Below the pieces are notes generated by a model. The model made no database searches. It saw only the letters and a list, made by a program, of their open reading frames with translations, and was not told where the DNA came from. Positions 1-64,000 of a stretch of 64,000 bases of DNA are shown here, in pieces. Made by a program: the position numbers and the translations under genes. This DNA is from Candidatus Woesearchaeota archaeon (lineage in GTDB: Archaea; Nanobdellota; Nanobdellia; Woesearchaeales; DSVV01). Numbering within the stretch: the stretch's first letter is position 1; each line of letters starts with the position of its first letter. The stretch spans positions 123,954-187,953 of the forward strand of contig JACRKF010000033.1 in the NCBI GenBank assembly GCA_016219865.1, in the 5' to 3' direction.

Positions 1-1
1 T

Positions 2-766
2 TCAATTGTTGAATTAGCAAAAGAAAAAATAATTACTGCTTTTGTTGATGGTGACAGGGGAGGAGATTTAATTCTCAAAGAGCTTGTTACAGTAGCAGAT
101 ATTGATTATGTGACAAAAGCTCCTGATGGCAAAGAAGTTGAAGAAATTACAAAGAAAGAGATTCATCAAGCATTGCGAAGCAGAATTGCAGCTGAACAAC
201 TAAGACTTGATGTGCATAACATGCATAAAGAAGAAAGCAACAGAAGAAATGAACGTCAAGAGCGATTTGAACCAAGACAACAGCAAGGAAGACAATTTCA
301 ACAACAACAACCAAGACCACAACAACATGATGCGCGTCAATCGCCACAACAATCACAGCAACAAGAACGAAGACCTGTGACACAACCAGTGCATTCTCAA
401 CAACCTCAGCAGCAATTTCAACAGCAGCAACCACAACCAGTGCAGCAAGCAGTAAAAAAACCTGCAAAACTGACTGATGAGGAAAAACATACTTATAACG
501 AGATGTTAGAAGATTTGATTGGCACAAAAGGCGCTTATATTTTGGATGAAAAACTCAATATTTTAGGAAAAGTGCCTTCAAGTGAATTAGCTTCAACATT
601 GAAAGGATTATCCGCAGGAATCCACGCAATTGTATTAGATGATGAATTAACAGCTGACTTATTGCAAGTAGCTGAGAAAACAACAGTCAAATACATCATT
701 GCAATGGCATCAAAGCTCAAAGCAACAGGAAGAATTGTTGTGATGACAGTTGACGATTTGAGTTAA
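2..766 (+). CDS. Toprim-domain protein, probable archaeal DnaG-type primase. Only the C-terminal part is in the window (the 5' end lies outside). It carries a long Gln-rich low-complexity linker.
   Basis: The reading frame is open from position 2 and continuous with track ORF 110..766. The motif ...TAFVDGDRGGDLILKEL resembles the Toprim DxD acidic motif. A Q/P-rich segment (QQQPRPQQ...) follows, then a conserved-looking C-terminal domain. Confidence 0.45.
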   Translation, partial: SIVELAKEKIITAFVDGDRGGDLILKELVTVADIDYVTKAPDGKEVEEITKKEIHQALRSRIAAEQLRLDVHNMHKEESNRRNERQERFEPRQQQGRQFQQQQPRPQQHDARQSPQQSQQQERRPVTQPVHSQQPQQQFQQQQPQPVQQAVKKPAKLTDEEKHTYNEMLEDLIGTKGAYILDEKLNILGKVPSSELASTLKGLSAGIHAIVLDDELTADLLQVAEKTTVKYIIAMASKLKATGRIVVMTVDDLS

Positions 767-821
767 AATTGTTCACTTTGTGAACAATTTTAGTATTATT
801 TTGTAATCTTATTTTTCTTTT

Positions 822-843
822 AGAGAACTTTGCAAAATTCTCT
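822..843. repeat. PAL2 palindrome, copy 1
   Basis: AGAGAACTTTGCAAAATTCTCT. Confidence 0.5.
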
Positions 844-1099
844 TTAATTCTTTAATAATCTCCCAAACATATTTGCCTTTTTTTATTCCTTTCATTCCAA
901 CAATTGTAGTCTTTGCATTATATTTCTTTCGAAAGAATTTCGAGTAATTTATTGAATGAAGTGATATCTCTGATATTTCCAATATCTCTGATGTCCTTTC
1001 GAATATAAGTGTTAATTATTTGTATTTTAGCAAGCAATACTACTAAATCGTAGTCAAAATAGTAATATTTAAATAGTAACTGTCATTTTACATCCTAAA

Positions 1100-2719
1100 A
1101 TGCCAGAACCTCGCCCAGTTGAAGAAGCAAATGAACCAAATGAACCATTACGAAGAGACTTCTCATTATTGGAAGAAACAGCAAAAGGCGCAGCAAGTTT
1201 TCTAGGATTAGTTGCCCGATTTGCAACAAGCGCAGAAGATATTGTTCAAGGCTTGCGTTTGGAAAAGCATGAAAGAGAAGCAGAAATTGATTTTGCTGAT
1301 TACATTTGCCAAGATTTATTGCAGGACGATACAATCACGCAGCAATTATTCACTGATGTTCTCACAGGATATTTGAACGAAGTGCCGAATGATTTGTATA
1401 TTGTTGGATTTCACGAAACAAGCTATGGCCGTGGTCAAGCATTGCGAGATCAAGATCCAATTGCAAGAAACATTTCTTCATACGATTTTCAGATAAATGC
1501 ATGGAAATCAAAATTATATCATGATAAAAAAGCAAATATTGACAGAGTAATTGCTGATCTTGAAACTCGATTGCAGACTCTTATTCAGCAAGAAAGAAGA
1601 AATACAGTTGAAGAAGTTGGCTCATTATTTTCAGCAGATGCATTTTCTTTGTTATTAATAGAAGGAATGCATGTCAATGGAGATTTGCGAGGAAGTTTAG
1701 CTGTATTGAAAAAGAAAATGTATTTTGCAGCAGCTTTTGAATACAAAGAAGATCCAGAACTATTATACAGATTATCATTCAATGCCTGCGTCAAAGCAAA
1801 AGGCTGGCAAACATTGGAAGACAAACCATTGTATGAAGCATTGGAAGCAGAAGATGTTTCAGTTGAAGTTTTTGAAAAATGGACTGGCAGAAAAATTAAT
1901 TATAACCCAAAACCAGAAGCAAAGCAAAAAACAGTTGCTGATGTTATTCATGCACAAGGTGCAGATCCGCCAAGAAAAGCTTCGATTGCATTAGTCCATG
2001 AATTCCTGCCTAGTCAATCAACCTACGCGCAAGGTGTTCATGCATTGAGAGCTTCATACAATGGAAAAGAAGCAGAGATTCCGCAGCATATGCTTTATAG
2101 AACAAGTGCTGGAGTAAGACTTATCCGTCCACAAACATTAGAAGAAGCAATGCTTGCTCGTATCAATGATTTTGATACACTTCAAGATTCAAATGGCAAG
2201 CAAAGAACAATGGAAGAACGATTGAGATTGTGGGATAAACTAATTGATACTTGTGCAGGAGTTGCTTATGAAAACGGTAACAATGAACATTTTAAACTTA
2301 GCAGCATTTGTGAACCATTGATTACAATACCGCAAGATTTCAGAAACGCTTTTTTAGATGTAAATTATGCAGCTTTTGATGGCATCCAATTAGCAAGAAC
2401 TGCATATTACTACAAAAGATTATCAGAGCAAGAGTTTGATCTTTGTGAAGCATGGCAGCTGCTTTTACCAGATCAAACTGCAAGAACAAGATTGAAACAA
2501 ATAGTCTATCATCAAGCTAAAAACCAACAAGAACAGCTGTTAATTGCAGATAATGACAAAAAAGCATTAGGGTTTTATCTAGTAAATAATTCAGATAGAG
2601 ACCAACTGAGGAGCGTGTTTGTGAGCAGTCGTAATAACTACTCGGATGCGTATGGCGTCAATCTCAACGGCAGCTCGTCCGTTTTGCGAGCGACTCCCCC
2701 ATCGTCAAAAAAATTTTAG
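1100..2719 (+). CDS. DGR target protein (539 aa), with the variable repeat in its last ~35 codons
   Basis: Intact ORF. Its C-terminal ~97 nt is near-identical to a second copy ~230 nt downstream of its stop (the TR). Mismatches concentrate at TR adenines. A DGR-type RT gene follows. Confidence 0.75.
   Translation: MPEPRPVEEANEPNEPLRRDFSLLEETAKGAASFLGLVARFATSAEDIVQGLRLEKHEREAEIDFADYICQDLLQDDTITQQLFTDVLTGYLNEVPNDLYIVGFHETSYGRGQALRDQDPIARNISSYDFQINAWKSKLYHDKKANIDRVIADLETRLQTLIQQERRNTVEEVGSLFSADAFSLLLIEGMHVNGDLRGSLAVLKKKMYFAAAFEYKEDPELLYRLSFNACVKAKGWQTLEDKPLYEALEAEDVSVEVFEKWTGRKINYNPKPEAKQKTVADVIHAQGADPPRKASIALVHEFLPSQSTYAQGVHALRASYNGKEAEIPQHMLYRTSAGVRLIRPQTLEEAMLARINDFDTLQDSNGKQRTMEERLRLWDKLIDTCAGVAYENGNNEHFKLSSICEPLITIPQDFRNAFLDVNYAAFDGIQLARTAYYYKRLSEQEFDLCEAWQLLLPDQTARTRLKQIVYHQAKNQQEQLLIADNDKKALGFYLVNNSDRDQLRSVFVSSRNNYSDAYGVNLNGSSSVLRATPPSSKKF
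2604..2700 (+). repeat. DGR variable repeat (VR), encoding ...LRSVFVSSRNNYSDAYGVNLNGSSSVLRAT
   Basis: Aligns with TR at 2929-3030. VR bases g/c/t sit opposite TR 'a' at at least 13 positions; only 2 non-A mismatches, near the 3' end. Confidence 0.75.
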
Positions 2720-2928
2720 GACATTTTTTCCAAAAAGTTTATAATAACATGAATTTAATTCTTTCTTGAGCCTTGCCATCGTTCCTCTGCAAAGGACTTT
2801 GGAAACGTGCTTGGGAGTTACAGGCTCTTTCACTAAGGTTTTATTCCAGCTGGAGTAAAATCATAAAATACAGCTCCGACTTGATGCTCTGCACTGAAGG
2901 AGCAGTGCTCAGAAGAAGTGAAAGGGCT

Positions 2929-3030
2929 ACTGAGGAGCGTGTTTGTGAAAAATCGTAATAACAACTCGAATGCGAATGGCAACAACAATCTCAACAACAG
3001 CTCGTCCTTTTTGCGAATAACACAAGCATC
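2929..3030 (+). repeat. DGR template repeat (TR); AAY (Asn) codon-rich in the VR reading frame
   Basis: In frame it reads LRSVFVKNRNNNSNANGNNNLNNSSSFLRIT. It is one codon longer than VR, and its 3' end diverges (an IMH-like, GC-richer segment is present only in VR). Confidence 0.7.
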
Positions 3031-3222
3031 AAGGCTTATTATTAAAATTATGTTGGTATTTTTTATGCAATCTTCAGAATCTTTGTATGAACAATTATGT
3101 TCTTATCAAAATCTTGAATTGGCATTCAAAAAGCAAGAAAAAGAAAAACAACAAAATTATATGTTCTGGAATTTGAGAAAGATCTTAAAGAGAATCTTCT
3201 TCAATTACAAGCTGAATTAGTA

Positions 3223-4272
3223 TTGCATTCATATCGTCCAGAAAAATTGGAAACTTTTATTCTTCGTGATCCTAAAACAAGAAAGATAAGCAAATCACAT
3301 TTTAGAGACAGAATTGTGCATCATGCATTGTGTAATATAATCCAAACATTATTTGAAAATAGCTTTATTCATGATTCTTATGCAAACCAGATTGGAAAAG
3401 GAACACTAAAAGCAATACAAAGGTTTGATGAATTTAAGATAAAGATTACAAAGAACAATACAAGAATTGCTTTTGTGTTAAAATGCGACATAAAGCAATA
3501 TTTTGATAATGTTGATCATAATATTTTACTATCAATTATTAAGAGAAAGGTTTCTGATAGAAAAATACTATGGCTCATCGAAACAATTCTTTCAAATTAC
3601 TGCTCAAAAGAGCATAGTAAAGGAATGCCATTAGGCAATTTAACTTCTCAGTTCTTCGCAAATGTATATCTCAATGAACTTGACCAATTTGTGAAGCATG
3701 AATTAAGAGCAAAGTACTACCTGCGCTATGTTGATGATTTTGTTATTTTCGATAATTCTAAGAGAAGATTAGAGCAGTATAAAGCAGTAATTCAGATTTT
3801 CCTTAAGCAAGAATTACAGCTTCAATTGCATCCATTAAAATCAAGAATAATAACAATAAGAGATGGGACTGAATTTTTGGGTGTAAAAATATTTATGCAC
3901 CACAAAAGGATAAGGAAGAAAAATCTGCGGAAATCTCAGAAGAAATTGCAATTGCTAAATAATTTATACGAGCAAAAGAAAATAGACTATGATAATATCT
4001 ACGAGTTCCTTGAAGGCTGGATTGCCTATACAAGAAACGCAAACACTTATAAGTTAAGGAAAAGCATTATTAATTCAGTTGAGCAGAGATTTGGAATGAT
4101 TGCAACGAGAGAAGTCAATAGACATATTAAGAAATTCTATCCCTTTCCAATCCTCTCTAGCACAGCTTTTATCACAAATGGCAGCGCAACAGTTGCATCA
4201 ATCAACACTTCTGCATACCTTCCGCCTTTACTCTCTGGAATAAACTTTCCCCAGCTGACACCTTCACTATAA
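3223..4272 (+). CDS. DGR-type reverse transcriptase. The track ORF starts at 3223; the N-terminal RT0 segment appears to be encoded upstream in another frame (~3050-3160).
   Basis: Motifs FRDRIVHHALCNI, PLGNLTSQFFANVYLNELD (the [I/L]GxxxSQ motif that separates DGR RTs from group II intron RTs, which have QGxxxSP) and YLRYVDDFVIF (YxDD). Frame +1 upstream of 3223 reads ...YVLEFEKDLKENLLQLQAEL but has no start codon. The +2 frame upstream reads ...ESLYEQLCSYQNLELAFKKQEKEK, like the canonical RT N-terminus. Confidence 0.8.
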   Translation: MHSYRPEKLETFILRDPKTRKISKSHFRDRIVHHALCNIIQTLFENSFIHDSYANQIGKGTLKAIQRFDEFKIKITKNNTRIAFVLKCDIKQYFDNVDHNILLSIIKRKVSDRKILWLIETILSNYCSKEHSKGMPLGNLTSQFFANVYLNELDQFVKHELRAKYYLRYVDDFVIFDNSKRRLEQYKAVIQIFLKQELQLQLHPLKSRIITIRDGTEFLGVKIFMHHKRIRKKNLRKSQKKLQLLNNLYEQKKIDYDNIYEFLEGWIAYTRNANTYKLRKSIINSVEQRFGMIATREVNRHIKKFYPFPILSSTAFITNGSATVASINTSAYLPPLLSGINFPQLTPSL

Positions 4273-6410
4273 GTGCAACCACTATTAGATACAATGATGC
4301 CATTTGCTGCAAAATTATGGGTATTATCGACAGTCATATCATACGTTTCTTCTTCTCCATAATATTCAATAGACATAATAAAATGGTTTTCAACGCAATT
4401 CTTTCTAATCCAATTTTTATCAATTGTATATCGCTTTAATCTTTTATGCAACACTTTATCACTAACACCTAAATTTCGAGCTGTTTTAGTTATAACTCCA
4501 TGGTCTTTTATAAGTGCATCCTTTACTTTATCCTCAGTTATTCCTTTGATCCATCTACCATTTTTTTCATGAGATACAATTATAGATCGCATTTCAGGAG
4601 AAAGGGAAGCCCAACGCATTGCTGTTGAAGCATGTGCATTTTGTAATCTTATTTTTCTTTCTACATCATTAAGTGAGCTCCAGTATTTCTTAGATACTTT
4701 TGACCTTCTTTCTGGTTCTCCATTATTAAGAGCAATAATTTTTCTCTGATTGCATAATCTTTCATATTCTTCATCACTTAAATTATCCCAGAATTTTCGA
4801 GACATTCTCTGCATAATATAAGGATCGCAAATTTCTCGGAGTGTTTGTGCTCTTTTTTCTAAAGTTTCTTTTGACTCATTGAAGCGGTGGTATCTTGCAT
4901 GTTCTATAAAATTCAACATTTCAAGATTTTCAAGAGAATTATTTAATGTATTATGATCTTTGTGGTGAACTGCAATTTTTGCATCAATTGAAATTCCTGC
5001 CGTTTCTTGTAAAATAAATCTATGTTCTGCTAATTTTGTACCATTATTTAAACTAATAAAGCGATAATCACCATGTTTGTCAGTTTTATAGTATGAATTA
5101 AATGGCATTAACCTATCATTAATTTTCAATTCAGATACTTTTTTATAAACACCTTTACGAAGCAGAAATTTATGGTCTTCAGAAGCTATAATTGAATTAG
5201 TCTTCAGCTCTTGTTTTTTATTTACCCATCCTGTAACCCAGCCATAACTAATTTTATACAAACTTTTTTTACCTGTTTCCAAGACACCACGTACATTTGC
5301 TAATATTATTCTTTTCTTATTTAAATCATAAGAATATACAGGAAAATTTGATTTTCCAGCTAAATTTTTAATAGGTATGCCATCTGGATAAATTGATAAG
5401 TTTCTTGGCATATCTATTTTTGTATCACCCTGCAGGCAAAGTCCGCCGAAATTTACAGGTTCTGGGCATATTCTTACGCCATAAGAAAATTGTTTATGAT
5501 ATTTTTCAGCATCTTTTTGCAATGCAGGATTTGGTTCAATAACCCGCAATCGAATGATGTCTAAATGCGGTCCAACTTGTTGCGCCCAATTTCTTGGCAC
5601 TCCACCGCCAACAGTAAAAATACCTATCTTCTTTGCTTTCAAAACTCGTTCTGTGTAATCAGTCATATCAATAAATGGATCATATTTTAACAATTGTTTT
5701 TCTTCAGCAGCATTCTTCTTATTATACACTGAAAACTCCAATCCAAATTCAGAATCAGTAAATGCTGGAATATACACTGGAATGTTTTTCTCAAATGCAG
5801 ATTTCAATATACCTCTTCCATTGATATGTTTATGCAAGTATCGTCCTAGTTCCTTATTGATCTCTGAACTGCACGTTATTTTATTATGGTCCATGCTTGC
5901 AAGCACTTGGTGTAGGATCACAGCGCCTTCATCCAAATTTGTTTCTGATTCAAGCGTATCATATACTCTATCAAATCCAGCTTCATACAATTCTTCATCA
6001 TTAAAATTTTTTGGATTTTTAAAATGCGTCATTCCAGCAGCTTCAATAAATCCATGCGCCATCAATGCGCCAGTTGACACAACAGCATCAACCATATCAT
6101 TTTCAATCATATCGCAGATAACCAATCCCATCTTTGCCATAGTCATTGCGCCAGAAAGCGTTAATACTTTAAAGCACTCTTTATCTTTTGTCATTGCCTC
6201 AAGCACATTTGCAGCTTCTCCAATCTCTCTGCCGCCAAATGCTGTCAGATTCATCTGTGTAACAACATCATTGACTGTCTTGCATTGGGATAAGTCTAAT
6301 GGTTTCAATGGAACAAGATTTTTGACAAATTGCTCTCGAAACTCTCTGCTATGTCTGCCGTTCATTTTGTCATGTTGAATATGCATTTCATGTTTTTTGA
6401 TTGGAATCAC
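4137..6410 (-). CDS. dys: deoxyhypusine synthase, interrupted by an intein of ~385 aa
   Basis: N-extein has the DHS motifs (LTLSGAMTMAKMGL.., AVVSTGALMAHGFIEAAG, TVGGGVPRNW). C-extein reads SGCTYSEGVSWGKFIP (the active-site Lys region). Between them sits CLQGDTKI...HNFAANGIIVSN with an HNH-like block (HHKDHN...H) and an HTH. Confidence 0.8.
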   Translation of the reverse strand: MIPIKKHEMHIQHDKMNGRHSREFREQFVKNLVPLKPLDLSQCKTVNDVVTQMNLTAFGGREIGEAANVLEAMTKDKECFKVLTLSGAMTMAKMGLVICDMIENDMVDAVVSTGALMAHGFIEAAGMTHFKNPKNFNDEELYEAGFDRVYDTLESETNLDEGAVILHQVLASMDHNKITCSSEINKELGRYLHKHINGRGILKSAFEKNIPVYIPAFTDSEFGLEFSVYNKKNAAEEKQLLKYDPFIDMTDYTERVLKAKKIGIFTVGGGVPRNWAQQVGPHLDIIRLRVIEPNPALQKDAEKYHKQFSYGVRICPEPVNFGGLCLQGDTKIDMPRNLSIYPDGIPIKNLAGKSNFPVYSYDLNKKRIILANVRGVLETGKKSLYKISYGWVTGWVNKKQELKTNSIIASEDHKFLLRKGVYKKVSELKINDRLMPFNSYYKTDKHGDYRFISLNNGTKLAEHRFILQETAGISIDAKIAVHHKDHNTLNNSLENLEMLNFIEHARYHRFNESKETLEKRAQTLREICDPYIMQRMSRKFWDNLSDEEYERLCNQRKIIALNNGEPERRSKVSKKYWSSLNDVERKIRLQNAHASTAMRWASLSPEMRSIIVSHEKNGRWIKGITEDKVKDALIKDHGVITKTARNLGVSDKVLHKRLKRYTIDKNWIRKNCVENHFIMSIEYYGEEETYDMTVDNTHNFAANGIIVSNSGCTYSEGVSWGKFIPESKGGRYAEVLIDATVALPFVIKAVLERIGKG
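4284..5438 (-). mobile_element. intein, with an HNH-type homing-endonuclease-like domain, inside the deoxyhypusine synthase gene
   Basis: Starts with Cys (CLQGDT, block A) at residue 325. Ends ...NGIIVSN followed by Ser (+1) at residue 710. With the intein removed, the extein junction reads NFGGL|SGCTYSEGVSWGK, which is collinear with DHS. Confidence 0.7.
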
Positions 6411-6537
6411 CTTTTTAATTATATCAATCTGTCAATTCTTTCAAAGAAAGAATTGATTTTATAAAAAGGTTTTTGTTTTTAAGAATATATGCTCTTTGGC
6501 ATAACAATTATATATACATCTATTATCTCCAAATTAT

Positions 6538-7398
6538 ATGATGGAATACAAACAACTTACAGCAGATGTGCAGATTCCTGTCCTTGGTTTAGGGACATGG
6601 CAGATTGGTGGAAGAACAGAAGCTGATTATACTGACGATGAAAAGAATATCAAAGCAATAACTGCAGCAGTACAATTAGGCTACACTTTAATCGACACAG
6701 CAGAATCATATGCTGATGGACACACTGAAGAGTTGGTTGGCAAAGCAATAAAAGGAATTGATCGCAAAAGATTATTTATTGTCAGTAAAGTTATGTCTGC
6801 GCATCTTGCATATAAAAATGTAATAACAGCTGCAAAAAGAAGTTTAGAACGGTTGCAGGCAGATTATTTTGATCTCTATCTGATACACTTTCCAAATGCA
6901 GACATTCCATTAAAGGAAACAATGAGAGCAATGGATCATTTGGTTGAAAAAGGACTCACACGATTTATTGGTGTAAGCAATTTTTCAGTCAAAGAGATGC
7001 AAGAAGCGCAAAAGTATTCAAAAAATAAGATTGTAGTAAATCAAGTGCAGTACAGTCTTATCTCAAGAAATAAATGCACCTATGGTGATTGTATAAATAT
7101 GGAATCAGAAATTATTCCCTATTGCCAAGAAAATAATATTATAATAATGGCAGATCGACCTTTGCATAAAGGGATACTTGTAGAAAAAAACTATCAACAA
7201 TTGGAAAGGTTAAGTAAAAAGTATAACAAAACAAAAGCGCAGATAGCATTGAACTGGCTCATCTCTAAGAAAAATATAATTACAATGCCAATGTCAACAA
7301 ATAGTGAACATTTAAAAGAAAATCTTGGTGTATTAGGTTGGAGATTGGATTTAGAAGATTTAATTCTATTGGACAATACAGTTTTTGAGAAGGAATAA
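6538..7398 (+). CDS. aldo/keto reductase family oxidoreductase
   Basis: LGLGTWQIGG, ..IDTAESYADGH..EELVGKAI and the overall AKR architecture; 286 aa. Confidence 0.8.
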   Translation: MMEYKQLTADVQIPVLGLGTWQIGGRTEADYTDDEKNIKAITAAVQLGYTLIDTAESYADGHTEELVGKAIKGIDRKRLFIVSKVMSAHLAYKNVITAAKRSLERLQADYFDLYLIHFPNADIPLKETMRAMDHLVEKGLTRFIGVSNFSVKEMQEAQKYSKNKIVVNQVQYSLISRNKCTYGDCINMESEIIPYCQENNIIIMADRPLHKGILVEKNYQQLERLSKKYNKTKAQIALNWLISKKNIITMPMSTNSEHLKENLGVLGWRLDLEDLILLDNTVFEKE

Positions 7399-7543
7399 TA
7401 ATAGTTCAAATAGGTGCTTCTTAGTTTCCATACGTTTTACATAAAGAAATTTGTTAGGATATCAACATGTGATTTTGGCGAAGGCAGTAGGCTGAGCCCA
7501 GAACCCCACAATAATTGTGCGGAATAGATATTCAATAAAAGTA

Positions 7544-7629
7544 AGCCTCAGGGAAGAGTTGAACTCCCGACCTGCGCTTCTCTAGTTAATCATTACGAGA
7601 GCGCCGCTCCACCACTGAGCTACTGAGGC
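7544..7629 (-). tRNA. tRNA-Thr (anticodon CGU) with a 14-nt intron at the canonical 37/38 position
   Basis: Reverse complement: GCCTCAG-TA-GCTC-AGTGGTGGA-GAGC-G-GCGCT-CTCGTA[atgattaactagag]A-AGCGC-AGGTC-GGGAG-TTCAACT-CTTCC-CTGAGGC-T. All four stems pair; U33 and A37 are present; the intron sits after position 37. Confidence 0.7.
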
Positions 7630-7650
7630 AGTTTTTAAGAAAAAAGGCTA

Positions 7651-7667
7651 TATATTAATAATGTTTT
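7651..7667 (-). promoter_or_regulatory. putative archaeal TATA box / BRE for the tRNA-Thr gene
   Basis: On the minus strand, ..gcgaaaacaTTAATATATAgcc.. lies ~22-31 nt upstream of the tRNA 5' end. Confidence 0.35.
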
Positions 7668-7683
7668 CGCAATTTCTATTAAT

Positions 7684-7721
7684 AATATTTCTCGTGTGAG
7701 TGAAACGAACTCAGAAATATT
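7684..7721 (+). repeat. HP1 hairpin repeat, copy a
   Basis: AATATTTCT-cgtgtGAGTGAAACGAACtc-AGAAATATT. Confidence 0.5.
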
Positions 7722-7882
7722 AAATCTGCTTAACCATCTCATCTTTATTGTTCATAAACTTACTCTGGCACTGAAAACAAACAGTATGTTTTTTTCCATT
7801 TACATCCTTAACATAAGTGCCAATTAACTTTTTCAAGAATATTTCTTCTATCTTACCCTTGCATATTTCACATTTCATCATG
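7721..7882 (-). CDS. small C4 zinc-ribbon protein (53 aa), not in the ORF track
   Basis: Reverse complement gives MMKCEICKGKIEEIFLKKLIGTYVKDVNGKKHTVCFQCQSKFMNNKDEMVKQI, with two CxxC pairs. It sits in a gap that would otherwise be empty. Confidence 0.4.
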
Positions 7883-7935
7883 TTTAACCTCGCTTATTGA
7901 TAAATTTATCTATTGATAAAGAAATATAAAAATAA

Positions 7936-8385
7936 TTAATTTATTTCTTCTTCATTAATATTGTCGTGATTATCAGATTCTTCATCATCAACTTCTTCAG
8001 ACTCTTTTTCTGTTGTATCATCAATCTCTTCTTCTTCATCAACACCAATTGGTTTTGAAGACTTTACTGATTCTTCTGTTAAATTTGCTTTGCCTACGAT
8101 TTCTAACTGTCCAAATTTGCCAGTTGATAACTGAAGTTCTCCTTGCCATTCATTAACATAGCCGTTTGTTATTTTTATTTTATCACCAATCTTTACTTTC
8201 TCAACTTGATCATTCCATAATGTCATAGTTGTTTGTCCAGTTTCATCTTTTATCTTAATATTGCATAATTTTCCAGGATTACCAAACTTTTGGAATTCCC
8301 TTGGAGCTGCTTTCTCAACAACATCGACAGTAATATCAACTTTTCCTTGTTTTGGCTGTAAATCTTTAATTTGCATAATTCTCAC
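7936..8385 (-). CDS. OB-fold nucleic-acid-binding protein (SSB/RPA-like) with an acidic C-terminal tail
   Basis: 149 aa. Beta-rich N-terminal domain (..GKLCNIKIKDETGQTTMTLWNDQ..) and a D/E-rich tail, typical of archaeal SSB/RPA-like proteins. Confidence 0.55.
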   Translation of the reverse strand: MRIMQIKDLQPKQGKVDITVDVVEKAAPREFQKFGNPGKLCNIKIKDETGQTTMTLWNDQVEKVKIGDKIKITNGYVNEWQGELQLSTGKFGQLEIVGKANLTEESVKSSKPIGVDEEEEIDDTTEKESEEVDDEESDNHDNINEEEIN

Positions 8386-8506
8386 CTTAATTATTGGAGT
8401 AATTGTAGATTTATAAAGATTAGTATTTTCGTGCTGTGTTGCATAAATAATAAACTATTATTTATGCAACACAGCATTTTTATACACCTCTCTCTTTCTT
8501 TGTAAT

Positions 8507-9211
8507 ATGCAGACAAAACTTCCTGGTGGTCAGATAACAAAATCTCTTAAACAATATTGCAGAAAACACAACATCACAAAAGCAGTATTAGGTGTCTCTG
8601 GGGGGATCGATTCAGCACTATGCGCAGCAATTGCAGTAAAAGCATTAGGACCTCAAAACGTAACAGCTTTGCTGCTTCCAGAAAAAGGAGTCACAAAAAA
8701 GCAGAATGTGGAAGATGCACTGCAATTGTGTAAGCAACTAAAAATTAATTATATTCTGCAACCAATTAATCCAATACTTAACACATATCTAAAAAATAGT
8801 GCATTCCCTCTAAACAATCTTGCAAAAATTAATCTCAAAGCAAGGATAAGAGCAACAATTCTTTACAGCTGCGCAAATACAAATAATGCAATTGTCATAG
8901 GCACAGGAAATAAGACCGAATTAACATTAGGCTACTTTACAAAATATGGTGATGGTGCTGTTGATATTCTGCCAATTGGTAATCTCTATAAGCAGCAAGT
9001 CAAAGAAATAGCATCCTTTCTAAAAGTCCCGCAACAAATTATTGACAAAAAGCCTACTGCAGAATTATATCGTGAACAAACAGACGAGCAAGAATTAGGC
9101 ATGAGTTATGAAGAACTTGATCATCGTTTACAAACAAATAAACTCACAACAGAGATAAAACAAATAATCAAGAAGAATCTGCACAAAACAAAACCAATAC
9201 CAATATTATAA
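8507..9211 (+). CDS. nadE: NH3-dependent NAD+ synthetase
   Basis: VLGVSGGIDSA (PP-loop), GTGNKTELTLGYFTKYGDGAVDILPIG, KKPTAELYREQTDEQELGMSYEELD. Confidence 0.85.
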   Translation: MQTKLPGGQITKSLKQYCRKHNITKAVLGVSGGIDSALCAAIAVKALGPQNVTALLLPEKGVTKKQNVEDALQLCKQLKINYILQPINPILNTYLKNSAFPLNNLAKINLKARIRATILYSCANTNNAIVIGTGNKTELTLGYFTKYGDGAVDILPIGNLYKQQVKEIASFLKVPQQIIDKKPTAELYREQTDEQELGMSYEELDHRLQTNKLTTEIKQIIKKNLHKTKPIPIL

Positions 9212-9240
9212 GAGAATTTTGCATTTTCGCAAAATTCTCT
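9211..9240. repeat. PAL2 palindrome, copy 2 (abuts the nadE stop codon)
   Basis: AGAGAATTTTGC-attttc-GCAAAATTCTCT. Confidence 0.55.
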
Positions 9241-9278
9241 GCAAAAGCTTTATTAACCTTCTTTTATTCTAAAACCAT

Positions 9279-11033
9279 ATGACACGAATAGCTATAGTCA
9301 GAAGAGATCGTTGCAGTCCTCAAGCATGTGGTAACTATCTTTGTATTCGTGTTTGTCCTGTGAATAAGCAAGGCGCTGATTGCATTGTTAAGGGATTAGA
9401 TACAAAAGCTCAAATTATTGAAGAAACATGCATTGGTTGCAATATTTGTGTTGTAAAATGTCCATTTGATGCAATTTCCATTATTAATCTTCCTGAACAA
9501 TTAGATAATTCACCTATCCATCGATTTGGAACAAATAAGTATGCATTATACTCGCTCCCAACACCAATTTTTGGTAAAGTTGTAGGTATTGTTGGAATGA
9601 ATGGAATTGGTAAATCAACTGCAATAAAAATTCTTGCAGGATTATTGCAGCCAAATCTAGGAGAAACAACAGCAGTTGATTACAAGAGAATAATTGATTT
9701 TTTCAAAGGCACAGAAACACAAGCATTTTTCGAGAAAGTAAAGCAAGATAAAATCAAAATCTCTTACAAACCTCAGCATGTGGATTTAATTCCAAAAACA
9801 ACATCTGGAAAAGTAATTGATCTTCTCAAGAAAGTTGACGAAAAGAATCAAACAGAAAAGATAGCGGAATTGCTTGATATTCAATCTATCTTGCAGCATG
9901 ATATAAAACAGATTTCAGGTGGAGAATTGCAGCGTGTTGCAATAGCTGCATGCGTGTTAAGAAGAGCAAATCTTTATGTTTTTGATGAACCAACTTCATA
10001 CTTAGATATTAATCAGCGACTGCAGATTGCAAGATTCATTAAAGATTTAGCAAATGAAGATACAGCTGTTATTGTTATTGAACACGACTTGATTGCATTA
10101 GATTACATGGCAGATGTAGTTCATATCATGTATGGAAAAGAAGGTTGTTATGGCATTGTATCTCAGCCAAAAGCTGCAAAAGCTGGCTTAAACACATACT
10201 TAGAAGGATTTCTCAAAGAAGAGAATATGCGATTTAGGGAATTGCCAATTAAATTTGAGATAAAAGCTCCTTTTTCAACAGCAAGAAAACAATGTTTAAC
10301 TTCATGGAATAATTTTGATAAACAACTTGATAAGTTTAAACTTTCTGTGAATGCAGGAGAAATTTACAAACAAGAAATTATTGGTATTCTTGGACAAAAT
10401 GGTATTGGAAAAACAACATTTGTCAAGATTCTTGCAGGAATCATGGAACCAGATGATGCAAAGATAGATCTAAAAATGAAAGTTTCTTACAAGCCGCAGT
10501 ATATAGAGAATAATTCAGAAGAATTAGTAATCAATATTCTTCATCAAGCTATTGCAAAATACAGCAATGAGATTATTAAGCCATTAGAACTTGAGCCATT
10601 ATTTACAAAGCAGATAAATCAATTATCAGGTGGAGAATTGCAGAGAGTTGCTATAGCAGAATGTTTAGCAAGAGATGCAACTTTATTCTTACTTGACGAA
10701 CCATCTGCATACTTGGATGTAGAACAAAGATTATCTCTTTCAAAAATAATGCGTAATCTTGTTGAGACAAAAGCAATTACATTGCTTGTTGTTGATCACG
10801 ATTTATTATTCTTAGATTATCTAAGTGATAGATTGCTTGTTTTTACAGGTGCGCCTTCATTTGCTGGAACTTCACAAGGGCCATTTGCAATGGAGCAAGG
10901 CATGAATACATTATTGAAAGAAGTTAATATCACATTAAGAAGAGATGAATTCTCAGGAAGACCAAGAATTAACAAACCAGGGTCGCAATTGGATAGGGAG
11001 CAAAAACAAACAGGAAAATATTATTATGGTTGA
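9279..11033 (+). CDS. abcE1: ABCE1 / RNase L inhibitor-type ribosome recycling ATPase
   Basis: N-terminal Fe-S cluster domain (CSPQACGNYLCIRVCP ... CIGCNICVVKCP), then two ABC cassettes (GMNGIGKST / GQNGIGKTT; LSGGELQRVAIA twice). Confidence 0.9.
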   Translation: MTRIAIVRRDRCSPQACGNYLCIRVCPVNKQGADCIVKGLDTKAQIIEETCIGCNICVVKCPFDAISIINLPEQLDNSPIHRFGTNKYALYSLPTPIFGKVVGIVGMNGIGKSTAIKILAGLLQPNLGETTAVDYKRIIDFFKGTETQAFFEKVKQDKIKISYKPQHVDLIPKTTSGKVIDLLKKVDEKNQTEKIAELLDIQSILQHDIKQISGGELQRVAIAACVLRRANLYVFDEPTSYLDINQRLQIARFIKDLANEDTAVIVIEHDLIALDYMADVVHIMYGKEGCYGIVSQPKAAKAGLNTYLEGFLKEENMRFRELPIKFEIKAPFSTARKQCLTSWNNFDKQLDKFKLSVNAGEIYKQEIIGILGQNGIGKTTFVKILAGIMEPDDAKIDLKMKVSYKPQYIENNSEELVINILHQAIAKYSNEIIKPLELEPLFTKQINQLSGGELQRVAIAECLARDATLFLLDEPSAYLDVEQRLSLSKIMRNLVETKAITLLVVDHDLLFLDYLSDRLLVFTGAPSFAGTSQGPFAMEQGMNTLLKEVNITLRRDEFSGRPRINKPGSQLDREQKQTGKYYYG

Positions 11034-11047
11034 ACGATGATTGAATT

Positions 11048-11803
11048 ATGGTTGAGTTTCAAGAAACAAGAACTAAAGAAATCTTTGGAGAAAAGAAGAC
11101 AGATAATACTATCTTATATTATTCGTTGATGATTATAACTGTCCTTGTTCTTTTCTTGTTTATCATTTTGGCAAATTATAAAAATTCTATCTACAACTTT
11201 CCATTCTATAAATATGAATATGAGAAAAATGGAATCTACACAAAATTTGACAAAGCAATAGTAGATAATGCAACAATTAATCTTTTCCTCTATCTGAATA
11301 ACAATCAAGAAAATATCACCTCTCAATTTTTTTCAGAGCGTGATAAACTGCACTTAATTGATGTAAAACATCTTATAAAACTTTCAAAGATAGTTTATGC
11401 TATAGTTTTGATTTTATTCCTTTTATCATTATTTGCGCTATTTTATTTTTATAAACACAAATTCAAGAAATCATTTGCAAAGATTCTTATTATTGCATCA
11501 TTGCTATACATTATCATATTCATAGCAATAGCAGTAAATCAGACAAATGAAACATTTCAAAAGAAGTTCATTGATATTCACTACACTCTCTTTGATAATG
11601 ATTATTGGATCTTAGATCCTGAGAAAGATAATCTGATTAACTTGTTCCCTCAGCAATTTTGGTATGATATTGTGGAGAAGATTCTTAAGGATACTTTGTT
11701 GTATGCAATATTTCTATTGATAATAGGGGTAAATATATTTATTTATGTTTATTTAAAAAATAAATTTTTCACGGCAAAGAATAAAAGCAATAGTATCCAT
11801 TAA
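11048..11803 (+). CDS. hypothetical polytopic membrane protein
   Basis: Several long hydrophobic segments; no recognisable catalytic motifs. Confidence 0.5.
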   Translation: MVEFQETRTKEIFGEKKTDNTILYYSLMIITVLVLFLFIILANYKNSIYNFPFYKYEYEKNGIYTKFDKAIVDNATINLFLYLNNNQENITSQFFSERDKLHLIDVKHLIKLSKIVYAIVLILFLLSLFALFYFYKHKFKKSFAKILIIASLLYIIIFIAIAVNQTNETFQKKFIDIHYTLFDNDYWILDPEKDNLINLFPQQFWYDIVEKILKDTLLYAIFLLIIGVNIFIYVYLKNKFFTAKNKSNSIH

Positions 11804-11826
11804 CCACATTAGTAGTCATAATTATA

Positions 11827-11863
11827 GTATTTTCTGAGTGAGCGAAGCGAACTCGGAAATACT
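11827..11863 (+). repeat. HP1 hairpin repeat, copy b
   Basis: AGTATTTTC-tgagtGAGCGAAGCGAACtcg-GAAATACT, followed by aaagCTTTAAATAg (TATA-like). Confidence 0.5.
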
Positions 11864-11948
11864 AAAGCTTTAAATAGTTATTCGTCATTCTGAAATTTCA
11901 TATAGCTATTAAAAAATAAAAAATTCAAGAAGAATAAGCGGTGATACA

Positions 11949-12185
11949 ATGTTATCTTATAAATTATTCACAACTCCAACCTGTGTTTATTGTCCTAAGG
12001 TAAAGGAATTTATGAAGACAGTAACATTAATCGGAGAATCAATTGATGCTTCTACTCCAGAAGGTTTTGAGTTAGCAAAAAAGTTTGAAGTTAGTTCTGT
12101 GCCGACAGTCTTATTCTTTGAAGATGATAAATTAGTTGGAACAACGCACAAAGTTGATGAAATAAAAAAGTTTTTGAGTATATAA
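11949..12185 (+). CDS. glutaredoxin/thioredoxin-like small redox protein (CxxC)
   Basis: 78 aa; N-terminal TCVYCP motif and a C-terminal ..VPTVLF.. thioredoxin-fold signature. Confidence 0.6.
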   Translation: MLSYKLFTTPTCVYCPKVKEFMKTVTLIGESIDASTPEGFELAKKFEVSSVPTVLFFEDDKLVGTTHKVDEIKKFLSI

Positions 12186-12404
12186 TCTAGATATTTCATA
12201 CAGTTAATCCAGTTAATCAATAGTTATAAAATTCTTGTCTCCTATCTTTGAAAATGTCATTATATTCATTGATCATTTTATTGATGTTGTAGACTGATAA
12301 TTTCTTATCTCCTGAAGAAAACCAAAGTTTTTCTTTATTGAATAAATGAATTTTTCTATAAGTATCGATTACTTTATTCTTCTTTTATTTATATTACTTG
12401 GCTT

Positions 12405-12442
12405 AGTTTTTCATGTGTGAGCGTAGCGAACACTGAAAAACT
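12405..12442 (+). repeat. HP1 hairpin repeat, copy c
   Basis: AGTTTTTCA-tgtgtGAGCGTAGCGAACac-TGAAAAACT. Confidence 0.5.
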
Positions 12443-12444
12443 AT

Positions 12445-15057
12445 TCATATTTCTGTATTCGTGCTTCCATGATACGCAACAGGAGAACTTCCACCGTGCC
12501 AGCTTATTCTTGGTCGTATTTTCATCGCATACATTCTTTCATTAGTGTCATCAAAGATAATTGCTGCACCAAATGTGCGCGGCAAATTATCTAATTGTGT
12601 AGTTAATCCTTCTCGCATATAACTTTGCATTAACGTTCCAAGTGCTTCTGTATCGAGTTTTGCTGTTATTCTATGGCTGATAACAGTATCGCTTTGTGTC
12701 ATGACATCTGTATGGATTTTTCCTGGCTGTTGTGTTGCTAAGATTAAAGAAATTCCAGGTTGTCTGCCTTCTCTAAGGATTGTAATTAAAGCATCGCTTG
12801 CTGCAGTTTTTCCAATGACTGGCAAGAACTCATGCGCTTCATCAATAACAAGCCAAACCATTGGCATATCTTGTTTTTCTTGTGGAGTCTCACTAAAATA
12901 ATGCAGCGCTGAATTTACTTGACCAAACTCCTCAAACTTTCTTGCAATCATTCTTTGAACGAATAATTTCTGCGCAATCAATCCAACAACAAGGCTTTTT
13001 ACAGCCCATCCACCTGGCATTGTTGCATAGCATGATACATCAAGAACAGTTACTTGACCCCCAGCAGCTAACTCTAAGAAAGGAGTTCCTTCTTTATCAA
13101 AAAGTCCCCATGATATTGTGTTCAAGAATCTATTTTCAACTGCATCTCGCACTGATTTCTCAGCATTAGTATCTTTTTTTACAGCAGCAATGATATCTTC
13201 AATTCCATAATCTATATTTTGTTCTTTTAATTGATTGACAATCCGTTCGATAAGTACGCCCATAGGATCATTTGCTGTAACATCAAATGTAAGCTGCCAA
13301 TCAGTTGCATCTAACTCACTTGGTTTTATTGAAAAAGGTTTGTCTGTTGGAATTCCTTCTTTTACATATCTTTTATAAAATCCAGCTGGCGTGTATATCT
13401 TGATATCAATAGGTTTTGATTTTAATTGCCATTCTTTCAATATCAGCTCATCTTTTTTATTAGGATATTTCATTGTCCAATAAACACCCATTGTATCAAG
13501 AATGATGACACTAATATTCTGCTTAACTTCATCAGGAAGATCACTAACACCCTCAGCAATGACACCCATTGTATAAGAGTTATGGACGATGATATCGTTT
13601 GCGATAAAATTATGAGTATCAGAAACAGTTAAGTCATATACTTCAAAATTACCTTCGATTTGCTGAAGTGAGATTATTTCATCCCAAAATATATCAGATG
13701 ATGCAAATTTCATAAGTAATTCAAATTCATCAGCTCTTGCAATCTGAAGTAATTTCTGTCGAGATGGAGAATAGCGTTTACTTTCTCTTAATGCTTTTGG
13801 ATGTTTATAACCTATTTTTCTCCCGATCTCTGCCCAATTATTTGGTGCATATAGATCCCATATCTCTTTTGGAATTGTATCAACGTTAGTATTGCGTATT
13901 ACTTGTGGTGATTCTAGTAAAGCAAGAGCAGCTCTTTCTTCTTTTCGTCCATAAAAACCAATTTCATTGATAAATTGATTTACATATTCACCATTAATTA
14001 CCAATTCATAAGCCGTATGAATTTCTTTAATTGTCCTATGCCTTAAGAAAGAAATTATACCAAATCGTAGTAAGAGATGTTGTACTTGTATAATCATTTG
14101 ATATGATGAAGAGCAATAAGAAACAGTCCATGTGCATTCACTTTTTCTATAAATTGTTCCATCACAAGAGAAAAGTCTATTCAAAAACAAAGATAATTGG
14201 TATTTTGGAAGAGTATAGATACATTCAGGTATGAATTTTTCTGGAGCAAGTTTATCATAAAGATTAAACTTTTCTATCCAGCTTCTTATGGAAGAATGAT
14301 CAAAATGAGGATTATTTACAAATTGTCCTTTGTCATTTCTATCACTTTGTTCATTCATCACTTTCTTGATTTGTGCAACACGAAAACAAAATTCATGGCT
14401 ATGATTTTCAACACGAAGATTTTTATCAAAATCATAAATACTTTGTTTGAAGTCATTTATTATCTTTCTATCTGAATTAGTAAATAATACAAAACCATTG
14501 CCAAGATGACCTTCTGCTATTAGGTAAGCAAGCAATTTAACTTCTGATTCTTTGAGATATTTATTTCCGAATGTTTCAACCTTCCTGGGTGTAGCAATTC
14601 TTGATGAAATGGAGAGTTTCTCAGCAGGAATCCATCCTTTTACTGTAAGCAGAGGATGTTCTGGTGTTAATCTTATTTTCTTTCCTGTTCTTAATTCAAT
14701 CTCAAGAAGTCTTGTAACTGAACGTTTATAAAACTGTGTTTTTAAACCTTGTTTTATCTTTAAATCTTCTGATAAAGTATATATGCTTTCATTATTCTCC
14801 GCAAGATCTTTAATTTTTCTAACACTGCCATCTCCTAATGGGATAATTGTATCCCCATCAAGACATTTTCCCCCTCCCCTTTTACCAACGATAAACACAA
14901 CGTGAGATCGGATAACATCAAGATAAATATTATTAGATAAAGAGGTAGTTTGTCCCATCTGGATGTATTGTCTGCCTAAGAATATTACTCCTTTCTTGCC
15001 AAACTTCTTCAGTTCATCCTCTGTTCTTCCAATGACTACGTCAAACATAATTTTCAT
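12445..15057 (-). CDS. HerA/FtsK-superfamily (DUF87-like) ATPase, interrupted by a LAGLIDADG intein in the P-loop
   Basis: Walker A FIVGKRGGGK|[intein]|SYTMGVIAEG; Walker B/DEAH-like VWLVIDEAHEFLP. With the intein removed the protein is about 441 aa. Confidence 0.75.
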   Translation of the reverse strand: MKIMFDVVIGRTEDELKKFGKKGVIFLGRQYIQMGQTTSLSNNIYLDVIRSHVVFIVGKRGGGKCLDGDTIIPLGDGSVRKIKDLAENNESIYTLSEDLKIKQGLKTQFYKRSVTRLLEIELRTGKKIRLTPEHPLLTVKGWIPAEKLSISSRIATPRKVETFGNKYLKESEVKLLAYLIAEGHLGNGFVLFTNSDRKIINDFKQSIYDFDKNLRVENHSHEFCFRVAQIKKVMNEQSDRNDKGQFVNNPHFDHSSIRSWIEKFNLYDKLAPEKFIPECIYTLPKYQLSLFLNRLFSCDGTIYRKSECTWTVSYCSSSYQMIIQVQHLLLRFGIISFLRHRTIKEIHTAYELVINGEYVNQFINEIGFYGRKEERAALALLESPQVIRNTNVDTIPKEIWDLYAPNNWAEIGRKIGYKHPKALRESKRYSPSRQKLLQIARADEFELLMKFASSDIFWDEIISLQQIEGNFEVYDLTVSDTHNFIANDIIVHNSYTMGVIAEGVSDLPDEVKQNISVIILDTMGVYWTMKYPNKKDELILKEWQLKSKPIDIKIYTPAGFYKRYVKEGIPTDKPFSIKPSELDATDWQLTFDVTANDPMGVLIERIVNQLKEQNIDYGIEDIIAAVKKDTNAEKSVRDAVENRFLNTISWGLFDKEGTPFLELAAGGQVTVLDVSCYATMPGGWAVKSLVVGLIAQKLFVQRMIARKFEEFGQVNSALHYFSETPQEKQDMPMVWLVIDEAHEFLPVIGKTAASDALITILREGRQPGISLILATQQPGKIHTDVMTQSDTVISHRITAKLDTEALGTLMQSYMREGLTTQLDNLPRTFGAAIIFDDTNERMYAMKIRPRISWHGGSSPVAYHGSTNTEI
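13579..14865 (-). mobile_element. intein (~429 aa) with a LAGLIDADG homing endonuclease, inserted after the Walker A lysine
   Basis: Starts with Cys (CLDGDTIIPLGDG) and ends ..NDIIVHN followed by Ser (+1). LAGLIDADG-like blocks LAYLIAEGHLGNG and LFLNRLFSCDGTI. Confidence 0.75.
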
Positions 15058-15096
15058 TTTGATTTTTAACTATATATATTTATCGGCTATTTCCCG

Positions 15097-15130
15097 ACTA
15101 AACGAGTGAAACGAGTTCGCAAATACTAAA
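15097..15130 (+). repeat. HP1 repeat, copy d (conserved loop core; stem imperfect)
   Basis: ..aaacGAGTGAAACGAGTTCGCAAATACTAAA, then CTTTATAAAC (TATA-like). Confidence 0.4.
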
Positions 15131-15166
15131 CTTTATAAACAAATCTCAATCCTAAAATCATCAAAG

Positions 15167-16363
15167 GTGATTATCTTGCCAGAAGAAAAAGTATCTGAAG
15201 AGAAAAAAGAAACTGAAACTCAAGAAACAGCTGAAAAGCACCATACTGAGCCTGTAAATGAAATGCATCAAGAGCAATTATTAAAGATTAATGTAAAACC
15301 AAAGAAAGATGATTCGGAAACACAAACACATCATGAATCTAAAGAACAAAGCGAACATAATGCACAGAAGCATCTTCACCATCATCCCCAGCATCATCAA
15401 CAAAAGAAACAATTTTATAAGAACAAATTCTTTTATGCAGCAGTTATTTTAGTCTTATTAATTGTAGGAATTCTCACAAGTTATCTTTTCATACAAACAA
15501 ACAAAAACACTTTAGTAACAGTCAATAATGAAAAGATAACTGCAGAAAATTTAGCAGATGAAATTAATTTATTACCTCCTCAGTACCAGCAAACAATTGG
15601 AAAAGAACAATTAGAAAAAACAATAGTAGAACAACTTATTGTAAAAAGATTATTACTTCAAGAAGCTGCTAAGAAACAGATAATTGTAACAGATGATGAA
15701 CTAAACAAAGCAATAGATGATTTTATCGCTTCAGTTGGTTTAACAAAGGAAGAATTCACAAAAAAGCTTCAAGAACAAGCAGGTTCAATAGATGCTGTTA
15801 AAGAAATATACAGGCAGCAATTGATTATTAATAAACTATTATCGCAAGAAGTCTATAATAAGATTATTCAAGATGATAAACAATTAGAGAACTATTACAA
15901 TGAAAACAAAGAAGATATTATACAGTTGCGTGCATCTCACATTCTACTCTGTTATAATTCATCAATGTTTTGCGCTAATAACAGGACAGAAGAACAAGCA
16001 AAACAATTAGGTGTTGACTTACTTAAGAAACTGGCAGCAGGAGAACAATTTGAACAGATAGCAAAGCAGTATTCAGATGATCCTTCTGCAAACAATGGCG
16101 GAGATTTAGGTTGGTTTGGAAAAGGAGATATGGTATTGCCTTTTGAAGAAGCATCTTTAAAATTAAATAAAGGTGAGGTTTCTCCATTAGTCAAAACACA
16201 ATTTGGTTATCATATCATAAGACTAACTGCAAAGAATGAATCATTTTCAGATTTAAAATCATTCATTGCAACAGCAACATCAGCAGAAAAGAAGCAAACA
16301 GCAGTAAAAGAATATATTGATGCATTAAAGAAAAGTGCTGTTATATTATATGCAAAGAAATAA
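15167..16363 (+). CDS. membrane-anchored PpiC/parvulin-type peptidyl-prolyl isomerase
   Basis: N-terminal His/Gln-rich segment, one TM helix, a chaperone-like domain, and a parvulin domain (ASHILL..., GGDLGWFGKGDMV, FGYHIIR). Confidence 0.7.
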   Translation: MIILPEEKVSEEKKETETQETAEKHHTEPVNEMHQEQLLKINVKPKKDDSETQTHHESKEQSEHNAQKHLHHHPQHHQQKKQFYKNKFFYAAVILVLLIVGILTSYLFIQTNKNTLVTVNNEKITAENLADEINLLPPQYQQTIGKEQLEKTIVEQLIVKRLLLQEAAKKQIIVTDDELNKAIDDFIASVGLTKEEFTKKLQEQAGSIDAVKEIYRQQLIINKLLSQEVYNKIIQDDKQLENYYNENKEDIIQLRASHILLCYNSSMFCANNRTEEQAKQLGVDLLKKLAAGEQFEQIAKQYSDDPSANNGGDLGWFGKGDMVLPFEEASLKLNKGEVSPLVKTQFGYHIIRLTAKNESFSDLKSFIATATSAEKKQTAVKEYIDALKKSAVILYAKK

Positions 16364-16384
16364 TCTTTTTAATTTTTCATTATC

Positions 16385-17611
16385 TTATATCCTCTCTTTC
16401 AACCTCTCCGGCAGCACACTTAATATATCTTTCTTAATTCTTTCATCAAAATCAACGCTTCTCTCTCCTTCCAGTTTTTCAGCTGATAATAATTGCAATA
16501 ATTGGAGTGTTGCTCTTTTTTCTTCTCCATCAAAGAAGGGATCATTAAGATTTCCAATATTCTCATCTATAATACTTTCTTCAATATTTTTATTGTTGCC
16601 AAGATCTGTTATGACAGAAATAAACTCTTTAGAGGTTAATCTTGTGATATTCTTCATGATAAAATAAGCTCCTCTCTCGTAAAGCTGCTGAAATAATAGT
16701 CTAAAATCAATATCGCTTGCTTTGCCGTGCAAAAGCTTTCCCCAAAAACGAAGTGTTGCAATTTTATCCTTAACATTATTTTTATTAAGCTCTTGAAGAA
16801 CAAAAGAATGAACTTCTTCAACAGTTTTATCCTCGCAATCAAATTCAAATGAAACAACATCATAGATCATTACAGGATGGTAAGTGACTGTATCATTCTC
16901 ATAGATATAAAACCCGCCGCATTTATATTTTTCAAGTTCTCTAAAATTATTAGGAAATAATGCTCCTGGATAAGTAAATAATCCATATTTTTCAGGTTTA
17001 TTCTGAAATATATAATGAACATGTCCTCCAGCATAATAATTAAATCCTTTAGGAAAGTAAGACAAAGGTGTTGAATCCATTAACTCTAACTCACTAGGTT
17101 TAAACTCAGTGATTGCAGTATGAAACATAAATATCTTAAATCCATCTTCTTTCTCCAGTTCATCAAGTGATAATGCTTGATAATAATATTTGTCTAACAT
17201 CCCTTTTTTTCCAAGCATACCTGTTATTTTAGCTCCAGTTTTATTATCAACTGTAAAAGAAAGATGTAATTTCTCCTCTTTAACAAAACCTTTGACAACA
17301 TTAACAAACAATTCTGCGCTTTCAATAACATCAAGCATTGTTTTTCCACTTGGTGAGAAATCATGGCTTCCTGCAATTACATACACAGCAATATTTTTCT
17401 TTTTTACTTCCTGTAGTTTCTCAACAACAATTTTTAATCGATCAATAGTTGGCAATGATGTGTTAAATAAGTCTCCGCTAATTAAGATAAAATCAACCTG
17501 CATTTCAATGCACATATCAATAGCTTTTACAAATGCATTAGTGCTGATATCGCGCATTTTGCTATCTCTCCATGAACCAATGTGGACATCACTCATATGC
17601 GCAAATTTCAT
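16385..17611 (-). CDS. mre11: Mre11/SbcD-family DNA repair metallophosphoesterase
   Basis: Phosphoesterase motifs in order: MSDVHIG, GDLFN, AGSHD, GGHVHY; 408 aa with a C-terminal extension. Confidence 0.7.
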   Translation of the reverse strand: MKFAHMSDVHIGSWRDSKMRDISTNAFVKAIDMCIEMQVDFILISGDLFNTSLPTIDRLKIVVEKLQEVKKKNIAVYVIAGSHDFSPSGKTMLDVIESAELFVNVVKGFVKEEKLHLSFTVDNKTGAKITGMLGKKGMLDKYYYQALSLDELEKEDGFKIFMFHTAITEFKPSELELMDSTPLSYFPKGFNYYAGGHVHYIFQNKPEKYGLFTYPGALFPNNFRELEKYKCGGFYIYENDTVTYHPVMIYDVVSFEFDCEDKTVEEVHSFVLQELNKNNVKDKIATLRFWGKLLHGKASDIDFRLLFQQLYERGAYFIMKNITRLTSKEFISVITDLGNNKNIEESIIDENIGNLNDPFFDGEEKRATLQLLQLLSAEKLEGERSVDFDERIKKDILSVLPERLKERI

Positions 17612-17662
17612 AGAAATAGGAAATAACTAATTATATAAAAATTAGATGTATCAAGTCATCAT

Positions 17663-18271
17663 TCAACCAAATAAATTTCTAAAGAAATCAATAATTCTCT
17701 CAATAACTCCTTTTTTAATAACTGCATTATTCTCATCATTATTATTAATTATCTCAACAATTATATTGCTTTCATTATTATTGTTATTATTATCATAGTT
17801 ATTCTGATTATTTACTATTTCCGGAATTATATTGCTTTGTTTATCTGCTATAGCATCTTTGCTATTATTAACTATTTTTATCTCAGGGTTGTAATCAGTA
17901 ACTGCAGTTCCAGTTGATTCTTTTTTAATATCAATTCCTGCTACAAGTACAACACAAATATCCGATTCTTGTTCTTTGCTTCGCACTGGATATATATCTT
18001 TGACCCAGATTTTCACTTTTCCAATTGTTTCTAATTCTCCTTTTTCTATAACATATGTCTTGCTATTAATTAAAAAAATACAGCTTTCACCATCAATACT
18101 AACATCTTGAAAGACAATGCTTATGCCATTTTCAATCTTATTATTTTTTATCTTATCCATATGGATATAACTTTGCGCTAAGGCAAAAGAAGAGAACATA
18201 AGCAAGAGTATAAAAACTAAAGAAAGAATCAATAATCTCTTTCTATTGAGTGGGTTTTGTTTTTTCATCAT
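17663..18271 (-). CDS. secreted protein with a signal peptide and an Asn-rich C-terminus; function unknown
   Basis: N-terminal hydrophobic signal-like segment ([20 protein letters not shown]); poly-N tract. Confidence 0.5.
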
Positions 18272-19853
18272 AAGCAGCTATAGAGTTCTTTACTCCTCCA
18301 AAATGTCTTTGAATATTATGTTGATTATTATTAATATTATTATTTATGGTGGTATTACTATAAAAATCTAATCTCTTTTGCTGCGCAATATCATCAAAGA
18401 AAGGTATTTTTACAGGAGTTGCAAATTTCAAGAAAGTGCTGCTGATGATAGCTTCTCCTTTGTCAAGGCTTGCAATTGTTCTATTATCATCACTTAAATC
18501 TTGTGCTGAGGATTCTATTATTGCTTGTCTTTCAGGAGCCATTTCAATGCCTAGAATTATTTTAGTATTCATATTTGCTAAAATCTCTCTTGGAATTTGT
18601 GAAGGTATTTGTGTTATTGCAAGCAATCCCACTTTAAATTTTCTTCCTTCTCTTGCAATTGTAGAAAATATATTTCCTATCTGCGCCATCTCTTTTCCTA
18701 AAACACGTGGAGCTTCTTCAATAACTACAGAAATCACAGGTTTTGTTTCTAGTATTCCATCAATCTTATATCGTTTATATCGTGAGAATATCTCAGTTGC
18801 AAACAAAGATCCAAGCAATATCTCAACATTGCTGCTAAACAATGAAGTATCTATAATAACTTTACAACTTTTTTCGAGTTTATTGCAAACATCTCCTACT
18901 GTAGTTTTGCCGCTGTCCATATCAAAGATACCTTGAGAGGATACTTGTTGATCTTTAACTTTTAAGTCAAGTATTTGCATTAACTTTCTACGCACAACAG
19001 CTAATGTCATTTCGTGATAATCTTTATTCTCATCATCTTTGTTTTTCGATAACAATAATGCTTCAATCCATTGTTCTTTATGTTGTTTATAATAACTATA
19101 AATTGCTTCTTTCTGCGGATCACTCCAAGAAACAATACCATTGAAATGAGAGGGTTTTAATGTTGAAATATGAATTCTTAAGCTATACGCTCCAGCAGGA
19201 GGATTATAAGGTGTGTAATAATGTACTTTATCTTTCATTGCATGATTCTTTAGTCCAAGTTTATTTCTTCCATAATATTCATCATGTGGGTCTAAGATTA
19301 AAATACCGCAGTACTCTTTATCTATGCTGTCATATAGCAAACATGATGTTAAGTTACTTTTTCCTTTTCCAGTGGATGAAACAATAAGAATATGTTCACT
19401 AAACGTTTTTTCTCCATCTAATACAATCTCTAAATCAATTATTTTATTTCCAGAACGTAATTTTCCAATGCGCAATCTTTTTTCAGGATTTCTTAACATA
19501 GAAAAATCTTCTTTTGCAATTTCCCGAACATCACTAAAAAAAAGAGGTAATTCTTTGCATAATGAAACTTTATTACTTTGGAGCTGCACAAGATTCTTTG
19601 CAAAAGCTAATGTGTAATTTCTCAGTTCCTGCTCGAAGAAATCAACGTCAGCATTCTTCTCTAATTGCATGCCAGATATCAGTTCAAGATTTTGCTGTGA
19701 TAATTGACTTGCATAAGTTAAATCATATACTTGCAGCAATATCTTTTCTTTACCACTTACTAAAAGCTCGCCAAGTTGAATATTCTCTTCTTGTTTCTGA
19801 CGAATAATAACTTTATTAAAACTTCCTCCAATAATCTTTCCTTTGATATTCAT
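18243..19853 (-). CDS. herA: HerA-like (FtsK-HerA superfamily / DUF87) ATPase
   Basis: Walker [14 protein letters not shown]; Walker [12 protein letters not shown]; 536 aa; located next to mre11. Confidence 0.65.
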
Positions 19854-19989
19854 AACATTGGTGATGTCTATGTGGTATTTAAATCAAACTAAATTTATTT
19901 TTACATAATTCTTACTATCACTTAGTTACTAACAAGTATCTACTCATTAATAGAAAATTATTTAAAGCATAATCATTTCCCAAGAAACG

Positions 19990-20916
19990 ATGAAGGAACA
20001 AATCAATAGGTTAAAACTGGAATTAGAGCATCTTGATAGAGCATATAAAGCAGGAATCATGAAAGAGAAAGAGTTCTCAGATAATAAGGCCGCAATTGAA
20101 AAGAAGATAAAAAAACTTGAGCAGAAAATGCATAATGATGAACAGTCAAGAAAGATAATTTCCGATATATTAGATGAAAAACCAAAAGAAAAGAAAATTC
20201 TAAAACCTATAAAAAAGAACGTTCAATTTGCATCAGAATCAGTAGTTATAAACGAAGATTCTAAAATGCAAGAAAACAAAGAAAGAACAGTAAAACATCG
20301 CACTGTGAAACAGCAAGAAGATTTAAATTTAGATGGTTGGAGTATTGCTGTATATATTCTAACTATATTATTCATTATGATTTTATTATTTTTTTCATAT
20401 AAATATACACAAAATGCGCAAATCACTGGAAAACAAGTTACTATCTATGAATATTCTGATTATGCTTGTGAATACTGTAAACAGGTGCAGCCAACATTAA
20501 AGCAATTAAAAGAATACTACAAAGATAATATCAGAATCATTCATAAAAACTTTCCATTAGAAGAATTAAATCCTGGTGCAACATTTGCATCTGAAGTAGC
20601 AGAATGCGCAAATAAACAAGGAAGATTTCAATACTATGAGAAAGAATTATATGAACGACAAAACTTTTTAAAAAATGTTTCTTATGACCCTGGTGAATTG
20701 CAGGATATTGCTTCAGATTTAAGTTTAAATATGGATCTATTCAAGGCATGTCAAAAAAGCCATGAAACAAATATTAATATATTGCAAGATATTGAAGAAG
20801 GAAAATCAAAAGGTGTTATCTCAACACCAACTTTTTTTATAGGCAATACAAAATTAGTTGGCGCGCAATCATTTGAAGTTTTTAAATATTACATAGAGAT
20901 TGAAAGAAAAAGATAA
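19990..20916 (+). CDS. membrane-anchored DsbA-like thiol:disulfide oxidoreductase with an N-terminal coiled coil
   Basis: Single TM helix, then a CEYC active-site motif in a thioredoxin-like context (YEYSDYACEYCKQVQP...). Confidence 0.6.
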   Translation: MKEQINRLKLELEHLDRAYKAGIMKEKEFSDNKAAIEKKIKKLEQKMHNDEQSRKIISDILDEKPKEKKILKPIKKNVQFASESVVINEDSKMQENKERTVKHRTVKQQEDLNLDGWSIAVYILTILFIMILLFFSYKYTQNAQITGKQVTIYEYSDYACEYCKQVQPTLKQLKEYYKDNIRIIHKNFPLEELNPGATFASEVAECANKQGRFQYYEKELYERQNFLKNVSYDPGELQDIASDLSLNMDLFKACQKSHETNINILQDIEEGKSKGVISTPTFFIGNTKLVGAQSFEVFKYYIEIERKR

Positions 20917-20948
20917 AGCAATTTTCCCATTAGGCTGTTCCCATTAAA

Positions 20949-20992
20949 CCGGATTACCTAATTTTAGAGAATTTTGCAAAGCAAAATTCTCT
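20949..20992. repeat. PAL2 palindrome, copy 3, preceded by a CGGATTACCTAAT box
   Basis: ccGGATTACCTAATttt AGAGAATTTTGC-aaa-GCAAAATTCTCT. Confidence 0.55.
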
Positions 20993-20995
20993 ATT

Positions 20996-21595
20996 CTAAT
21001 AATGTGGATCATCAAAACCAAGTGGTGGTGCAAATTGTCTTTTCTGTTCAAATGATGTTAAATCCATCTGTCTTTTTACAAATTCTTGAAATTTATAGGC
21101 ATCTTTTAATGCTTCCTTTTTCTGTCCTTCTATTCTTTTATGATAGATTCTTTTATAGAATACATCAAGTATACTTCCCCAAATTGGTCCTGAGAACATA
21201 TGCTTAAAATCAATAGCAAGTTTCAATTGCACAAGAATTTCTACTTTTCCAGAATTTGCTTTAAATTTCTGATTATTTCTGACAATTTCAACTTCTTTCA
21301 TACCAACCCCATGTATATCAACTATTAACTTTCTTTTAAAGAAATCAGAACTATGTTCTATTTTATTGCAGCGCCACCATACCCAAATCTCTCTTCCACC
21401 TTGCTGTGTGCGAGATTCAAAATAAAATGTTTCAGGGAAACCAGCGTTTTTATCATATTTATCACCGTCAAAACTAGCGTATTTCTCATGAAATAAATAA
21501 TCATGTAAAGAAATATAAAACTCATTCAAATTAATAACATCAGTTGCTTTCACTTCAAACTTTGCTATTAATATATCGTGTGGATCTGAGCTCAT
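20996..21595 (-). CDS. hypothetical protein
   Basis: 199-aa ORF with typical composition; no motif recognised. Confidence 0.5.
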   Translation of the reverse strand: MSSDPHDILIAKFEVKATDVINLNEFYISLHDYLFHEKYASFDGDKYDKNAGFPETFYFESRTQQGGREIWVWWRCNKIEHSSDFFKRKLIVDIHGVGMKEVEIVRNNQKFKANSGKVEILVQLKLAIDFKHMFSGPIWGSILDVFYKRIYHKRIEGQKKEALKDAYKFQEFVKRQMDLTSFEQKRQFAPPLGFDDPHY

Positions 21596-21677
21596 AGTTT
21601 TTATGTAGTATTCAGATTTATAAAGCTTTTTATAGTAATCAATTTTCCTTATTAGAAAATTAGTTACAAATCATTTA

Positions 21678-22907
21678 TTGTCAAATAATAATTATGAGGT
21701 GCAAACTATGTTTATAGGAGTTGTCGGAAAACCATCCACTGGGAAATCAACATTTTTCAAAGCTGCAACATTAGCGGAAGTTGAGATTGCTAACTATCCT
21801 TTTACAACTATTAAACCAAATCACGCTGTTGGCTTTGTTAAGGTAAAAGATGTCGCAGTGGAATTTGGAAAAGTTTCTAATCCAAGAGAAGGATATTGTT
21901 TGCAAGGTTTTAGATTTATTCCTGTTGACCTTATGGATGTTGCAGGATTAGTTCCTGGTGCGCATGAAGGTTTAGGCATGGGCAATCAGTTTCTTGATGA
22001 TTTAAGGCAAGCAGACGCATTAATGCATATTGTTGATGCTTCAGGAAGTGTCAATGAAAAAGGAGAGCCAGTTCCTATTGGAAGTTATGATCCATTAAAT
22101 GATGTTAGATTCTTAGAAAAAGAGTTAGATATGTGGTACTTAGGCATTCTCAAAAAAGGCTGGGAACGATTTGCTAGGCAAATTATGCAGGAAAAGACAG
22201 ATATTTCAAAAGCATTAGCAAAACAATTATCCGGATTAAGGGTAAATGAAGATATGGTTGAAGCAGTATTAAGAGAATTAAAAATACCAAAAGAAAAACC
22301 AATTGAATGGAATGAGGAAATACTTTTCTCAATAGCGCAATTATTAAGAAAGAAAACAAAACCAATGCTTATTGCTGCAAACAAGATAGATATTCCTGTT
22401 GCAAAAGAAAACATTGAACGTTTAAAACAGCAATTTCCAGAATATATTATTATTCCAATCAGCGCAGAGTCAGAATTAGCATTGCGTGAAGCAGCAAAGC
22501 ATCAATTAATTAATTATGTGCCAGGTGATGCTTCTTTCGAAATCTCCAATCCTGAGAAACTCTCTGAAAAACAAAAAAAAGCTTTAGAATTCATCAAAAA
22601 GAACATCATTGAGAAATATGGTTCTACAGGAGTGCAGCAAGTAATCAATGAAGCTGTTTTTAGTTTATTGCAGTATGTTGCAATATTTCCAGGCGGTGTT
22701 AACAAATTAGAAGATTCCAAAGGAAATGTAATTCCTGATTGTTTTTTAATGCCGCCGCAAACAACTGCATTAAGCTTTGCTTTTCGGTTGCATACAGACT
22801 TTGGTAATAAATTCATCTGCGCAAAAGACGTCAGAACAAAGAGAACAATTGGCAGAGAACATGTGTTAAAGAGTTTAGATATTGTTGAGATAGTGAGTGG
22901 GAAGTAG
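21678..22907 (+). CDS. Obg-family GTPase (YchF/OLA1- or DRG-like) with a C-terminal TGS domain
   Basis: G1 GVVGKPSTGKSTFF; ANYPFTTIKPN; G3 DVAGLV; G4 ANKID; C-terminal TGS-like region (FRLHTDFGNKFICAKDV). Confidence 0.7.
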   Translation: MSNNNYEVQTMFIGVVGKPSTGKSTFFKAATLAEVEIANYPFTTIKPNHAVGFVKVKDVAVEFGKVSNPREGYCLQGFRFIPVDLMDVAGLVPGAHEGLGMGNQFLDDLRQADALMHIVDASGSVNEKGEPVPIGSYDPLNDVRFLEKELDMWYLGILKKGWERFARQIMQEKTDISKALAKQLSGLRVNEDMVEAVLRELKIPKEKPIEWNEEILFSIAQLLRKKTKPMLIAANKIDIPVAKENIERLKQQFPEYIIIPISAESELALREAAKHQLINYVPGDASFEISNPEKLSEKQKKALEFIKKNIIEKYGSTGVQQVINEAVFSLLQYVAIFPGGVNKLEDSKGNVIPDCFLMPPQTTALSFAFRLHTDFGNKFICAKDVRTKRTIGREHVLKSLDIVEIVSGK

Positions 22908-22932
22908 AAAATTTCTTTTAGAAATTTTCTAC
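22904..22932 (+). terminator. 13-bp stem hairpin overlapping the stop codon of the GTPase gene
   Basis: GTAGAAAATTTCT-ttta-GAAATTTTCTAC. Confidence 0.4.
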
Positions 22933-23095
22933 AAAATTAACTGTGATTACTGTTTCAATTTAACTATAAACAGCACTTTTATTATTCATTAAGCTCACTT
23001 TTTCCACCTTCCAACTTACCTTACTATTGTAGTTAATCTCTTTCGTAGCCTGAGATAGTATTTTGTTGATTTGTCGCAACAAATCCACAAAATAC

Positions 23096-23470
23096 TTATT
23101 TTTCAAGATTCCTCTTAAACGTCTGCGCTATATCTATCATATACTTTCCATCTTCTAACTTATAAATTACAGGCTTTTCTTTATTAAAAAGATTAACTAA
23201 GTCTATCTCAAACTTTCCAGGTTCTACAATTCTTACTGATTCAAAATCAAGGATAACTGGTTCTGTATCAGTTAAATCAAGAATATCAGATATTTGTTCT
23301 TCAACTTCTTGTCGTTGTTGTTCAGAAAGATCTTTTGTAGCTGTCCTCATCTTTTCTATCTGATCCCGCTTAACATAAAAAAACAGCTTGCATCCGCAGC
23401 TGCAACCTTTCAGAATTTCATTTGATCCATCAGAATATAACACATTACATCGTACGCATTGGTGTGGCAT
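23096..23470 (-). CDS. zinc-ribbon protein
   Basis: N-terminal CVRC ... CSCGC zinc-ribbon pattern; 124 aa. Confidence 0.5.
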   Translation of the reverse strand: MPHQCVRCNVLYSDGSNEILKGCSCGCKLFFYVKRDQIEKMRTATKDLSEQQRQEVEEQISDILDLTDTEPVILDFESVRIVEPGKFEIDLVNLFNKEKPVIYKLEDGKYMIDIAQTFKRNLEK

Positions 23471-23542
23471 TGAAAAACCTCATTACCTTTTTATTTCTTT
23501 GTCCTGTAAATTTTCTTATTGTCCGGATTGCCTAATCTAATA

Positions 23543-23580
23543 AAAAATAGATATTTCGTATTTCGAAATGTCTATTTTTT
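23543..23580. repeat. long AT-rich hairpin between two minus-strand genes, followed by a T-tract
   Basis: AAAAATAGATATTTCG-tat-TTCGAAATGTCTATTTTT (one mismatch), followed by tttatttcttttt. A CGGATTGCCTAAT box sits 10 nt upstream. Confidence 0.5.
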
Positions 23581-23979
23581 ATTTCTTTTTGATACTTTCC
23601 TGCTTTTTTGTTCATTGATTGTTGTATAAAGATCAATCTTATGCGGATCTTGTTTAATTTCCTTGACAACGCTCGCTGGGCCAATGATTGTTAATCCGCG
23701 TCTATTTCCAAGAAGTGCATTAATTAATTTTAGCCTTAATCGCTTAAACATAGCATCATCATTTTGTTCAGGATATAACACTGCTAATTCAATACCCCTA
23801 AAGTCTTGATTAATGCTCTTCATTGTTTTTTTGATAAGTGCAGCAGATTCTTCTTTATGCAATGTTCCTTCGACAAGCGCAATCTTATTTTCCTTTACAA
23901 TTGAAAGTAACTTTCCAACTCTTTCATCTGAAGATAATGATTCTATTTCAGTAAATGGAATAAATTGCAGTGTTAGCAT
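23572..23979 (-). CDS. small hypothetical protein co-transcribed with the downstream GTPase
   Basis: 135 aa; lies 6 nt downstream of the preceding gene on the same strand. Confidence 0.5.
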   Translation of the reverse strand: MLTLQFIPFTEIESLSSDERVGKLLSIVKENKIALVEGTLHKEESAALIKKTMKSINQDFRGIELAVLYPEQNDDAMFKRLRLKLINALLGNRRGLTIIGPASVVKEIKQDPHKIDLYTTINEQKSRKVSKRNKK

Positions 23980-23985
23980 TACATA

Positions 23986-24618
23986 TCACCCTGCTAATAC
24001 AAATAATGCTTCATAGAACTCATCAATATTATTCCCGTGCTTTGCTGATATTCCAACAACATCATATTGTGGAAAAGCAGCTTTTATTTTATTTAGATCT
24101 GATTTTTTAAGGTCTATTTTATTGGCCACAATTAATACAGGAATTTTTCGTGCCTGAAGATTACCTATAATTGTAATATTTACTTGTGAATATGGATTAA
24201 TCGTAGAATCAAGCACAACTAATACAACATCCATTGTATCAAGCCATGTGATAGAATCAATTACACCTTTTGTTGCCTCTTTTGCTCGTTCTTTTGCATC
24301 TCTTACAGTAAATCCATGTTTTAAGAAGTCTTCATAATCAATTTTAGTAGCAATTCCAGGTGTATCAACAAAGTTAAACATCAGTTCTTTGCCTTGAGAA
24401 CGGATTGTAACATTTTCTTTTATAGTAATTTCTCGTGTTTCATGTGCAACATTTGAAACAGAACCCATTTCTTCTCCTAACCAATCTTTGCATATTCTAT
24501 TAGCTAATGTTGTCTTTCCACCATTAGGAGGTCCATAAAAGCCAACTTTTAATATTTTTCTAGAACTAAAGATATCTCTAAATATTTTATTTACAAACCT
24601 CTTTATTATCTGCAACAT
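23986..24618 (-). CDS. small Ras-like GTPase
   Basis: G1 GPPNGGKTT, G3 DTPG, G4 NKID; 210 aa. Confidence 0.65.
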   Translation of the reverse strand: MLQIIKRFVNKIFRDIFSSRKILKVGFYGPPNGGKTTLANRICKDWLGEEMGSVSNVAHETREITIKENVTIRSQGKELMFNFVDTPGIATKIDYEDFLKHGFTVRDAKERAKEATKGVIDSITWLDTMDVVLVVLDSTINPYSQVNITIIGNLQARKIPVLIVANKIDLKKSDLNKIKAAFPQYDVVGISAKHGNNIDEFYEALFVLAG

Positions 24619-24697
24619 AAATAATCAGATTGTGTGTTTATTTATATAATTTTCGAAAAACGAAGAATTTATAAAAATAAAGAATAATAAAATTAGT

Positions 24698-25258
24698 ATG
24701 GTTGATGAAAATCAAATTATTGATGAAAAAGTAAAATGTGATATTATAGCAGTTCTTGATAAACTTATAATTAAATTACAGAGAAAAGACACTAAAGATT
24801 TAGGTAATATTAGTAATGAAATTATTCATTGTGCTTCTGTTTTTCAGGATGTTCATTCTGTTTCAATTGCAGTTGTTGCTTATGCATTATATAAAATAGT
24901 GGAACGTGAAAATAATATTGATCCGCAATATATTACTCGATTGATAAGAGCAAGAAATTACCTCAATAAATATAGGATAGAAAAGTTCAATAGAGAAATA
25001 AACAAGCTCACAAAAGAGATGACTAGAAAAGATAAACAAATTAGTGCTTATATAAGGCATGTTTTTAATGAAGCTGAAATTAAAAAAGGAAGTAAGATCT
25101 ATGATCACGGAATTTCACTAGCGCAAACAGCAAAATTACTTAACATTTCTCAATGGGAGCTAATGAAATATATAGGTAAAACAAAAACTATAGACTTTCT
25201 TCCAGAGAAAATTGACGTTAAACAACGATTGCAATTCACAAGATTGCTATTCAAATAA
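24698..25258 (+). CDS. hypothetical protein with a C-terminal helix-turn-helix
   Basis: ..ISLAQTAKLLNISQWELMKYIG.. HTH-like segment. Confidence 0.45.
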   Translation: MVDENQIIDEKVKCDIIAVLDKLIIKLQRKDTKDLGNISNEIIHCASVFQDVHSVSIAVVAYALYKIVERENNIDPQYITRLIRARNYLNKYRIEKFNREINKLTKEMTRKDKQISAYIRHVFNEAEIKKGSKIYDHGISLAQTAKLLNISQWELMKYIGKTKTIDFLPEKIDVKQRLQFTRLLFK

Positions 25259-25309
25259 TAACAAATAATAATAATAGTAAAATCATTATAATAAATAAGG
25301 TGTAAACAA

Positions 25310-26011
25310 ATGAAAACATTAGTATTTGATTCAGGTCCAATCATTAGTTTAACTATTAACAATTTACTTTGGATACTAGATCCATTAAAGAAAAAGTTTA
25401 ATGGTGAATTCATAATAACTCCTTCTGTATATCAAGAGGTTATTACACAGCCATTATCAACAAGAAAATATAAATTAGAAGCATTGCAAGTTTTACCTTA
25501 TATTAATAAGAAAACATTAGACATTTATTATAATAAATCTATTCAAGATTACGCGCAATATTTATTGGATCTAATAAATGGTTGTTTCAAAGCATTTGGT
25601 AATGATATTCAATTAGTGCATTTCGCAGAAATGGAAGTTGTTTCATGTGCAAAGTTTCTCAAAGCAGAAGCTATTGTAATTGATGAAAGAACTACTAGAA
25701 AACTCATTGAAGATCCAGAAGGCCATATGCGTTATTTAGAGAAAAAATTAGGTGCAAAGATAACAGTTGATAAAGAAAAATTTCAGAAGATGAAAGAAGA
25801 ATTAAAAGGTCTCAGAGTAATTCGTTCAATAGAATTAGCTGTTATTAGTTATGAATTAGGATTATATAAAGAATTTACATCTGCAAAAATCAAGCAGATG
25901 GACTTAAATAAAGCAGTTTTGGAAGGGGTGCTTTGGGGAATTAAGCTCAATGGCTGTTCTGTAAGAGAAGAAGAGATTAATGAGATTGTTAATTTAGAAT
26001 TAAAATCATAG
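25310..26011 (+). CDS. hypothetical protein; possible PIN-like N-terminus
   Basis: Starts MKTLVFDSGPIISL, like the first strand and acidic residue of PIN domains; otherwise unassigned. Confidence 0.4.
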   Translation: MKTLVFDSGPIISLTINNLLWILDPLKKKFNGEFIITPSVYQEVITQPLSTRKYKLEALQVLPYINKKTLDIYYNKSIQDYAQYLLDLINGCFKAFGNDIQLVHFAEMEVVSCAKFLKAEAIVIDERTTRKLIEDPEGHMRYLEKKLGAKITVDKEKFQKMKEELKGLRVIRSIELAVISYELGLYKEFTSAKIKQMDLNKAVLEGVLWGIKLNGCSVREEEINEIVNLELKS

Positions 26012-26293
26012 TTATTTCTTAGTCCTCACTTTCTTTGAAAGCTTTTTTGTTGTTTTGACAGTATTCTTTACATAGAATTCTTTCAACTTTTTTTCCTTAA
26101 GCTCTAAATCTTTATTTAAATCTAAGATCTCACTTTTAGTAAGAACATGCTTTCTTTCTTCATCTTTAGCTTTTCGCAACGACAACCACACCTTTATTGT
26201 ATGTAATAATCCCATAAAATCATATAGGGTTGATTGATATATAAATGTTGCTATGACAAAATTTATAAACATTTTACTTCTTCTTTGCAACAA
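26012..26293 (-). CDS. small membrane protein with a basic C-terminal tail
   Basis: One hydrophobic helix followed by a K-rich tail; 93 aa. Confidence 0.4.
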   Translation of the reverse strand: MLQRRSKMFINFVIATFIYQSTLYDFMGLLHTIKVWLSLRKAKDEERKHVLTKSEILDLNKDLELKEKKLKEFYVKNTVKTTKKLSKKVRTKK

Positions 26294-26294
26294 C

Positions 26295-26367
26295 TGCCTC
26301 CGTAGCTCAGCCAGCAGAGCGCGAGACCTGTAATCTCGAGGTCAAGGGTGCAATTCCCTTCGGAGGC
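26295..26367 (+). tRNA. tRNA with anticodon UGU (Thr); the loop has C33 and a TGC T-loop start
   Basis: GCCTCCG-TA-GCTC-AGCCAGCA-GAGC-G-CGAGA-CCTGTAA-TCTCG-AGGTC-AAGGG-TGCAATT-CCCTT-CGGAGGC-T. All stems are perfect; a T-run follows. Confidence 0.65.
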
Positions 26368-26450
26368 TTTTTTATCCTTTCATAAATTATATGTAATTGT
26401 TATATGTAATCATATGCATCTAAGAAGTACAACAATGTAGACGTGATATT

Positions 26451-26927
26451 ATGCCAGAATCAACCGCAGCAGAAATTGAACAGAAATATAATCAATTAGG
26501 TAAGAATTATTCTCTTCCTGTATTTAAAGAAATAGATAATCTATTTGAAATCTCAACTTTTCAGCATCATTCATTTCTTCTAAGAAATATTAGAAGAACT
26601 ATTTCTGAAAGGTTAGATCATTATGCAAAGATATTATCTGAACTATTGCAGCCAGAAGCAAATATGAAAGCTTTGCAAGAATCAAGCAGTTTTACAGAAA
26701 AAGAAAAACAAGAAATGCTTGTCTTATACAAACATCTTATGCATCTTTTTAGATTATCTCAACAGATTGAATTCTCGCAGAACGAAGAAAAAGATGCTGA
26801 ATATATAAACCTCATTTTTCAACAATGGCTTAGTATTAATACTCAATTCTTTAAATTATCTGAAAAATTAGCTGTTTCTTGGCAAAAGCAAGAAAAATGG
26901 GAAGAAGATATTATGTATATGGGATAA
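26451..26927 (+). CDS. hypothetical protein
   Basis: 158-aa ORF; helical and charged. Confidence 0.5.
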   Translation: MPESTAAEIEQKYNQLGKNYSLPVFKEIDNLFEISTFQHHSFLLRNIRRTISERLDHYAKILSELLQPEANMKALQESSSFTEKEKQEMLVLYKHLMHLFRLSQQIEFSQNEEKDAEYINLIFQQWLSINTQFFKLSEKLAVSWQKQEKWEEDIMYMG

Positions 26928-26987
26928 TTTGTAATTATTGCCATTAAAACCAATAACTTTAAAAATAATTGCATTCATAAGAATCTC

Positions 26988-27018
26988 TAGAGAATTTTAC
27001 AAAGCAAAATTCTCTCTA
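26988..27018. repeat. PAL2 palindrome, copy 4
   Basis: tAGAGAATTTTAC-aaa-GCAAAATTCTCTcta. The upstream ccattaaaacc resembles the sequence upstream of copy 3. Confidence 0.55.
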
Positions 27019-27028
27019 TTAAAAAAAG

Positions 27029-29170
27029 GTGAAACCAGTGAAAAAGAATTTTGTTGAAGAAATTGTTGATGATTGTAAAACATTAATGAAGTACAAATAT
27101 ACAACAATTTTCCTGCTTGTTCTTCCTTTGATAGTTGTCCTTTTTTTAGCAAATCTATCGTTGCAAATGCATAAATTTACTCCATCAATAGCTGTTTATG
27201 AAGAAATGAATGCAAATGCAACAGTGCAAAATAATTCAAGCATATTAAATAACTTTTATACAGATTTTACAGTTGTGGAATATAGTGCTAATGTTTCATG
27301 TATTAATACAATAATTGTTGGGAAACATGATGTTTGTATAATAATTCCCTTAAAACTGCAAAATATTCAAGAATTGCAGATTTATTTAACTTTAGATAAT
27401 TTTGAGCAAATTAAACCTTTTTTGCAGACATATACATTATCTCTTGGTTCAAATGGGAAAGATACAAAGACAGAAGTTACTGTTAACTTACTCACTAAAT
27501 TAGGTGGTTTAAAAGATCAATTAAGCAATCAATCTGCAAATCTTAATGCTATTGAGAGCGAATTAACACTTGCGCAGAGTAAGATTGATGAGTTAAAACA
27601 AGAATTAAGTAAAGTTGACATAAAATTTAGTGTTACAGATTTTAATGCAGATGATGTTAATAAAAAATCTGTTTCAGTATCAAATGAAGTTAATACTTTA
27701 AAGAAAAAAGGCAAAAAAGCTGTTGATACAGCTAAATCATCTTTTTCAGACATAGAAAAAAAAGTGAATGATCTCAATGTCTCTTCTGCAGAAAAAGATG
27801 CAATTAAAAAAATAATTAATTCAACAGATGCTGATTTATCCTCATTAGCGACAGAAATAGATGCGGATTTCGAAAATGCAAATAAAGATATTTCTTATGT
27901 TGTTAATAGCACTGATAAGATTAAATCAAGTTTATCAGACCTAAATAATAAAGTTGTTTCTTCTATGCAGGGTAAGCAATCATCATCATCTGCAGTTGGC
28001 AGTATTGCTTCAAGTATTAATTCTACTCTTGGGGCTGTTGCTATGGTTGATTCATATTTTGCTCAATTAAATGCAAATCTGCCGACTATTAAAGCAAATG
28101 CTCAATCAGAAAATACTTTAGTTGCAACCATGTTTAATAAAGTTGTTTCTAATAAAATAGCATATGAATTAATTATAATCTTTTCTTTTGTTATCTTATT
28201 TATGACATTATTTGTATCATCACTTTTATTAAAGATAAAACTTGCTGAAGAAAATGAATCTTTTATGAGAATGTTCTTTAATGTGTTAGTTACTGTGTTT
28301 ATTATTAATTGTGTTACTGCAATTATTCTTACAATAATTTATGGAATGGTAATAAATTGGAGTTTTATCTTTGTTTTCCATTTGTATATTGTATTAATAC
28401 TGGTATTTACTGTTTTATTTACATTATTTGGATGTTTAGTAGCTGCTCTAACTCATACAGAAGAAACTAATGCAATGGCAGTATTTTCATTACTTTCATT
28501 ATTTATTTTATTTTCTGACATGATTTTTGAGAAATACCATCTATTTACACAATATAATCCACTGCAGCTATTTACAGATAAAACTGCAAATACATTGCTA
28601 TTGCTGCAGCCATTTTTATCATCTGACTTGATAATAGTTGCAATATATATTATTTTCTTCTTTTTAATTGTTATTTTATTATCAGGAACAAAATATATCT
28701 TAAAACATCCGCAAGTCTCATTTTCATATGAGGCTGAACATCATCATACTACTCACAAATCTGAAAATAATGGGGTAAAGAATTCAAAAGAAGATGATGA
28801 TGTGTTAGATGAGTTAGAGAACATAGGCAAAGAAGAAGAAAAAGAGCATCATTATGCAAAAACTGAAGAACTATCAGTTGAGGATTTCACTAAAATCAAA
28901 TCAATTGCTAAGAATTCAAAAGAAAATGAAAAGAATATTGAGAAAGAAGAAGAAAAGAAAATTGTTCGTGTTCCTCTGCAGGAAGAAAAGAAACAAAAAA
29001 GATTTAAAGGAGCAGGAGATGACATAGTTGAAAAACTATCAATTGAAGGAGAAGTTCATGAATTATTAAGAAAAAATAAAAAATTAACAAAAAAAGAAAT
29101 CAGAAAAGTTCTTATAGAAGAGTATGATGAATCAGCAGTTGATGACGTTCTAAAAGAATTATTCAAATAA
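27029..29170 (+). CDS. large membrane protein with YhgE/Pip-like architecture: TM1, a ~350-aa coiled-coil ectodomain, a 5-6 TM bundle, and an acidic/lysine-rich tail
   Basis: Hydropathy pattern plus heptad-like segments (LKDQLSNQSANLNAIESELTLAQSKIDELKQEL..). Confidence 0.45.
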   Translation: MKPVKKNFVEEIVDDCKTLMKYKYTTIFLLVLPLIVVLFLANLSLQMHKFTPSIAVYEEMNANATVQNNSSILNNFYTDFTVVEYSANVSCINTIIVGKHDVCIIIPLKLQNIQELQIYLTLDNFEQIKPFLQTYTLSLGSNGKDTKTEVTVNLLTKLGGLKDQLSNQSANLNAIESELTLAQSKIDELKQELSKVDIKFSVTDFNADDVNKKSVSVSNEVNTLKKKGKKAVDTAKSSFSDIEKKVNDLNVSSAEKDAIKKIINSTDADLSSLATEIDADFENANKDISYVVNSTDKIKSSLSDLNNKVVSSMQGKQSSSSAVGSIASSINSTLGAVAMVDSYFAQLNANLPTIKANAQSENTLVATMFNKVVSNKIAYELIIIFSFVILFMTLFVSSLLLKIKLAEENESFMRMFFNVLVTVFIINCVTAIILTIIYGMVINWSFIFVFHLYIVLILVFTVLFTLFGCLVAALTHTEETNAMAVFSLLSLFILFSDMIFEKYHLFTQYNPLQLFTDKTANTLLLLQPFLSSDLIIVAIYIIFFFLIVILLSGTKYILKHPQVSFSYEAEHHHTTHKSENNGVKNSKEDDDVLDELENIGKEEEKEHHYAKTEELSVEDFTKIKSIAKNSKENEKNIEKEEEKKIVRVPLQEEKKQKRFKGAGDDIVEKLSIEGEVHELLRKNKKLTKKEIRKVLIEEYDESAVDDVLKELFK

Positions 29171-29196
29171 AAATACTAAACATTTTTAAGCAACTA

Positions 29197-29772
29197 GTGC
29201 CTAATCATTTTATGTTTATTAGGACAAAAATGATTAAAGGAAAGAAATATGCATATCTTGTTGAAAATAATTGGACACAAAAAGGTTCAAGGCAGAAAAC
29301 AGTAGAATATCTTGGAAAAATTTGCGAACTAGAAAAAACAAAAACTATCTTATTTGAAGAATTCATCACAAAGATGTATAACAAATCGATTGAAGAATAC
29401 TTTAATAACACTGCTAAAACAATTATTTACGATCTTATCTGTTGTGAGTTAGAAAAACATGGATTTTCTAATACATTGTCAAAAAATGTGTTTATAACAA
29501 ATAATATTGTTGCTGATATTACTAAGCCAAAATTCTTTAAGAACAATACAAGTGAAGCTGGTATGGATGTAGTGTTGAGGATAAATAATGAATATTTATG
29601 TCCATATACAATAAAAAGATTATTAAATTTAAGAATAGAGGGTGATGAACAATTCTGTGGTAAGCAATTAGCAGAAGCAATTGTTGCTGTGGGAATAGTA
29701 ACTGAACCAGATATTTTTATATTGCTTTTTGAGAAATTATATAAGGATGAGAAATTGGTGATCTCTGGATGA
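29197..29772 (+). CDS. hypothetical protein
   Basis: 191-aa ORF. Confidence 0.45.
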   Translation: MPNHFMFIRTKMIKGKKYAYLVENNWTQKGSRQKTVEYLGKICELEKTKTILFEEFITKMYNKSIEEYFNNTAKTIIYDLICCELEKHGFSNTLSKNVFITNNIVADITKPKFFKNNTSEAGMDVVLRINNEYLCPYTIKRLLNLRIEGDEQFCGKQLAEAIVAVGIVTEPDIFILLFEKLYKDEKLVISG

Positions 29773-30269
29773 AAGTAATAATCATAACAGGCACACCATG
29801 TACAGGTAAATCAACTTTAGCTAAAGAACTATCAAAATATTTGCCAGCAAAGCTTTTAGATGTTAATCAAGTTATTAATAAACATAAAATGAAAGAATCT
29901 TATGATAAATTAAGGGATACATATATAATTGACACAAAAAAGTTAAACAAAGTTTTAATAGGTTACATCACTCAAGAAAAAAAAGCAAAGACTCATTATC
30001 TAATCATAGAATCTCATTTATCTCATTATCTCCCAAGTAAATATGTAAGTCTTTGCATCATAACTGCCTGTGATCTAAAAATATTACAAAGTAGATTAAA
30101 GAAAAGAAATTATAATCAAGCAAAAGTGAGAGAAAACTTAGATGCAGAGATATTTGAAATAATCCATCATGAAGCAAAACAATCTCATAGAAAAATATCC
30201 AGAATAGACACAACAAAAGGAATAACTTTAAATAGTTTAAACAAAATAAAAAATCACATTACGAAGTAA
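29769..30269 (+). CDS. adenylate kinase isoenzyme 6 / Fap7-like nucleotide kinase
   Basis: P-loop IIITGTPCTGKSTLAKEL and C-terminal ..RENLDAEIFEIIHHEA.., collinear with AK6/Fap7; 166 aa. Confidence 0.6.
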   Translation: MKVIIITGTPCTGKSTLAKELSKYLPAKLLDVNQVINKHKMKESYDKLRDTYIIDTKKLNKVLIGYITQEKKAKTHYLIIESHLSHYLPSKYVSLCIITACDLKILQSRLKKRNYNQAKVRENLDAEIFEIIHHEAKQSHRKISRIDTTKGITLNSLNKIKNHITK

Positions 30270-31172
30270 GTGATTTTTATGGGTATATTGAATCTATTTT
30301 CAGATGATGAGAAGCACATTAAAAAAATTGAAACATTAAAGGTGCAGTTATCTAACTCTTTTACAAATATCCGTAAAGATATTGAATTGCAGAATAAATG
30401 GATTAATTATCTCCATCAAAGTCATTCGCATCTCAAAGGGCATCATGATTCTCATAAAGAAGTTACAGCAAAGCAATTAGAGAACATTGCAGCGTGGATT
30501 AAACATCTAAATGATAATACGAGGCAGCATCAAGAAAGAGTTGAAACAGTAGAAAAACACATTCAAAAGGCATTCAAATTATACAATGATCACATTCGTG
30601 AGATACATAAAAAGTTAAATCAATTAGCAGTTCATCAATCACAGCATGAAACAGTAAATGTTGAAAAATTAAAGCGTGAAGCAGTTAGTGAATCATTATT
30701 GAATGTGGAGAACTCATTATCTCATATTAAACGGCAATTTAGTCATGAACTGCAGCAATTGGATGACTTAGTAAAGAAACAACAGCAGCAAGTGCATGAC
30801 ATTATAAAAAAAGAATTGACAGACATGGTTGCGCAAGCTGATAAACAAAAGACTATTATCAAAGAAGAACCAAGGCATTTGCAGCCATTACCTCAGCAGA
30901 TAACGCAGCAATATATTCCAAGCTATTCTTATGATCTATTGACTAATCCTGAAAAGAAATTGCTTTCAATATTGTTTAATGAGCAAGAACCATTAAGCTA
31001 TGAAAGTATATCGAATAAGACAGGCCATAGCATCAATACAGTCAGAGTAAATATGAATATTCTCAAAAAGAAAGGTTTCATTGAAGAGCACATGCTTCCT
31101 TCAGGTGTTAAATTATTCGTTCTGAACAACAAGGAAAAAATCAAGAAGATGTACAATCTGGAAATTATGTAA
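30270..31172 (+). CDS. coiled-coil protein with a C-terminal winged-helix DNA-binding domain
   Basis: C-terminal ..LSILFNEQEPLSYESISNKTGHSINTVRVNMNILKKKGFIEE.. wHTH. Confidence 0.5.
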   Translation: MIFMGILNLFSDDEKHIKKIETLKVQLSNSFTNIRKDIELQNKWINYLHQSHSHLKGHHDSHKEVTAKQLENIAAWIKHLNDNTRQHQERVETVEKHIQKAFKLYNDHIREIHKKLNQLAVHQSQHETVNVEKLKREAVSESLLNVENSLSHIKRQFSHELQQLDDLVKKQQQQVHDIIKKELTDMVAQADKQKTIIKEEPRHLQPLPQQITQQYIPSYSYDLLTNPEKKLLSILFNEQEPLSYESISNKTGHSINTVRVNMNILKKKGFIEEHMLPSGVKLFVLNNKEKIKKMYNLEIM

Positions 31173-31269
31173 GAGATTTTTGAAGAAATTCGCTACATGG
31201 TCAAGAAATATTTATTTACTGAACCATCGGTCATCATTACTTGTTTATCTTCTTCAAAATAGTTCTTCT

Positions 31270-31655
31270 TGTCATTACAATGCATTATAATGCTTCTTTA
31301 AGCTCTAATGTCTCTCTCATTCACAATCTGCATTGCAACATTCCCAACATTCCCGACATTATAATACCAACGTTTCCAATGCATTGCAATGCATTATAAT
31401 GCCTAAATCTTCCTTATTCTATCATTTTTCTCTTACTTTTCTTCATTCTTCTTGGTTATTCGTTATATCATTTTTTCAATCACTCACTTTAATCTCTTCT
31501 TTCGCATTAAACTGCTTATTTTTCAAGAAATTTCGCTGCGTATCTATACCACACATTAAACCATTTTTTTGCAATTTTTCCAATTTATTTGACTCTTTTG
31601 CATTGTAATGCATTGCAATGCATTGTAATGGGCATTGTAATGCATTACAATGCTT
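31270..31655. repeat. array of palindromic GCATTGYAATGCATT-type repeats flanking a ~200-bp pyrimidine-rich spacer
   Basis: Left cluster 31274-31405 (cattacaatgcattataatgc; ccaatgcattgcaatgcattataatgcc). Right cluster 31598-31655 (gcattgtaatgcattgcaatgcattgtaatgg gcattgtaatgcattacaatgc, a perfect 22-nt palindrome). Confidence 0.6.
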
Positions 31656-31748
31656 AACTTTTCAAAAATTAACCTTGGCTTTTGTATTTGTTATGCACTA
31701 GCAAATACTCATCATCTTAAGCAAAAGTGAGAGCAATTCTAGAACTCT

Positions 31749-32699
31749 TTATTCTATAATCTCAACATCATCAATTATTCCATCGCCATCAAGATCAAAT
31801 CCCTGTACAACTGTTCCAAAACTCTCAACATTCTTCATTTTTTTAAACAATTCAGAATACTTAGTGAGTGCAATTATAGTAGATCTTGTTCCTATTGAGC
31901 TAATTCCTGCAGCTAGCAATACATATTTTTCATTATTGAATGGATTTTTGAACTTAGTAATCAATCCAATTGCTTCGTCGCTATATCTATTCTTTTCTGT
32001 AGCAATCTCCCATGGTTTCTTTAATATGAATTTAATTGGAGAATAGGTATTCATTTCTGCTGCAATCAAATTAGTTGCAGGTCCACCTATTATAATCAGG
32101 TTTTCTTTCAAAAGCTCACTATTCTTCATCTCAACATCGAGTTTAACAGTATTCTGGACAAATGTGCAATATCTGCCAAAAAACAAAGCTAAATCTAATG
32201 CAAAATGTCCATCTCTGCAACGAGCCTTAAATTCTCCATGTGGATCTGGGCTTCCAATCACAAAAAGTGAGGATAACACTCCTTTTTCAACAAAAGGGTA
32301 AAGCAAAGAATGTTCTTCAAATATTGGGTTTGAAACTAATTGTGAAAGATCCTGCCATTTTTGTGATAAAATTAAAGAAAAGTTTAATGCTTTTGTTTTA
32401 TACTTTTTTGCTATTGTTCCTCGTATCTCTTTTTTTTCAGCAACCTCTAACAAACCTTCTTTAATCATCTGTTTTAAGTGATAGTATATATTTTGCTCAT
32501 GCACTTTTAATTCAGCAGCTATCTCTGCTGTGTACAAAGCTTTTTTTGCAAGCAATTGTAAAATAGTGATTCTGACAGGATTATCTAATGAAGAAATAGC
32601 GCTTTTTGAAACATCTGCGCTTGGTGTAAAAAGTAATTTCCCTTTTTCCTCCTTTATTATGTAATACTGGTCTCTTTTCTCCATATCCTCTAGAAACAA
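31749..32699 (-). CDS. ArsR-family winged-helix transcriptional regulator with a large C-terminal domain
   Basis: ..ITILQLLAKKALYTAEIAAELKVHEQNIYYHLKQMIKEGLLE.. (ArsR/SmtB HTH). Confidence 0.6.
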   Translation of the reverse strand: MFLEDMEKRDQYYIIKEEKGKLLFTPSADVSKSAISSLDNPVRITILQLLAKKALYTAEIAAELKVHEQNIYYHLKQMIKEGLLEVAEKKEIRGTIAKKYKTKALNFSLILSQKWQDLSQLVSNPIFEEHSLLYPFVEKGVLSSLFVIGSPDPHGEFKARCRDGHFALDLALFFGRYCTFVQNTVKLDVEMKNSELLKENLIIIGGPATNLIAAEMNTYSPIKFILKKPWEIATEKNRYSDEAIGLITKFKNPFNNEKYVLLAAGISSIGTRSTIIALTKYSELFKKMKNVESFGTVVQGFDLDGDGIIDDVEIIE

Positions 32700-32850
32700 G
32701 CGTTATTATATAAATTTTACGATTATTATCAATTCACTAATAATAATCGCTTCTCGAGTAAAGTCCATCTAATTCTAAAAAATAGTTGTACAAACAGTAC
32801 AACTATTTTTTTAATTAAGTTTATTAATAAGCTGCTCAGTTCATTTCGTA

Positions 32851-34203
32851 ATGGAACGAAAACTATTTGGCACAGATGGAATAAGAGGAATTGCAAACAT
32901 TTATCCTATGACTGCTGAGGTAGCATTAAAGCTAGGTCAAGCAGTTGCAAAGGTATTGATTAACGAAAAAAAAGAATCTCCTAAGGTAATTATAGGTAAA
33001 GATACACGAGCTTCGGGTTATATTTTTGAAAATGCGTTAACTGCTGGTTTATGTTCAATGGGTGTTTCAGTCTACTTAGTTGGACCTATGCCAACTCCTG
33101 CAATCGCTCATTTAACTAAAAGTTTTGCAGCAGACGCAGGCATTGTAATCTCAGCTTCTCACAATCCTGCTGTAGATAATGGAATTAAAGTATTTTCAGC
33201 AGATGGTTTTAAATTGCCTGATGATGTAGAACAAAAGATTGAACAGATTATATTATCAAATAATATTTTCACAGAACATATAATTGGTGATAAAGTTGGG
33301 AAAGCATACAGAATTGAAGATGCTCGTGGCAGATATATTGAATTTGCAAAAGGAACAATTAACAATATTTCATTAAAAGGTTTAAAGATAGTGTTAGATT
33401 GCGCTCATGGCGCAGCGTATAAAGTAGCTCCATTGATATTCAAAGAGCTCGGTGCAGAAGTAATTGTTGTAAACAACACGCCAAATGGTTTAAACATTAA
33501 TAAAAATGCTGGAGCAATGCATCCTGAATTATTAAGAAAACATGTGCTTGAAAATAAAGCAGCTATAGGTATAGCATTAGATGGTGATGCAGATAGAGTT
33601 ATTCTTGTGGATGAAACAGGAAACATTGTCAATGGTGATCATATTCTTGCAATTATTGCATTATTTCTCAAAGAAAGAAAACAATTAAACAAAAATACAG
33701 TTGTAGCAACAGTAATGTCTAATTTAGGTTTAATTCAGTTATGTAAAGAAAATAAATTACAGTTAACACAAACAAAAGTAGGAGATCGTTATGTGATTGA
33801 AGAAATGCAAAAAAGTGGTGCAATTATTGGTGGTGAGCAATCAGGTCACATTATCCTTTCAGAATATACAACAACAGGAGATGGCACAATTGCCGCATTG
33901 CAAATATTGCGTATCATGAAAGAAAAAAATAGTAAATTATCCAAATTAGCATCAGTTCTTAAAGAGTATCCGCAAGTTATTATCAATGTTGATGTTAAAC
34001 AAAAGACTCCATTGGAAAAGCTTTCAGCAGTCTCAAAGAAAATAAAAGAAGTAGGAACTAAGTTAGCAGACAATGGAAGAATATTGGTGCGATATTCAGG
34101 CACACAAAATTGTTGCAGAATAATGGTTGAAGGACAAAATAAAAAGGAGATTACTAATTACGCAGATCAAATTGCTGCAGAAATCAGGAAGGTATTAAAT
34201 TAA
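32851..34203 (+). CDS. glmM: phosphoglucosamine mutase / phosphohexomutase
   Basis: GTDGIRG, SASHNP (the phosphoserine loop), GDGDADR; 450 aa. Confidence 0.8.
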   Translation: MERKLFGTDGIRGIANIYPMTAEVALKLGQAVAKVLINEKKESPKVIIGKDTRASGYIFENALTAGLCSMGVSVYLVGPMPTPAIAHLTKSFAADAGIVISASHNPAVDNGIKVFSADGFKLPDDVEQKIEQIILSNNIFTEHIIGDKVGKAYRIEDARGRYIEFAKGTINNISLKGLKIVLDCAHGAAYKVAPLIFKELGAEVIVVNNTPNGLNINKNAGAMHPELLRKHVLENKAAIGIALDGDADRVILVDETGNIVNGDHILAIIALFLKERKQLNKNTVVATVMSNLGLIQLCKENKLQLTQTKVGDRYVIEEMQKSGAIIGGEQSGHIILSEYTTTGDGTIAALQILRIMKEKNSKLSKLASVLKEYPQVIINVDVKQKTPLEKLSAVSKKIKEVGTKLADNGRILVRYSGTQNCCRIMVEGQNKKEITNYADQIAAEIRKVLN

Positions 34204-34215
34204 GAGGTATGCGCT

Positions 34216-35436
34216 ATGCAAAAACAAAACAAAACACTCAAAACGTTGCAAGCAGTTATTTTATGCGCAGGGAAAAGTACACGAACTTATCCATTAACCT
34301 TGACACGTCCCAAAGCATTATTATCAATAGCAAATAAACCAATAATCAAACATTTTTTAGATAATCTTGCTGGTTTAGTTGATGAAGTAATTATTGTAGT
34401 AAATTACATGAAAGAGTTAATTATAAAAGAAGTAGGAACAACATATAAGGGTATGAAAATAGTATTTGTAGACCAAAAAGAGATGGCAGGAACAGCAGAT
34501 GCAGTTATTGCAGCAGAGCAATATATCAAAAATAAATTTTTATTAATGTATGGCGACGATTTATATTCGCAAGAAGATTTCAAGCAGCTTTTAAAATATG
34601 ATTATGCATTATTAGCAAAAAAAGTAAGCAATCCTGAATTATTTGGAATAATTCAAACAAAAAACAACAAAGCAGTAGAAATCATAGAAAAGCCTGCTAG
34701 AAACATAGGTGATTTAGCAAATGTAGGTGTATTTATTTTAGATAAATCACTATTTTCATATAAAAATAAAATCAAGAAATCTCAAAGAAATGAATTGGAG
34801 TTAACAGATATGCTTTCTTTTATGATGAAAGACAAAAGTTTTTCAGTTGTTGAAGCTCAGCAATGGATTCCAATTACCTATGCTTGGTCGTTGTTGGAAG
34901 CAAATGAGATTCTACTAAGCAAAATCACAAAAAGTGAAATTAAAGGTGAAATAGAAAATAATGCAACAATTAAAGGCAATCTAATTTTAGGTAAGAATTC
35001 AATAATAAAAAACGGAGTTTATTTAGAAGGAACAGTTATCATTGGTGAAAATTGCGCAATTGGCCCAAATTGTTATATTAGAGGTCCAACAACAATTGGC
35101 AATAATTGTAAAGTTGGCAATGCAGTTGAAATCAAAGCTTCTATTTTATTTGATGGCGTTCATGTTGGTCATTTATCTTATGTTGGTGATTCTGTTATTG
35201 GAGAAAAAGTCAATTTTGGCGCTGGCTCAATCATTGCAAACTTGCGGCATGATAATAAAACAGTGCAAAGTTTCATCAATGGAAAGAAAGTTGATTCAGG
35301 CAGAAGAAAACTAGGAGCAATAATTGGAGATAATGTTCATCTTGGTATCAAGACAGCAATTTACCCAGGTAGAAAGATCTGGCCAAATGTTGATACAGCT
35401 CCTTGTGAAATTGTGAAAGAGGACAAAACGAAGTAG
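34216..35436 (+). CDS. bifunctional sugar-1-phosphate nucleotidylyltransferase / acetyltransferase (GlmU-like, archaeal type)
   Basis: N-terminal ILCAGKSTRTYPLT NTP-transferase fold; C-terminal left-handed beta-helix hexapeptide repeats. Confidence 0.7.
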   Translation: MQKQNKTLKTLQAVILCAGKSTRTYPLTLTRPKALLSIANKPIIKHFLDNLAGLVDEVIIVVNYMKELIIKEVGTTYKGMKIVFVDQKEMAGTADAVIAAEQYIKNKFLLMYGDDLYSQEDFKQLLKYDYALLAKKVSNPELFGIIQTKNNKAVEIIEKPARNIGDLANVGVFILDKSLFSYKNKIKKSQRNELELTDMLSFMMKDKSFSVVEAQQWIPITYAWSLLEANEILLSKITKSEIKGEIENNATIKGNLILGKNSIIKNGVYLEGTVIIGENCAIGPNCYIRGPTTIGNNCKVGNAVEIKASILFDGVHVGHLSYVGDSVIGEKVNFGAGSIIANLRHDNKTVQSFINGKKVDSGRRKLGAIIGDNVHLGIKTAIYPGRKIWPNVDTAPCEIVKEDKTK

Positions 35437-35448
35437 CCATAAGCTTAC

Positions 35449-35508
35449 TTTTTTTGCAGGAGTGAGTGGGAACGAACTCGCAAAAAAATAAAAATGAACG
35501 GAGTGAAT
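35449..35508 (+). repeat. HP1 hairpin repeat copy e, plus a second mini-hairpin
   Basis: TTTTTGCaggaGTGAGTGGGAACGAACtcGCAAAAA, then AAAAAtGAACGGAGTGAAtTTTTT. Confidence 0.5.
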
Positions 35509-35514
35509 TTTTTT

Positions 35515-36165
35515 ATGATAAAAGCAGTAATTTTTGATATGGATGGTGTCATCATTAATTCAGAACCATTGCATGATGAATCTACAAACATATTATTAAA
35601 GAAATATAACATTACTATTCCGCAAGCAGAAAAAACGCAATTTTTTGGATTAAATGACAAGGATATGTTTAAGATAATAATTGCAAAACATAAACTAAAA
35701 AAAACACCAGAAGAATTAACAAAAGAGCGTGAGCTAATCTATTTTGACATAATCGACAAAAAAGGTTTAGAATTATTTCCAGGAATTCTGGAAACAATTA
35801 AGAAATTTTCAAAACGCTATAAACTGGCAATAGCTACATCAGCAGAAAAAACAAAAGTAGATTTCACTTTAAAGAAATTTAATCTTCAGCAGTATTTTCC
35901 TGTGCTTATCACAGCAGAGGATATTATTAAAGGCAAACCAGATCCAGAACCATATTGCAAGACAATAAAGAAGCTCAACATAAAGGCAAGAGAAGCAATT
36001 GTTATAGAGGATTCAGTCAATGGCATGAAATCCGCATTAGATGCAGGTTGCTTTTGCATTGCAGTAACAAATACATTTTCGGCAAAAGAATTGAAAGGAG
36101 CGGATTTAATTGTAAACAATGTCTCTGAAATTAATGAAAGTGTTTTAGCATTAATGGGGATATAA
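35515..36165 (+). CDS. HAD-superfamily hydrolase (beta-phosphoglucomutase-like)
   Basis: MIKAVIFDMDGVI (motif I), ..ATSA.. and a C-terminal ..EDS.NG.. motif. A start at 35515 is preferred over the track start at 35494, which lies inside an upstream hairpin. Confidence 0.7.
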   Translation: MIKAVIFDMDGVIINSEPLHDESTNILLKKYNITIPQAEKTQFFGLNDKDMFKIIIAKHKLKKTPEELTKERELIYFDIIDKKGLELFPGILETIKKFSKRYKLAIATSAEKTKVDFTLKKFNLQQYFPVLITAEDIIKGKPDPEPYCKTIKKLNIKAREAIVIEDSVNGMKSALDAGCFCIAVTNTFSAKELKGADLIVNNVSEINESVLALMGI

Positions 36166-36216
36166 TCAATAATGATAATAATAATGATGAGTATAATTAA
36201 TTAGGGTGAAACAATA

Positions 36217-37959
36217 ATGTGTGGAATTGTAGGAATTATTTCAAAACATAATTTTTCAATAAAGAATAGTCTCTTAAAATCATTAAAAAAATTAGAATAT
36301 CGAGGTTATGATTCTGTAGGATTTGCAACAAAAGATGGAACAATAAAAAAAGATATTGGTTTCATTGATCCATTTATAGAGAAAACAAAAGATACAGAAA
36401 CAAACCTTGCAATCTCGCACACTCGCTGGTCAACTCATGGAGGAATAACTATTACCAATGCTCATCCTCATGCAAATAAGGAAAAAACAATTATTGCATT
36501 GCACAATGGAATTATAGAGAATTATTTAGAGATAAAACAAGATCTAGAATCAGCAGGCTACCTTTTTACAACGCAAACAGATACAGAAATAATCCCTCAT
36601 TTTTTCGATTATGAATTAAACAAAAAAAAGCAAACAATGCAAAAAGCAATCCAAGAATTTTTTAAACAAGTGCATGGAACATTTGCAATCTTATTGATTC
36701 TCAAAAATCAGAATATATTATACGCATTAAAGCGTGATTCTCCTTTAGTGCTTGGAATAGCGCAAGACAAGTTTATTTTTGCATCAGACATCTATGCATT
36801 CTCTGATGTAACAAACAAAGCAATATTTTTTGAGGATAATGAATATGCAATTGCAACGCAGGAGAAATTCACATTTTATGATAAAGAAGGAAATGAAATC
36901 AAAAAGAATGTCCAAGAATTTTCATGGTCAAAAGAAGAAGAATCAAAACAACATTATCCTCATCACATGATCAAAGAGATCAAAGAACAGCCAGAAACAA
37001 GCAATAGGTTAATTCAGTCTTTTGCAACTATCCAAAAAAACAGAATCGATAAACTTGTCCAATTAATCAGAGAAAGTAAATCAATTGTCTTTTTGGGTTG
37101 TGGCACAAGTTATCATGCTTCTTTGATTGGTGCAATTCTATTAAGTCATCAAGGTATTAATTGCAGAAGCAACATTGCAAGTGAAGCAGAAAGTTTTGTG
37201 AGCTACGACAAAGAAACACTTTGCATTGCAATCTCGCAATCAGGAGAGACAATGGATGTTATTTCAGAATTAAAGCGTGCAAAAGCAGTTGGCGCAACAA
37301 TTGCTTCTATTGTTAATGTGCCTTATTCAACAATTCAGCGTTTCAGTGAAACATCAATTGAAATTTTAGCAGGCCAAGAAGTTTGCGTTGCTGCAACAAA
37401 AACATTCACTAATCAGGTGATAGTTATGTTAGAACTAGCAAGAAGATTTGGATATAAAATAAATATGCAAACAATCTCTGAAAAGATAAAACAAACAATA
37501 ACAGACAACGAAGAGAAGATAAAACAATTAGCAGAAGAGCTTTGCAGAAAAAAAGATATTTTTGTTCTAGGTAAGGGCATGAGTTATCCAATGGCGCGCG
37601 AGATTGCTTTGAAATTAAAAGAGATTGATTATATCCATGCAGAAGGAATGATGGCAGGAGAATTAAAGCACGGCACAATTGCATTGATTGAAGAAGGCAC
37701 TCCTGTAATTAGTTTAGTGCCAAATGACAATAAAGATATGCTTTCTGCAACCCAAGAAGTAAAAGCTAGAGGCGCAAAAACAATTATAATCAGCAATCTA
37801 AAAGATAAGGGTGATATTATTGTGCCGCAATCAGATACAGCAGAATTTGCAATCTACGCTGGAATCATAGGGCATTTATTGAGTTATTATATTGGTGTAT
37901 TATTGAATGTTTCAATTGATAAGCCGAGGAATTTAGCGAAATCATGTACGGTGAAGTAG
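36217..37959 (+). CDS. glmS: glutamine--fructose-6-phosphate aminotransferase
   Basis: N-terminal MCGIVGI (Ntn Cys) plus two SIS domains; 580 aa. Confidence 0.9.
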   Translation: MCGIVGIISKHNFSIKNSLLKSLKKLEYRGYDSVGFATKDGTIKKDIGFIDPFIEKTKDTETNLAISHTRWSTHGGITITNAHPHANKEKTIIALHNGIIENYLEIKQDLESAGYLFTTQTDTEIIPHFFDYELNKKKQTMQKAIQEFFKQVHGTFAILLILKNQNILYALKRDSPLVLGIAQDKFIFASDIYAFSDVTNKAIFFEDNEYAIATQEKFTFYDKEGNEIKKNVQEFSWSKEEESKQHYPHHMIKEIKEQPETSNRLIQSFATIQKNRIDKLVQLIRESKSIVFLGCGTSYHASLIGAILLSHQGINCRSNIASEAESFVSYDKETLCIAISQSGETMDVISELKRAKAVGATIASIVNVPYSTIQRFSETSIEILAGQEVCVAATKTFTNQVIVMLELARRFGYKINMQTISEKIKQTITDNEEKIKQLAEELCRKKDIFVLGKGMSYPMAREIALKLKEIDYIHAEGMMAGELKHGTIALIEEGTPVISLVPNDNKDMLSATQEVKARGAKTIIISNLKDKGDIIVPQSDTAEFAIYAGIIGHLLSYYIGVLLNVSIDKPRNLAKSCTVK

Positions 37960-38077
37960 GATTATTGTATGTTTGGATAAGCTACTAAATCTCTTTAAAT
38001 CAGACGGACATAAATTTCGAGATTATCTTTATCGCTAACCGGAGCGTTAGCGAGATTTAGGTTTGGGTCTCCCAAAT

Positions 38078-38115
38078 AGTATTTTCTGAATGAACTAAGT
38101 GAATTCGAAAATACT
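38078..38115 (+). repeat. HP1 hairpin repeat, copy f
   Basis: AGTATTTTC-tgaatGAACTAAGTGAATtc-GAAAATACT. Confidence 0.5.
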
Positions 38116-38157
38116 AATCGCAATCCTTATTAATCAACTCTTTTTTCTACTTAATTC

Positions 38158-40254
38158 ATGAGAACAAAAATACTTAATTATGCATTTCTTTTAGCCATAG
38201 CTGTGCTTGTCCTCTTTCCATGGTGGCTTGTATTCAATTCAATAATTACTCAAACAATAATCATCACTCTTTTATTCATTGCATTAATCACAAGCAGACG
38301 ATTGATTGAGAAACATCTGCAAAAATCACAGCAAAATGAAATACAAGATATATCAAAAGATTCGCAGCAAAAATTTCAAATTGCTCTATCAATGGAGAAC
38401 TTTGCAAAATTCTCCGAGGATAAACTAAATCTTTATTTATTTGTCAGACAACGCTGGAAATTTCTAACAATACTTTTTATAGTGCTTTTTATTCTGCATG
38501 CATATGCGTTAACATTTTCAGTATTGCCAATTGATGATGAACATTTTCATGCAGCTAAAGGATTATTCTTCCTAATTCCGATAAAATTAATATTAGATAA
38601 GACAAATATTTTAAGCTATTATTCAATGATTATTTTCTTTCTTTTATTAGTAAAGATAGCGTTGATTTACGCTTTTTACAAGTTTATAACAAAGCGAAAT
38701 ATTGAACCAAATAACTACTTAGAAATGTTATATAAATCAACACCATTGCTGATTATTTTCTTTATATTTATTACTTGTTATCATCTATTGGCTTATTTTA
38801 CAATTCACAAATTCTTCCCAACATTCGCTCAGCAGCAATTCGCCTGGCTTATTCGGTATGGTCCAGTCGGTGCAATATTTAATCTTATTCTCTCATTAAT
38901 TGGGTTTCAAGAATTATTCTTTATTCGTTTGCTGCAATTATTTTTTTCATTTTCTTCTGCAATTGTCTTATATCATATTGCTCAATTTTACATTAGCAAG
39001 AAATCAGCTGCATTTGCAGCAATACTCTTTCTTGTTCTTCCATCTGTATTTTATTTTGGTAGCCATGCATTCATGGAATCTGGAGTTGTTTTTTTTACAC
39101 TGCTGAGTGTTTATTTTTTCTTATTATGGCATCAACAAAGAAACACGCAGAAAAGTTCAGATTATCTGCTTTATGCATTTTTAACATTATTAATCGGTTT
39201 TTTTTACAAAGATGCAATATTATTTATTTTCATAATCTTCGTATTATTCTTGCTGTTTGAGATCAATAAAGATACTATCAAACAATTAACTGTAAAAGCA
39301 AATATGAATAAATTAAAAGATATCTTAAAACTATATTTGAAAGAGTATGCTTCATTTATATTACTCTCTTTTTTCTTTCTTTTCTTCACAGTATTTTGGT
39401 TAACAATTAGAAACAAATACATCACGCAATCATATTCAGCTGGCTATCATTTCATCTTACAAAATATTCTTTCAATATCAAAGCTTAGTATGTATGCAGA
39501 ATTGTCTCCATTAATGTTAACATATCCTATTGCAATAATTGCAGTATTTGGATTTATCTTTCTATTGTTAAAAAAGAAAACTCCGCAAGAAAGGTTGTTA
39601 ATTATATGGATTATTTTATTGTATCTGATATATATGTTATATAATTGGAGTGTTGCAGTTCCAAGGTTTTACATTCATTTTTTACCAGCATTACTGCTGA
39701 TATTCTTCATTTTTACAGAATGGTTATATTCATTTTTCATGTTCAAGAAAAATACTGCAAAACATATTTTCTATATTATACTAATTATTCTAACAGCAGC
39801 AACAACTTTGTATCAAACATATCATGAGATAGAAAACAGATATTGGGATTATGATAATTTGTACAAGTTTATTGGAAACAACGTCAATAAAGATCAAAAG
39901 ATTTTATTCCTCACACATGATGTATATTATTATTTTTTTAAATACAACATCAAAAATCCCATTATCACAGAGAATCAATTTCGAGCTTCTGGAAGAATAC
40001 AAGATTTTGAACAATTATATTCTTATATTATAGCAAACAATGTTAGCTACATTATCTTTCCAAATACAGGAGATCTATACACTAGTGTCAGAATGTACTC
40101 TCCAGATCCTTCAAAAGATAAATTACTAGATGAAGATAGGGCAATTATTCTTCAGTTAAATCAAAAACTGGCAGAAATAGACAAAAAAGATAATCTGCAG
40201 ATATTCATTTCAGGGAGCAATATCTTGTATCTAATAAAGGTAGAAAAGAAATAA
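38158..40254 (+). CDS. GT-C fold membrane glycosyltransferase (PMT/ArnT-like, GT39/GT83 family)
   Basis: Polytopic (>10 TM) protein with a DDEHFHAAKG loop motif like the DE(V)HFGK motif of PMT/ArnT enzymes, and a C-terminal soluble domain. Confidence 0.6.
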   Translation: MRTKILNYAFLLAIAVLVLFPWWLVFNSIITQTIIITLLFIALITSRRLIEKHLQKSQQNEIQDISKDSQQKFQIALSMENFAKFSEDKLNLYLFVRQRWKFLTILFIVLFILHAYALTFSVLPIDDEHFHAAKGLFFLIPIKLILDKTNILSYYSMIIFFLLLVKIALIYAFYKFITKRNIEPNNYLEMLYKSTPLLIIFFIFITCYHLLAYFTIHKFFPTFAQQQFAWLIRYGPVGAIFNLILSLIGFQELFFIRLLQLFFSFSSAIVLYHIAQFYISKKSAAFAAILFLVLPSVFYFGSHAFMESGVVFFTLLSVYFFLLWHQQRNTQKSSDYLLYAFLTLLIGFFYKDAILFIFIIFVLFLLFEINKDTIKQLTVKANMNKLKDILKLYLKEYASFILLSFFFLFFTVFWLTIRNKYITQSYSAGYHFILQNILSISKLSMYAELSPLMLTYPIAIIAVFGFIFLLLKKKTPQERLLIIWIILLYLIYMLYNWSVAVPRFYIHFLPALLLIFFIFTEWLYSFFMFKKNTAKHIFYIILIILTAATTLYQTYHEIENRYWDYDNLYKFIGNNVNKDQKILFLTHDVYYYFFKYNIKNPIITENQFRASGRIQDFEQLYSYIIANNVSYIIFPNTGDLYTSVRMYSPDPSKDKLLDEDRAIILQLNQKLAEIDKKDNLQIFISGSNILYLIKVEKK

Positions 40255-40325
40255 AGATCCAAATCGCAGAGCTACGGAGCATTAGACCAATTTTTCTGAG
40301 TAAATCATTTGTTATTTTTGTTGTT

Positions 40326-40363
40326 AGTATTTGCATTGTGAACGAAGTGAACAAGCAAATACT
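40326..40363 (+). repeat. HP1 hairpin repeat, copy g
   Basis: AGTATTTGC-attgtGAACGAAGTGAACaa-GCAAATACT, followed by TTAAAATTTATAAAT. Confidence 0.5.
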
Positions 40364-40399
40364 TAAAATTTATAAATTACTTTCTTTTTCTTTTGCACT

Positions 40400-41599
40400 A
40401 TGGAAGTAAATATTGAACCAAAAAGAAAAATAGAACTCGGCACATTACAGCTTTCACAGAAAGCAAAGCAATTAGTAAACGAAGTTCTTGATTCAAACAG
40501 ATTATCCTATGGTAGGTTCAGCAGGGAATTTGAACAGAAATTTTCAAAGATTCATCAATGCAAATATGGTATCCTTAGTAATTCTGGAACATCTGCATTG
40601 CATGTTGCATTAGCTGCATTAAAAGAGATTCATAATTGGAATGATGACGATGAAGTATTAGTGCCTTCAATAACATTTGTAGCTACATCAAATATTGTAA
40701 TTCATAATAGAATGACTCCTGTTTTTGTTGATATTGAAAAAGAATATTATGGCATAGATCCAGCATTGATAGAGCAGAAAATCACCAAGAGAACACGTGC
40801 AATTATTGTTGTGCATTTATTTGGAATGCCTTGTGCAATGGATGCTATCCATGCAATTGCAAAAGAACACAATCTAAAGATTATTGAAGATTCATGCGAA
40901 ACAATGTTTGCAAGATACAAAGATAAATCTGTGGGAAATCTCAGTGATATTGCTTGTTTTTCAACATATATTGCGCATTTATTAACGACAGGTGTTGGTG
41001 GTATTAACACTACGAATAATTTAGAATATGCAATCAAATTGCGTTCATTGGTTAATCATGGCAGAGATTCAATCTATTTTTCAATTGATGATGATGATAA
41101 CAAATCTGCTGATGAATTAAAAGAAATCATTGCAAAAAGATTCTCATTTGTTTCAGTTGGCCACAGCTTTCGTGTAACTGAAATGGAAGCAGCATTAGGA
41201 GTTGCGCAGCTTGATGCTTGGAATGATATGATTGCAAAGCGAAGATATAATGGAAAATATTTAATGCAAAAACTTTCTCATCTTTCTAGATTCATGCAAT
41301 TGCCAAAGCTTCGAGAAGGCGCTGAACATTCATTTATGATGTTTCCATTAGTTCTCCATAATGAACAAAAACAAGAATTTGTTAATTATCTGGAAAATCA
41401 TGGAATAGAAACAAGAGATTTAATGCCGTTAATAAATCAGCCAATTTATCAGAAACTCTTTAATATCAAATACGCAGATTATCCAATTGCAGACTGGATT
41501 AATAAGAATGGTTTCTACATTCCTTGTCATCAGGATTTAACGCAAGAAGATTTAGATTATATTGTGGCTGTTTTTGATAACTATTTCAATAATGTTTGA
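40400..41599 (+). CDS. DegT/DnrJ/EryC1/StrS-family PLP-dependent sugar aminotransferase
   Basis: ..NSGTSALHVALAAL.., overall aminotransferase fold; 399 aa. Confidence 0.75.
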   Translation: MEVNIEPKRKIELGTLQLSQKAKQLVNEVLDSNRLSYGRFSREFEQKFSKIHQCKYGILSNSGTSALHVALAALKEIHNWNDDDEVLVPSITFVATSNIVIHNRMTPVFVDIEKEYYGIDPALIEQKITKRTRAIIVVHLFGMPCAMDAIHAIAKEHNLKIIEDSCETMFARYKDKSVGNLSDIACFSTYIAHLLTTGVGGINTTNNLEYAIKLRSLVNHGRDSIYFSIDDDDNKSADELKEIIAKRFSFVSVGHSFRVTEMEAALGVAQLDAWNDMIAKRRYNGKYLMQKLSHLSRFMQLPKLREGAEHSFMMFPLVLHNEQKQEFVNYLENHGIETRDLMPLINQPIYQKLFNIKYADYPIADWINKNGFYIPCHQDLTQEDLDYIVAVFDNYFNNV

Positions 41600-41711
41600 T
41601 CGTATTAACTAAGCTTAAAAAAATGACGAACGAACCTCGTCAGCCCTTACGTGAGCTGGCGCCAAAACTTGGTGCGATTTCGTTTTACTCAATCGCACTA
41701 ACTGAATATAT

Positions 41712-41736
41712 AAAAAGCGAACGAAGTGAGCTTTTT
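41712..41736 (+). repeat. HP1 hairpin repeat, copy h
   Basis: AAAAAGC-GAACGAAGTGA-GCTTTTT. Confidence 0.5.
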
Positions 41737-41751
41737 ATTTGGAGATTTTTT

Positions 41752-42528
41752 ATGGAAACAAAACTAATATTCAACAATTCTCGTGGCAGCAAATTAGTTG
41801 GTATTCTTAGTAAAAAAAGTAATAAAGATATTGTTATTCTTTGTCATGGATTTACAAGCGATAAGAACAGCGCAAAAAATGTTGAGATTTCAAGAAAGTT
41901 AACTGATGTTTCAACGTTTCGTTTTGATTTTTTTGCTCATGGTGAAAGTGACGGCAATATGGAGAATATTACTGTCTCAGAAGGTGTTGATGGTATCCTC
42001 GCTGCAATAAACTATCTAAGAAAATTAAAGTATAAAAATATAGGTTTGCTTGGTTCAAGTTATGGTGGTTTATGCAGTATTATGGCTGCTGCAAAAGCAG
42101 CAAACGCAGATGATCTGCAATATCTCATTCTTGTTGCGCCTGTTTCAGATTATGAAGATGCAAAAAGAAAATCAGGTGGAGAACAATACATTGTTGATTG
42201 GCAGAAAAAAGGTTATGTTTATTATCCAAAGAAAGATGGAAAAAAGATAAGATTAAACATCTCTTTTTACAACGATTTCAAAAACAATATTGCGTACACA
42301 ATCGCAGATAAAATCAAGATTCCAACATTGCTCGTTCATGGTACAGAGGACAGATCAGTTCCTTTCCAGCAATCATCTAAATTATTTAAATTATTGCAGT
42401 GTGATAAGCAATTAGTAAAAGTAACTGGCGGAGATCACCGTTTCACAGATCCGCAAGATTTTGAGCAAGTAATAAACGTAATTGTTGATTTCATAAACAA
42501 TCAAGCGCACGGGATTTCTGAGAAATAA
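41752..42528 (+). CDS. alpha/beta-hydrolase (esterase/peptidase-like)
   Basis: ILCHGFTSDKNS, nucleophile elbow GSSYGG, and C-terminal HGTEDRSVP ... DH. The start at 41752 (METKLIF, preceded by ggag) is preferred over the track start 41596, which runs through upstream hairpins. Confidence 0.6.
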   Translation: METKLIFNNSRGSKLVGILSKKSNKDIVILCHGFTSDKNSAKNVEISRKLTDVSTFRFDFFAHGESDGNMENITVSEGVDGILAAINYLRKLKYKNIGLLGSSYGGLCSIMAAAKAANADDLQYLILVAPVSDYEDAKRKSGGEQYIVDWQKKGYVYYPKKDGKKIRLNISFYNDFKNNIAYTIADKIKIPTLLVHGTEDRSVPFQQSSKLFKLLQCDKQLVKVTGGDHRFTDPQDFEQVINVIVDFINNQAHGISEK

Positions 42529-42580
42529 AAATCTGCAAACATCCATAAACCTTTTATAATCCCTCTTTTTCTATAATGAT

Positions 42581-43609
42581 ATGCAATCTCAACAACAATC
42601 TCAGCCATTCATCTCAATAATTATTCCTGCATATAATGCGGAGAAATACATTGCATTAGTTTTAGAAGCAATTTCTAACCAAGATTACCCAAAAGAAAAG
42701 CTGGAAGTTATTGTTGTAGATGACAATTCAACAGATAAAACTGTAGAAATCGCAAAGAGCTATGAAAAAAGATTCCACAATTTTAAGCTACTCATCAAAG
42801 AAGGAATTAAAGGCGCAGCGAAATCAACAAACATGGGTATTAAAGAAGCAAAAGGTGAAATAGTTTGCAGTATTGATTCTGATGCAATTTTACAAAACAA
42901 AAATTGGTTGCAAGAGATAGTCTCTCATTTTGAAGATAAAACAGTTGCAGCAGTTGCAGGCTATATTGCAACAGGCAACACATATAATATCTGGGCAAGA
43001 TTAATGGGAGCTGAATTAGAGGACAGATATGATTCAATTTTAACTGAAAATGTTGATCATGTTTCAACTTGCAATACTGCATATAGAAAATCTTTTATTG
43101 AGAAAGTAAATCTATTCGATGAAAACTTATATTATGGTTATGATGTTGATTTATCCTACAAACTAAAAAATGCTGGCTTTACAATAAAGTTAGTAAAAAC
43201 AGTTGGCTGCAATCATTATTGGAAAGAAACTCTTCTTGGCTACCTTAAACAGCAGTTTAATGTAGCTTATGGTCGATTGTATCTCATCAACAGATACCCG
43301 CAGAAAGCATCAGGAGATAAAGTTGCAGGAATGTTCCAGTTTGTGCAAGTGCCTATGACTTTTCTGATAGGCTTCTTTTTAATCTTCAGTCTTTTCTCAT
43401 TTTCTTCAGTATACATCGCAGTATTATTTCTTATTTTACTGCTAATCATGCAGCTTCCGCAGCTATGGAGAATAATAAAAAAGAAAAAAGATGCTTCTTA
43501 TCTTCTGCTGCCATTCCTAAATATTGCAAGGAACATGACGTGGTGCATCGCGCTTCTATCTTATTACTTTGACAAAATGAGAGGAAAAACAAAGATTAAA
43601 ATTCTTTAA
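42581..43609 (+). CDS. family 2 glycosyltransferase with C-terminal TM helices
   Basis: ISIIIPAYNAEKYI, VIVVDDNSTDKT, DSDA. Confidence 0.75.
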   Translation: MQSQQQSQPFISIIIPAYNAEKYIALVLEAISNQDYPKEKLEVIVVDDNSTDKTVEIAKSYEKRFHNFKLLIKEGIKGAAKSTNMGIKEAKGEIVCSIDSDAILQNKNWLQEIVSHFEDKTVAAVAGYIATGNTYNIWARLMGAELEDRYDSILTENVDHVSTCNTAYRKSFIEKVNLFDENLYYGYDVDLSYKLKNAGFTIKLVKTVGCNHYWKETLLGYLKQQFNVAYGRLYLINRYPQKASGDKVAGMFQFVQVPMTFLIGFFLIFSLFSFSSVYIAVLFLILLLIMQLPQLWRIIKKKKDASYLLLPFLNIARNMTWCIALLSYYFDKMRGKTKIKIL

Positions 43610-43730
43610 CTATAAACTATAGCAATCATATTTTTATATATCTGAACAATCTAAGAAAATAGGCTATCGATTATTATTGATATTGTTTCATTAGATTTAT
43701 AAATAAATCTAGAGTCTTGCACAAAGAAGG

Positions 43731-45173
43731 ATGGTGGTTCCTATGAAGAAAGTTGTTTTTACTGTTGCTCCAAAGGTTAATGGAAGAAGACCTGAAAGGT
43801 CATTTGGTTGTTCATATACATTATATGATATGCCTGATTTAGGTATTTTATACACTGCAGCAGTTTTACGAAACGCTGGTCATCATGTTGAAATATTAGA
43901 TGAACCAGATGTTGATTGGGATGTTTATGTGGAGAAATTAGTAGCTTTAGGCGCAGATTATTATGTGCATCATACTCCTATTCTCGCAACAAAGATTGAT
44001 ATTAAATTAACAAATCAATTGCTTGAGAAATTACCAAATACAAAAATTGTTTACTTTGGTCCTCATCCAACATATGTTCCTGATAAATTCTTAACTGACG
44101 AACGTATTGTTGTAGCGCGAGGAGAAGCTGAATTTGTTATCAAAGATATTGTTGATGGTAAACAATATTCAGAAATTAAAGGATTAAGTTATTTAATTAA
44201 TGGCAAGATGGTAGAAAACGAAACAGCTGATATTATTCCAGATATTAATAGCTTGCCATTGCCTGCAAGAGACTTAGATAAGAAAAGTTATGCAAATCCA
44301 AAAATAGGTGGACAGAAATATACAAATGTATTAACTTCAAGAGGCTGTTCTTATGGTTGTTATTACTGTGTTCCAAATGCAATTTCATGGGCAAGAGAAT
44401 TAGAATGGAAACGTTTTCATAAAGGAAAACCTCCAGTTACAAAACGTTCTCCTGAAAAAGTAATTGAAGAAATTAGAGAATTATCAAAACAAGGTTATAA
44501 AGAATTTTCAATCATTGATGATCAATTTATCTGGGAAAAAGACAGAACATTAGCGCTTCTAAAAGGTCTGAAAGAATTAAACATCAAATACGGCATTCTT
44601 GCGCGAGCAGATAGATTGACAGACGAAGAAGTTATAAAAGCATTAGCTGATTCTGGCTGTCAATATGTTGATATTGGTGTTGAATCATTTGATCAGAAAG
44701 TTCTGGATTATATTAGAAAAGGCATGAAAATAGAATGTGTTTATACAGCAATTGATTTATTAGTCAAACATGGTATTACGCCAAAAGTAAATATCATGTT
44801 TGGTACTGCTCCAGTTGAAACACGAGAATCTATTATTAATACAATCAAAGAAACAAAGGCATTGCCTATTGATTATTGTATGTTTTCAATCGCAACTCCA
44901 TTTCCTGGAACAGATTTCGAAAAACACGTTAAAGAGCTTGGTTGGATGACTGATAATGGTGAAGGAGATAATATTTATGAGAATCTTAACCCAGCAAAAC
45001 GTTCAATAATTAAGCCAGGACAATTGACTGACAAAGAGTTAGAATCACTTGCAAAACGCGCGAATCGAGAATTTTATCTAAGACCAACTATCTTGGTAAA
45101 GCAGATCCGAAAGACAAATTCGATCAAAGGATTAACGCAAGGTGTAAAGACTCTAGTTAATGTTATTAAATAA
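43731..45173 (+). CDS. B12-binding-domain radical SAM enzyme (class B-like)
   Basis: N-terminal cobalamin-binding-like Rossmann region; radical SAM CxxxCxxC (SRGCSYGCYYC). Confidence 0.7.
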   Translation: MVVPMKKVVFTVAPKVNGRRPERSFGCSYTLYDMPDLGILYTAAVLRNAGHHVEILDEPDVDWDVYVEKLVALGADYYVHHTPILATKIDIKLTNQLLEKLPNTKIVYFGPHPTYVPDKFLTDERIVVARGEAEFVIKDIVDGKQYSEIKGLSYLINGKMVENETADIIPDINSLPLPARDLDKKSYANPKIGGQKYTNVLTSRGCSYGCYYCVPNAISWARELEWKRFHKGKPPVTKRSPEKVIEEIRELSKQGYKEFSIIDDQFIWEKDRTLALLKGLKELNIKYGILARADRLTDEEVIKALADSGCQYVDIGVESFDQKVLDYIRKGMKIECVYTAIDLLVKHGITPKVNIMFGTAPVETRESIINTIKETKALPIDYCMFSIATPFPGTDFEKHVKELGWMTDNGEGDNIYENLNPAKRSIIKPGQLTDKELESLAKRANREFYLRPTILVKQIRKTNSIKGLTQGVKTLVNVIK

Positions 45174-45198
45174 TCTAAATTATCAATTAACAATAATC

Positions 45199-45236
45199 AA
45201 AACTAAAAACTAATTAACTTGTTTTTTAGTTTTTTG
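45199..45236 (+). terminator. hairpin plus T-tract after the B12-rSAM gene
   Basis: AAAACTAAAAAC-taattaactt-GTTTTTTAGTTTT, then ttt. Confidence 0.45.
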
Positions 45237-45246
45237 GAGTTTTTCC

Positions 45247-46311
45247 ATGAATAACCATCCTGCAATAGAAGCTGTACGAAGAATGTTTTACATGATTCCA
45301 ACTACTCCAAGCTATGTCCAATTTGAGATAACAAATGAATGTAATCTTGCATGTAAGATGTGTCCAAGGGAAGTGCTTGGTGTAAAATTCATTAATATGG
45401 ATTTTGAAATGTTCAAACGCCTCGTTGATAAACTTGAAGGAGTAACTATGGTTTCCTTAACAGGTTGGGGTGAACCATTAGTGCATCCAAATCTTATTGA
45501 GATGATTAAATATTGTAAATTTAAGGGAATAATCACAAAATTCACAACCAATGGTGTATTATTCACTCCAGCATTATTGCAAGGAATATTTGATGCAAAA
45601 CTTGATGAGATTACATTTTCAATTGATTCAATTGCAATTGATCCTAAAAATGAATGGGGTCATCTGAACAAAGTTGCATTAAAATATATTCAGCAGATTC
45701 TTACGCAGAGAAAAGATCATAATGGATTTCCAAAATTAACATTGCAAGTTATGCTGCAGAAAGGAAGAGCAAAAGATATTTTTGATGTTATAGAATGGGG
45801 ATCGCAAAAAGGAGCAGATAAAATAAACATTGGAAGATTAAATTTAAGTTTTGATCCTAACTTAGTGCGGCCTTCATTAGAAGAAGAACAACATATCTTA
45901 GACACTGCAGAAGAACTTGGTGAGAAACACAAAATACAGATTGATTGCATCCAAGGCGGCATAGGCGCTGGATTTACAAGAAAAGTTTACAAGGCAACAA
46001 AAAAGTATCTTCACAAAGGTGGAAAACATTGCTTAAAAACTTATGATTATTGTTATGTTAATGTGCATGGGAAAATAACGCCTTGTTGTTTGCTTCCAAA
46101 TTATGCAGTTGGTGATTTTAATACTGTGAGTTTAAAGGAAATCTGGAACAGCGAAAAATTCAATCATTTTCGAGCAAATGAAGAAAAGATCTGCGGGAGC
46201 TGCGATGTCATGCGGGTGAACATGTTAGATCAAAGTGGAAATCACGCAAATCATATATCATCTAAAGACTCACAACAAAAACAACCACAACTATTACAAA
46301 TAAAACTTTAA
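45247..46311 (+). CDS. radical SAM enzyme with a C-terminal SPASM/twitch Cys-rich domain
   Basis: FEITNECNLACKMCP (CxxxCxxC); C-terminal ..CCLLPN..CGSCDVM.. Confidence 0.75.
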   Translation: MNNHPAIEAVRRMFYMIPTTPSYVQFEITNECNLACKMCPREVLGVKFINMDFEMFKRLVDKLEGVTMVSLTGWGEPLVHPNLIEMIKYCKFKGIITKFTTNGVLFTPALLQGIFDAKLDEITFSIDSIAIDPKNEWGHLNKVALKYIQQILTQRKDHNGFPKLTLQVMLQKGRAKDIFDVIEWGSQKGADKINIGRLNLSFDPNLVRPSLEEEQHILDTAEELGEKHKIQIDCIQGGIGAGFTRKVYKATKKYLHKGGKHCLKTYDYCYVNVHGKITPCCLLPNYAVGDFNTVSLKEIWNSEKFNHFRANEEKICGSCDVMRVNMLDQSGNHANHISSKDSQQKQPQLLQIKL

Positions 46312-46328
46312 TCATTTATAATCAAAAC

Positions 46329-46365
46329 TTATAATTCTGCTGAACGCAGTTCAGCAGAATTATAA
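46329..46365. repeat. perfect ~17-bp inverted repeat between the rSAM gene and the Dpm1-like gene
   Basis: TTATAATTCTGCTGAAC-gca-GTTCAGCAGAATTATAA. Confidence 0.6.
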
Positions 46366-46401
46366 ACATTTTTAAATAAAAGTATAATCAACACAAATTG
46401 T

Positions 46402-47118
46402 ATGGTAATAAGCAAAAAAAACTGGAAAATATCAATAATCATCCCAACATTTAATGAAAGTAAAAATATAACAACATTAGTTACACAATTATTTGCAATT
46501 GCAAAAAAAGAGAGTTTAAATCTAGAATTAATCATTGTTGATGACAATTCTCCGGATAAAACAGGGGAGATTGCAGAGCAATTAGCTAAAAGATTTCCAA
46601 TCAAGTGCATTCATAGAGAAGGAAAACTAGGTTTAGGCACAGCAGTTGTTGCAGGATTCAAAGCTGCATCTGGCAATATTCTTGGAGTGATGGATGCTGA
46701 CTTAAGTCATCCTCCTGATATTTTTCCTGAGCTTGTTAAGCCAATAATCGAAAATAATTATGATTTAACAATAGGCAGCAGATATGTAAAAGGTGGCGGC
46801 GTAGAAGTTTGGCCATTTCATCGAAAGATAATCAGCCTTGGCGCAACTTATTTAGCATATCCATTAACAAAGATAAAAGATCCTGTTTCAGGATTGTTTT
46901 TCTTCAAGAAAGAAGTAATTGACAATATTGAGCTTGGCGCAAAAGGCTATAAAATTGGTCTGGAGATATTTGTAAAAGGAAATTATAAAAAATACAAAGA
47001 AGTTCCATACATGTTTAGAAATAGGATTTACGGAGAAAGCAAAATAGGCTCAGGAGAATTCGTAGACTACATTAAGAATGTACTAAGATTAGCAAAGTAT
47101 AAGCTGCTCAAGAAATAA
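46402..47118 (+). CDS. GT2 polyprenol-phosphate glycosyltransferase (dolichol-phosphate mannose synthase-like)
   Basis: ISIIIPTFNESKNI, LIIVDDNSPDKTGEIA, MDADLSHPP (the Dpm1 signature). Confidence 0.75.
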   Translation: MVISKKNWKISIIIPTFNESKNITTLVTQLFAIAKKESLNLELIIVDDNSPDKTGEIAEQLAKRFPIKCIHREGKLGLGTAVVAGFKAASGNILGVMDADLSHPPDIFPELVKPIIENNYDLTIGSRYVKGGGVEVWPFHRKIISLGATYLAYPLTKIKDPVSGLFFFKKEVIDNIELGAKGYKIGLEIFVKGNYKKYKEVPYMFRNRIYGESKIGSGEFVDYIKNVLRLAKYKLLKK

Positions 47119-47140
47119 AGAGAACTTTGCAAAATTCTCT
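47119..47140. repeat. PAL2 palindrome, copy 5 (abuts the stop codon of the Dpm1-like gene)
   Basis: AGAGAACTTTGCAAAATTCTCT. Confidence 0.55.
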
Positions 47141-47223
47141 AAAAAGATAAATAAAAATAAAGAAAAAATTAAACGAAGAATGAATAGCCGTATCGTACGC
47201 TTTGTCGTTACATAGGCTATTCA

Positions 47224-47250
47224 TAAATTCGAACGAAGTGAGAATTTATG
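47224..47250 (+). repeat. HP1 hairpin repeat, copy i (its 3' arm contains the ATG of the downstream rSAM gene)
   Basis: ATAAATTC-GAACGAAGTGA-GAATTTAT. Confidence 0.5.
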
Positions 47251-48264
47251 AATTTATTACAAATTGTAAAAAAACCATTTCAGTATGCAAATACTGCTAG
47301 AAAATTTACAGGATATAATCTGCTTAAACACAGAACTCCTGTTTCAGTAGGTTTTATTATTACTCATCGGTGTAATTTTCGTTGCACATATTGCGATTCT
47401 CCAAATCAGGTGGAAGATGAGATGACAACAGAGCAGATATTTGCTATGATTGATGAATTGGCAGATATGGGTTTAGAAAGACTTGGTATTACTGGCGGAG
47501 AACCAACATTGCGCATGGACATTGGAAAGATAATTGATCATGCAAAAAGCAAAGGCATGGTTGTAACAATGGTAACAAATGGTTCATTATTGAACGAAAA
47601 AAGATTGGGTGAGATAAAAAATCTTAATCTGCTGCTTATGAGTTTTGATGGTCCTGCTGAGATTCACAACACAACCAGAGTCAGGGCATCTTATGATAGA
47701 TTAATGGAAACAATCAAGCTTGTGCGAAGCAAAGGCATTCCTCTCTGGACAGAAACAGTGTTAACAAAGTTTAATCTAGATCAGATTGATTTCATCTTAG
47801 ATAAAGCAGATGAGCTTGATTTCAAATGTTTATTTCAGCCAGTATTTAATTATCCATTAGCAAGAGATAAAGAAACAATCAGCAGCATAACTCCGTCAAC
47901 TGAAGAATTCAAAAAAACAATGGACCATATAATCGCTGCAAAAAAAGCAGGAAGAAAAGTTGTTGGTTCAGTTTCCTATTTTGAATTTTTAAAAGATAAA
48001 TATCCAAGGAGTGAGAAATATGGCTGCAAAGCAGGTGAGATTTCAGCAGCAATCACTCCATCAGGACAAGTTGTCCCTTGTCATTTTGTCATTAAAGATG
48101 GAAGAAAATGGCCAAATGGCAATCAAATTGGTTTTCGTGAAGCATTTGCGCAAATTGGCGACAAAGGATGCAAGGGTTGCTTTTGCAATGCATACTGGGA
48201 ACTTAATTTCATTTCATCATTCAAGCCAGAAGCAGTTATAAATGCGCTGCAAAATAGGATATGA
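47248..48264 (+). CDS. radical SAM enzyme with a SPASM-like C-terminal domain
   Basis: IITHRCNFRCTYCDSP; C-terminal YGCKAGE..VPCHF..GCKGCFCNAYWE. Confidence 0.75.
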   Translation: MNLLQIVKKPFQYANTARKFTGYNLLKHRTPVSVGFIITHRCNFRCTYCDSPNQVEDEMTTEQIFAMIDELADMGLERLGITGGEPTLRMDIGKIIDHAKSKGMVVTMVTNGSLLNEKRLGEIKNLNLLLMSFDGPAEIHNTTRVRASYDRLMETIKLVRSKGIPLWTETVLTKFNLDQIDFILDKADELDFKCLFQPVFNYPLARDKETISSITPSTEEFKKTMDHIIAAKKAGRKVVGSVSYFEFLKDKYPRSEKYGCKAGEISAAITPSGQVVPCHFVIKDGRKWPNGNQIGFREAFAQIGDKGCKGCFCNAYWELNFISSFKPEAVINALQNRI

Positions 48265-48329
48265 TATTGAAAGGATATGTAATTTCGTATTTAATCATAA
48301 AAAAACCGTCGAAGGAGGATTTTTTTATA

Positions 48330-49403
48330 ATGAAACAAATTTCACTTGTAAAACAGATGATAAAAAGTAAACTTACGAGTACGCCCTACAAATTAAACTT
48401 TGTAACAACAGCAGCATGCAACAGCAAATGTGTAACTTGCAACATTTGGAAAGTTTATTTAGATAATCCTGCTGTAATAAAAAATGAATTAACATTAGAT
48501 GAATTAAAAAAAATATTTGATGCTCTTCCTGATACAATTAGTTGGCTGAGTTTAACAGGTGGTGAACCTTTTCTTAGAACAGATTTGGCTGACATCATGA
48601 TTGAAGCGCAGAAAAGAATTAAAAATCTTAAATTATTAAGCATGCCAAATAATGGATTAATTCCAGAAAGAGTAATTGATTGTTTAAAAAAAGTTCTTGC
48701 AGATAAAAAGCACGTTCCAATAATCATGACCTTTTCAATTGATGGTCCTGAAGAAATCCATGATGTTGTTCGCGGTGTAAAAGGCGGATACAGGAGAACA
48801 ATGGATGCATATACGCAAGTGAAAGAGCTTACAAAAGATGATCCTCATTTTCTTGTAGCAATAGAAACAACAATCTCCTCTAGAAATGTTAAATACTTAT
48901 ATGATTGGTTTGAAATTTTGTTTAAGCAAGACCATAAAGTTTCGGTTACAGTTGCTCATGAAGCTTATTTATACAAAAATACAAGTAATCAATTAGGGAT
49001 TACACCTCGAGATCATATTGCTGAGATTAAAAGGATTACAAAACTATTTAATAAACATTTAAGCGTTATGAATCCAAAACAATTGATGGAGCGATTATAT
49101 ATGAAGAAAATCCCAGTATTTCTCGAGAAGAATGATAATAAGCAGATAGTGCCTTGTCAATCATTATCAGCTTCAATTGCGATGAATTCATTCGGAGAAT
49201 TAACACCTTGTTTAATGTGGGATAAGAAACTTGCAAACATAAGAGAATTCGATTACGATTTAAAAAAAGTGCTTGCATTGCAGTCAACAAAAGATGTTCG
49301 TCAGATGATCAAACTGGAGAAATGTCCAAATTGCTGGACCCCGTGTGAAGCATATCAAAGTATTTTCTGGGCTTTAGCGAATGGAAAATATCTGAAAGCA
49401 TAA
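48330..49403 (+). CDS. radical SAM enzyme with a SPASM/twitch-like C-terminus
   Basis: TTAACNSKCVTCNIW; C-terminal CPNCWTPCEAY. The start at 48330 follows an aaggagga Shine-Dalgarno-like motif and is preferred over the track start 48261. Confidence 0.7.
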   Translation: MKQISLVKQMIKSKLTSTPYKLNFVTTAACNSKCVTCNIWKVYLDNPAVIKNELTLDELKKIFDALPDTISWLSLTGGEPFLRTDLADIMIEAQKRIKNLKLLSMPNNGLIPERVIDCLKKVLADKKHVPIIMTFSIDGPEEIHDVVRGVKGGYRRTMDAYTQVKELTKDDPHFLVAIETTISSRNVKYLYDWFEILFKQDHKVSVTVAHEAYLYKNTSNQLGITPRDHIAEIKRITKLFNKHLSVMNPKQLMERLYMKKIPVFLEKNDNKQIVPCQSLSASIAMNSFGELTPCLMWDKKLANIREFDYDLKKVLALQSTKDVRQMIKLEKCPNCWTPCEAYQSIFWALANGKYLKA

Positions 49404-49478
49404 TTAATTTTGCAAAACTCTTGTTTTGCAAAATTATTCCACAAGCAATATAAAGCCTTCTTTTTACACATACAAATA

Positions 49479-51128
49479 ATGGTAAAATTAGTTAATCTCA
49501 TCAAAGAACATAAAGAATTAGTGTTAATTCTTTTGATTTTTGCTATCTTAAAATTAACTTTTCTTTCTCACCCATTAGTCAGCTTAGAATACATGTACAC
49601 AACACCAGCAGAAAGAATCATACAACACAATTTCTCATTTAACTGGAACTATCTGATGTACTATTTTGAAAATATGTCAAATCCATTATTAACTTCATTT
49701 ATAATAATTCCTGGAATACTTTTGTTTGGTTTCTCAGAATTTATTGCAAGATTTCCAATTCTTATTGCTGCAATACTTTTCTTATTAACAATTTATTATT
49801 TCGCAAATAATTTTTATAATAAAAAGATAGCAATAATCGCAACTCTTTTATTTGCGTTGAATCCATTAATCTGGCTTTATAGTGGGCAGATTACAACTGA
49901 TATTATTTTCACATTTTTTATATCTATTGCTTTGCTTTTCTGCATTAATGGACTGCTTAATAAAAAATATTTAAACATTTTCATCTCAGCTATATTTATT
50001 GCTCTTGCAATGCTGACAAAATATATTGCATCATTATATTATATATTGATTCTGATTTTCATACTTGTCACAGTGCAAGAATCAACCAAAAAATATGTTT
50101 TTTCATTGCAGAATCTGAAAAGAATTATTTTACAAGGCTTACCCTATTTATTATTTCTGGCAATCTTAGTTATTCCTTATATCTTATTGATGTTTCTCCA
50201 ATTTGGATTTGTAATGCACCCAAACTTAGTTGATTTAGCATGGAGAGATGGTGGAATTTTACAGCAATTGCCTCTCAGAATTTTTGGTTATTTTGTCTGG
50301 GCAGCTATTTTTATTGGGTTGCTTTATCCTGTAGTTTTATATGATCTTTACAGCAGATTAAAGAGATACATTTCCATGAAGCAAATAATATTTTTCACAT
50401 CTTTGCTAGTTGTTCTTAATCTAATTTTATTTTTCTCAATTGATCTTGCAAAATTACATTATCTTGGAGAACTTCATTTTGGAGGTTTGACAGCATTGTT
50501 CTCACTGTTTATTTTAAAATTAATACTCGCTGTTCTTCTTTTCCTTGGAGAATTGTTAGTAATAACAATTCTCCTTTGGTTTATACAAGGCAATCTGTTA
50601 GAAAAATATCTTTCATTCTGGATACTTTATTCATTTGTTGTATTAGCAACAGCTCGTCCAACACAGCGATATTTGATGCTTATTCTCCCTCCACTCGTAA
50701 TCTATTTAGCTCTAATGATTAATCAACTGCTCCAAAATATAAAAATAAGAAAATATGCCTTCTTGATAGTAGCATTGCATATTTTTTTATTTTTATTGGC
50801 AAACCTCTTTTTGTCAGTCTACGAATACAAACTAGGTTATGCTGCAAAAGATATTGCTGATTACATCAAACAAAATAATTTAGAAACACAGATTAATTTT
50901 GACATTATTGGTCACAATTATTATCTTTTGATTGACACTCAAACTTATCCATTAGACAATCGAAATCTTGTGCTTTTTGCTGATACTCGTCCATATCTTG
51001 CAACTGACAAAAGCAATCTTGGTAAAGGAAAGTTTGCTGGAGAGTTTGATATAGTCAAAGAATCAAAAGTAGAAATTCTTGGTATAAAGATTAAAGATTT
51101 TGTAGTTGCAAAGAGGCTAAACAAATAG
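49479..51128 (+). CDS. GT-C fold polytopic membrane glycosyltransferase (ArnT/PMT-like)
   Basis: About 12 TM helices with the hydrophobic layout typical of GT-C enzymes. An internal start (MVKLVNL..) is preferred over the track start at 49410. Confidence 0.5.
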   Translation: MVKLVNLIKEHKELVLILLIFAILKLTFLSHPLVSLEYMYTTPAERIIQHNFSFNWNYLMYYFENMSNPLLTSFIIIPGILLFGFSEFIARFPILIAAILFLLTIYYFANNFYNKKIAIIATLLFALNPLIWLYSGQITTDIIFTFFISIALLFCINGLLNKKYLNIFISAIFIALAMLTKYIASLYYILILIFILVTVQESTKKYVFSLQNLKRIILQGLPYLLFLAILVIPYILLMFLQFGFVMHPNLVDLAWRDGGILQQLPLRIFGYFVWAAIFIGLLYPVVLYDLYSRLKRYISMKQIIFFTSLLVVLNLILFFSIDLAKLHYLGELHFGGLTALFSLFILKLILAVLLFLGELLVITILLWFIQGNLLEKYLSFWILYSFVVLATARPTQRYLMLILPPLVIYLALMINQLLQNIKIRKYAFLIVALHIFLFLLANLFLSVYEYKLGYAAKDIADYIKQNNLETQINFDIIGHNYYLLIDTQTYPLDNRNLVLFADTRPYLATDKSNLGKGKFAGEFDIVKESKVEILGIKIKDFVVAKRLNK

Positions 51129-51271
51129 ATTTATATATAACTATTCTTTAAGAATATATTATTATTATTATATTATTTTAATGAATTTTTTTATATTATG
51201 AGCGGTAAATTAATTGCGAGGCAATTATGGCTTTTGATTTCGAATAAATAAAAAAAAGAAGGTGTTTAATT

Positions 51272-52825
51272 ATGGGAAAAAAAGAGAATTCAGGATGTAT
51301 GTCTAAATATTATTTAGCATTAGTTGCAATTGTCGCAATTGTTGCGATTGTGAGTTTGTTTAAGTTAGCAGGAGGAAGTTCTGGTGGTTCATCATCAGGA
51401 TTATTCAGTGCAAATAAAGATTTGACTGGAAATGCTGTCTATGTTGCGCAAGATGTTTACTCAATTAAACCAAAGACTGATATTAAACTTTATGAAAAAG
51501 ACACCAAATCATGTACTGGTTTAACATCAATCGATGTTGATTCAGTATTAAATAAGTCAGAAGTAAAGGTTGTACGGTTAGTTGAAACAATAAAATTAGG
51601 TAAAAAACAAAAGAAAGAGGTAGCTGTAAGCCTCGCATCAAAGTGTTATAATTCTAAAGAACCAAATACATTACTCCATTATTATTGTGATCAAAATCTT
51701 GCTCATATTGTAAGATTAGATTGTAAAAATGGTTGTAAAGATGGCGCATGTATTGCTCCTCCAGTTCCTGTTGCAGTTCAACAACCGATTTCTTGTGAAG
51801 AAGATAATGAATGTCCTTCTGGTTCAGTATGTGATACAGCATCAACATGGACATGCGTACCAAGTACTTCTGCGCCAAGTGCTCCATCACCAAAAGAAGA
51901 AACAAAAGAAGTTCAAAAAGTGCCAATTGAAACTGCCGAAACTGCCCAGCAAAAAGAGCAAAAAATCTCAATAACTCCGCAATGTGATATTATATATGAT
52001 TATAATGGAGACGGTTATGTTGGAAAGAAAGATAGTGACTTTTTATCTCAGTTGTTATTAAAAACAGTTACATGTCCTACTGGAAAAACGTGTGATATTA
52101 ATGGAGATAAGAAAGTAAGCAGTGTTGATCTTCAATTATTTGTAACTAAAAACCAAGCTTGTATAGATGCATCAGCTGCTAATCCAGCTTTAGAAAAATC
52201 AGTTTGTGGCAATAATTTTATTGAAACAGGAGAATTATGTGATGGGATTCAATTAATCTCCAAAACTTGTCCAGCAGGAAAAACAGGAAGTATTGTATGT
52301 AAAAGTGATTGCAGTGATGTAGATACAAGTGGATGTAAATCTTTAGCAGAAACTTGTAAAGAAACAGCTAAGACTATAGAATCTGGTATTCTTATGAATG
52401 GTGCTTACACACCAACTACTTATCAGAAAGGCAAGTCTTATTGTGGTTCAGCGCTAGTGCTAGTAATTGCTGAATTATCCTATAAAGCTGCAAGTGTTAC
52501 ACCATTAAAATGTGAAAATGGAATCATTGTTAATCAAACAACAATTTGTCCAAATGGTTGTGATACAGAATCAGGAAAGTGTAAATTAGACTGTAATACA
52601 TTATCTTTAAATGATACAACCTGGGTGAATTACACCAATCCATACAGCGATAGTCCGCCTTATTATGCAACACCAACATATAGGTGTAATAGTGAATGGA
52701 GTAGTATTAAAGGAAATTATTGGACATTAGTTAACACATCTTGTAATTATTTAAACAATTCAGCAGGAGTTGAAACAAAAGAATGTTTTACTAAGTGTGA
52801 TAAAATAAATGGTATGTGCCAATAA
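51272..52825 (+). CDS. membrane-anchored, Cys-rich extracellular protein carrying a dockerin-type double Ca-binding repeat
   Basis: N-terminal TM helix (LALVAIVAIVAIVSLF); dockerin repeats DYNGDGYVGKKDSDFLSQLLLK and DINGDKKVSSVDLQLFVTK; many Cys. Confidence 0.6.
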   Translation: MGKKENSGCMSKYYLALVAIVAIVAIVSLFKLAGGSSGGSSSGLFSANKDLTGNAVYVAQDVYSIKPKTDIKLYEKDTKSCTGLTSIDVDSVLNKSEVKVVRLVETIKLGKKQKKEVAVSLASKCYNSKEPNTLLHYYCDQNLAHIVRLDCKNGCKDGACIAPPVPVAVQQPISCEEDNECPSGSVCDTASTWTCVPSTSAPSAPSPKEETKEVQKVPIETAETAQQKEQKISITPQCDIIYDYNGDGYVGKKDSDFLSQLLLKTVTCPTGKTCDINGDKKVSSVDLQLFVTKNQACIDASAANPALEKSVCGNNFIETGELCDGIQLISKTCPAGKTGSIVCKSDCSDVDTSGCKSLAETCKETAKTIESGILMNGAYTPTTYQKGKSYCGSALVLVIAELSYKAASVTPLKCENGIIVNQTTICPNGCDTESGKCKLDCNTLSLNDTTWVNYTNPYSDSPPYYATPTYRCNSEWSSIKGNYWTLVNTSCNYLNNSAGVETKECFTKCDKINGMCQ

Positions 52826-52845
52826 TTAATTTTTTTCTCTTTTTT

Positions 52846-52868
52846 TTGCATTGTGAGGAGAATTTTAC
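52846..52868. repeat. PAL2-related palindrome, copy 6
   Basis: GAGGAGAATTTTACAAATTCTCC. Confidence 0.45.
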
Positions 52869-52927
52869 AAATTCTCCAAACAAGCAAAAAAATACATTTA
52901 TAAACCAAACACCATTTATCTCTTGTC

Positions 52928-54049
52928 ATGACTCATGAACATTCATCATTATTCGGATTGCCTAATGAGGAGAATTTTGCGTTGCAAAATTCTCTCAAAC
53001 AAAAATTATTGGTAAAAGATGACTTATTTACAGATATTCTTGGACAGCAGAAAGTAAAACATAATCTAAAGTCTGCATTATTAATGTCTAGGCACGTTAT
53101 TATTCTTGGCCCTCCAGGAATTGGCAAGACAACATTGGCAAAAAATATTGCAAAATTATTGCCAAGCATCACAGTTAATGATTGTGGTTATCATTGCACT
53201 CCGGAGAATCCAATCTGTCCATCATGCTTGCAAGCGCATCAACAGAGACACAAGATAAAGACAAAAGAGATTTCTGGAACAGAACGTTTCATCAGAGTGC
53301 AAGGTTCTCCTGATTTAACTGCTGAAGATCTGCTTGGAGACATTGATCCTGTCAAAGCTATTAAATTTGGTGGATTAAGCATTGAAGCATTTACACCAGG
53401 AAAAATATTTAAGGCAAACAATGGTATTTTATTCTTTGACGAATTAAATCGAGCGCCAGAAAAACTGCAGAATGCATTATTGCAAGTTTTAGAAGAAGGA
53501 AAAATAACAATTGGCAGTTACGATGTTGATTTTCAGGTTAATTTTATTTTTATTGCAACGATGAATCCAAAAGATGCAACAACAGAAAGATTAGCGGATG
53601 TATTGCTTGACCGTTTTGATATGTTGTATATGGGATATCCTGAAACTATTGCAATTGAGATGAAAATCTTAGAATTGAAAGGAAAAAAGCTTCCAGTAAC
53701 TTTTCCAGAGCATTTGATACATTACATTGTTGCATTTATCCATGAATTGAGAGATAACAAAAATCTTGAGCAAGTGCCAAGTGTGCGAGCAACTTTAGGG
53801 TTATATGAACGAAGCCAAAGCAATGCTCTTCTAAAAAATCATAAAGAAGTTGCAATGGAAGACATCAAAGAAGTGATGGAATCAGTTCTTCCTCACAGAA
53901 TAAAATTAAAGCCAAGTGTAAAATTATTATCAGATCCCGCGCAATTTGTGAAAGATGAATTGGAAAGATTTTCTGATTCCAAACAATATCGAGAATCAAA
54001 AAGAACTATGGAAGAAGATCTTGAAACTACGCGGGATGGTTCTACCTGA
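52928..54049 (+). CDS. MoxR-family AAA+ ATPase with a Cys4 insertion after Walker A
   Basis: Walker A ILGPPGIGKTT, Walker B ILFFDELNRAPEKLQNALLQVLEE, and an inserted DCGYHCTPENPICPSC. The true start is probably downstream of 52928, because a PAL2 palindrome occupies 52967-52996. Confidence 0.75.
   Translation: MTHEHSSLFGLPNEENFALQNSLKQKLLVKDDLFTDILGQQKVKHNLKSALLMSRHVIILGPPGIGKTTLAKNIAKLLPSITVNDCGYHCTPENPICPSCLQAHQQRHKIKTKEISGTERFIRVQGSPDLTAEDLLGDIDPVKAIKFGGLSIEAFTPGKIFKANNGILFFDELNRAPEKLQNALLQVLEEGKITIGSYDVDFQVNFIFIATMNPKDATTERLADVLLDRFDMLYMGYPETIAIEMKILELKGKKLPVTFPEHLIHYIVAFIHELRDNKNLEQVPSVRATLGLYERSQSNALLKNHKEVAMEDIKEVMESVLPHRIKLKPSVKLLSDPAQFVKDELERFSDSKQYRESKRTMEEDLETTRDGST
52948..52996. 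repeat. PAL2 palindrome copy 7, with a CGGATTGCCTAAT box
   Basis: tCGGATTGCCTAATgaGGAGAATTTTGC-gtt-GCAAAATTCTCtc. Confidence 0.5.
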
Positions 54050-55232
54050 CGAGAAAAAAAATGATAATGTTTCAGTTGCTTCAATGTCGCCAATTGAAGA
54101 ACTATCTGGCAAATTAAAATTTGAAAACGTTGACGACAAATTATTGCATTCTGTATTAGAAAATGACAAGCAAACAATTGATGAAGGCAGAATTATACAA
54201 GACGCAATTAATAATAATATCTCCTCATTCACTCCTGACCTAATGCTTGAAAATCTTGTAAAAGACTTTCAGCAGGCAAAGAATATTTATGGTGAAAGTA
54301 TTATGCGTCTTCTTTCAGGTTACAATTCAAATTATGTGGAAAAAAACATCAAGCTGCCGGAATTTCAGAGGGAACTAAGAAAAAAGATGAATGAAAAGCT
54401 GCATGAATTGAGGGATAAAAAACTAATCACAAAAGAAAATACAATCTCTGAAAAAGGTATAGAACTAGCATCTTTAATATTGTGTGTTGAAGAAATTAAT
54501 AATCTTTTGCCAACAGGTATTTTTGGGGAGAAAATACATAAAAAAAGAAATGTGTATGGTGATCCGATTGATATTAACAATTACAAAAAAGGTTCGCATT
54601 ACAGAAATATTGCTGTGCGTTCATCAATAAAAGTTGCTGCAAGAAGAAAACATAGCAATATTCTTTTAGAAGATCTGAGAGTTTATCAACGTCAGCAAAA
54701 AGGCGCAGTTTATTTAATTTACGCAGTTGATGCTTCAGGAAGCATGAAAGGCAAGAAGATAGCAACTGCAAAAAAAGCAGGCGTTGCATTAGCATATAAA
54801 GCAACAGAAGAGCAAGATAATGTTGGTTTGCTTGTATTTGGCAAAGAGGTTATCAATGAAGTGCATCCAACAACAAATTTTATAGAGTTATTAAAAGCAA
54901 TTGCAACAATTAAATCCTCCTCAGAAACAAATTTTTCTGCAATGATTGAACGTGCTATCCAATTATTTCCAACATTTCCTGCAACAAAACATTTGCTTAT
55001 TCTTTCAGATGCTTTGCCAACTTTTGGAGAAAATCCAATACAAGAAACACTTACTGCATGTGAAAAAGCATTGCTTGCTGGCATTACAATTTCTGTTATT
55101 GGCATTGATCTTGATAAGCAAGGAAAGCAATTAGCAGAAAACATAGTGCAGATTACCAACGGAAAGCTTTATGCTGTCAAGAACTTAGAGGAGCTTGACC
55201 AGATAGTGCTGCAGGATTATTATTCTTTATAA
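54036..55232 (+). CDS. von Willebrand factor A (VWA) domain protein, the MoxR partner
   Basis: MIDAS motif VYLIYAVDASGSM. The start at 54036 (MVLPDEK) overlaps the upstream stop by 14 nt, which suggests translational coupling. Confidence 0.7.
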   Translation: MVLPDEKKNDNVSVASMSPIEELSGKLKFENVDDKLLHSVLENDKQTIDEGRIIQDAINNNISSFTPDLMLENLVKDFQQAKNIYGESIMRLLSGYNSNYVEKNIKLPEFQRELRKKMNEKLHELRDKKLITKENTISEKGIELASLILCVEEINNLLPTGIFGEKIHKKRNVYGDPIDINNYKKGSHYRNIAVRSSIKVAARRKHSNILLEDLRVYQRQQKGAVYLIYAVDASGSMKGKKIATAKKAGVALAYKATEEQDNVGLLVFGKEVINEVHPTTNFIELLKAIATIKSSSETNFSAMIERAIQLFPTFPATKHLLILSDALPTFGENPIQETLTACEKALLAGITISVIGIDLDKQGKQLAENIVQITNGKLYAVKNLEELDQIVLQDYYSL

Positions 55233-55299
55233 TACCATATATTTATATAACAGCGCTCCTGTCCTATAAAAACCGACAGAATGGAGGTTTTTATTTAAT

Positions 55300-55896
55300 A
55301 TGAAGATATTGGCATGTTCAGATATTCATGGCAGTGTTAAAGCGCTGAATATAATAAAACAGAAAGTAAAATTTTCTGATATGGTCATCTGCTGTGGTGA
55401 TTTTACTATATTTGGCAATGGAATTGAAGCAATTCTAAAAATATTTAATTCTTTCAATAAACAAGTTTTATTGGTTGCTGGCAATCATGAAGATCATCTC
55501 AATCTAGAAAATATCTGCAAGAAATATAGCAATATACTTTATTTACATAATAAAGGTGTGGTTATCAATAATATTTTTTTCTTTGGCAATAACACAAATG
55601 GTTTTACTTACAATGATCAAGTATTTGAAAATGAAATAAAACACGTAATTCCTATTCTCAAGAAATACAAAGATAAAAAAAAAGTACTGCTTACTCATTC
55701 CCCTCCTTTTGGCACAAGAGCAGATTTAATAATTGACAGGCACTGCGGCAATAAATCAGTGCGTCATTTCTTGATTGAAAACAAAATAGATTACAGCTTC
55801 TGCGGTCATATTCATGAAGCAGCAAATACAATCACACAAATGCAAAAAACAGTTGTAGTAAACTCCGGCGCATATGGTGTGTTGGTAACTATCTGA
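55300..55896 (+). CDS. calcineurin-like metallophosphoesterase
   Basis: ACSDIHG, CCGDF, AGNHED, THSPP, GHIH. Confidence 0.75.
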   Translation: MKILACSDIHGSVKALNIIKQKVKFSDMVICCGDFTIFGNGIEAILKIFNSFNKQVLLVAGNHEDHLNLENICKKYSNILYLHNKGVVINNIFFFGNNTNGFTYNDQVFENEIKHVIPILKKYKDKKKVLLTHSPPFGTRADLIIDRHCGNKSVRHFLIENKIDYSFCGHIHEAANTITQMQKTVVVNSGAYGVLVTI

Positions 55897-55976
55897 ATTG
55901 ATTAATGATTATATTTCCGATCATTTTTTATCTCAATTAATTTTTCATTGTTAATCTCTTTCGTAATCCTTTCTCT

Positions 55977-56012
55977 ATATTTGCTGAATGAGCAAAGCGA
56001 ATTCACAAATAT
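55977..56012 (+). repeat. HP1 hairpin repeat, copy j
   Basis: ATATTTG-ctGAATGAGCAAAGCGAATTCa-CAAATAT. Confidence 0.45.
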
Positions 56013-56169
56013 TATTCAGATATTTTTCCGAAAGGTTTAAATATAAGTATGCATCTAAATAATTTTAGCATTTTAATTTAGAAAAGTTTTATAGAGTTAT
56101 AATTATTTTTTTTATAGTAAAAAAGGTGGGTTATTCACAATGATAATTATAAAAAAGGGGTGTAAGTAA

Positions 56170-59100
56170 ATGGAGAAAAAGAGTATTCTAAGTATATTTC
56201 TGTTGATTTCAATCGTCATGTTTTCATCTCTCGCAATTGCTTCTGAAATAGTTTTGACAGGTACCTCTGTTGTTTCTCCATTTAATGTTACAAATGCTTC
56301 TAATGGTCCTTCTGGTGGTATACCTGTATTAGCATTGAAAGTATGGGACAATGGTTCAAGCACACTTGATAGTGTTGTTGTTTCTGTCGGTAATTTAACT
56401 GAAGATTTCAGTGGTGATGGTGATTTAGCAACACTCGGGACAGGTTCAAGTTCAGGATTACAGATCTACAAAGACTCAAATTCAAATGGTGTTTATGAAA
56501 GTGGCACTGATGCGCGATTAACATATTTGGTAACAGATTGGTCATCAAACACAAACAATATGCAAAACGTTACATTCAGCAGTATAAGTGGTTTGACATT
56601 GCCTTCAACAGTTCCTTCAACTGCAAATGTATTTGTTGTGATTAAAATGGTTGCAACACCTTCAAATGGCGCGCAATTCAATGTTTCAGTTTTAAAAGGT
56701 GCAGTTAAATCCTCCGGCAATGCAACAGGTACTGTAAATTCAACTGATGTAAGTTCAGGAAGAGTTTACATTGATACTTTAAATCCTTCAATCGCAGCTG
56801 GATTAGTAAATGCGCAAGTTAATGATACAGACAGAGATGGTTATGTGGACCAAGCACGATTATTATTTAATGAGAATGTTAATGATTCTATTATCTCTAT
56901 TACTGGTATGAGTATTGGTAATTTGAGTAATTTCACAGTAAGTACAAGTTCTGGTGGTTATTTGATGGATGGTTTGACATTCTGGACAGGCGGTACTGCA
57001 AATGATAATGAGTTATATGTCAATTTCACAGAGAATACTTTGATACGGTATACAAATCAATCATTTATGACATTCAATTACAGCACAAATGGTACTGTAA
57101 AAGATATGGCTGGAAACTCATTACAAACAATCACTAACAGGGTGCTTGGTGATGGCGCAGCTCCTATTCTCTTGAACATCACTACTAATGATACTGTGCT
57201 GGATGGTAAAGTAGATGCGCTTGTATTAACATTCTCTGAACCAATTAATGACACATTATTTAATATGAGTGCTTCTCCTGTAGCTTCATTATTCTCTGTT
57301 GCAAATGCTACATGGACAGGTGGCTATGTAAATGATGCAATCATGAGCATCAATCTCAGTCAATCAAATACTACAAAAGATGGTAACTTTACTGGTCATT
57401 TCAATGCAACATATGGTCGTGTTGGTATTGTAGCAGATTTATCAGCATTAAATGATGGTCTTGCAAATGAAAGTAAATTATGGGTAGGCAATATTACTCT
57501 GTTTGCAATAATTGATAGAGTTAGTCCTGTTTTAGAAAGATTTGAAACACTTGATACTGATAACAATGGTTGGTTGGATGCAATTAGAATTAATTTATCT
57601 GAATCAATTAATGATTCAACAATTAATCAAACAGTAGTAAATTTATTTAGTGTAACTCTTGCTACAGGTACAAATAATGAAACTGGTGCTAGCGCAAATA
57701 TGACAGGACAGTTAAACTTTACTGCAACATATGCTAGTGCAGATAGTGCAAATAATAATTTTATATTATTCAACTTTTCAGAACAATTTGCAAAATTAAA
57801 CACATCAGCGGGATTTGCATTAACCTACACATCTATTGGTAATGGTCTTTGTGATTTTGCAAGTGGTGGTGTAAACTGTCTTGTAACTAATGGTACAAAT
57901 GCATCAACAGGAGATAAAGCTCCACCAGTAATAATGAATGGGTTAACATATAATCTAACCATTAATCTTCCATTCCAAGGTTTATCAAGCAATGATTCAA
58001 CAATTGATTATATCAATTTAACCTTATCAGAAAGAGTTACTGCTGGAACAACAGCATCTTCATCATTTAGTTTGTCAGTTAACACTGTTAATGGTTCTGG
58101 AATTGGAAATGTGTTAGTATTGGGAACAAATAATGTAACTGTTGCAAGTATTAGCGCAAATGTAACAATTGGATTAAACGGTTTAGTTGTTGGTACAGGA
58201 AATGTTACATTAAATTATTCAGTTGTAGCTGGTGCATCAATCAATGATAGCAATGGAAACACAATGATTGCAAAAAATGGTATTCTTATAACAGATAATG
58301 TTAGGCCAGTTTTATACCAAGCAGATTATCTAGATAATGATTCAAATGGTTGGGTAGATGCAGTAAGATTAAACTTCACAGAACCAATGAACTTTTCAAG
58401 TCTTGATGCTGCTGTAAACAAAGGTGTTCCATCATCAAGAAACTTTTCAATAAAAGGTATTTCAACAGATCTTGGTGGCAATATAAATTTCACAACAGAA
58501 ATGAACAACACAGGTAATATAACTGGTGGTGTAAGTAGTATTGTATTCTTGTATTGGGCTGGAGCTAATAGAACACACAATACAAGTCCTGTGCTTATTA
58601 TGAATATTAGTGGTGTTGCTGCAGCAGCTCAATCTAATACAACACCTAATGGCGGTAATCCTCTTTCAGATACTTCTGGTCGAGGGTTTGAAGTAATCAA
58701 TGAAACTTCAATTGCTGATAAAGCAGCGCCTGTTATCATGAATGGTATTGCGTATGATGTTGATGCTGATGGTAAAATTGGAAACATCAACTTAACATTA
58801 AGCGAATATGTCAATAGTGGTCAAATGAATACATCAGCATTTAGTATTGTTGTTACAGATGGTACTATTACTGGTAGAAATATTTTAACTCCAGTTGGTG
58901 TTGGTATTACTGTTGGAGCAAATGTTACAATTTCATTCGCTGATTCTGTTGTTGGTACTGGTAATGTTACATTAAACTATACAATGCCTTCAACAGGTGG
59001 AAATTTCAACGATACAGTTGGTAATTTGATGGATAATAAATTCAGCTTTGCAATAATTGATAATGTCACACCTAAATTGCTGGCAAGAAATACTATGGAT

Positions 59101-62100
59101 AATGACAGCAATGGTTGGGTTGAAATGATTCAGTTAAATTTCTCAGAAGAGATTAATGATAGCAGTGTAGCTCAACAAATTGATCAGCTCCTTGCAGGAT
59201 TTGCAGGTAAAAATATAAATTTTTCAGTTGAGATAATCTCTCGTGATGGAGATCCTGCAATCAACTGGACAACAGGTTCAGTTGCAAATGATGCTCTTAT
59301 TTATATTAATTGGAGCACAACAAATGCAACACTCAATAGTACATATAACACATCAGCAACACCTAGAATAAATTATACAAAAGGTATTATATCAGATACA
59401 ATTGGAAATTTTGCTGAAACAAACGCATCAACAGCATCTACAAGAGGCAGTAACTCCGCTGATAACGCAGCTCCAGTTATTATGCACAAATATACAATTG
59501 ATAATGACAGCAATGGATATTTAGATGCAGTTGCAATTAACTTTTCAGAAAATATCAACGATTCAACAGTAGTTAGTACTGATTTTAATATTAGTTTAAT
59601 CAGTGGAAATGGTGTTGCAGTTGACTTCACATGGAATTATCACGGTGATTCAGGAAATAATACATTCATTTATCTGAACTGGTCATTTGTAAACACACAA
59701 TATAAAACAAATGGCACACCAACTGTAAATTATACATCTGGTTCATTAAAAGATTTAGCATCTAGGGCAGAGATTTCATTAGCAACAAGCACTTCTGGAT
59801 TAAACGCATTAGATAGAGCAGTTCCAAGAATCATGAACGTAACAACAGTTGATAATAACAGCAATGGTTGGTTGGAAATGTTGCAAGTGTATTGGTCTGA
59901 ACCAGTGAATGATAATTCATTCAAAGCTTTTGACTTTAATGTCAGTGGTGTAGGTTATGCAACAGCATCTGGTCTTGGTGTAGTTGATTCGCATATATTA
60001 AACTTCACTACAGGAACCTTTGCAAATGATGATATCATCTTTGTAAACTGGTCAATAAATAACACATTAGCTTACAGCACAGTGCATAACACAGGTGCAA
60101 CGCCAGCGATTAATTATACTGCTGGTAACTTATCAGATCTTGCAAATAATTTAGCAGCAACAAACACAACACCTATAACAGCATTAGATCGTGCTACTCC
60201 AAAAGTTATGGATATATTCACAGTTGATAACAACACAAATGGTTACCTTGATGCAGTTGGAATCAACTGGTCAGAAAACATCAATGATCAAACATTTGGT
60301 AATGTAACTAATTTCAACATTAGTCTTATTAATTCAATTGCAGCTGCAGTACGAGTTGACTTTACAACAAATTATCACGGCGACGCATTAAACAACAATG
60401 TTATTTACTTGAATTGGTCATATGCAAGTACAACATTCAACACAAGTGGGCGACCATTGGTGAATTATTCAGCAGGTAATTTATCAGATACAGCAAATAA
60501 TTTAGCGCCAAGCAATACAACTTCAATTACTGCAGCAGATCGCGCATCTCCAGTAATCTGGTCAGCAGTTGCTTCAGATAATACAACAGGATCAAACAGT
60601 TATGACTCAGATGATACTGTAACAATTACATTTAGCGAGCAGATTAACAATGCATCAGTTGGAAACGCATCACCATATATTGTGAATGGTACAAATGCAG
60701 AAGGTATTGAAGCATTGCTTGCAATAAATGGTACAAAGAAATGGAACAACATTTCCTCTGCATTATGGATTAATTCAAACCAAACATTAGTGATTACAGT
60801 ATATAATCAAAACTACACTAATATTAGTGTTGGTGATGTAATTACTCCAAATGGAACATTGCGTGATGTCTTTGGAAACATAATGGGGCAAGGCAACAAT
60901 AATGCAACATTGACTGGAACATTTGATGATACAATCGCTCCATACTTAACAAATGTGCAGACCTATGATAATGACAGCGATGGAAAGATTGATCAGATTA
61001 AGATTACATTAAATGAAGCTGTAATCAATAAGACAAATGCAACTGTAGCAACAACATTCCGTACAGGATTTACTGTTGAAGGATTTACAATAGCTGCATC
61101 GCAAAATGATTCAGGAACAGTAATTGTATTAAACTTAACAGAAACTTCAATCAATACAAGTATAAGACCATGGGTTGCGTACAACAGTGGCATTGGTAAC
61201 TTAACTGATCTTGGAACAAATGCAAACAAATTGGCAACTTTCAATGTAACTGCAAATGATTCAGCAGTTCCAGTTCCAGTGAATGTATCAACATACGATA
61301 ATGACAGTGATGGATTTATTGATTTAATCAATGTTACTTTCAGCGAGCAAGTAAATGATTCATCAATCAATAGATCAAATATCAACTGGACAGATGGTTT
61401 AGGTAATGATGAAATAGGTATTACTGGATTTAATACAGGAACTGGGTTTAATGACAGTTATGTTGAATTTACATTTACTGATAATAAGAACAACACAGGC
61501 GCATTGCCATTCTTCTTGTCAAATGGAACAGGAAGTTCAGATAGTCTAAACTTTATCCTGCAAGATATGGCTGCTGCAGGTGGTGGAAACTTCCTCAAAA
61601 CTGTTACTAACAATACTGTAACAGAAACAGATGGTGCAAAACCTGTGTTCATGCCATTAAATATCACAGATGGAAACTTCAGTAATATTACACGAATGGG
61701 AAGCAACAACGTAACAACATTGTGGTTTAATGTAAGTGAATCTGTAACAAGAATTTCAGTAGTTGTTGGCAATGTTACTGCAACATTGCAAAACAATGAG
61801 TCAACATTTAACAACTTCACATACAGATTAGTGCCAAACTCCTCGAACTCAATTGACACAACAACAGCAACAATAACTATTTCAGCGCTTGATACATCAG
61901 GTTTGAACGCAACAAACGCAACACAATCAGCAATATTCGATTACACGCCGCCTGTTATCTTAAATGTAACTGCGTATGATAGACCAAATGATGATGGTAG
62001 CCATATAAAAGTAATGTGGGGTTCAATACCAGTATCAGACTTTTTAAGATATAATATCTACATTGATGTTGTCAACTCAAGCAGTTTGTCAGGAAAAACA

Positions 62101-62772
62101 CCACATAATAGTACAATTACAAACAACGCAACAGTTAGAAACTTAATTGCAACTATTAACACAAGCAACTTAACAAATGGCGCAGTATATTATATTGCAG
62201 TAACAGCTGTTGACTTAGTTGGAAATGAAAACCAAACTGTTGTTATGGCAAATGCAACACCATATGATAACTCGCAGATTTCACCTACAGCAAACCAATG
62301 GAACTTAGTTTCAACAACACAAACATTGGCAAACACAACAAAAGGAGCTACGCTAAACAGTTCATATACAGTTTACTGGTACAATGACTCTGCATCAGCA
62401 TGGGCAAGTGCAGTAACATTAGATCAATACAAAGGTTACTGGTTATATGACAATGGTGTAGGATCAGCTATTAACTTGTCATTCAAGAACAATGCAGGGC
62501 CATCACCAACATTAGCGCAACAAAATTTAACTTTAGGTTGGAATTTAATTGGTTCATCAAGAGAAGCAGATTTACCTATAAATACTACATTAAATTCAAT
62601 TGCAGGTAAGTATAGTGTTGTTTATGAATATACAGTTGGTACTGGTTGGAGAACATACACTGCAGGTGCAACAACTACAAATAGTGCAACAGAATTCCTC
62701 AATATGACAGCAGGACGAGGATACTGGGTATTCATGACTTCAGCTGGAACATATAGTGGTGGAGACTTATAA
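56170..62772 (+). CDS. giant (2200 aa) secreted repetitive surface protein, an S-layer-like glycoprotein candidate
   Basis: Signal peptide; about 11 tandem ~110-aa modules (LDRAxPxIM..TxDNDSNGWLDAxxINFSExINDS); very high N/T/S content with many N-x-S/T sequons; aggtg ribosome-binding-like motif upstream. Confidence 0.6.
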   Translation: MEKKSILSIFLLISIVMFSSLAIASEIVLTGTSVVSPFNVTNASNGPSGGIPVLALKVWDNGSSTLDSVVVSVGNLTEDFSGDGDLATLGTGSSSGLQIYKDSNSNGVYESGTDARLTYLVTDWSSNTNNMQNVTFSSISGLTLPSTVPSTANVFVVIKMVATPSNGAQFNVSVLKGAVKSSGNATGTVNSTDVSSGRVYIDTLNPSIAAGLVNAQVNDTDRDGYVDQARLLFNENVNDSIISITGMSIGNLSNFTVSTSSGGYLMDGLTFWTGGTANDNELYVNFTENTLIRYTNQSFMTFNYSTNGTVKDMAGNSLQTITNRVLGDGAAPILLNITTNDTVLDGKVDALVLTFSEPINDTLFNMSASPVASLFSVANATWTGGYVNDAIMSINLSQSNTTKDGNFTGHFNATYGRVGIVADLSALNDGLANESKLWVGNITLFAIIDRVSPVLERFETLDTDNNGWLDAIRINLSESINDSTINQTVVNLFSVTLATGTNNETGASANMTGQLNFTATYASADSANNNFILFNFSEQFAKLNTSAGFALTYTSIGNGLCDFASGGVNCLVTNGTNASTGDKAPPVIMNGLTYNLTINLPFQGLSSNDSTIDYINLTLSERVTAGTTASSSFSLSVNTVNGSGIGNVLVLGTNNVTVASISANVTIGLNGLVVGTGNVTLNYSVVAGASINDSNGNTMIAKNGILITDNVRPVLYQADYLDNDSNGWVDAVRLNFTEPMNFSSLDAAVNKGVPSSRNFSIKGISTDLGGNINFTTEMNNTGNITGGVSSIVFLYWAGANRTHNTSPVLIMNISGVAAAAQSNTTPNGGNPLSDTSGRGFEVINETSIADKAAPVIMNGIAYDVDADGKIGNINLTLSEYVNSGQMNTSAFSIVVTDGTITGRNILTPVGVGITVGANVTISFADSVVGTGNVTLNYTMPSTGGNFNDTVGNLMDNKFSFAIIDNVTPKLLARNTMDNDSNGWVEMIQLNFSEEINDSSVAQQIDQLLAGFAGKNINFSVEIISRDGDPAINWTTGSVANDALIYINWSTTNATLNSTYNTSATPRINYTKGIISDTIGNFAETNASTASTRGSNSADNAAPVIMHKYTIDNDSNGYLDAVAINFSENINDSTVVSTDFNISLISGNGVAVDFTWNYHGDSGNNTFIYLNWSFVNTQYKTNGTPTVNYTSGSLKDLASRAEISLATSTSGLNALDRAVPRIMNVTTVDNNSNGWLEMLQVYWSEPVNDNSFKAFDFNVSGVGYATASGLGVVDSHILNFTTGTFANDDIIFVNWSINNTLAYSTVHNTGATPAINYTAGNLSDLANNLAATNTTPITALDRATPKVMDIFTVDNNTNGYLDAVGINWSENINDQTFGNVTNFNISLINSIAAAVRVDFTTNYHGDALNNNVIYLNWSYASTTFNTSGRPLVNYSAGNLSDTANNLAPSNTTSITAADRASPVIWSAVASDNTTGSNSYDSDDTVTITFSEQINNASVGNASPYIVNGTNAEGIEALLAINGTKKWNNISSALWINSNQTLVITVYNQNYTNISVGDVITPNGTLRDVFGNIMGQGNNNATLTGTFDDTIAPYLTNVQTYDNDSDGKIDQIKITLNEAVINKTNATVATTFRTGFTVEGFTIAASQNDSGTVIVLNLTETSINTSIRPWVAYNSGIGNLTDLGTNANKLATFNVTANDSAVPVPVNVSTYDNDSDGFIDLINVTFSEQVNDSSINRSNINWTDGLGNDEIGITGFNTGTGFNDSYVEFTFTDNKNNTGALPFFLSNGTGSSDSLNFILQDMAAAGGGNFLKTVTNNTVTETDGAKPVFMPLNITDGNFSNITRMGSNNVTTLWFNVSESVTRISVVVGNVTATLQNNESTFNNFTYRLVPNSSNSIDTTTATITISALDTSGLNATNATQSAIFDYTPPVILNVTAYDRPNDDGSHIKVMWGSIPVSDFLRYNIYIDVVNSSSLSGKTPHNSTITNNATVRNLIATINTSNLTNGAVYYIAVTAVDLVGNENQTVVMANATPYDNSQISPTANQWNLVSTTQTLANTTKGATLNSSYTVYWYNDSASAWASAVTLDQYKGYWLYDNGVGSAINLSFKNNAGPSPTLAQQNLTLGWNLIGSSREADLPINTTLNSIAGKYSVVYEYTVGTGWRTYTAGATTTNSATEFLNMTAGRGYWVFMTSAGTYSGGDL

Positions 62773-62790
62773 GGTAAATAGGTTGATACA

Positions 62791-63435
62791 ATGAAAACAA
62801 TCAACCAATTTTTTTTATTTTCTTTAATCTTATTAATTAGTTTTATTTTTAGCAATTTTGTTTTAGCAGAAGCAGCAACAAAAGAATTGCCTGCATTAAC
62901 GCAAGCTCCGCAAGGTGGTCCTCCTTTATTGCCGATGACTGTAATAGGAAAAGAAAGCGCAGTCAATGGAAAATTATGTTCAAATGAAACAATTATTGAA
63001 GCAGTAATTGATGGAAAAGTAAGAACTACGCGCAATTGTAATGCTGAGGGTAAATACACGCTAGCAATTGTAGGAACAGCTGATGATGCAGGAAAAGAAA
63101 TTTTATTTTTTGTTGATGGTGCTATTTTACAAAATAAAGACACATGGGCTTCAGGAAAAATAATTGCTGATTTTTCATTTGCAATTACAAGAGAATTAAA
63201 TCAAAAAGAATTGCAAAAGATTGCTGAAGAAGAACAAAAGAAGCAGCAGCAAGAGTTAGAGGAACAGCAAAAAGAAAAACAAAGGAAGATAATTACAGGA
63301 ATAATAATAGCTGTAATGTTAATATTTATCCTATTAATTGTATATTATGTTATCAGAAAACAAACAAAACAAAAAGTATATAAAGAATCAGATAATGTGA
63401 TTAGTAGTAACATCAGAAAGATTAAGAAAAAGTAA
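62791..63435 (+). CDS. secreted protein with a C-terminal TM anchor and a K-rich tail
   Basis: Signal peptide, soluble domain, QQKE-rich linker, TM helix, KKK tail. Confidence 0.5.
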   Translation: MKTINQFFLFSLILLISFIFSNFVLAEAATKELPALTQAPQGGPPLLPMTVIGKESAVNGKLCSNETIIEAVIDGKVRTTRNCNAEGKYTLAIVGTADDAGKEILFFVDGAILQNKDTWASGKIIADFSFAITRELNQKELQKIAEEEQKKQQQELEEQQKEKQRKIITGIIIAVMLIFILLIVYYVIRKQTKQKVYKESDNVISSNIRKIKKK

Positions 63436-63448
63436 ATGGGGATTATAT

Positions 63449-64000
63449 ATGAATAAAAGAATAAGTAAAAAAATCATTAAATCTCTTCTAATAATGCTTT
63501 TATCTACTATTATATTCTCAGTTTCTCTTGTATTTGCAGCAACGTGTTCAGACAATCCGCCAGTTTTACCTAATTCTTTTTCAGGTACAGTTTTAGTAGC
63601 ATCTACAGTAGGTGGTACAAAATCAAATGCTTCAGTTGGAGCTGTGATTAGGGCTTATGTTGATTATGCATCAGATACAACAGCAGATGCAACATTTACT
63701 GTTACTTCAGCAGGAAATTATGAGATTGGTGTAACAGGTTGTTCAACAGATAATGGTAAGACAATCAATTTTACAGTTGATAGTGTTAATGCAAATGTAA
63801 CTTCTATTTTTTATTCAAATGGACCAGCGCCTCGAACAGTAGCAATGCTTGCAGAAGGTACAGTATCTTCTAATGGTAGCAGTAGTAGTTCAGGCGGTGG
63901 AGGTGGTGGTGGAGGGGGGACAATAAGTCCAGTAGCAGCTCCAGCACCAGCAGTTCCAGCAACACCTTCAATTCCTTCAGCACCAGCAGAATCTGCACCT
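63449..64000 (+). CDS. secreted protein; 3' end lies outside the window
   Basis: Signal peptide (LLIMLLSTIIFSVSLVFA), then T/S-rich sequence, a poly-Gly run and a PAPAVPATPSIPSAPA linker. Confidence 0.45.
   Translation, partial: MNKRISKKIIKSLLIMLLSTIIFSVSLVFAATCSDNPPVLPNSFSGTVLVASTVGGTKSNASVGAVIRAYVDYASDTTADATFTVTSAGNYEIGVTGCSTDNGKTINFTVDSVNANVTSIFYSNGPAPRTVAMLAEGTVSSNGSSSSSGGGGGGGGGTISPVAAPAPAVPATPSIPSAPAESAP

Follow-up and report, generated by a model that had tools for sequence, protein, structure and literature searches.

Avd is found in about 74% of diversity-generating retroelements (DGRs) and is hence not universal. According to Wu et al., 29% of DGRs lack an accessory gene, and the working of Avd-less DGRs is acknowledged to be an open question (Wu et al. 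2018). The closest described systems are the AvpA-type DGRs of Nanoarchaeota (DUSEL4) and Woesearchaeota (Paul et al. 2015, PMC4372165; Handa et al. 2016, PMC5006420, PDB 5IOO), which are located on the chromosomes of DPANN hosts in the order target protein (TP), template repeat (TR) and reverse transcriptase (RT), and have no recognisable Avd. Their TR is short and rich in AAC/AAT, and a G-rich IMH is related to an IMH* with GAAT (GGGGT vs GGAAT in nanoarchaeal DGRs, PMC4372165). In the DGR of Bordetella phage BPP-1 (mtd-avd-TR-Sp-brt; PDB 8UB7), Avd is present and a structured RNA (Sp, Rfam RT-10) lies 3' of TR; in its RT, bRT, the N-terminal extension makes contact with the template:primer duplex (Handa et al. 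bioRxiv 10.1101/2023.10.23.563531, PDB 8UB7). Of the Rfam motifs, only RT-10 was tied to a DGR, while RT-16 (RF03019) was published just as 'near RT genes', with a retron or DGR role left open (Weinberg et al. 2017, PMC5737381). In the literature that we searched, no paper mentions RT-16 together with DGRs.

Here, we have analysed a window of 64 kb (the whole stretch of 64,000 nucleotides) from the genome of a Candidatus Woesearchaeota archaeon, which bears out the DPANN connection drawn in an initial annotation of this DNA. We judge, with a probability of about 0.8, that the locus represents a chromosomal Avd-less DGR of a DPANN-archaeal clade, most likely recently disabled or strongly crippled. 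Its identity as a DGR, proposed in the initial annotation, is upheld by adenine-specific mismatches between TR and the variable repeat (VR), a DGR-type RT and a C-terminal VR in a lectin-fold protein, but the element is not 'complete' as was claimed, since the RT gene goes out of frame after its codon 23. Like the Nanoarchaeota and Woesearchaeota elements, the DGR of the window is chromosomal in a DPANN host, follows the order TP-TR-RT, has no recognisable Avd and combines a short AAC/AAT-rich TR with the same IMH/IMH* relation; unlike them, its RT is frameshifted. It shares with BPP-1 a homologous RT (E=8e-42), N-terminal extension included once the RT is repaired, as well as A-specific mutagenesis and the IMH/IMH* logic. 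The gene order dnaG - target - RT-16 - TR - RT ... DHS is common to the window and its ortholog L001. Viral relatives were represented by one distant match only (35% identity), with no sign of a viral clade. As a DGR, the locus adds little beyond one more member of an already known clade, as many AvpA-type DGRs are known in DPANN and VR indels at AAC repeats are documented; its RNA architecture is the interesting lead.

All features described below are on the plus strand. The direct repeat noted earlier at the end of ORF 1100..2719 consists of VR at 2605-2703 and TR at 2929-3030. When the adenines of TR were masked, the pattern had two matches in the 64 kb window, VR and TR only, where 0 were expected by chance; no further VR and no second copy of the RT or the target was found there. 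Counting the substitutions in the pairwise comparison confirmed the adenine bias: 15/18 are at TR adenines (hypergeometric p=5.7e-6), the three others being 2681 G/T, 2691 C/T and 2699 C/G, and in the repeat core (up to GCGA) the count is 10/11 (p=3.6e-5). Among relatives, two RT scans gave 14 loci having TR/VR pairs in which TR adenines account for 70-100% of the mismatches (100% in most). The VR core (2605..2689) encodes LRSVFVSSRNNYSDAYGVNLNGSSSVLR and differs from TR by 10 A-to-N changes, by a single non-A change (G2681) and by the loss of one codon, so that VR is 3 nt (one AAC codon) shorter, with the gap within TR 2980-2988. Indels adjoining AAC repeats are also found in L001, L002 and L010, and VR indels next to such repeats are known for 7% of DGRs (PMC5758913); the missing codon could have been lost through slippage of the RT on the AAC repeats.

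The TR core (2929..3016) has 30 adenines, 27 of which are at codon positions 1 or 2. Read in the VR frame, TR gives LRSVFVKNRNNNSNANGNNNLNNSSSFLRITQA, and the richness in AAC/AAT codons remarked on in the initial annotation amounts to 12 AAY codons in the core; the single AAA codon can mutate to stop codons. TR is ~90% identical to that of L001, where the target proteins of the same two loci are just 52-57% identical. At the end of VR, a G+C-rich IMH-like segment (2690..2703, GCGACTCCCCCATC) is kept in L001 as GTGGCTCCCCCGTC and differs from its A-rich TR counterpart, the IMH*-like segment 3017..3030, which adjoins the TR core and contains TAACACA (3018-3024). Sequence comparison thus yields a candidate IMH/IMH* pair, GCGACTCCCCC in VR vs ATAACACAAGC in TR, both versions of which are kept in L001. 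The relation seen in nanoarchaeal DGRs is also present in L002. Downstream of VR, no GC-rich hairpin or cruciform was seen (fold z-scores about 0). L001 and L020 form a near-identical pair (99.9% identity) with identical VRs, and a Logan contig (SRR12113407) is identical to the window at the locus.

The target gene (1100..2719, NCBI HZA96_04640) encodes 539 aa, with an N-terminal region of ~290 aa, common to few family members, followed by a C-terminal AvpA-type C-type-lectin-fold domain (nt 1967-2716). Searches of the target sequence against Pfam, NCBIfam and PDB gave no match. Structure prediction agrees with the C-type-lectin-like C-terminus suggested in the initial annotation: the last 250 aa were modelled confidently (pLDDT 92.8) as the AvpA C-type-lectin fold, whereas a full-length model, built from 2 sequences only, reached pLDDT 34. 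The model predicts the variant of the CLec fold that AvpA has, inserts 3 and 4 included, and in the AF2 domain model VR covers strand 213-219, a loop and strand 240-243. The likeness to AvpA does not extend to the sequence, where no similarity was detectable (8% identity; the family profile had no PDB match at E<=1) and the motifs GxxVVVYAH, HPxxxPFxG and RFxGV were not found in the target. Moreover, AvpA has 46 residues after VR, whereas VR of the window target is indeed at the extreme C-terminus, and the ~290-aa N-terminal region is extra relative to AvpA. Neither a transmembrane segment nor a signal-like N-terminus was seen in the target (maximum KD 19-mer 1.23), in agreement with the earlier statement that a signal peptide is absent, and this is compatible with an intracellular target. 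Intracellular placement of archaeal DGR targets was posed as an open question by Roux et al. 2021 (PMC8144416).

The RT gene starts at ATG 3065. Its first 23 codons (3065..3133, MQSSESLYEQLCSYQNLELAFKK) are in the frame of this ATG, which is lost at an A5 run (3128-3132) through a 1-nt frameshift at 3128-3133, and the remainder (3133..4272) continues in the -1 frame with the motifs FRDRIVHHALCN, LGNLTSQFFANVYL and YVDDFVIF. The RT motifs listed in the initial annotation, YVDDFVIF included, are present, as is LGNLTSQ of the [I/L]GxxxSQ type. The ORF 3223..4272, which was taken to be the RT gene, does encode a DGR-type RT but, as the frame is lost at the A5 run, it is a truncated remnant of 349 aa without the N-terminal extension. 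At the other end, RT homology stops near 4137 in tblastn segments, and the last ~135 nt of the open frame ending at 4272 are antisense to the deoxyhypusine synthase gene. For annotation, the lesson is that a DGR complete by eye may have a frameshifted RT, and that a purely ORF-based reading mis-defined the RT gene. The RT matches Pfam RVT_1 (E=2.8e-22); its closest solved relative is bRT of BPP-1 (PDB 8ub7, E=8.2e-42), compared with 3.7e-22 at best for group II intron and retron RTs, and once the frame is repaired, the alignment with bRT starts at residue 6 and runs through the frameshift junction.

Relative to L001 and L025, the window has a 1-nt deletion in the A-run and no intact RT ORF. 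L001 has A6 and an intact ORF of 357 aa, while L025 has AAAAAGG and an RT in one frame at this site, its RT being otherwise damaged. The A5 run is reproduced in the Logan assembly of SRR12113407, but both may have been assembled from a single set of reads, and a systematic sequencing error at the A-run could conceivably lie behind their agreement. The sequence suggests that the element was most likely disabled or strongly crippled recently through the 1-nt RT deletion after codon 23, its VR being most likely the product of past retrohoming. As the core contains only one non-A VR/TR difference, the inactivation must be recent, or the element may still work. We regard it as unlikely, though worth some weight, that the DGR is still active, with full-length RT coming from ribosomes that slip by -1 at TTC-AAA-AAG (3125-3133), from slippage of transcription on the A run or from a minority A6 genotype in the population. 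A -1 shift after AAA-AAG would restore exactly the conserved AFKK|ARKRK, and the single non-A difference across the 85-nt core and the intact IMH speak for an active element. On the other hand, the orthologs encode the RT in a single frame (A6 in L001, AAAAAGG in L025), so recoding is not conserved among them; the heptamer departs from the canonical X XXY YYZ form; both assemblies have A5; and the damaged RT of the close relative L025 suggests relaxed selection in the sublineage.

Between VR and TR there is a non-coding RNA, RT-16, which the initial annotation overlooked. The segment 2787..2935 fits the full-length RT-16 model (model positions 1-158) with 57.1 bits vs a gathering threshold of 50, and lies in the VR-TR gap, abutting the 5' end of TR. 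RT-16 is directly 5' of TR in all archaeal relatives with a mappable TR, and Avd is found in none of them. The motif published only as 'near RT genes' (PMC5737381) is thereby placed precisely at the TR 5' edge of Avd-less archaeal DGRs. In L002 and L024, RT-16, TR and target are kept together as a unit though inverted relative to the RT. The helices of RT-16 show compensatory (double) changes in 19/21 pairs (independent RNAalifold run, MAFFT alignment, 14 loci), and one hairpin also differs by compensatory changes between the window and L001 (UUCC/GGAG vs UUCU/AGAA). Upstream, a putative archaeal TATA box (2738..2745, TTTATAAT) is located about 25 nt before the point where the conserved RNA begins; the equivalent position in L001 reads TTTATATT, conservation between the two loci starts at 2766, directly downstream of the box, and other loci have A/T-rich boxes at a comparable distance. 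From its sequence and position, 2738..2745 may be the promoter element of the RNA unit.

The initial annotation saw no avd-like accessory ORF, and profile searches agree: Avd had no match in the gap ORFs, the flanking genes or 10 small ORFs of the window, while Avd of the RT-14-type relatives, serving as positive controls, was detected at E~1e-36. These relatives (L027-L029, 39-42% RT identity) resemble the window in that their RT is of the DGR kind, their TR/VR mismatches are A-biased and a structured Rfam 'RT' motif adjoins TR; unlike the window, they have the order VR-avd-TR-RT-14-RT, an Avd of the NF033474 family (E~1e-36) and the RNA 3' of TR. It is very improbable that the gap between VR and TR codes for a small, basic protein like Avd (e.g. 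ORF 2773-2958, 61 aa) rather than for an RNA. Such ORFs exist in the window (61 aa) and in L001 (47 aa), and in nanoarchaeal DGRs Paul et al. 2015 (PMC4372165) drew attention to ORFs lying between TP and RT that resemble Avd in pI and size, but no frame is open across RT-16 over 20 loci, the longest being just 18 codons in L013 and 36 in L011. The ORFs have no Avd, Pfam or NCBIfam match where true Avd controls give E~1e-36, and the region is above the covariance-model threshold with the 19/21 compensated helix pairs described above. Hardly credible at all is an RT of retron or group II intron type next to an unrelated duplication: a retron role was among those originally suggested for RT-16 (Weinberg et al. 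2017, PMC5737381) and the top NCBIfam match by score is a group II intron RT/maturase model, but its 167 bits are far under the model cutoff of 300, bRT is closer than any other solved RT by 20 orders of magnitude, Rfam intron RNA domains are absent (window at gathering threshold; 2600-3300 at E<=1), and adenine-specific mismatches recur in about 15 related loci.

Two long-range pairings connect RT-16, TR and the sequence around them in the Avd-less DGR proposed here. The first is a closing helix between 2768..2775 (GAGCCTTG) and 3030..3037 (CAAGGCTT), the latter followed by an A/T-rich spacer and by a T6 run (3059-3064) directly preceding the start codon of the RT. This helix encloses RT-16 plus TR, and the MFE structure of 2766-3062 contains it, as does the centroid structure. 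The 17 loci compared show it in at least 8 distinct sequence classes, and the longest Watson-Crick run has a mean of 8.06 nt for cognate vs 5.91 nt for non-cognate strands (permutation p=2e-5), helix length being counted in place of RNA duplex energies, which may be confounded by G+C content. The second pairing joins the RT-16 junction strand GGAGTTA (2814-2820), which ends at the invariant A2820, to the TR 3' end TAACACA (3018-3024), giving 7 bp; U3018 is invariant and not copied into VR. In this helix 84.8% of cells are paired, compared with 73.5 +/- 2.3 in shuffles (0/500 as high), changes on both sides occur in 6/7 pairs and slid controls reach <=41%, these controls removing phylogenetic relatedness only in part. 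Cognate junction strands and TR ends also pair better than non-cognate ones (p=1.5e-4), and a C.A mismatch is present at position 3 in 6/16 loci. Taken together, covariation supports the closing helix and the 7-bp junction:TR-end pairing as predicted structures.

The junction:TR-end pairing resembles the template:primer duplex of BPP-1: in both, a short duplex, predicted in the window, ends in an invariant A whose partner is the base on the 3' side of the first templated nucleotide. By this analogy, the two covariation-supported pairings would reproduce, in their geometry, the template:primer and stop duplexes of BPP-1. The two systems differ in that the structured RNA is 5' of TR in the window and 3' of it in BPP-1, that ~150 nt separate TR from the upstream strand of the closing duplex in the window whereas the two are adjacent in BPP-1, that the first templated base would be A here and is G in BPP-1, and that the TR-to-RT spacer is just ~35 nt, unlike in BPP-1. 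Avd, present in BPP-1, is missing from the window.

How RT-16 could take part in retrohoming is suggested by this comparison. We would propose that a promoter between the target and RT-16 gives rise to an RNA unit of 5' closing strand, RT-16, TR and 3' closing strand, whose folding could bring the junction:TR-end duplex into a template:primer role, like Sp53-56:TR118-121 in BPP-1. The RT would then copy TR towards RT-16, with misincorporation at adenines, and the cDNA would replace VR, guided by IMH. It is conceivable, and we put it forward tentatively as a possibility with the odds somewhat against it, that RT-16 is a cis-acting scaffold that allows an Avd-free DGR, in effect a permuted BPP-1 DGR RNA with the structured domain 5' of TR, a terminal helix tying the transcript 5' end to sequence 3' of TR, and the 2'-OH of A2820 priming opposite A3017; the priming role given to A2820 follows the analogy with BPP-1. 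If true, this would be a minimal two-component adenine-mutagenesis system (RT plus ~300-nt RNA), and such an RT+RNA module may be of interest to DGR engineers. For the question of how Avd-less DGRs work, the clade offers a concrete, testable answer in the orphan Rfam motif RT-16, found at the TR 5' edge in every relative with a mappable TR.

The 3' end of RT-16 (GGGCTA) was also tried as a partner of IMH* and rejected, since cognate pairs were no better than non-cognate ones (p=0.15). This hexamer is a near-repeat of the junction strand and could pair with the TR end in its place.

The last ~100 nt of the target gene (ORF 1100-2719) recur 324-327 nt downstream, and alignment of the variable repeat (VR, 2605-2703) with the template repeat (TR, 2929-3030) shows one 3-nt gap and 18 substitutions. 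TR has A at 15 of these 18 positions (hypergeometric p=5.7e-6, with 35 adenines in 99 aligned columns), and in the core up to GCGA at 10 of 11 (p=3.6e-5). The pairwise alignment thus bears out the adenine-biased repeat of the target 3' end proposed in the initial annotation, which had however missed that VR is one codon shorter than TR, within the TR stretch CAACAACAA. Two TR-derived patterns with all adenines masked as N, which jointly span most of the TR core and for which no chance matches are expected, each match only the TR and VR sites in the 64 kb. Read in the VR frame, TR translates as LRSVFVKNRNNNSNANGNNNLNNSSSFLRITQA, and 27 of the 30 TR core adenines fall at codon positions 1 or 2. 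That TR diversifies without creating stops does not hold, since its only AAA codon can mutate to stop codons. A one-codon deletion at AAC repeats is found in the window, in L001 (the ortholog with an intact reverse transcriptase, RT) and in L010, and a one-codon insertion in L002. Slippage on these repeats could have produced both, and slippage-type indel behaviour is documented for 7% of diversity-generating retroelements (DGRs; PMC5758913).

The adenine bias and the RT homology confirm that the window element is a true DGR, and it belongs to the known DPANN/AvpA-type clade (Paul 2015, PMC4372165; Handa 2016, PMC5006420), but it is incomplete, and not 'complete' as had been claimed, because its RT is frameshifted. 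The conserved RT N-terminus, MQSSESLYEQLCSYQNLELAFKK, starts at ATG 3065 in a different frame from ORF 3223-4272 (TTG start), and this frame breaks off in the run A3128-A3132. When the frames are joined, the resulting 358-aa RT aligns with residues 6 to 331 of bRT, the RT of the Bordetella phage BPP-1 DGR (PDB 8ub7; E=8.2e-42), versus 1e-22 or weaker for group II intron and retron RTs. Its Pfam match is RVT_1, and its NCBIfam group II score is far short of the model cutoff. By sequence search, ORF 3223-4272 is therefore of DGR type, as first read, and scores much closer to bRT than to group II intron or retron RTs; it is a remnant of the RT gene and not the whole of it. The N-terminal extension of bRT contacts the template:primer duplex (bioRxiv 10.1101/2023.10.23.563531), so a protein begun at 3223 would probably be inactive.

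At the frameshift site L001 has A6 and an intact ORF of 357 aa; L025 reads AAAAAGG there, and its RT is damaged at another site. The Logan assembly of SRR12113407, an independent assembly of the same locus, matches the window at 100% identity across 5,142 bp, A5 run included, so the frameshift is not an artefact of one assembler. With a single non-A change accumulated in the VR core, it is probably recent. Some 135 nt of the open RT frame (4137-4272) overlap the 3' end of the deoxyhypusine synthase gene, which is convergent with it; the window and L025 share this arrangement. As RT homology stops near 4137, the tail beyond is probably mere antisense read-through.

Between the target and RT genes, Rfam places an RT-16 RNA (RF03019) at 2787-2935 (57 bits, threshold 50), absent from the initial inventory of the element, and its 3' end falls inside the first TR bases. 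The motifs RT-1 to RT-19 were described only as RT-associated, RT-10 (the BPP-1 spacer) being the sole one tied to a DGR (Weinberg et al. 2017, PMC5737381), and we found no RT-16–DGR link in the literature searched. Of the 48 loci recovered by RT-based scanning of genomes and metagenomes, 21 (about 19 distinct) carry RT-16; all of these are archaeal-type, and the bacterial-type loci scanned have no RT-16. In all ~15 TR-mapped loci the RT-16 3' end falls a few bases at most (≤18 nt) from the 5' edge of TR, and in L002 and L024 target, RT-16 and TR are inverted jointly relative to RT. It is this clade-wide architecture that is worth pursuing. The VR-TR gap of RT-16 loci is non-coding by several tests: no reading frame is maintained over its length, its ORFs gave no matches in searches, and an independent MAFFT alignment analysed with RNAalifold has compensatory changes at 19 of 21 pairs. 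The RT-16 match of L004 (archaeon GW2011_AR5; 5636-5767, 52 bits), which falls within an open frame of 453 codons at a locus where no TR/VR pair was detected, is perhaps degenerate or rearranged.

Two predicted long-range pairings connect this RNA with the TR 3' end. In the closing helix, one strand is a segment of 6-11 nt located at the RT-16 5' end or slightly before it, and its complement lies 8-19 nt past the GAAT motif that is conserved at the 3' end of TR; in the window, GAGCCTTG (2768-2775) pairs with CAAGGCTT (3030-3037) in both MFE and centroid folds of 2766-3062. Its sequences vary by locus (AGCCTTG, ATCCCAGC, TCCTAGCC, TCCCGGACAGC, GTGCCA, TGCAAGCC, ATGTAAATC, TAGATAAA), and the longest Watson-Crick helix averages 8.06 nt for cognate versus 5.91 nt for non-cognate segments (permutation p=2e-5). 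Conservation between the window and L001 starts exactly at this helix, ~25 nt past a TATA-like box, and the transcript 5' end probably takes part in it. In the second helix, two 7-nt strands pair: one (2814-2820) has the invariant A of the RT-16 junction C(U/C)ACA as its last base, and the other (3018-3024) opens with the invariant U of GAAU. In the alignment, 84.8% of cells are paired versus 73.5 ± 2.3% when shuffled (0/500 as high); both sides change in 6 of 7 pairs, with slid controls at ≤41%, among loci that are related. In six loci, position 3 is a C.A mismatch.

The adenosine that primes in BPP-1, Sp A56, sits at the end of a short duplex that the spacer forms with TR 118-121, and cDNA starts opposite TR 117 (bioRxiv 10.1101/2023.10.23.563531). 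The archaeal RNA appears to have the same two duplexes as BPP-1; unlike in BPP-1, its structured domain lies 5' and not 3' of TR, and the element is without the accessory protein Avd. By analogy, cDNA would initiate just 5' of U3018, consistent with U3018 being the first non-A position where VR and TR differ. RT-14 (RF02921) takes the place of RT-16 in L027-L029 (e.g. L028 901-1055), sitting between TR and RT in L028 and L029; this too may be an orphan 'RT' motif that belongs to DGR spacers. The VR-TR gap holds a confirmed Avd gene in L028 (NF033474, E~1e-36); L032, where neither RT-14 nor RT-16 is present, has a confirmed one as well.

The 539-aa target, annotated 'hypothetical protein HZA96_04640' (Candidatus Woesearchaeota archaeon), has one word-index homolog (52% identity) and no matches in sequence searches against Pfam, NCBIfam and PDB. 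In a lectin-fold domain model its VR occupies a strand, loop and strand (domain positions 213-243). Neither a TM segment nor a signal-like N-terminus was found, in line with what Roux et al. 2021 (PMC8144416) report for archaeal DGR targets.

The cassette is flanked by the 3' part of dnaG (ORF 110-766) and the deoxyhypusine synthase gene, its surrounding genes are housekeeping, and the gene order recurs in L001. A viral-contig search gave a single, distant relative. The element is chromosomal and apparently inherited vertically. The deoxyhypusine synthase gene (4137-6410, - strand; 757 aa) contains an intein that bears an HNH endonuclease domain; the 372-aa L001 ortholog lacks the intein. A perfect 23-nt direct repeat, ATTTTGTAATCTTATTTTTCTTT, at 798-820 and 4638-4660 (+) flanks the entire target-TR-RT cassette; its second copy is within the intein and codes RKIRLQN, and an imperfect inverted copy is at 7262-7285. 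In the 870-aa ORF 12445-15057, YDLTVSDTHNFIANDIIVHNS (13543-13653, -) resembles another intein C-terminal splicing motif, so that the window seems to hold two intein-bearing genes. Palindromic AGAGAACTTTGCAAAATTCTCT-like elements, possibly terminator or regulator sites, occur at 818-843, 20962-20981, 38395-38414 and 47110-47144. An 86-nt Rfam tRNA (7544-7629, -; 52 bits), absent from ARAGORN output, may be an intron-containing archaeal tRNA. The adjoining genes for the origin-associated proteins OapC and OapB (23096-23979, -) suggest a nearby replication origin, and a 2,200-aa ORF with a hydrophobic N-terminus (56170-62772, +) likely encodes a giant surface protein.

What the first reader, a model, noticed from the sequence alone, without database searches (positions are those of the whole stretch)
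11827..11863. HP1: a 10-copy family of intergenic hairpins with co-varying AT-rich stems and a conserved loop of tandem GARYGAA half-sites
There are ten copies, all in the same (+) orientation:
- a 7684-7721
- b 11827-11863
- c 12405-12442
- d ~15097-15130
- e 35449-35508
- f 38078-38115
- g 40326-40363
- h 41712-41736
- i 47224-47250
- j 55977-56012
They share a 14-20 nt core that looks like a tandem direct repeat GARYGAA-RYGAAY. Examples are GAGCGAA-GCGAAC, GAGTGAA-ACGAAC, GAACGAA-GTGAAC and GAGCAAA-GCGAAT. This includes the classic GCGAAGC mini-hairpin sequence.
The core is enclosed by 7-12-bp stems whose sequences differ between copies but stay complementary. Stem pairs are AGTATTTTC/GAAAATACT, AATATTTCT/AGAAATATT, AGTTTTTCA/TGAAAAACT, AGTATTTGC/GCAAATACT, AAAAAGC/GCTTTTT and ATAAATTC/GAATTTAT. 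Compensatory stem changes with a conserved loop argue for selection on a folded single-stranded structure (RNA or ssDNA), not a duplex-DNA operator.
Eight of ten lie 17-160 nt upstream of a +strand start codon, often just 5' of TATA-like CTTTAAATA / TTTATAAA boxes. Copies c and a instead sit beside 3' ends of minus-strand genes. Candidate roles are a protein-binding 3'-end or processing element on the upstream transcript, a promoter-associated structured element, or a REP/MITE-like dispersed repeat. The strict orientation bias (10/10) is itself notable. I cannot assign this family to any known repeat or RNA class from the sequence alone.
Basis: seen in the sequence. Interest (0 to 1): 0.65.

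Follow-up and report, generated by a model that had tools for sequence, protein, structure and literature searches.

The report
Hairpin repeat anchored upstream of archaeal promoters
A 38-base hairpin-forming DNA repeat, conserved across several DPANN (Woesearchaeota-like) archaeal genomes, sits in one fixed orientation a few bases upstream of the TATA box of roughly one gene in six, so it looks like a new structured promoter-upstream element, not an RNA 3'-end signal or an ordinary repeat.

Summary
All ten copies exist, and a covariance model scores them at 36-57 bits.

The "loop of tandem half-sites" is not a loop. The hairpin continues through a 9-bp outer stem, a bulged T, a 4-bp inner stem, an invariant tandem G.A/A.G, 2 covarying bp and a GAA triloop. 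Across 57 distinct copies from the window, two Woesearchaeota MAGs and 37 metagenome contigs, 95% of stem cells pair, against 78% when shuffled. Orthologous copies differ by compensatory double changes.

Position is the key result. 41 of 46 copies with a co-oriented downstream gene have a TATA box 2-26 nt past their 3' arm, and the ATG usually follows about 30 nt later. In divergent intergenic regions 13 of 14 face "their" promoter. The distance to the upstream stop codon is loose.

Downstream genes are diverse: EF-1alpha, IF5B, ribosomal proteins, SecY, a tRNA and envelope genes. G.T wobble is no commoner than A.C. Copies within a genome are no more alike than copies between genomes.

My best reading, at confidence about 0.45, is an anciently dispersed REP-like palindrome kept as a polar, DNA-level promoter-upstream element bound by an unknown conserved factor. 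It matches no Rfam family and I found no literature on it.

The parts
7684..7721 (+). HP1 copy a (long type). It is in reverse polarity to its neighbours. Its right arm overlaps the stop codon of the minus-strand 53-aa Zn-ribbon ORF (7720-7881). It lies about 28 nt from the TATA box of the minus-strand tRNA (7544-7629).
   Evidence: 53.8 bits; sequence and ORF; mirrored TATA at 22 nt
11826..11863 (+). HP1 copy b, the finding's own copy: AGTATTTTC-T-GAGT-GA-GC-GAA-GC-GA-ACTC-GGAAATACT. The TATA box TTTAAATA at 11869-11876 lies 5 nt downstream, followed by a thioredoxin-like gene at 11949.
   Evidence: 57 bits; NCBIfam
12405..12442 (+). HP1 copy c, lying between convergent genes. Its right arm is 3 nt from the stop codon of the minus-strand HerA gene. 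There is no TATA box to its right, but a TATA-like box lies 10 nt to its left on the minus strand.
   Evidence: 52.4 bits
15088..15127 (+). HP1 copy d, with a degenerate left arm and a longer bulge. It lies in a divergent intergenic region. TATA TTTATAAA at 15132-15139 is 4 nt downstream and belongs to a PpiC-type isomerase gene.
   Evidence: 36 bits
35449..35488 (+). HP1 copy e (long type), with outer stem TTTTTTTGC/GCAAAAAAA and a 4-nt loop.
   Evidence: 42.2 bits
35490..35512 (+). Short-type copy e2: AAAAAT-GA-AC-GGA-GT-GA-ATTTTT. It spans the region from the TATA-like box to the start of the HAD phosphatase gene.
   Evidence: Core with 6-bp continuous stem
38078..38115 (+). HP1 copy f. TATA-like TTATTAAT at 38127-38134 is 11 nt downstream, and the ATG at 38158 follows 31 nt after that (PMT-type glycosyltransferase).
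   Evidence: 52.6 bits
40326..40363 (+). HP1 copy g, with bulge A and inner stem TTGT/ACAA. TATA TTTATAAA at 40369-40376 is 5 nt downstream, and the ATG at 40400 follows 31 nt later (DegT-type aminotransferase).
   Evidence: 55.5 bits
41710..41738 (+). Short-type copy h: ATAAAAAGC-GAACGAAGTGA-GCTTTTTAT. Its left arm coincides with a TATA-like box, and an SD (Shine-Dalgarno) sequence and ATG (41752) follow directly.
   Evidence: 41.1 bits; 9-bp stem
41672..41698 (-). Minus-strand short-type copy: GTGCGATT-GA-GT-AAA-AC-GA-AATCGCAC. It lies back to back with h. Near-identical stems occur in L141 7228 with compensatory core changes.
   Evidence: 20.5 bits
47219..47253 (+). Short-type copy i, with a 12-bp stem ATTCATAAATTC/GAATTTATGAAT. 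It overlaps the ATG at 47248 of a radical SAM gene, and its left arm is TATA-like.
   Evidence: 38.8 bits
55976..56013 (+). HP1 copy j. TATA TTTAAATA at 56036-56043 is 22 nt downstream, followed by the 2200-aa protein gene at 56170. The copy is conserved in place in metagenome contig L121, with a compensatory apical change.
   Evidence: 49.5 bits; alignment A4
52841..52892 (+). Variant copy. It has HP1 outer and inner stems (TTTTTTTGC-A-TTGT ... ACAA-GCAAAAAAA), but the apex is replaced by a longer hairpin, GGAGAATTT-TAC-AAATTCTCC.
   Evidence: 22.2 bits

Best explanation
HP1 is a dispersed family of imperfect palindromes, 38-40 bp in the long type. It occurs about once per 5-6 kb in this window. 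It must have spread by copying, but it is now old and held in place by selection. I propose that it acts on DNA as a polar promoter-upstream element.

**Shown**
- Its 3' arm, on the strand carrying the GA...GA bases, lies 2-16 bp upstream of the BRE (TFB recognition element)/TATA box of a co-oriented gene. That places the element at roughly -35 to -85 from the start site, outside the mRNA.
- Both the ability to pair and the few unpaired bases are under selection. The unpaired bases are the tandem G.A/A.G, the GAA loop and the bulged T.

**Inferred**
- A conserved, lineage-specific factor recognises the element asymmetrically. It may bind the duplex, or more likely the hairpin that the GA strand forms when the palindrome extrudes under the negative supercoiling behind a promoter.
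- From that position the factor either stimulates recruitment of TFB/TBP or shields the promoter from neighbouring transcription.
- The minority of short-type copies place the same GA-RY-GAA-RY-GA tip between TATA and the start site. There the same factor would be expected to repress.
For: **TATA adjacency**
- A TATA-like octamer lies within 2-26 nt of the right end in 41 of 46 copies that have a co-oriented downstream gene.
- The figure is 0 of 11 for copies facing the end of an opposing gene, and 14 of 55 on the mirrored left side, which serves as background.
- The TATA-to-ATG distance is 29-33 nt in 19 of 39 cases, as expected for leaderless archaeal promoters.

**Polarity**
- In 14 divergent intergenic regions, 13 copies have the TATA box on the right and 4 on the left.
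- L148 has two back-to-back copies, each 13 nt from its own TATA box and 44 nt from its own ATG.
- In tandem contexts the orientation is 26 co-oriented to 5 reversed (p=2e-4). The median distance from the upstream stop to HP1 is 56 nt, against 11 nt from HP1 to TATA (Wilcoxon p=9e-5).

**Structure under selection**
- 95.3% of stem cells pair and there are 154 double-change cells.
- Orthologous copies upstream of the same gene differ by compensatory doubles. The KH-protein gene pair (L065 and L005, 54.6% aa identity) has 3, and the giant-protein gene pair (window j and L121, 69.8% aa identity) has 1.

**DNA rather than RNA**
- Copies in divergent regions are intact and cannot belong to a 3' UTR.
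- T.G occurs 10 times and A.C/C.A 12 times in stems.

**Old and constrained, not recently mobile**
- Mean identity among window copies is 56%, against 63-66% between the window copies and those of the other two genomes. No two window copies are identical, and copy b is 97% identical to a copy in a 49%-GC genome.

**General rather than a regulon**
- Downstream genes include aEF-1alpha, aIF5B, L44e, S17e, SecY, PyrG, a KH protein, an intron-containing tRNA and envelope genes.
Against: - No binding factor has been identified and there are no expression or footprint data. Activation versus insulation is a guess.
- The spacing to the TATA box is variable (2-26 nt, with modes at 4-5 and 12-16). That is looser than known archaeal activator sites that touch TFB/TBP.
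- A duplex-binding protein would not need the arms to covary, and cruciform extrusion has not been shown for these sequences. The nearest-neighbour DNA model gives both strands similar hairpin energies (-10.4 against -10.0 kcal/mol).
- About 20% of copies (11 of 57) have no promoter on their right. Seven of these abut the stop codon of an opposing gene within -2 to +5 nt, which this model does not explain.
- In tandem contexts the element may also be transcribed at the end of the upstream mRNA, so an added RNA role is not excluded.
- Gene calls in the loci come from a crude ORF picker, and the loci were chosen because they contain a copy.
Confidence: 0.45

Rival explanations
1. HP1 is an RNA element. 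It would be transcribed at the end of the upstream gene, or in read-through RNA, and would act as a 3'-end stabiliser, a processing site or a protein-binding hairpin (tandem G.A plus triloop) on that transcript.
For: - The pattern of covarying Watson-Crick pairs around invariant G.A/A.G and a purine-rich loop is what structured RNAs look like.
- 26 of 50 placed copies follow a co-oriented gene.
- Seven reversed copies start within -2 to +5 nt of an opposing gene's stop codon.
- A few short-type copies lie directly upstream of an SD sequence and ATG.
Against: - 14 intact, high-scoring copies lie in divergent regions with no upstream co-oriented gene. In window d and in L148 there is no room for another promoter.
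- Position is tied to the downstream TATA box, not to the upstream stop codon.
- There is no excess of G.U-type pairs over A.C.
- No U-tract follows the hairpin.
- The element has no 3-nt bulge next to the G.A pairs, so it is not a K-turn.
- There is no Rfam match.
Confidence: 0.15
2. HP1 is a selfish, REP- or MITE-like miniature mobile element. It would be mobilised in trans, for example by an HUH/Y1-type enzyme that recognises a single-stranded DNA hairpin. It has no host function, and its position reflects only where insertions are tolerated or targeted.
For: - More than 60 copies of a specific 38-nt sequence can only have arisen by copying.
- Presence/absence differences exist at orthologous spacers. 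L121 3303 and L118 555 have no counterpart in the window.
- Back-to-back inverted pairs occur, like REPIN/BIME doublets.
- The hairpin has a bulged base and conserved unpaired bases, as in REP and IS200/IS605 ends.
- Variant copies have an expanded apex.
Against: - No two copies are identical, and within-genome identity is no higher than between-genome identity.
- Copies are retained in place, with compensatory changes, between genomes whose orthologous proteins are only 55-70% identical.
- The polarity towards the TATA box (41 of 46, and 13 of 14 in divergent regions) needs selection or a very unusual targeting mechanism.
- There are no target-site duplications. The flanks are complementary (T..A or C..G), not direct repeats.
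- No GTAG or CGTC tag is present.
- No transposase was found in the window by Pfam. A remembered IS608 TnpA sequence found no Y1 transposase in 352 kb, a weak test.
- The strict motif has zero hits in viral contigs.
Confidence: 0.15
3. HP1 is a boundary element. A bound protein, or the hairpin itself, would stop RNA polymerase arriving from the neighbouring gene, so that a compact genome's promoters are not run over. Adjacency to the TATA box would then reflect protection rather than activation.
For: - The element always sits between transcription units.
- In reversed copies it abuts the stop codon of the incoming gene.
- It lies directly in front of promoters.
- This would suit a genome whose median tandem spacer is 52 nt.
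Against: - Divergent regions need no protection from an upstream gene, yet they carry the element most often (19%, against 13% of tandem and 7% of convergent regions).
- Convergent regions, where collisions matter most, carry it least.
- Polarity with respect to the promoter would not be needed for a hairpin roadblock.
Confidence: 0.15

Closest known systems
Bacterial REP elements and REPIN/RAYT systems
   Same: - Both are 20-40-nt imperfect extragenic palindromes present in many copies.
- Stems keep pairing while their sequence varies.
- A bulge or mismatch gives the element an orientation.
- Inverted doublets occur.
- Both must spread by copying.
   Different: - HP1 is archaeal.
- It has no GTAG or CGTC tag, and no associated RAYT was found.
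- It is anchored upstream of promoters, not at 3' ends or between convergent genes.
- There are no near-identical copies within a genome.
- The same sequence is kept across genomes ranging from 31% to 49% GC.
Archaeal upstream activator sites (for example Ptr2/Lrp sites, TrmBL1 TGM when upstream of BRE/TATA, GvpE UAS); from my own knowledge
   Same: - Both lie immediately upstream of BRE/TATA.
- Both are palindromic.
- The rule that position decides effect would also fit the short-type copies that lie between TATA and the start site.
   Different: - Known sites are 10-20 bp, belong to specific regulons and show no arm-to-arm covariation.
- HP1 is 38 bp, occurs at diverse housekeeping promoters and is constrained as a hairpin.
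- HP1 is polar and has variable spacing to the TATA box.
Neisseria Correia elements and other promoter-bearing MITEs; from my own knowledge
   Same: Both are small dispersed inverted-repeat elements in intergenic DNA that influence or accompany promoters.
   Different: - Correia elements are 100-155 bp with TA target duplications, and they carry promoter hexamers themselves.
- HP1 carries no TATA box of its own. There is none beside copies that lack a downstream gene (0 of 11).
- HP1 has no target-site duplication.
d(GCGAAGC) mini-hairpin and hairpin promoters of phage N4; from my own knowledge
   Same: - The commonest HP1 apex is GCGAAGC closed by sheared G.A pairs, a motif known to be unusually stable in DNA.
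- N4 shows that a DNA hairpin extruded from supercoiled DNA can be a promoter signal.
   Different: - N4 hairpins sit at about -11 and are read by a phage polymerase.
- HP1 is centred at about -55 to -65 from the start, in a cellular archaeal genome.
K-turn / K-loop RNA motifs bound by L7Ae
   Same: Both have tandem sheared G.A/A.G pairs flanked by helices.
   Different: - HP1 has no 3-nt bulge adjacent to the G.A pairs. It has a symmetric 2x2 internal loop and a single bulged base 4 bp away.
- Most copies lie outside transcribed regions.

Membership tests
REP / REPIN-RAYT | Short imperfect extragenic palindrome in many copies | tested here: met
   13 copies in 64 kb; all 64 model matches to the window and related loci (57 distinct sequences) are intergenic
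REP / REPIN-RAYT | Conserved GTAG or CGTC tetranucleotide at one end | tested here: not met
   The ends read (T/C)AGTATTT...AAATACT(A/G), with no GTAG or CGTC. The feature is defined in PMC3733652.
REP / REPIN-RAYT | Cognate single-copy RAYT (Y1 HUH transposase), often flanked by REPs | tested here: inconclusive
   No transposase domain in window proteins. tblastn with a remembered IS608 TnpA sequence found nothing significant in 352 kb, and the best hit is an IDI (isopentenyl-diphosphate isomerase) gene. Whole genomes were not available.
REP / REPIN-RAYT | Population of near-identical copies around a master sequence | tested here: not met
   Maximum identity within the window is 84% and the mean is 56%, no higher than between genomes
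MITE | Terminal inverted repeats flanked by a direct target-site duplication | tested here: not met
   The flanking bases are complementary (T..A, C..G) and extend the stem; they are not direct repeats
Intrinsic terminator / 3'-UTR hairpin | Follows a co-oriented gene and is followed by a U/T tract | tested here: not met
   14 of 50 placed copies have no upstream co-oriented gene. T5+ runs are no commoner after the element than before it (7 of 24 each).
K-turn / K-loop (L7Ae-binding RNA) | Tandem G.A/A.G pairs | tested here: met
   GA...GA is invariant in 56-57 of 57 copies
K-turn / K-loop (L7Ae-binding RNA) | 3-nt bulge directly 5' of the G.A pairs on one strand | tested here: not met
   The G.A pairs are flanked on both sides by Watson-Crick pairs. 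The only bulge is 1 nt, 4 bp away.
Archaeal upstream activator / operator site | Located just upstream of BRE/TATA of the regulated gene | tested here: met
   41 of 46 copies have a TATA box 2-26 nt downstream, and the ATG follows about 30 nt later
Archaeal upstream activator / operator site | Bound by an identified transcription factor that changes promoter output | not testable with these tools
   No binding or expression data are available
Integron attC | R''/R' ends RYYYAAC...GTTRRRY and an adjacent integrase | tested here: not met
   The ends are AGTATTT/AAATACT. No integrase is present in the window.
Any Rfam family | Covariance-model match | tested here: not met
   No hit on any copy at gathering threshold over the whole window, nor at E<=1 over 7400-12500, which holds copies a, b and c

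The most novel reading that the evidence does not exclude
HP1 would be a structure-dependent promoter element. The palindrome extrudes as a DNA hairpin or cruciform under the negative supercoiling behind an active promoter. A conserved, lineage-specific "general regulatory factor" reads the GA-strand hairpin (tandem G.A, GAA tip, bulged T). The bound factor then sets or buffers the output of about one promoter in six, including those of EF-1alpha, ribosomal proteins, SecY and tRNA. This would be an archaeal counterpart of FUSE/FBP-type supercoil sensing or of yeast GRF sites, built from a domesticated REP-like repeat.
Probability: 0.2. Interest if true: 0.85.

Novelty: new variant of a known kind. 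Interest (0 to 1): 0.66.

Why it matters
From my own knowledge, archaeal promoters are described as BRE, TATA, initiator and proximal element, plus gene-specific factor sites. No general, structured upstream element is known.

HP1 is a 38-bp hairpin-constrained, polar element sitting in front of diverse housekeeping promoters. It is conserved between DPANN genomes whose orthologous proteins are only about 55% identical.

- It would give a handle on transcription control in organisms that cannot be cultured.
- It would be a rare case in which DNA secondary structure upstream of a promoter is under clear purifying selection.
- It would also show a REP-like repeat fixed for a promoter role in archaea.
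- In practical terms, the covariance model marks promoters and transcription-unit starts in these MAGs.

Tried and rejected
1. **Loose genome contigs pattern**. An arm-complementarity score separated true members (7-8 of 8 pairs) from chance hits (2-4). Only the Woesearchaeota-type MAGs were real.
2. **L015, a CPR bacterium, 33.7 bits.** Its genes are bacterial S5-L15-SecY. I treat the hit as a chance survivor of a 596-Gb pattern scan.
3. **Viral contigs.** The strict motif has 0 hits.
4. **Replication-linked orientation.** OapB/OapC and the GC-skew minimum at about 22-24 kb suggest an origin. Copies on both sides are nevertheless on the plus strand, so I rejected this, with the caveat that the origin is only inferred.
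5. **A specific regulon.** The window copies sit in front of envelope, glycosylation and redox genes. Other genomes put HP1 in front of translation, secretion and tRNA genes, so I rejected this.
6. **Direct-repeat reading of the core (ARYGA-ARYGA).** Rejected, because AC/GT and GT/AC cores fit pairing and not repetition.
7. **A TATA box upstream of HP1 that would make it the 5' end of an RNA.** Only 14 of 62 copies have one at 15-36 nt. These are oddly enriched among orphan copies (6 of 11), which I leave unexplained.
8. **DNA folding of top against bottom strand.** The energies are similar, so this is not informative.
9. **Literature.** Searches for the motif sequence and for DPANN or Woesearchaeota palindromes found nothing relevant.
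10. **The look-up of encoding contigs** for a window protein found nothing on record.

Full report
**Setting**

The window is AT-rich (about 31% GC) and archaeal. It encodes an RPA-type single-strand-binding protein, an intein-containing HerA, an MJ0307-type thioredoxin, RLI/ABCE1, deoxyhypusine synthase and OapB/OapC. Most hits fall below family cut-offs, which suggests a divergent lineage. Related DNA carrying the same repeat comes from MAGs labelled Candidatus Woesearchaeota.

All ten listed copies are in the sequence.
- The core pattern occurs 9 times against 0.97 expected.
- A covariance model built from the ten copies scores them at 36-57 bits when every position of the window is scanned. 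The next hit scores 22 bits.
- So 10/10 orientation is not strict.

**Anatomy**

For copy b the order is:

AGTATTTTC (outer stem, 9 bp) - T (bulge) - GAGT (inner stem, 4 bp) - GA - GC - GAA - GC - GA - ACTC - GGAAATACT

- In 57 distinct copies the two GA dinucleotides are invariant, and the loop reads (G/A)AA. The bulge is T in 51 of 57.
- The two RY dinucleotides pair with each other. GC/GC, AC/GT, GT/AC and AT/AT all occur, so they are not direct repeats.
- Pairing is supported by covariation in the ten copies. 82.7% of cells pair, against 62.7% shuffled and about 40% in slid registers.
- It is supported more strongly in the 57 distinct copies. 95.3% pair against 78.4%, with 154 double-change cells against 42, and 13 of 15 pairs show changes on both sides.
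- A minority "short type" (h, i, e2, 41672-41698 and a few in other contigs) keeps only the GA-RY-NAA-RY-GA tip on a continuous 6-12-bp stem of unrelated sequence.

**Distribution**

- A loose pattern scan of species-representative genomes was mostly noise. An arm-complementarity score picked out true members only in Woesearchaeota MAGs JAGVYW01 (32% GC) and JACQMZ01 (49% GC), plus two MAG contigs labelled Methanosarcinales. One of those two has an SSB gene 69% identical in DNA to the window's.
- A hit in a CPR bacterium is a chance survivor of the scan.
- A strict motif found 37 metagenome contigs and no viral contigs.
- No Rfam family matches, and text searches found no description of the element.

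**Where the copies sit**

I used a simple ORF picker on 62 largely non-redundant copies, so gene calls are approximate. The contexts were:

| Context | Copies |
|---|---|
| Follows a co-oriented gene and precedes another | 26 |
| Divergent region | 14 |
| Convergent region | 5 |
| Reversed between two genes of the other strand | 5 |
| One neighbour missing (copy near a contig end) | 12 |

The decisive feature is what lies just past the 3' arm.
- Of 46 copies with a co-oriented downstream gene, 41 have a TATA-like octamer 2-26 nt away, with modes at 4-5 and 12-16 nt.
- The ATG then lies 29-33 nt after the TATA start in 19 of 39 cases, the geometry of leaderless archaeal promoters.
- Controls: 0 of 11 copies that face the end of an opposing gene have such a box, and 14 of 55 have one on the mirrored left side.
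- In the 14 divergent regions, where both sides hold a promoter, 13 copies have the TATA box on their right and 4 on their left.
- In L148, two back-to-back copies each face their own gene with identical geometry.
- In tandem contexts the orientation is 26 to 5 (p=2e-4). The element is right-justified: the median distance is 56 nt from the upstream stop and 11 nt to the TATA box (p=9e-5).
- By region type, 19% of divergent, 13% of tandem and 7% of convergent spacers carry a copy. The loci were chosen for containing a copy, so only the ratios mean anything.

**What the downstream genes are**

In the window they are thioredoxin-like, PpiC-type isomerase, HAD phosphatase, PMT glycosyltransferase, DegT aminotransferase, a hydrolase, a radical SAM enzyme and a 2200-aa protein. 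That list hinted at an envelope regulon. In other contigs the element precedes aEF-1alpha, aIF5B, L44e, S17e, SecY, PyrG, a KH protein, RNase H and an intron-containing tRNA. It is therefore a general element.

**Evolution**

- The copy in front of the giant-protein gene (j) is conserved in place in contig L121. The DNA is 76% identical and the protein 69.8%. The apical pairs changed from GC/GC to AC/GT.
- The copies in front of a KH-protein gene in L065 and L005 (54.6% protein identity) differ by three compensatory doubles.
- Two other copies, L121 3303 and L118 555, both reversed or orphan, have no counterpart in the window.
- Copies in the window are on average 56% identical to each other and none are identical. 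They are 63-66% identical to copies in the other two genomes, and copy b is 97% identical to one in the 49%-GC MAG.
- This is the pattern of old copies held near a shared optimum, not of a recently active repeat. A 38-nt sequence can still only have reached dozens of sites by being copied.

**RNA or DNA?**

The covariation says a single strand folds, or that the arms are kept complementary. Three things point away from RNA as the main level.
- Intact copies lie in divergent regions with no room for another promoter (window d, L148).
- The elements are anchored to the TATA box, not to the upstream stop codon.
- T.G pairs (10) are not commoner than A.C/C.A (12).

Nearest-neighbour DNA folding gives both strands similar energies, so it does not help. 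An additional RNA role in tandem contexts cannot be excluded.

**Mobile-element tests**

- The flanks extend the stem as complementary bases and do not form direct repeats.
- There is no GTAG or CGTC tag.
- The window has no transposase.
- A remembered IS608 TnpA sequence found nothing in 352 kb. This is a weak test.

**Replication**

OapB/OapC and a GC-skew minimum near 22-24 kb suggest an origin. Copies on both sides are on the plus strand, so orientation follows promoters and not forks. This rests on an inferred origin.

**Conclusion**

HP1 is best described as an anciently dispersed, REP-like palindrome that is maintained as a polar promoter-upstream DNA element.

The position, polarity, pairing constraint, conservation and generality are shown. 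Three things are inferred: that a conserved factor reads it, that it may be read as an extruded hairpin, and that the effect is stimulation or shielding of the promoter.

Unexplained points remain.
- About 20% of copies have no promoter on the right.
- Those copies fit tightly against opposing stop codons.
- TATA-like boxes lie 17-35 nt upstream of 6 of 11 such orphans.
- Hairpins at 23057-23096 and 52841-52892 share HP1 arms but carry other tips.

Noticed in passing
window 1100-4272: A diversity-generating retroelement. The target ORF (1100-2719) carries a variable repeat at 2605-2689, and the template repeat lies at 2929-3016, differing at adenines. A reverse transcriptase (RVT_1) lies at 3223-4272, and Rfam RT-16 RNA at 2787-2935 sits just upstream of the template repeat.
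   Followed up: partly
window 9212-9240, 20967-20992, 26990-27015, 52970-52995; also L030, L049: A second hairpin family, GAGAATTTTGC-N3-6-GCAAAATTCTC. It is a near-perfect palindrome, is often preceded by CCGGATTGCCTAA, and is identical across genomes. Copies sit right after stop codons or between genes.
   Followed up: partly
window 23096-24618 (-) and 22908-23095: OapC, OapB and a GTPase lie at the cumulative GC-skew minimum, making this a candidate replication origin. The neighbouring spacers hold palindromes at 23057-23096 (HP1-type arms AGTATTTTG/CAAAATACT with a different tip) and 23539-23583.
   Followed up: partly
window 4137-6410 (-) and 12445-15057 (-): Inteins interrupt deoxyhypusine synthase (with an HNH endonuclease domain) and HerA.
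   Followed up: no
window 51200-51233: The 34-nt element GAGCGGTAAATTAATTGCGAGGCAATTATGGCTT lies upstream of the gene at 51272. It is 97% identical to L049 4219-4252 in another genome and contains an AATTGC-GAGG-GCAATT hairpin.
   Followed up: no
window 7544-7629 (-): An 86-nt tRNA found by Rfam (52 bits) but not by ARAGORN. Its length suggests an intron or a long variable arm.
   Followed up: no
window 7720-7881 (-): An unlisted 53-aa CxxC...CxxC zinc-ribbon ORF. Its stop codon overlaps the last two bases of HP1 copy a.
   Followed up: partly
window 56044-56169 and L121: A leader of about 130 nt lies between the TATA box and the ATG of the 2200-aa protein gene. It is highly conserved with contig L121, more so than the flanking spacer, and may be a regulatory 5' UTR.
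   Followed up: no
L119 11560-11960 (-): Two intron-containing tRNA genes that Rfam missed at its gathering threshold. The first is preceded by an HP1 copy and a TATA box.
   Followed up: partly
orphan HP1 copies: window a, window c, L049 4031, L050 4250, L121 3303, L135 1092: Six of the 11 copies that lack a downstream promoter have a same-strand TATA-like box 17-35 nt upstream of their 5' arm. Only 8 of 51 other copies do. This might mean that orphans start short antisense RNAs, or it may come from the neighbours' symmetric TATA boxes.
   Followed up: partly

Follow-up and report, generated by a model that had tools for sequence, protein, structure and literature searches.

The segment between 32.8 and 51.1 kb of a 64-kb window (the whole stretch of DNA that we analyzed, from a Woesearchaeota MAG) probably constitutes a locus for the synthesis or decoration of a cell-surface glycan, which would be assembled on a lipid carrier in the manner of the Agl and GacIJL systems and tailored by oxygen-independent radical chemistry on sugars. 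It codes for four radical SAM (rSAM) enzymes that most likely remodel sugars without oxygen. Two of these belong to a cassette, combining a GT2 with a B12-binding rSAM, that is common to many uncultured anaerobic bacteria and archaea and that, to our knowledge, has been studied by nobody so far.

The ten ORFs listed in the initial annotation, all on the + strand as are the other genes described below, match our own delineation in coordinates and in domain content (Pfam and NCBIfam), and the proposed gene order is borne out: GT-C, DegT fold, hydrolase, GT2, B12 rSAM, SPASM rSAM, Dpm1-like GT2, two further rSAMs and GT-C. The genes of the locus are encoded on the same strand and are tightly spaced or overlapping, which we count in favor of the glycan-locus reading. 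The locus proper begins upstream of this span with the gene for GlmM (phosphoglucosamine mutase; 32851..34203; NCBIfam TIGR01455, 608 bits against a cut-off of 448; four PGM_PMM Pfam domains), followed by those for an archaeal bifunctional sugar-1-phosphate nucleotidylyltransferase/acetyltransferase of the GlmU type (34216..35436; TIGR03992, 464 bits against 292), a HAD hydrolase of the beta-phosphoglucomutase family (35494..36165; Pfam HAD_2; TIGR02009, 131 bits, under the cut-off of 153) and GlmS (glutamine--fructose-6-phosphate transaminase; 36217..37959; TIGR01135, 555 bits against 418). With GlmS, GlmM and GlmU all over curated cut-offs, these matches show that UDP-GlcNAc is predicted to be produced by enzymes encoded directly upstream. 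Rather than the single island that had been proposed, the region comprises 1) a widely conserved cassette of the form GT2 - B12 rSAM - (SPASM rSAM) - GacI-like GT2, and 2) a lineage-restricted part, to which both twitch rSAMs belong together with the DegT-fold enzyme, the hydrolase and the two GT-Cs.

The first GT-C enzyme (GT-C 1; 38158..40254) is of the PMT/PMT_2 type (PMT_2, 32.4 bits against a cut-off of 26.1; PMT, 28.8 against 22.7); its hydropathy and sequence are those of a polytopic protein that ends in a soluble domain and has a 'DDEHFH' loop like that of PMT, and an ortholog is retained in the related locus L001. The second (GT-C 2; 49410..51128; PMT_2, 55 bits against 26) has about 13 hydrophobic segments and orthologs in L001 and in another related locus, L012. 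GT2a (42581..43609; Pfam Glycos_transf_2, Glyco_tranf_2_3 and Glyco_trans_2_3) is a membrane-anchored, synthase-like GT2 with C-terminal hydrophobic segments (TM helices) in 19 of 19 orthologs and conserved DSD, TAYR and QQxxxAYGR motifs. GT2b (46402..47118; Glycos_transf_2, 128 bits) is a soluble-type polyprenyl-phosphate glycosyltransferase resembling Dpm1, GacI, AglJ and PpgS; its NCBIfam matches are polyprenyl-phosphate sugar synthases only (PgfS, AglJ, ArnC and PpgS), each under its cut-off, as indeed all family-level matches of the rSAM and GT2 proteins lie under the curated NCBIfam equivalog cut-offs. The GT2/GT-C part fits the known three-component scheme of GacI/J/L, PpgS/Rv3632/Rv3779 and AglD/AglS. 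As regards this part, the earlier view that the pairing of rSAMs with glycosyltransferases is unassignable, from the sequence alone, to any known system has to be amended. GacI/GacJ(DUF2304)/GacL and PpgS/Rv3632 are experimentally established as lipid-linked HexNAc decoration systems (bioRxiv 10.1101/180810), and three-component systems with auxiliary tailoring enzymes acting inside them are documented (PMC11127046). Within the 64-kb window we found neither a flippase (GtrA, DUF2304, Wzx or MATE) nor AglB, nor a 4,6-dehydratase to supply a ColD-type enzyme; these may be encoded elsewhere in the genome.

At the core of the conserved cassette lies the class-B rSAM (43731..45173; Radical_SAM, 87 bits; B12-binding, 43 bits against a cut-off of 32), with an invariant CX3CX2C motif at residues 206-213 and 578 homologs from uncultured organisms only. 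We collected 53 ortholog loci, all from MAGs and spanning more than ten phyla: among archaea the Woese-, Aenigm- and Pacearchaeota and uncultured Methanosarcinales, and among bacteria Delta-/Thermodesulfobacteriota, Nitrospirota, Actinomycetes, Patescibacteria, Omnitrophota and others. GT2a is immediately upstream and in the same orientation in 38 of the 53 (median gap -1 nt), a GacI-like GT2 follows the B12 rSAM in 29, and the loci further include DUF2304 (GacJ-like) genes in at least 11 cases, GT4 in 17 and AglB/STT3 in L066. In archaeal loci the partner of the B12 rSAM is SPASM1 (45247..46311; AF2 model pLDDT 88), an rSAM with a partial SPASM domain (Pfam SPASM, 48.8 bits against a cut-off of 21.5) and conserved cysteines at positions 32, 36, 39, 262, 280, 281, 316 and 319; its orthologs adjoin that of the B12 rSAM in L013, L027, L045, L066 and L061. 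A further homolog, in L096, is paired with a GT2a-like gene without a B12 rSAM, beside a GacI/J pair.

The nearest named family of the B12 rSAM is HpnJ, which raises the alternative that the head groups of membrane or carrier lipids are modified, as by HpnI/HpnJ or calditol synthase: GT2a would glycosylate archaeol, diacylglycerol or a polyprenol and the B12 rSAM would contract the hexosamine ring to an ether-linked cyclitol. The product would then be a head group that resists acid and glycosidases, and not a glycan on a protein or polysaccharide. Over the full length of the protein, the top NCBIfam match is HpnJ (197 bits; BchE 126; methylases at most 80), with 27% identity to true HpnJ (E 8e-35), and the GT2-rSAM order, often overlapping, is like that of hpnI-hpnJ. 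Moreover, GT2a falls in the membrane 'synthase-like' GT2 group that includes lipid glycosyltransferases, UDP-GlcNAc genes are present, the hydrolase could replace HpnK, and an LPG_synthase_TM gene is found both beside hpnIJK and in the related locus L093; a ring-contraction mechanism has also been proposed for HpnJ and Cds (PMC13459092). Nevertheless, the score is far short of the HpnJ cut-off of 578 bits, and a profile of the B12-rSAM family scores true HpnJ (160 bits) below a Clostridium RiPP-cluster rSAM (184) and below paralogs of other glycan loci (210-263). HpnJ is thus no specially close relative, and we take the resemblance as a pointer and not as family membership. GT2a is not significantly similar to HpnI, no HpnK/YdjC homolog was found, and the cassette is shared by bacteria and archaea whose membrane lipids are unrelated, usually within polysaccharide-type loci (GT4, Wzx, several GT-Cs). 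Lipid head-group chemistry hence appears unlikely.

The remaining two rSAMs, rSAM3 (47248..48264; Radical_SAM, 100 bits; DUF3463 under cut-off) and rSAM4 (48261..49403), are distant paralogs (25% identity, E 2e-18), and the start of the latter overlaps the stop of the former by 4 nt. The CX3CX2C motif starts at residues 32, 42 and 53 in the three non-B12 rSAMs. Three SPASM/twitch enzymes had been counted here; SPASM1 does pass the Pfam SPASM threshold, whereas rSAM3 and rSAM4 have only a shorter, twitch-like C-terminal tail (C-X17-C...C-X2-C-X(1/3)-C). rSAM3 belongs to a rare family of about 22 close homologs, whose loci contain B12 rSAMs, DegT and PMT_2; its best NCBIfam match is PTO1314 (117 bits against a cut-off of 306), and the nearest folds to its AF2 model (pLDDT 90) are CteB, SuiB, PqqE, BlsE and viperin. 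The rSAM4 family comprises 367 cluster representatives at E<=1e-30, and in 29 of 43 metagenome loci a GT lies no more than 5 kb away, with SDR, carbamoyltransferase, DegT and methyltransferase genes also present; glycan neighbors are missing from roughly a quarter to a third of its loci. Both families sit among GT2, GT4, PMT_2, DegT, SDR and B12-rSAM genes.

None of the four rSAMs reaches an NCBIfam family cut-off, every match being far under, and the subfamily profiles accordingly place none of them in a characterized or housekeeping family; all four families are GT-linked in related as well as unrelated genomes. This is contrary to the pattern that the initial annotation had named as refuting its proposal, with all four rSAMs in housekeeping families and in neighborhoods unrelated to GTs. 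That these enzymes are cofactor, RNA or metallocluster maturases juxtaposed by chance with GT genes, already a disfavored notion, seems extremely improbable: the top NCBIfam match of SPASM1 is indeed a tungsten-cofactor oxidoreductase maturase (130 bits), and one of its homologs (L095) is an orphan among unrelated genes without glycan neighbors, but all scores are well under the cut-offs, the linkage arises independently for the four families across phyla, and the window has no oxidoreductase or cofactor pathway genes. Given the family profiles and GT neighborhoods, the best reading among the options first suggested is that the radical chemistry acts on a glycan or on a sugar linked to a lipid.

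The DegT-fold PLP/PMP enzyme (40400..41599; DegT Pfam, 322 bits; best NCBIfam match RfbH, 241 bits, under cut-off) had been called an aminotransferase. We reject this assignment, as the catalytic Schiff-base lysine of aminotransferases is replaced by His193, as in the ColD/E1-type sugar 3-dehydratases. In the segment FSTYIAHLLTTGVGG the histidine aligns with K186 of perosamine synthase and with the lysine of QdtB and others; it is kept in a 78%-identical ortholog, and DegT paralogs of other loci have lysine. Judged by sequence, the protein is a candidate variant of the ColD/E1 (RfbH)-type PMP-dependent sugar 3-dehydratases. The adjacent alpha/beta-fold serine hydrolase (41752..42528; Pfam Hydrolase_4, Peptidase_S9 and Abhydrolase_1; GSSYG nucleophile motif) is a possible sugar de-O/N-acylase. 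Its ORF was listed from 41596; since a repeat element (41673-41754) lies inside the first ~155 nt and the L001 ortholog has 253 aa, translation probably begins at Met53 (41752).

The combination of a DegT-fold enzyme with a hydrolase and multiple rSAMs is typical of small-molecule natural-product clusters, and among the nearest relatives with a solved structure or a name are AprD4, BtrN, DesII, BlsE and AbmM; the locus might hence make an aminoglycoside-, nucleoside- or aminocyclitol-like compound and not a surface glycan. However, the presence of two GT-Cs and of a Dpm1-like GT2 implies that donors are lipid-linked and that transfer takes place outside the cytoplasm, the conserved neighbors are GacI/J-like pairs, GT4, Wzx and AglB, the window is devoid of any exporter, resistance gene or regulator of the kind seen in antibiotic clusters, and the host belongs to the DPANN archaea and has a small genome, all of which render such a pathway quite unlikely.

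In fold searches, rSAMs that modify sugars are not told apart from those that modify peptides. The SPASM/twitch architecture and the best structural neighbors by E-value (CteB, SuiB, SkfB, PqqE and anSME) would also suit peptide or protein maturases installing a thioether, formylglycine or cross-link on a neighboring secreted protein or an unrecognized precursor, and a Cys-rich secreted dockerin-like protein (33 Cys) is encoded directly downstream. Yet L012 and L001 lack this gene although both keep all four rSAMs, and modification of neighboring secreted proteins, as previously entertained, finds no precursor gene and no room for an N-terminal RRE. A small-ORF check of the gaps recovered none that is conserved or Cys/Gly-rich, in agreement with the reported lack of an obvious precursor peptide, and the intergenic DNA does not align even with the 81-84%-identical relative L012. 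The locus has no RRE domain; PqqD, protease and ABC-exporter genes were not found, and the window has no sulfatase. As the RiPP and anSME NCBIfam models are all far under cut-offs and the rSAM-family neighborhoods hold mostly GTs, not peptides, a maturase role is very unlikely.

In the favored glycan-locus reading, UDP-GlcNAc from GlmS, GlmM and GlmU would be used by GT2b to transfer HexNAc to dolichyl or polyprenyl phosphate, as its GacI/AglJ/PpgS family resemblance suggests; by similar resemblance, GT2a would add or extend a sugar at the membrane face and the two PMT_2 GT-Cs would pass the lipid-linked sugar to an extracellular acceptor. Neighborhoods and precedents (BtrN, DesII, AprD4, BlsE, GenK and HpnJ) suggest that the B12 rSAM and its SPASM partner, tied to GT2a, may remodel a nucleotide- or lipid-linked sugar, that rSAM3 and rSAM4, between GT2b and GT-C 2, may do likewise, and that the His-variant ColD/E1-like PMP-dependent dehydratase may share in this tailoring. 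Likely reaction types would be alcohol-to-ketone oxidation, deoxygenation, epimerization, C-methylation or rearrangement. The acceptor, at a guess, is most plausibly the glycan or the polypeptide of a giant N/T/S-rich secreted repeat protein encoded downstream (56170..62772; 2200 aa; N-terminal hydrophobic segment), a candidate by virtue of its 158 NxS/T sequons (61.8+-6.4 in shuffles) and of orthologs that stay near the locus in L012 (85% identity) and L001 (52%). Against this acceptor we count that N-glycosylation proper requires AglB, not PMT_2 enzymes.

The gaps at 38076 and 40324 are filled by 42-nt palindromic repeats of family D2, one 5' (38076..38117) and one 3' (40324..40365) of GT-C 1; the window holds four more, making six copies, and the family is also present in L012. 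The perfect 17-bp inverted repeat at 46329..46365 (3-nt loop, T-rich flanks) is real and unique within the window, with 0 expected by chance. It was not found conserved in relatives, and is a probable terminator or operator between two transcription units.

All ten ORFs of the array described in the initial annotation were recovered on the plus strand, with the domains assigned to them, in searches with Pfam and NCBIfam. In order, they code for: a GT-C glycosyltransferase of the PMT_2 family according to Pfam (GT-C 1; 38158-40254); a DegT-fold protein (40400-41599; Pfam and NCBIfam); an alpha/beta hydrolase (Pfam; listed as 41596-42528); a GT2 family glycosyltransferase with C-terminal hydrophobic helices (GT2a; 42581-43609); a B12-binding radical SAM enzyme (B12 rSAM; 43731-45173); a radical SAM enzyme with a SPASM domain (SPASM1; 45247-46311); a short Dpm1-type GT2 (GT2b; 46402-47118); two further radical SAM enzymes, rSAM3 (47248-48264) and rSAM4 (48261-49403), whose genes share a 4-nt overlap; and a second PMT_2-type GT-C (GT-C 2; 49410-51128). 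The hydrolase probably starts at 41752 rather than 41596, since a repeat element lies within the upstream 155 nt and its ortholog is only 253 residues in length. The island had been taken to start at 38158, and here a correction is needed: the locus begins upstream of the ten genes, with GlmM, archaeal GlmU and GlmS, which score above the curated NCBIfam cut-offs and are encoded directly 5' of the array on the same strand. GlmM (32851-34203) passes the bacterial-type equivalog with 608 bits but falls short with the archaeal GlmM model (354 bits; cut-off 439); the gene thus seems to be of bacterial type or transferred. The window belongs to a Candidatus Woesearchaeota MAG, and NCBI has identical proteins on a contig of 189.8 kb. 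One relative (L012) shows 81-84% nucleotide identity over the shared region and a B12 rSAM that is 91% identical, and a further relative (L001) stands at 72-81%.

Judged from its sequence, the B12 rSAM has a class B architecture, with an N-terminal B12-binding domain (Pfam, 43 bits; cut-off 32.1) and a Radical_SAM core (87 bits) whose CX3CX2C cysteines (C206, C210 and C213) do not vary among 36 homologs, and it may use cobalamin. Its closest solved relative in a PDB sequence search is AprD4, which has a similar B12-type domain yet is not known to use cobalamin. As for the other three enzymes, described earlier as SPASM/twitch proteins, the Pfam SPASM threshold is passed by SPASM1 alone, with five conserved auxiliary cysteines where a full SPASM domain has seven; rSAM3 and rSAM4, which are distant paralogs (25% identity), have shorter, twitch-like tails (C-X17-C...C-X2-C-X(1/3)-C) with four to five auxiliary cysteines. 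The initial annotation had also considered that all four might prove to be housekeeping enzymes unrelated to the glycosyltransferases, and the profile comparison against NCBIfam did not bear this out. The top matches were HpnJ for the B12 rSAM (197 bits; cut-off 577.6), a tungsten-cofactor maturase for SPASM1 (130 bits; cut-off 380) and PTO1314 for both rSAM3 (117 bits) and rSAM4 (65 bits; cut-off 306), all so far under the cut-off that, on their profile scores, the four are not members of known enzyme families. PDB sequence searches with these enzymes likewise recovered remote matches alone (AprD4, PqqE, CteB, viperin, MoaA and BtrN). The AF2 models of rSAM3 (pLDDT 90) and SPASM1 (pLDDT 88) are confident and match the generic SPASM/twitch fold, but their fold gives no substrate, as peptide maturases are interleaved among the matches with sugar- and nucleotide-directed enzymes (BlsE, viperin, DesII and BtrN). 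The best plasmid match of the B12 rSAM is a Clostridium protein (32% identity) from a PqqD-linked RiPP cluster, indicating that the clade acts on mixed substrates.

The decisive evidence for the reading of these enzymes is the conservation of their gene-neighborhoods. A profile-guided scan for relatives of the B12 rSAM, taking one genome per species, yielded 80 loci, all from metagenome-assembled genomes (MAGs), distributed across Woese-, Aenigm- and Pacearchaeota, uncultured Methanosarcinales, Delta-/Thermodesulfobacteriota, Nitrospirota, Actinomycetes, Patescibacteria, Omnitrophota, Planctomycetota and others. We counted neighbors for the 53 loci whose B12 rSAM is an ortholog-level match, using Pfam checks on cluster representatives, and found a GT2a-type gene directly upstream of the B12 rSAM on the same strand in 38 of them (median gap -1 nt) and a short Dpm1/GacI-type GT2 downstream in 29 (median 77 nt). 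The same 53 loci contain a second B12 rSAM (19 loci), a GT4 glycosyltransferase (17), a DUF2304 protein (at least 11) and a SPASM1 ortholog abutting the B12 gene (7). The catalytic motifs are conserved across the GT2a family, and C-terminal hydrophobic segments are present in 19 of 19 orthologs examined.

The remaining three families show comparable contexts. SPASM1 has about 80 relatives, often encoded on contigs that also carry a B12 rSAM relative; among its homologs there is one orphan, and another (locus L096) follows a GT2a-like gene beside a GT2-DUF2304 pair in a neighborhood without a B12 rSAM. For rSAM3 there are about 22 close homologs, and the three contexts examined include B12 rSAMs, DegT genes, PMT_2, GT2 and methyltransferases, with one context amounting to an island of at least eight radical SAM genes (L092, a 21-kb contig of JGI 3300009373). 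Of the radical SAM proteins of this island, four contain B12 domains, two contain an HMPTM-type Zn ribbon, one contains a SPASM domain and one is the rSAM3 homolog; the island further codes for two DegT proteins, PMT_2, GT2, an SDR, asparagine synthase and peptidase U32. The rSAM4 family has 367 representatives at E<=1e-30; of 43 metagenome loci spanning at least 6 kb, 29 have a glycosyltransferase within 5 kb of the rSAM4 homolog, and SDR epimerase/dehydratases, carbamoyltransferases, DegT, methyltransferases and B12 rSAMs also recur as neighbors. Thus, from their separate neighborhoods, all four families are independently tied to glycan genes. The cassette of GT2a, B12 rSAM, an optional SPASM enzyme and a GacI-like GT2 is not described in the literature that we searched on radical SAM enzymes in DPANN/Patescibacteria and on lipid-linked or polysaccharide glycosylation. 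A loosely related locus is found on the 27-kb plasmid of Lawsonia intracellularis, a cultivable pathogen that may offer an experimental entry point; two rSAMs are encoded there, one of them B12-like (25% identity), along with GT2 and DUF2304 proteins, six class I methyltransferases and heptose-pathway enzymes.

The alternative of a peptide or protein substrate has evidence against it from several sides. A six-frame list of ORFs in the gaps of the locus contains no Cys/Gly-rich or conserved small ORF, in agreement with the earlier remark that no precursor peptide was visible, and the intergenic DNA of the locus gave no alignment with the relatives L012 and L001. In the three SPASM/twitch enzymes the CX3CX2C motif is so close to the N-terminus (first residue 32, 42 and 53) that an RRE domain of about 90 residues would not fit, and no locus protein has a Pfam match to PqqD. 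Genes for PqqD, a protease, an exporter or a sulfatase were not found within the 64-kb window; none of the top NCBIfam matches of the radical SAM enzymes is the anaerobic sulfatase maturase anSME, which in the PDB is matched at E 2.6e-6 at best. The initial annotation had also proposed the neighboring secreted proteins as targets. A secreted protein with 33 cysteines and a weak dockerin match is indeed encoded directly beyond GT-C 2 (51272-52825); its gene is an insertion relative to L012 and L001, where genes for MoxR, VWA and phosphoesterase proteins directly follow the GT-C gene. We therefore ruled it out as the substrate, as it is missing from both relatives while all four radical SAM enzymes are kept there.

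The glycosyltransferases point to lipid-linked sugars. GT2b matches only polyprenyl-phosphate sugar synthase models in NCBIfam (PgfS 71, AglJ 63, ArnC 59 and PpgS 41 bits), every score lying under the equivalog cut-off, and GT2a matches models of the AglG (55 bits), PglI and MftF type. Both GT-Cs score above the PMT_2 gathering threshold (GT-C 1 above that of PMT as well) and have at least 12 hydrophobic segments each; PDB sequence searches with the two gave nothing useful. In Streptococcus pyogenes, the GT2 GacI together with the DUF2304 protein GacJ makes GlcNAc-P-undecaprenol, from which the GT-C GacL moves the sugar outside the cell, and PpgS/Rv3632 is the mycobacterial parallel of GacI/GacJ (bioRxiv 10.1101/180810). 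Such three-component systems, which also include PpgS/Rv3632/Rv3779 as a whole in M. tuberculosis, ArnC/ArnT and the polyprenyl-P-ribose system (GT136), may contain auxiliary enzymes that change the sugar before its transfer (PMC11127046). The present locus resembles them in having a Dpm1-type GT2 devoid of transmembrane segments (GT2b) and polytopic GT-Cs in one operon-like array, with the UDP-HexNAc supply encoded next door; GT2b-type genes of related loci are also followed by DUF2304, the family of GacJ and Rv3632. The placement of tailoring enzymes between synthase and GT-C is shared too, the precedent being epimerases. It differs in that the window is free of flippase and helper genes (DUF2304, GtrA, Wzx and MATE), in the tight coupling of a second, membrane-anchored GT2 to the B12 rSAM, and in entrusting the proposed tailoring to four radical SAM enzymes and a PMP-dehydratase-like protein rather than to flavin- or NAD-dependent enzymes.

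A second likeness is to the Agl system of Haloferax (AglJ, AglG, AglD, AglS and AglB): GT2b and GT2a respectively match AglJ and AglG, the GT-Cs resemble in role AglS, a Dol-P-sugar-dependent external transferase, and a sequon-rich surface protein is encoded next door. These scores, however, are far under the equivalog cut-offs, and no ORF of 150 or more residues in the window matches AglB/STT3, although an STT3 (AglB) gene adjoins the cassette in one homologous locus (L066). We also know of no Agl pathway that uses radical SAM enzymes. The surface protein (56170-62772; 2200 residues) is secreted, rich in N, T and S and internally repetitive (about nine repeats), and neither Pfam nor NCBIfam gave a match; it contains 158 NxS/T sequons where 62+-6 would be expected, is encoded close to the locus in L001 and L012 as well, and is probably the major surface glycoprotein.

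Examination of the DegT-fold protein does not uphold its earlier description as an ordinary aminotransferase: the position of the Schiff-base lysine is occupied by a histidine, His193 (FSTYIAHLLTTGVGG). This residue aligns with K186 of Caulobacter perosamine synthase, a column marked by the K186A mutant entry (PDB: 3DR4), and with the corresponding lysine in QdtB and in three further aminotransferases of solved structure. It is kept in a 78%-identical ortholog, and the DegT paralogs of other related loci carry lysine. A histidine in place of this lysine is diagnostic of the PMP-dependent 3-dehydratases ColD, E1/RfbH and SpnQ, with which the protein shares the DegT fold; the E1 and ColD structures were matched with E-values of 2.5e-48 and 2.9e-36, and RfbH is the top NCBIfam match, although its 241 bits fall short of the cut-off (423). 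An E1-type [2Fe-2S] cluster was ruled out by the lack of a C-x-C motif in the sequence. Nor does the 64-kb window code for an SDR 4,6-dehydratase that would supply the 4-keto-6-deoxy substrate of a ColD-type enzyme; speculatively, a twitch-type radical SAM dehydrogenase, or an enzyme encoded outside the window, could provide the keto-sugar.

With respect to what the B12 rSAM might do, the most specific comparison is with HpnI-HpnJ-HpnK, the system for the bacteriohopanetetrol cyclitol ether, in which a ring contraction has been proposed for HpnJ, and with the calditol synthase Cds (PMC13459092). The locus mirrors the hpnI-hpnJ order, with a membrane GT2 immediately followed by a radical SAM enzyme with a B12 domain, HpnJ is the best-scoring named family of the B12 rSAM, and hexosamine supply genes are close by. 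However, the HpnJ equivalog cut-off is missed, GT2a gives no significant BLASTP alignment with HpnI (HpnI model E 2.8e-6, 26 bits), no YdjC/HpnK-like gene is present among the locus and window proteins checked by Pfam, and the archaeon offers no hopanoid context. Moreover, HpnJ is not the nearest relative, as on a profile of the family of the B12 rSAM true HpnJ (160 bits) is outscored by the radical SAM enzyme of the Clostridium RiPP cluster (184 bits) and by paralogs from glycan loci (210-263 bits). On these grounds, using the real Mycetohabitans plasmid sequences for comparison, we rejected membership in an HpnI/J/K system. Ring contraction to a cyclitol product appears quite improbable as the reaction of the B12 rSAM, and we do not favor it over methylation or other chemistry.

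Enzymes of antibiotic biosynthesis offer a broader precedent. BtrN oxidizes an alcohol to a ketone with a DegT-fold partner (BtrS), DesII catalyzes deamination or oxidation and is paired with DesI, AprD4 performs a diol dehydration and BlsE a decarboxylation, and class B C-methylases of the GenK type are a further example. These sugar-acting enzymes have in common with the present ones a twitch/SPASM or B12-domain architecture and, in the BtrN-BtrS and DesII-DesI pairs, the company of a DegT-fold PLP/PMP enzyme, and such enzymes are among the sequence and fold neighbors that we recovered. In contrast, identities are only 14-24% with no specific match, and those enzymes serve soluble antibiotic pathways and not lipid-linked GT-C glycosylation. 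Taken as a whole, we regard it as reasonably probable that the locus carries out radical tailoring of a sugar or glycan within a lipid-linked surface glycosylation pathway, with much lower confidence in any specific reaction. In such a pathway, the upstream GlmS, GlmM and GlmU would provide UDP-GlcNAc, whose sugar GT2b would load onto dolichyl or polyprenyl phosphate and GT2a would then handle at the membrane; the radical SAM and ColD-like enzymes might remodel the lipid-linked sugar, and the GT-Cs would move it externally to a surface glycan or protein. More tentative, and on present evidence rather unlikely, is the narrower proposal that the cassette acts directly on a membrane-anchored sugar (polyprenyl-phosphate- or lipid-linked), either by C-methylation or by an HpnJ/calditol-type contraction to an ether-linked cyclitol.

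The glycosylation frame is already known; what is new is the proposed use of four radical SAM enzymes to replace or augment sugar tailoring, together with a phylum-spanning cassette. The recurrent set of a membrane GT2, a B12 rSAM, a SPASM enzyme and a GacI/J-like lipid-sugar synthase extends over more than 10 phyla of uncultured anaerobes with no studied member. Should these enzymes tailor sugars, radical SAM carbohydrate chemistry would extend from antibiotic pathways to primary cell-envelope biosynthesis, giving anaerobes a route to deoxy, branched or carbocyclic sugars that is neither oxygen- nor NAD-dependent, and possibly new biocatalysts. If the narrower proposal above held, radical tailoring of a lipid-linked donor would be an undescribed mode of glycan diversification, and DPANN, CPR and many anaerobic Nitrospirota, Desulfobacterota and Omnitrophota would display an undescribed class of surface sugars or cyclitols. 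As episymbionts, DPANN archaea and CPR bacteria attach to their hosts through their surfaces. As the core cassette is small (three or four genes), its heterologous reconstitution is realistic.

Several other elements of the window were also noted. The perfect 17-bp inverted repeat at 46329-46365 pointed out earlier is real, unique in the window and not expected by chance; it is terminator-like on both strands, and being present in a single copy and not conserved in the relatives it was ruled out as a system-defining element. The hairpins noted in the gaps belong to a palindromic intergenic repeat family of 42 nt each, with copies at 38076 and 40324 and four more elsewhere in the window (7682, 11824, 12403 and 55974). 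A second group of sites lies at 20965, 26988 and 52968, making two families of REP/MITE-like hairpins in all, one of which brackets the GT-C 1 gene and is found in the related MAG L012 too. Directly 3' of the glycan locus is a trio of genes for a MoxR AAA+ ATPase, a VWA protein and a metallophosphoesterase (52928-55896), syntenic in L001 and L012. Two intein-bearing ORFs are found on the minus strand (4137-6410 and 12445-15057), one coding for a deoxyhypusine synthase with an intein and an HNH endonuclease and the other for an intein with a LAGLIDADG endonuclease. Finally, the region 1100-4272 is likely a diversity-generating retroelement, with a reverse transcriptase gene (RVT_1) at 3223-4272. 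The intergenic copy of its repeat (2929-2985) precedes this gene and is 86% identical to the 3' end of the ORF at 1100-2719 (2605-2661), and at most mismatches it is the intergenic (template) copy that has an adenine, the exceptions being one T-to-G change and one 3-nt indel.
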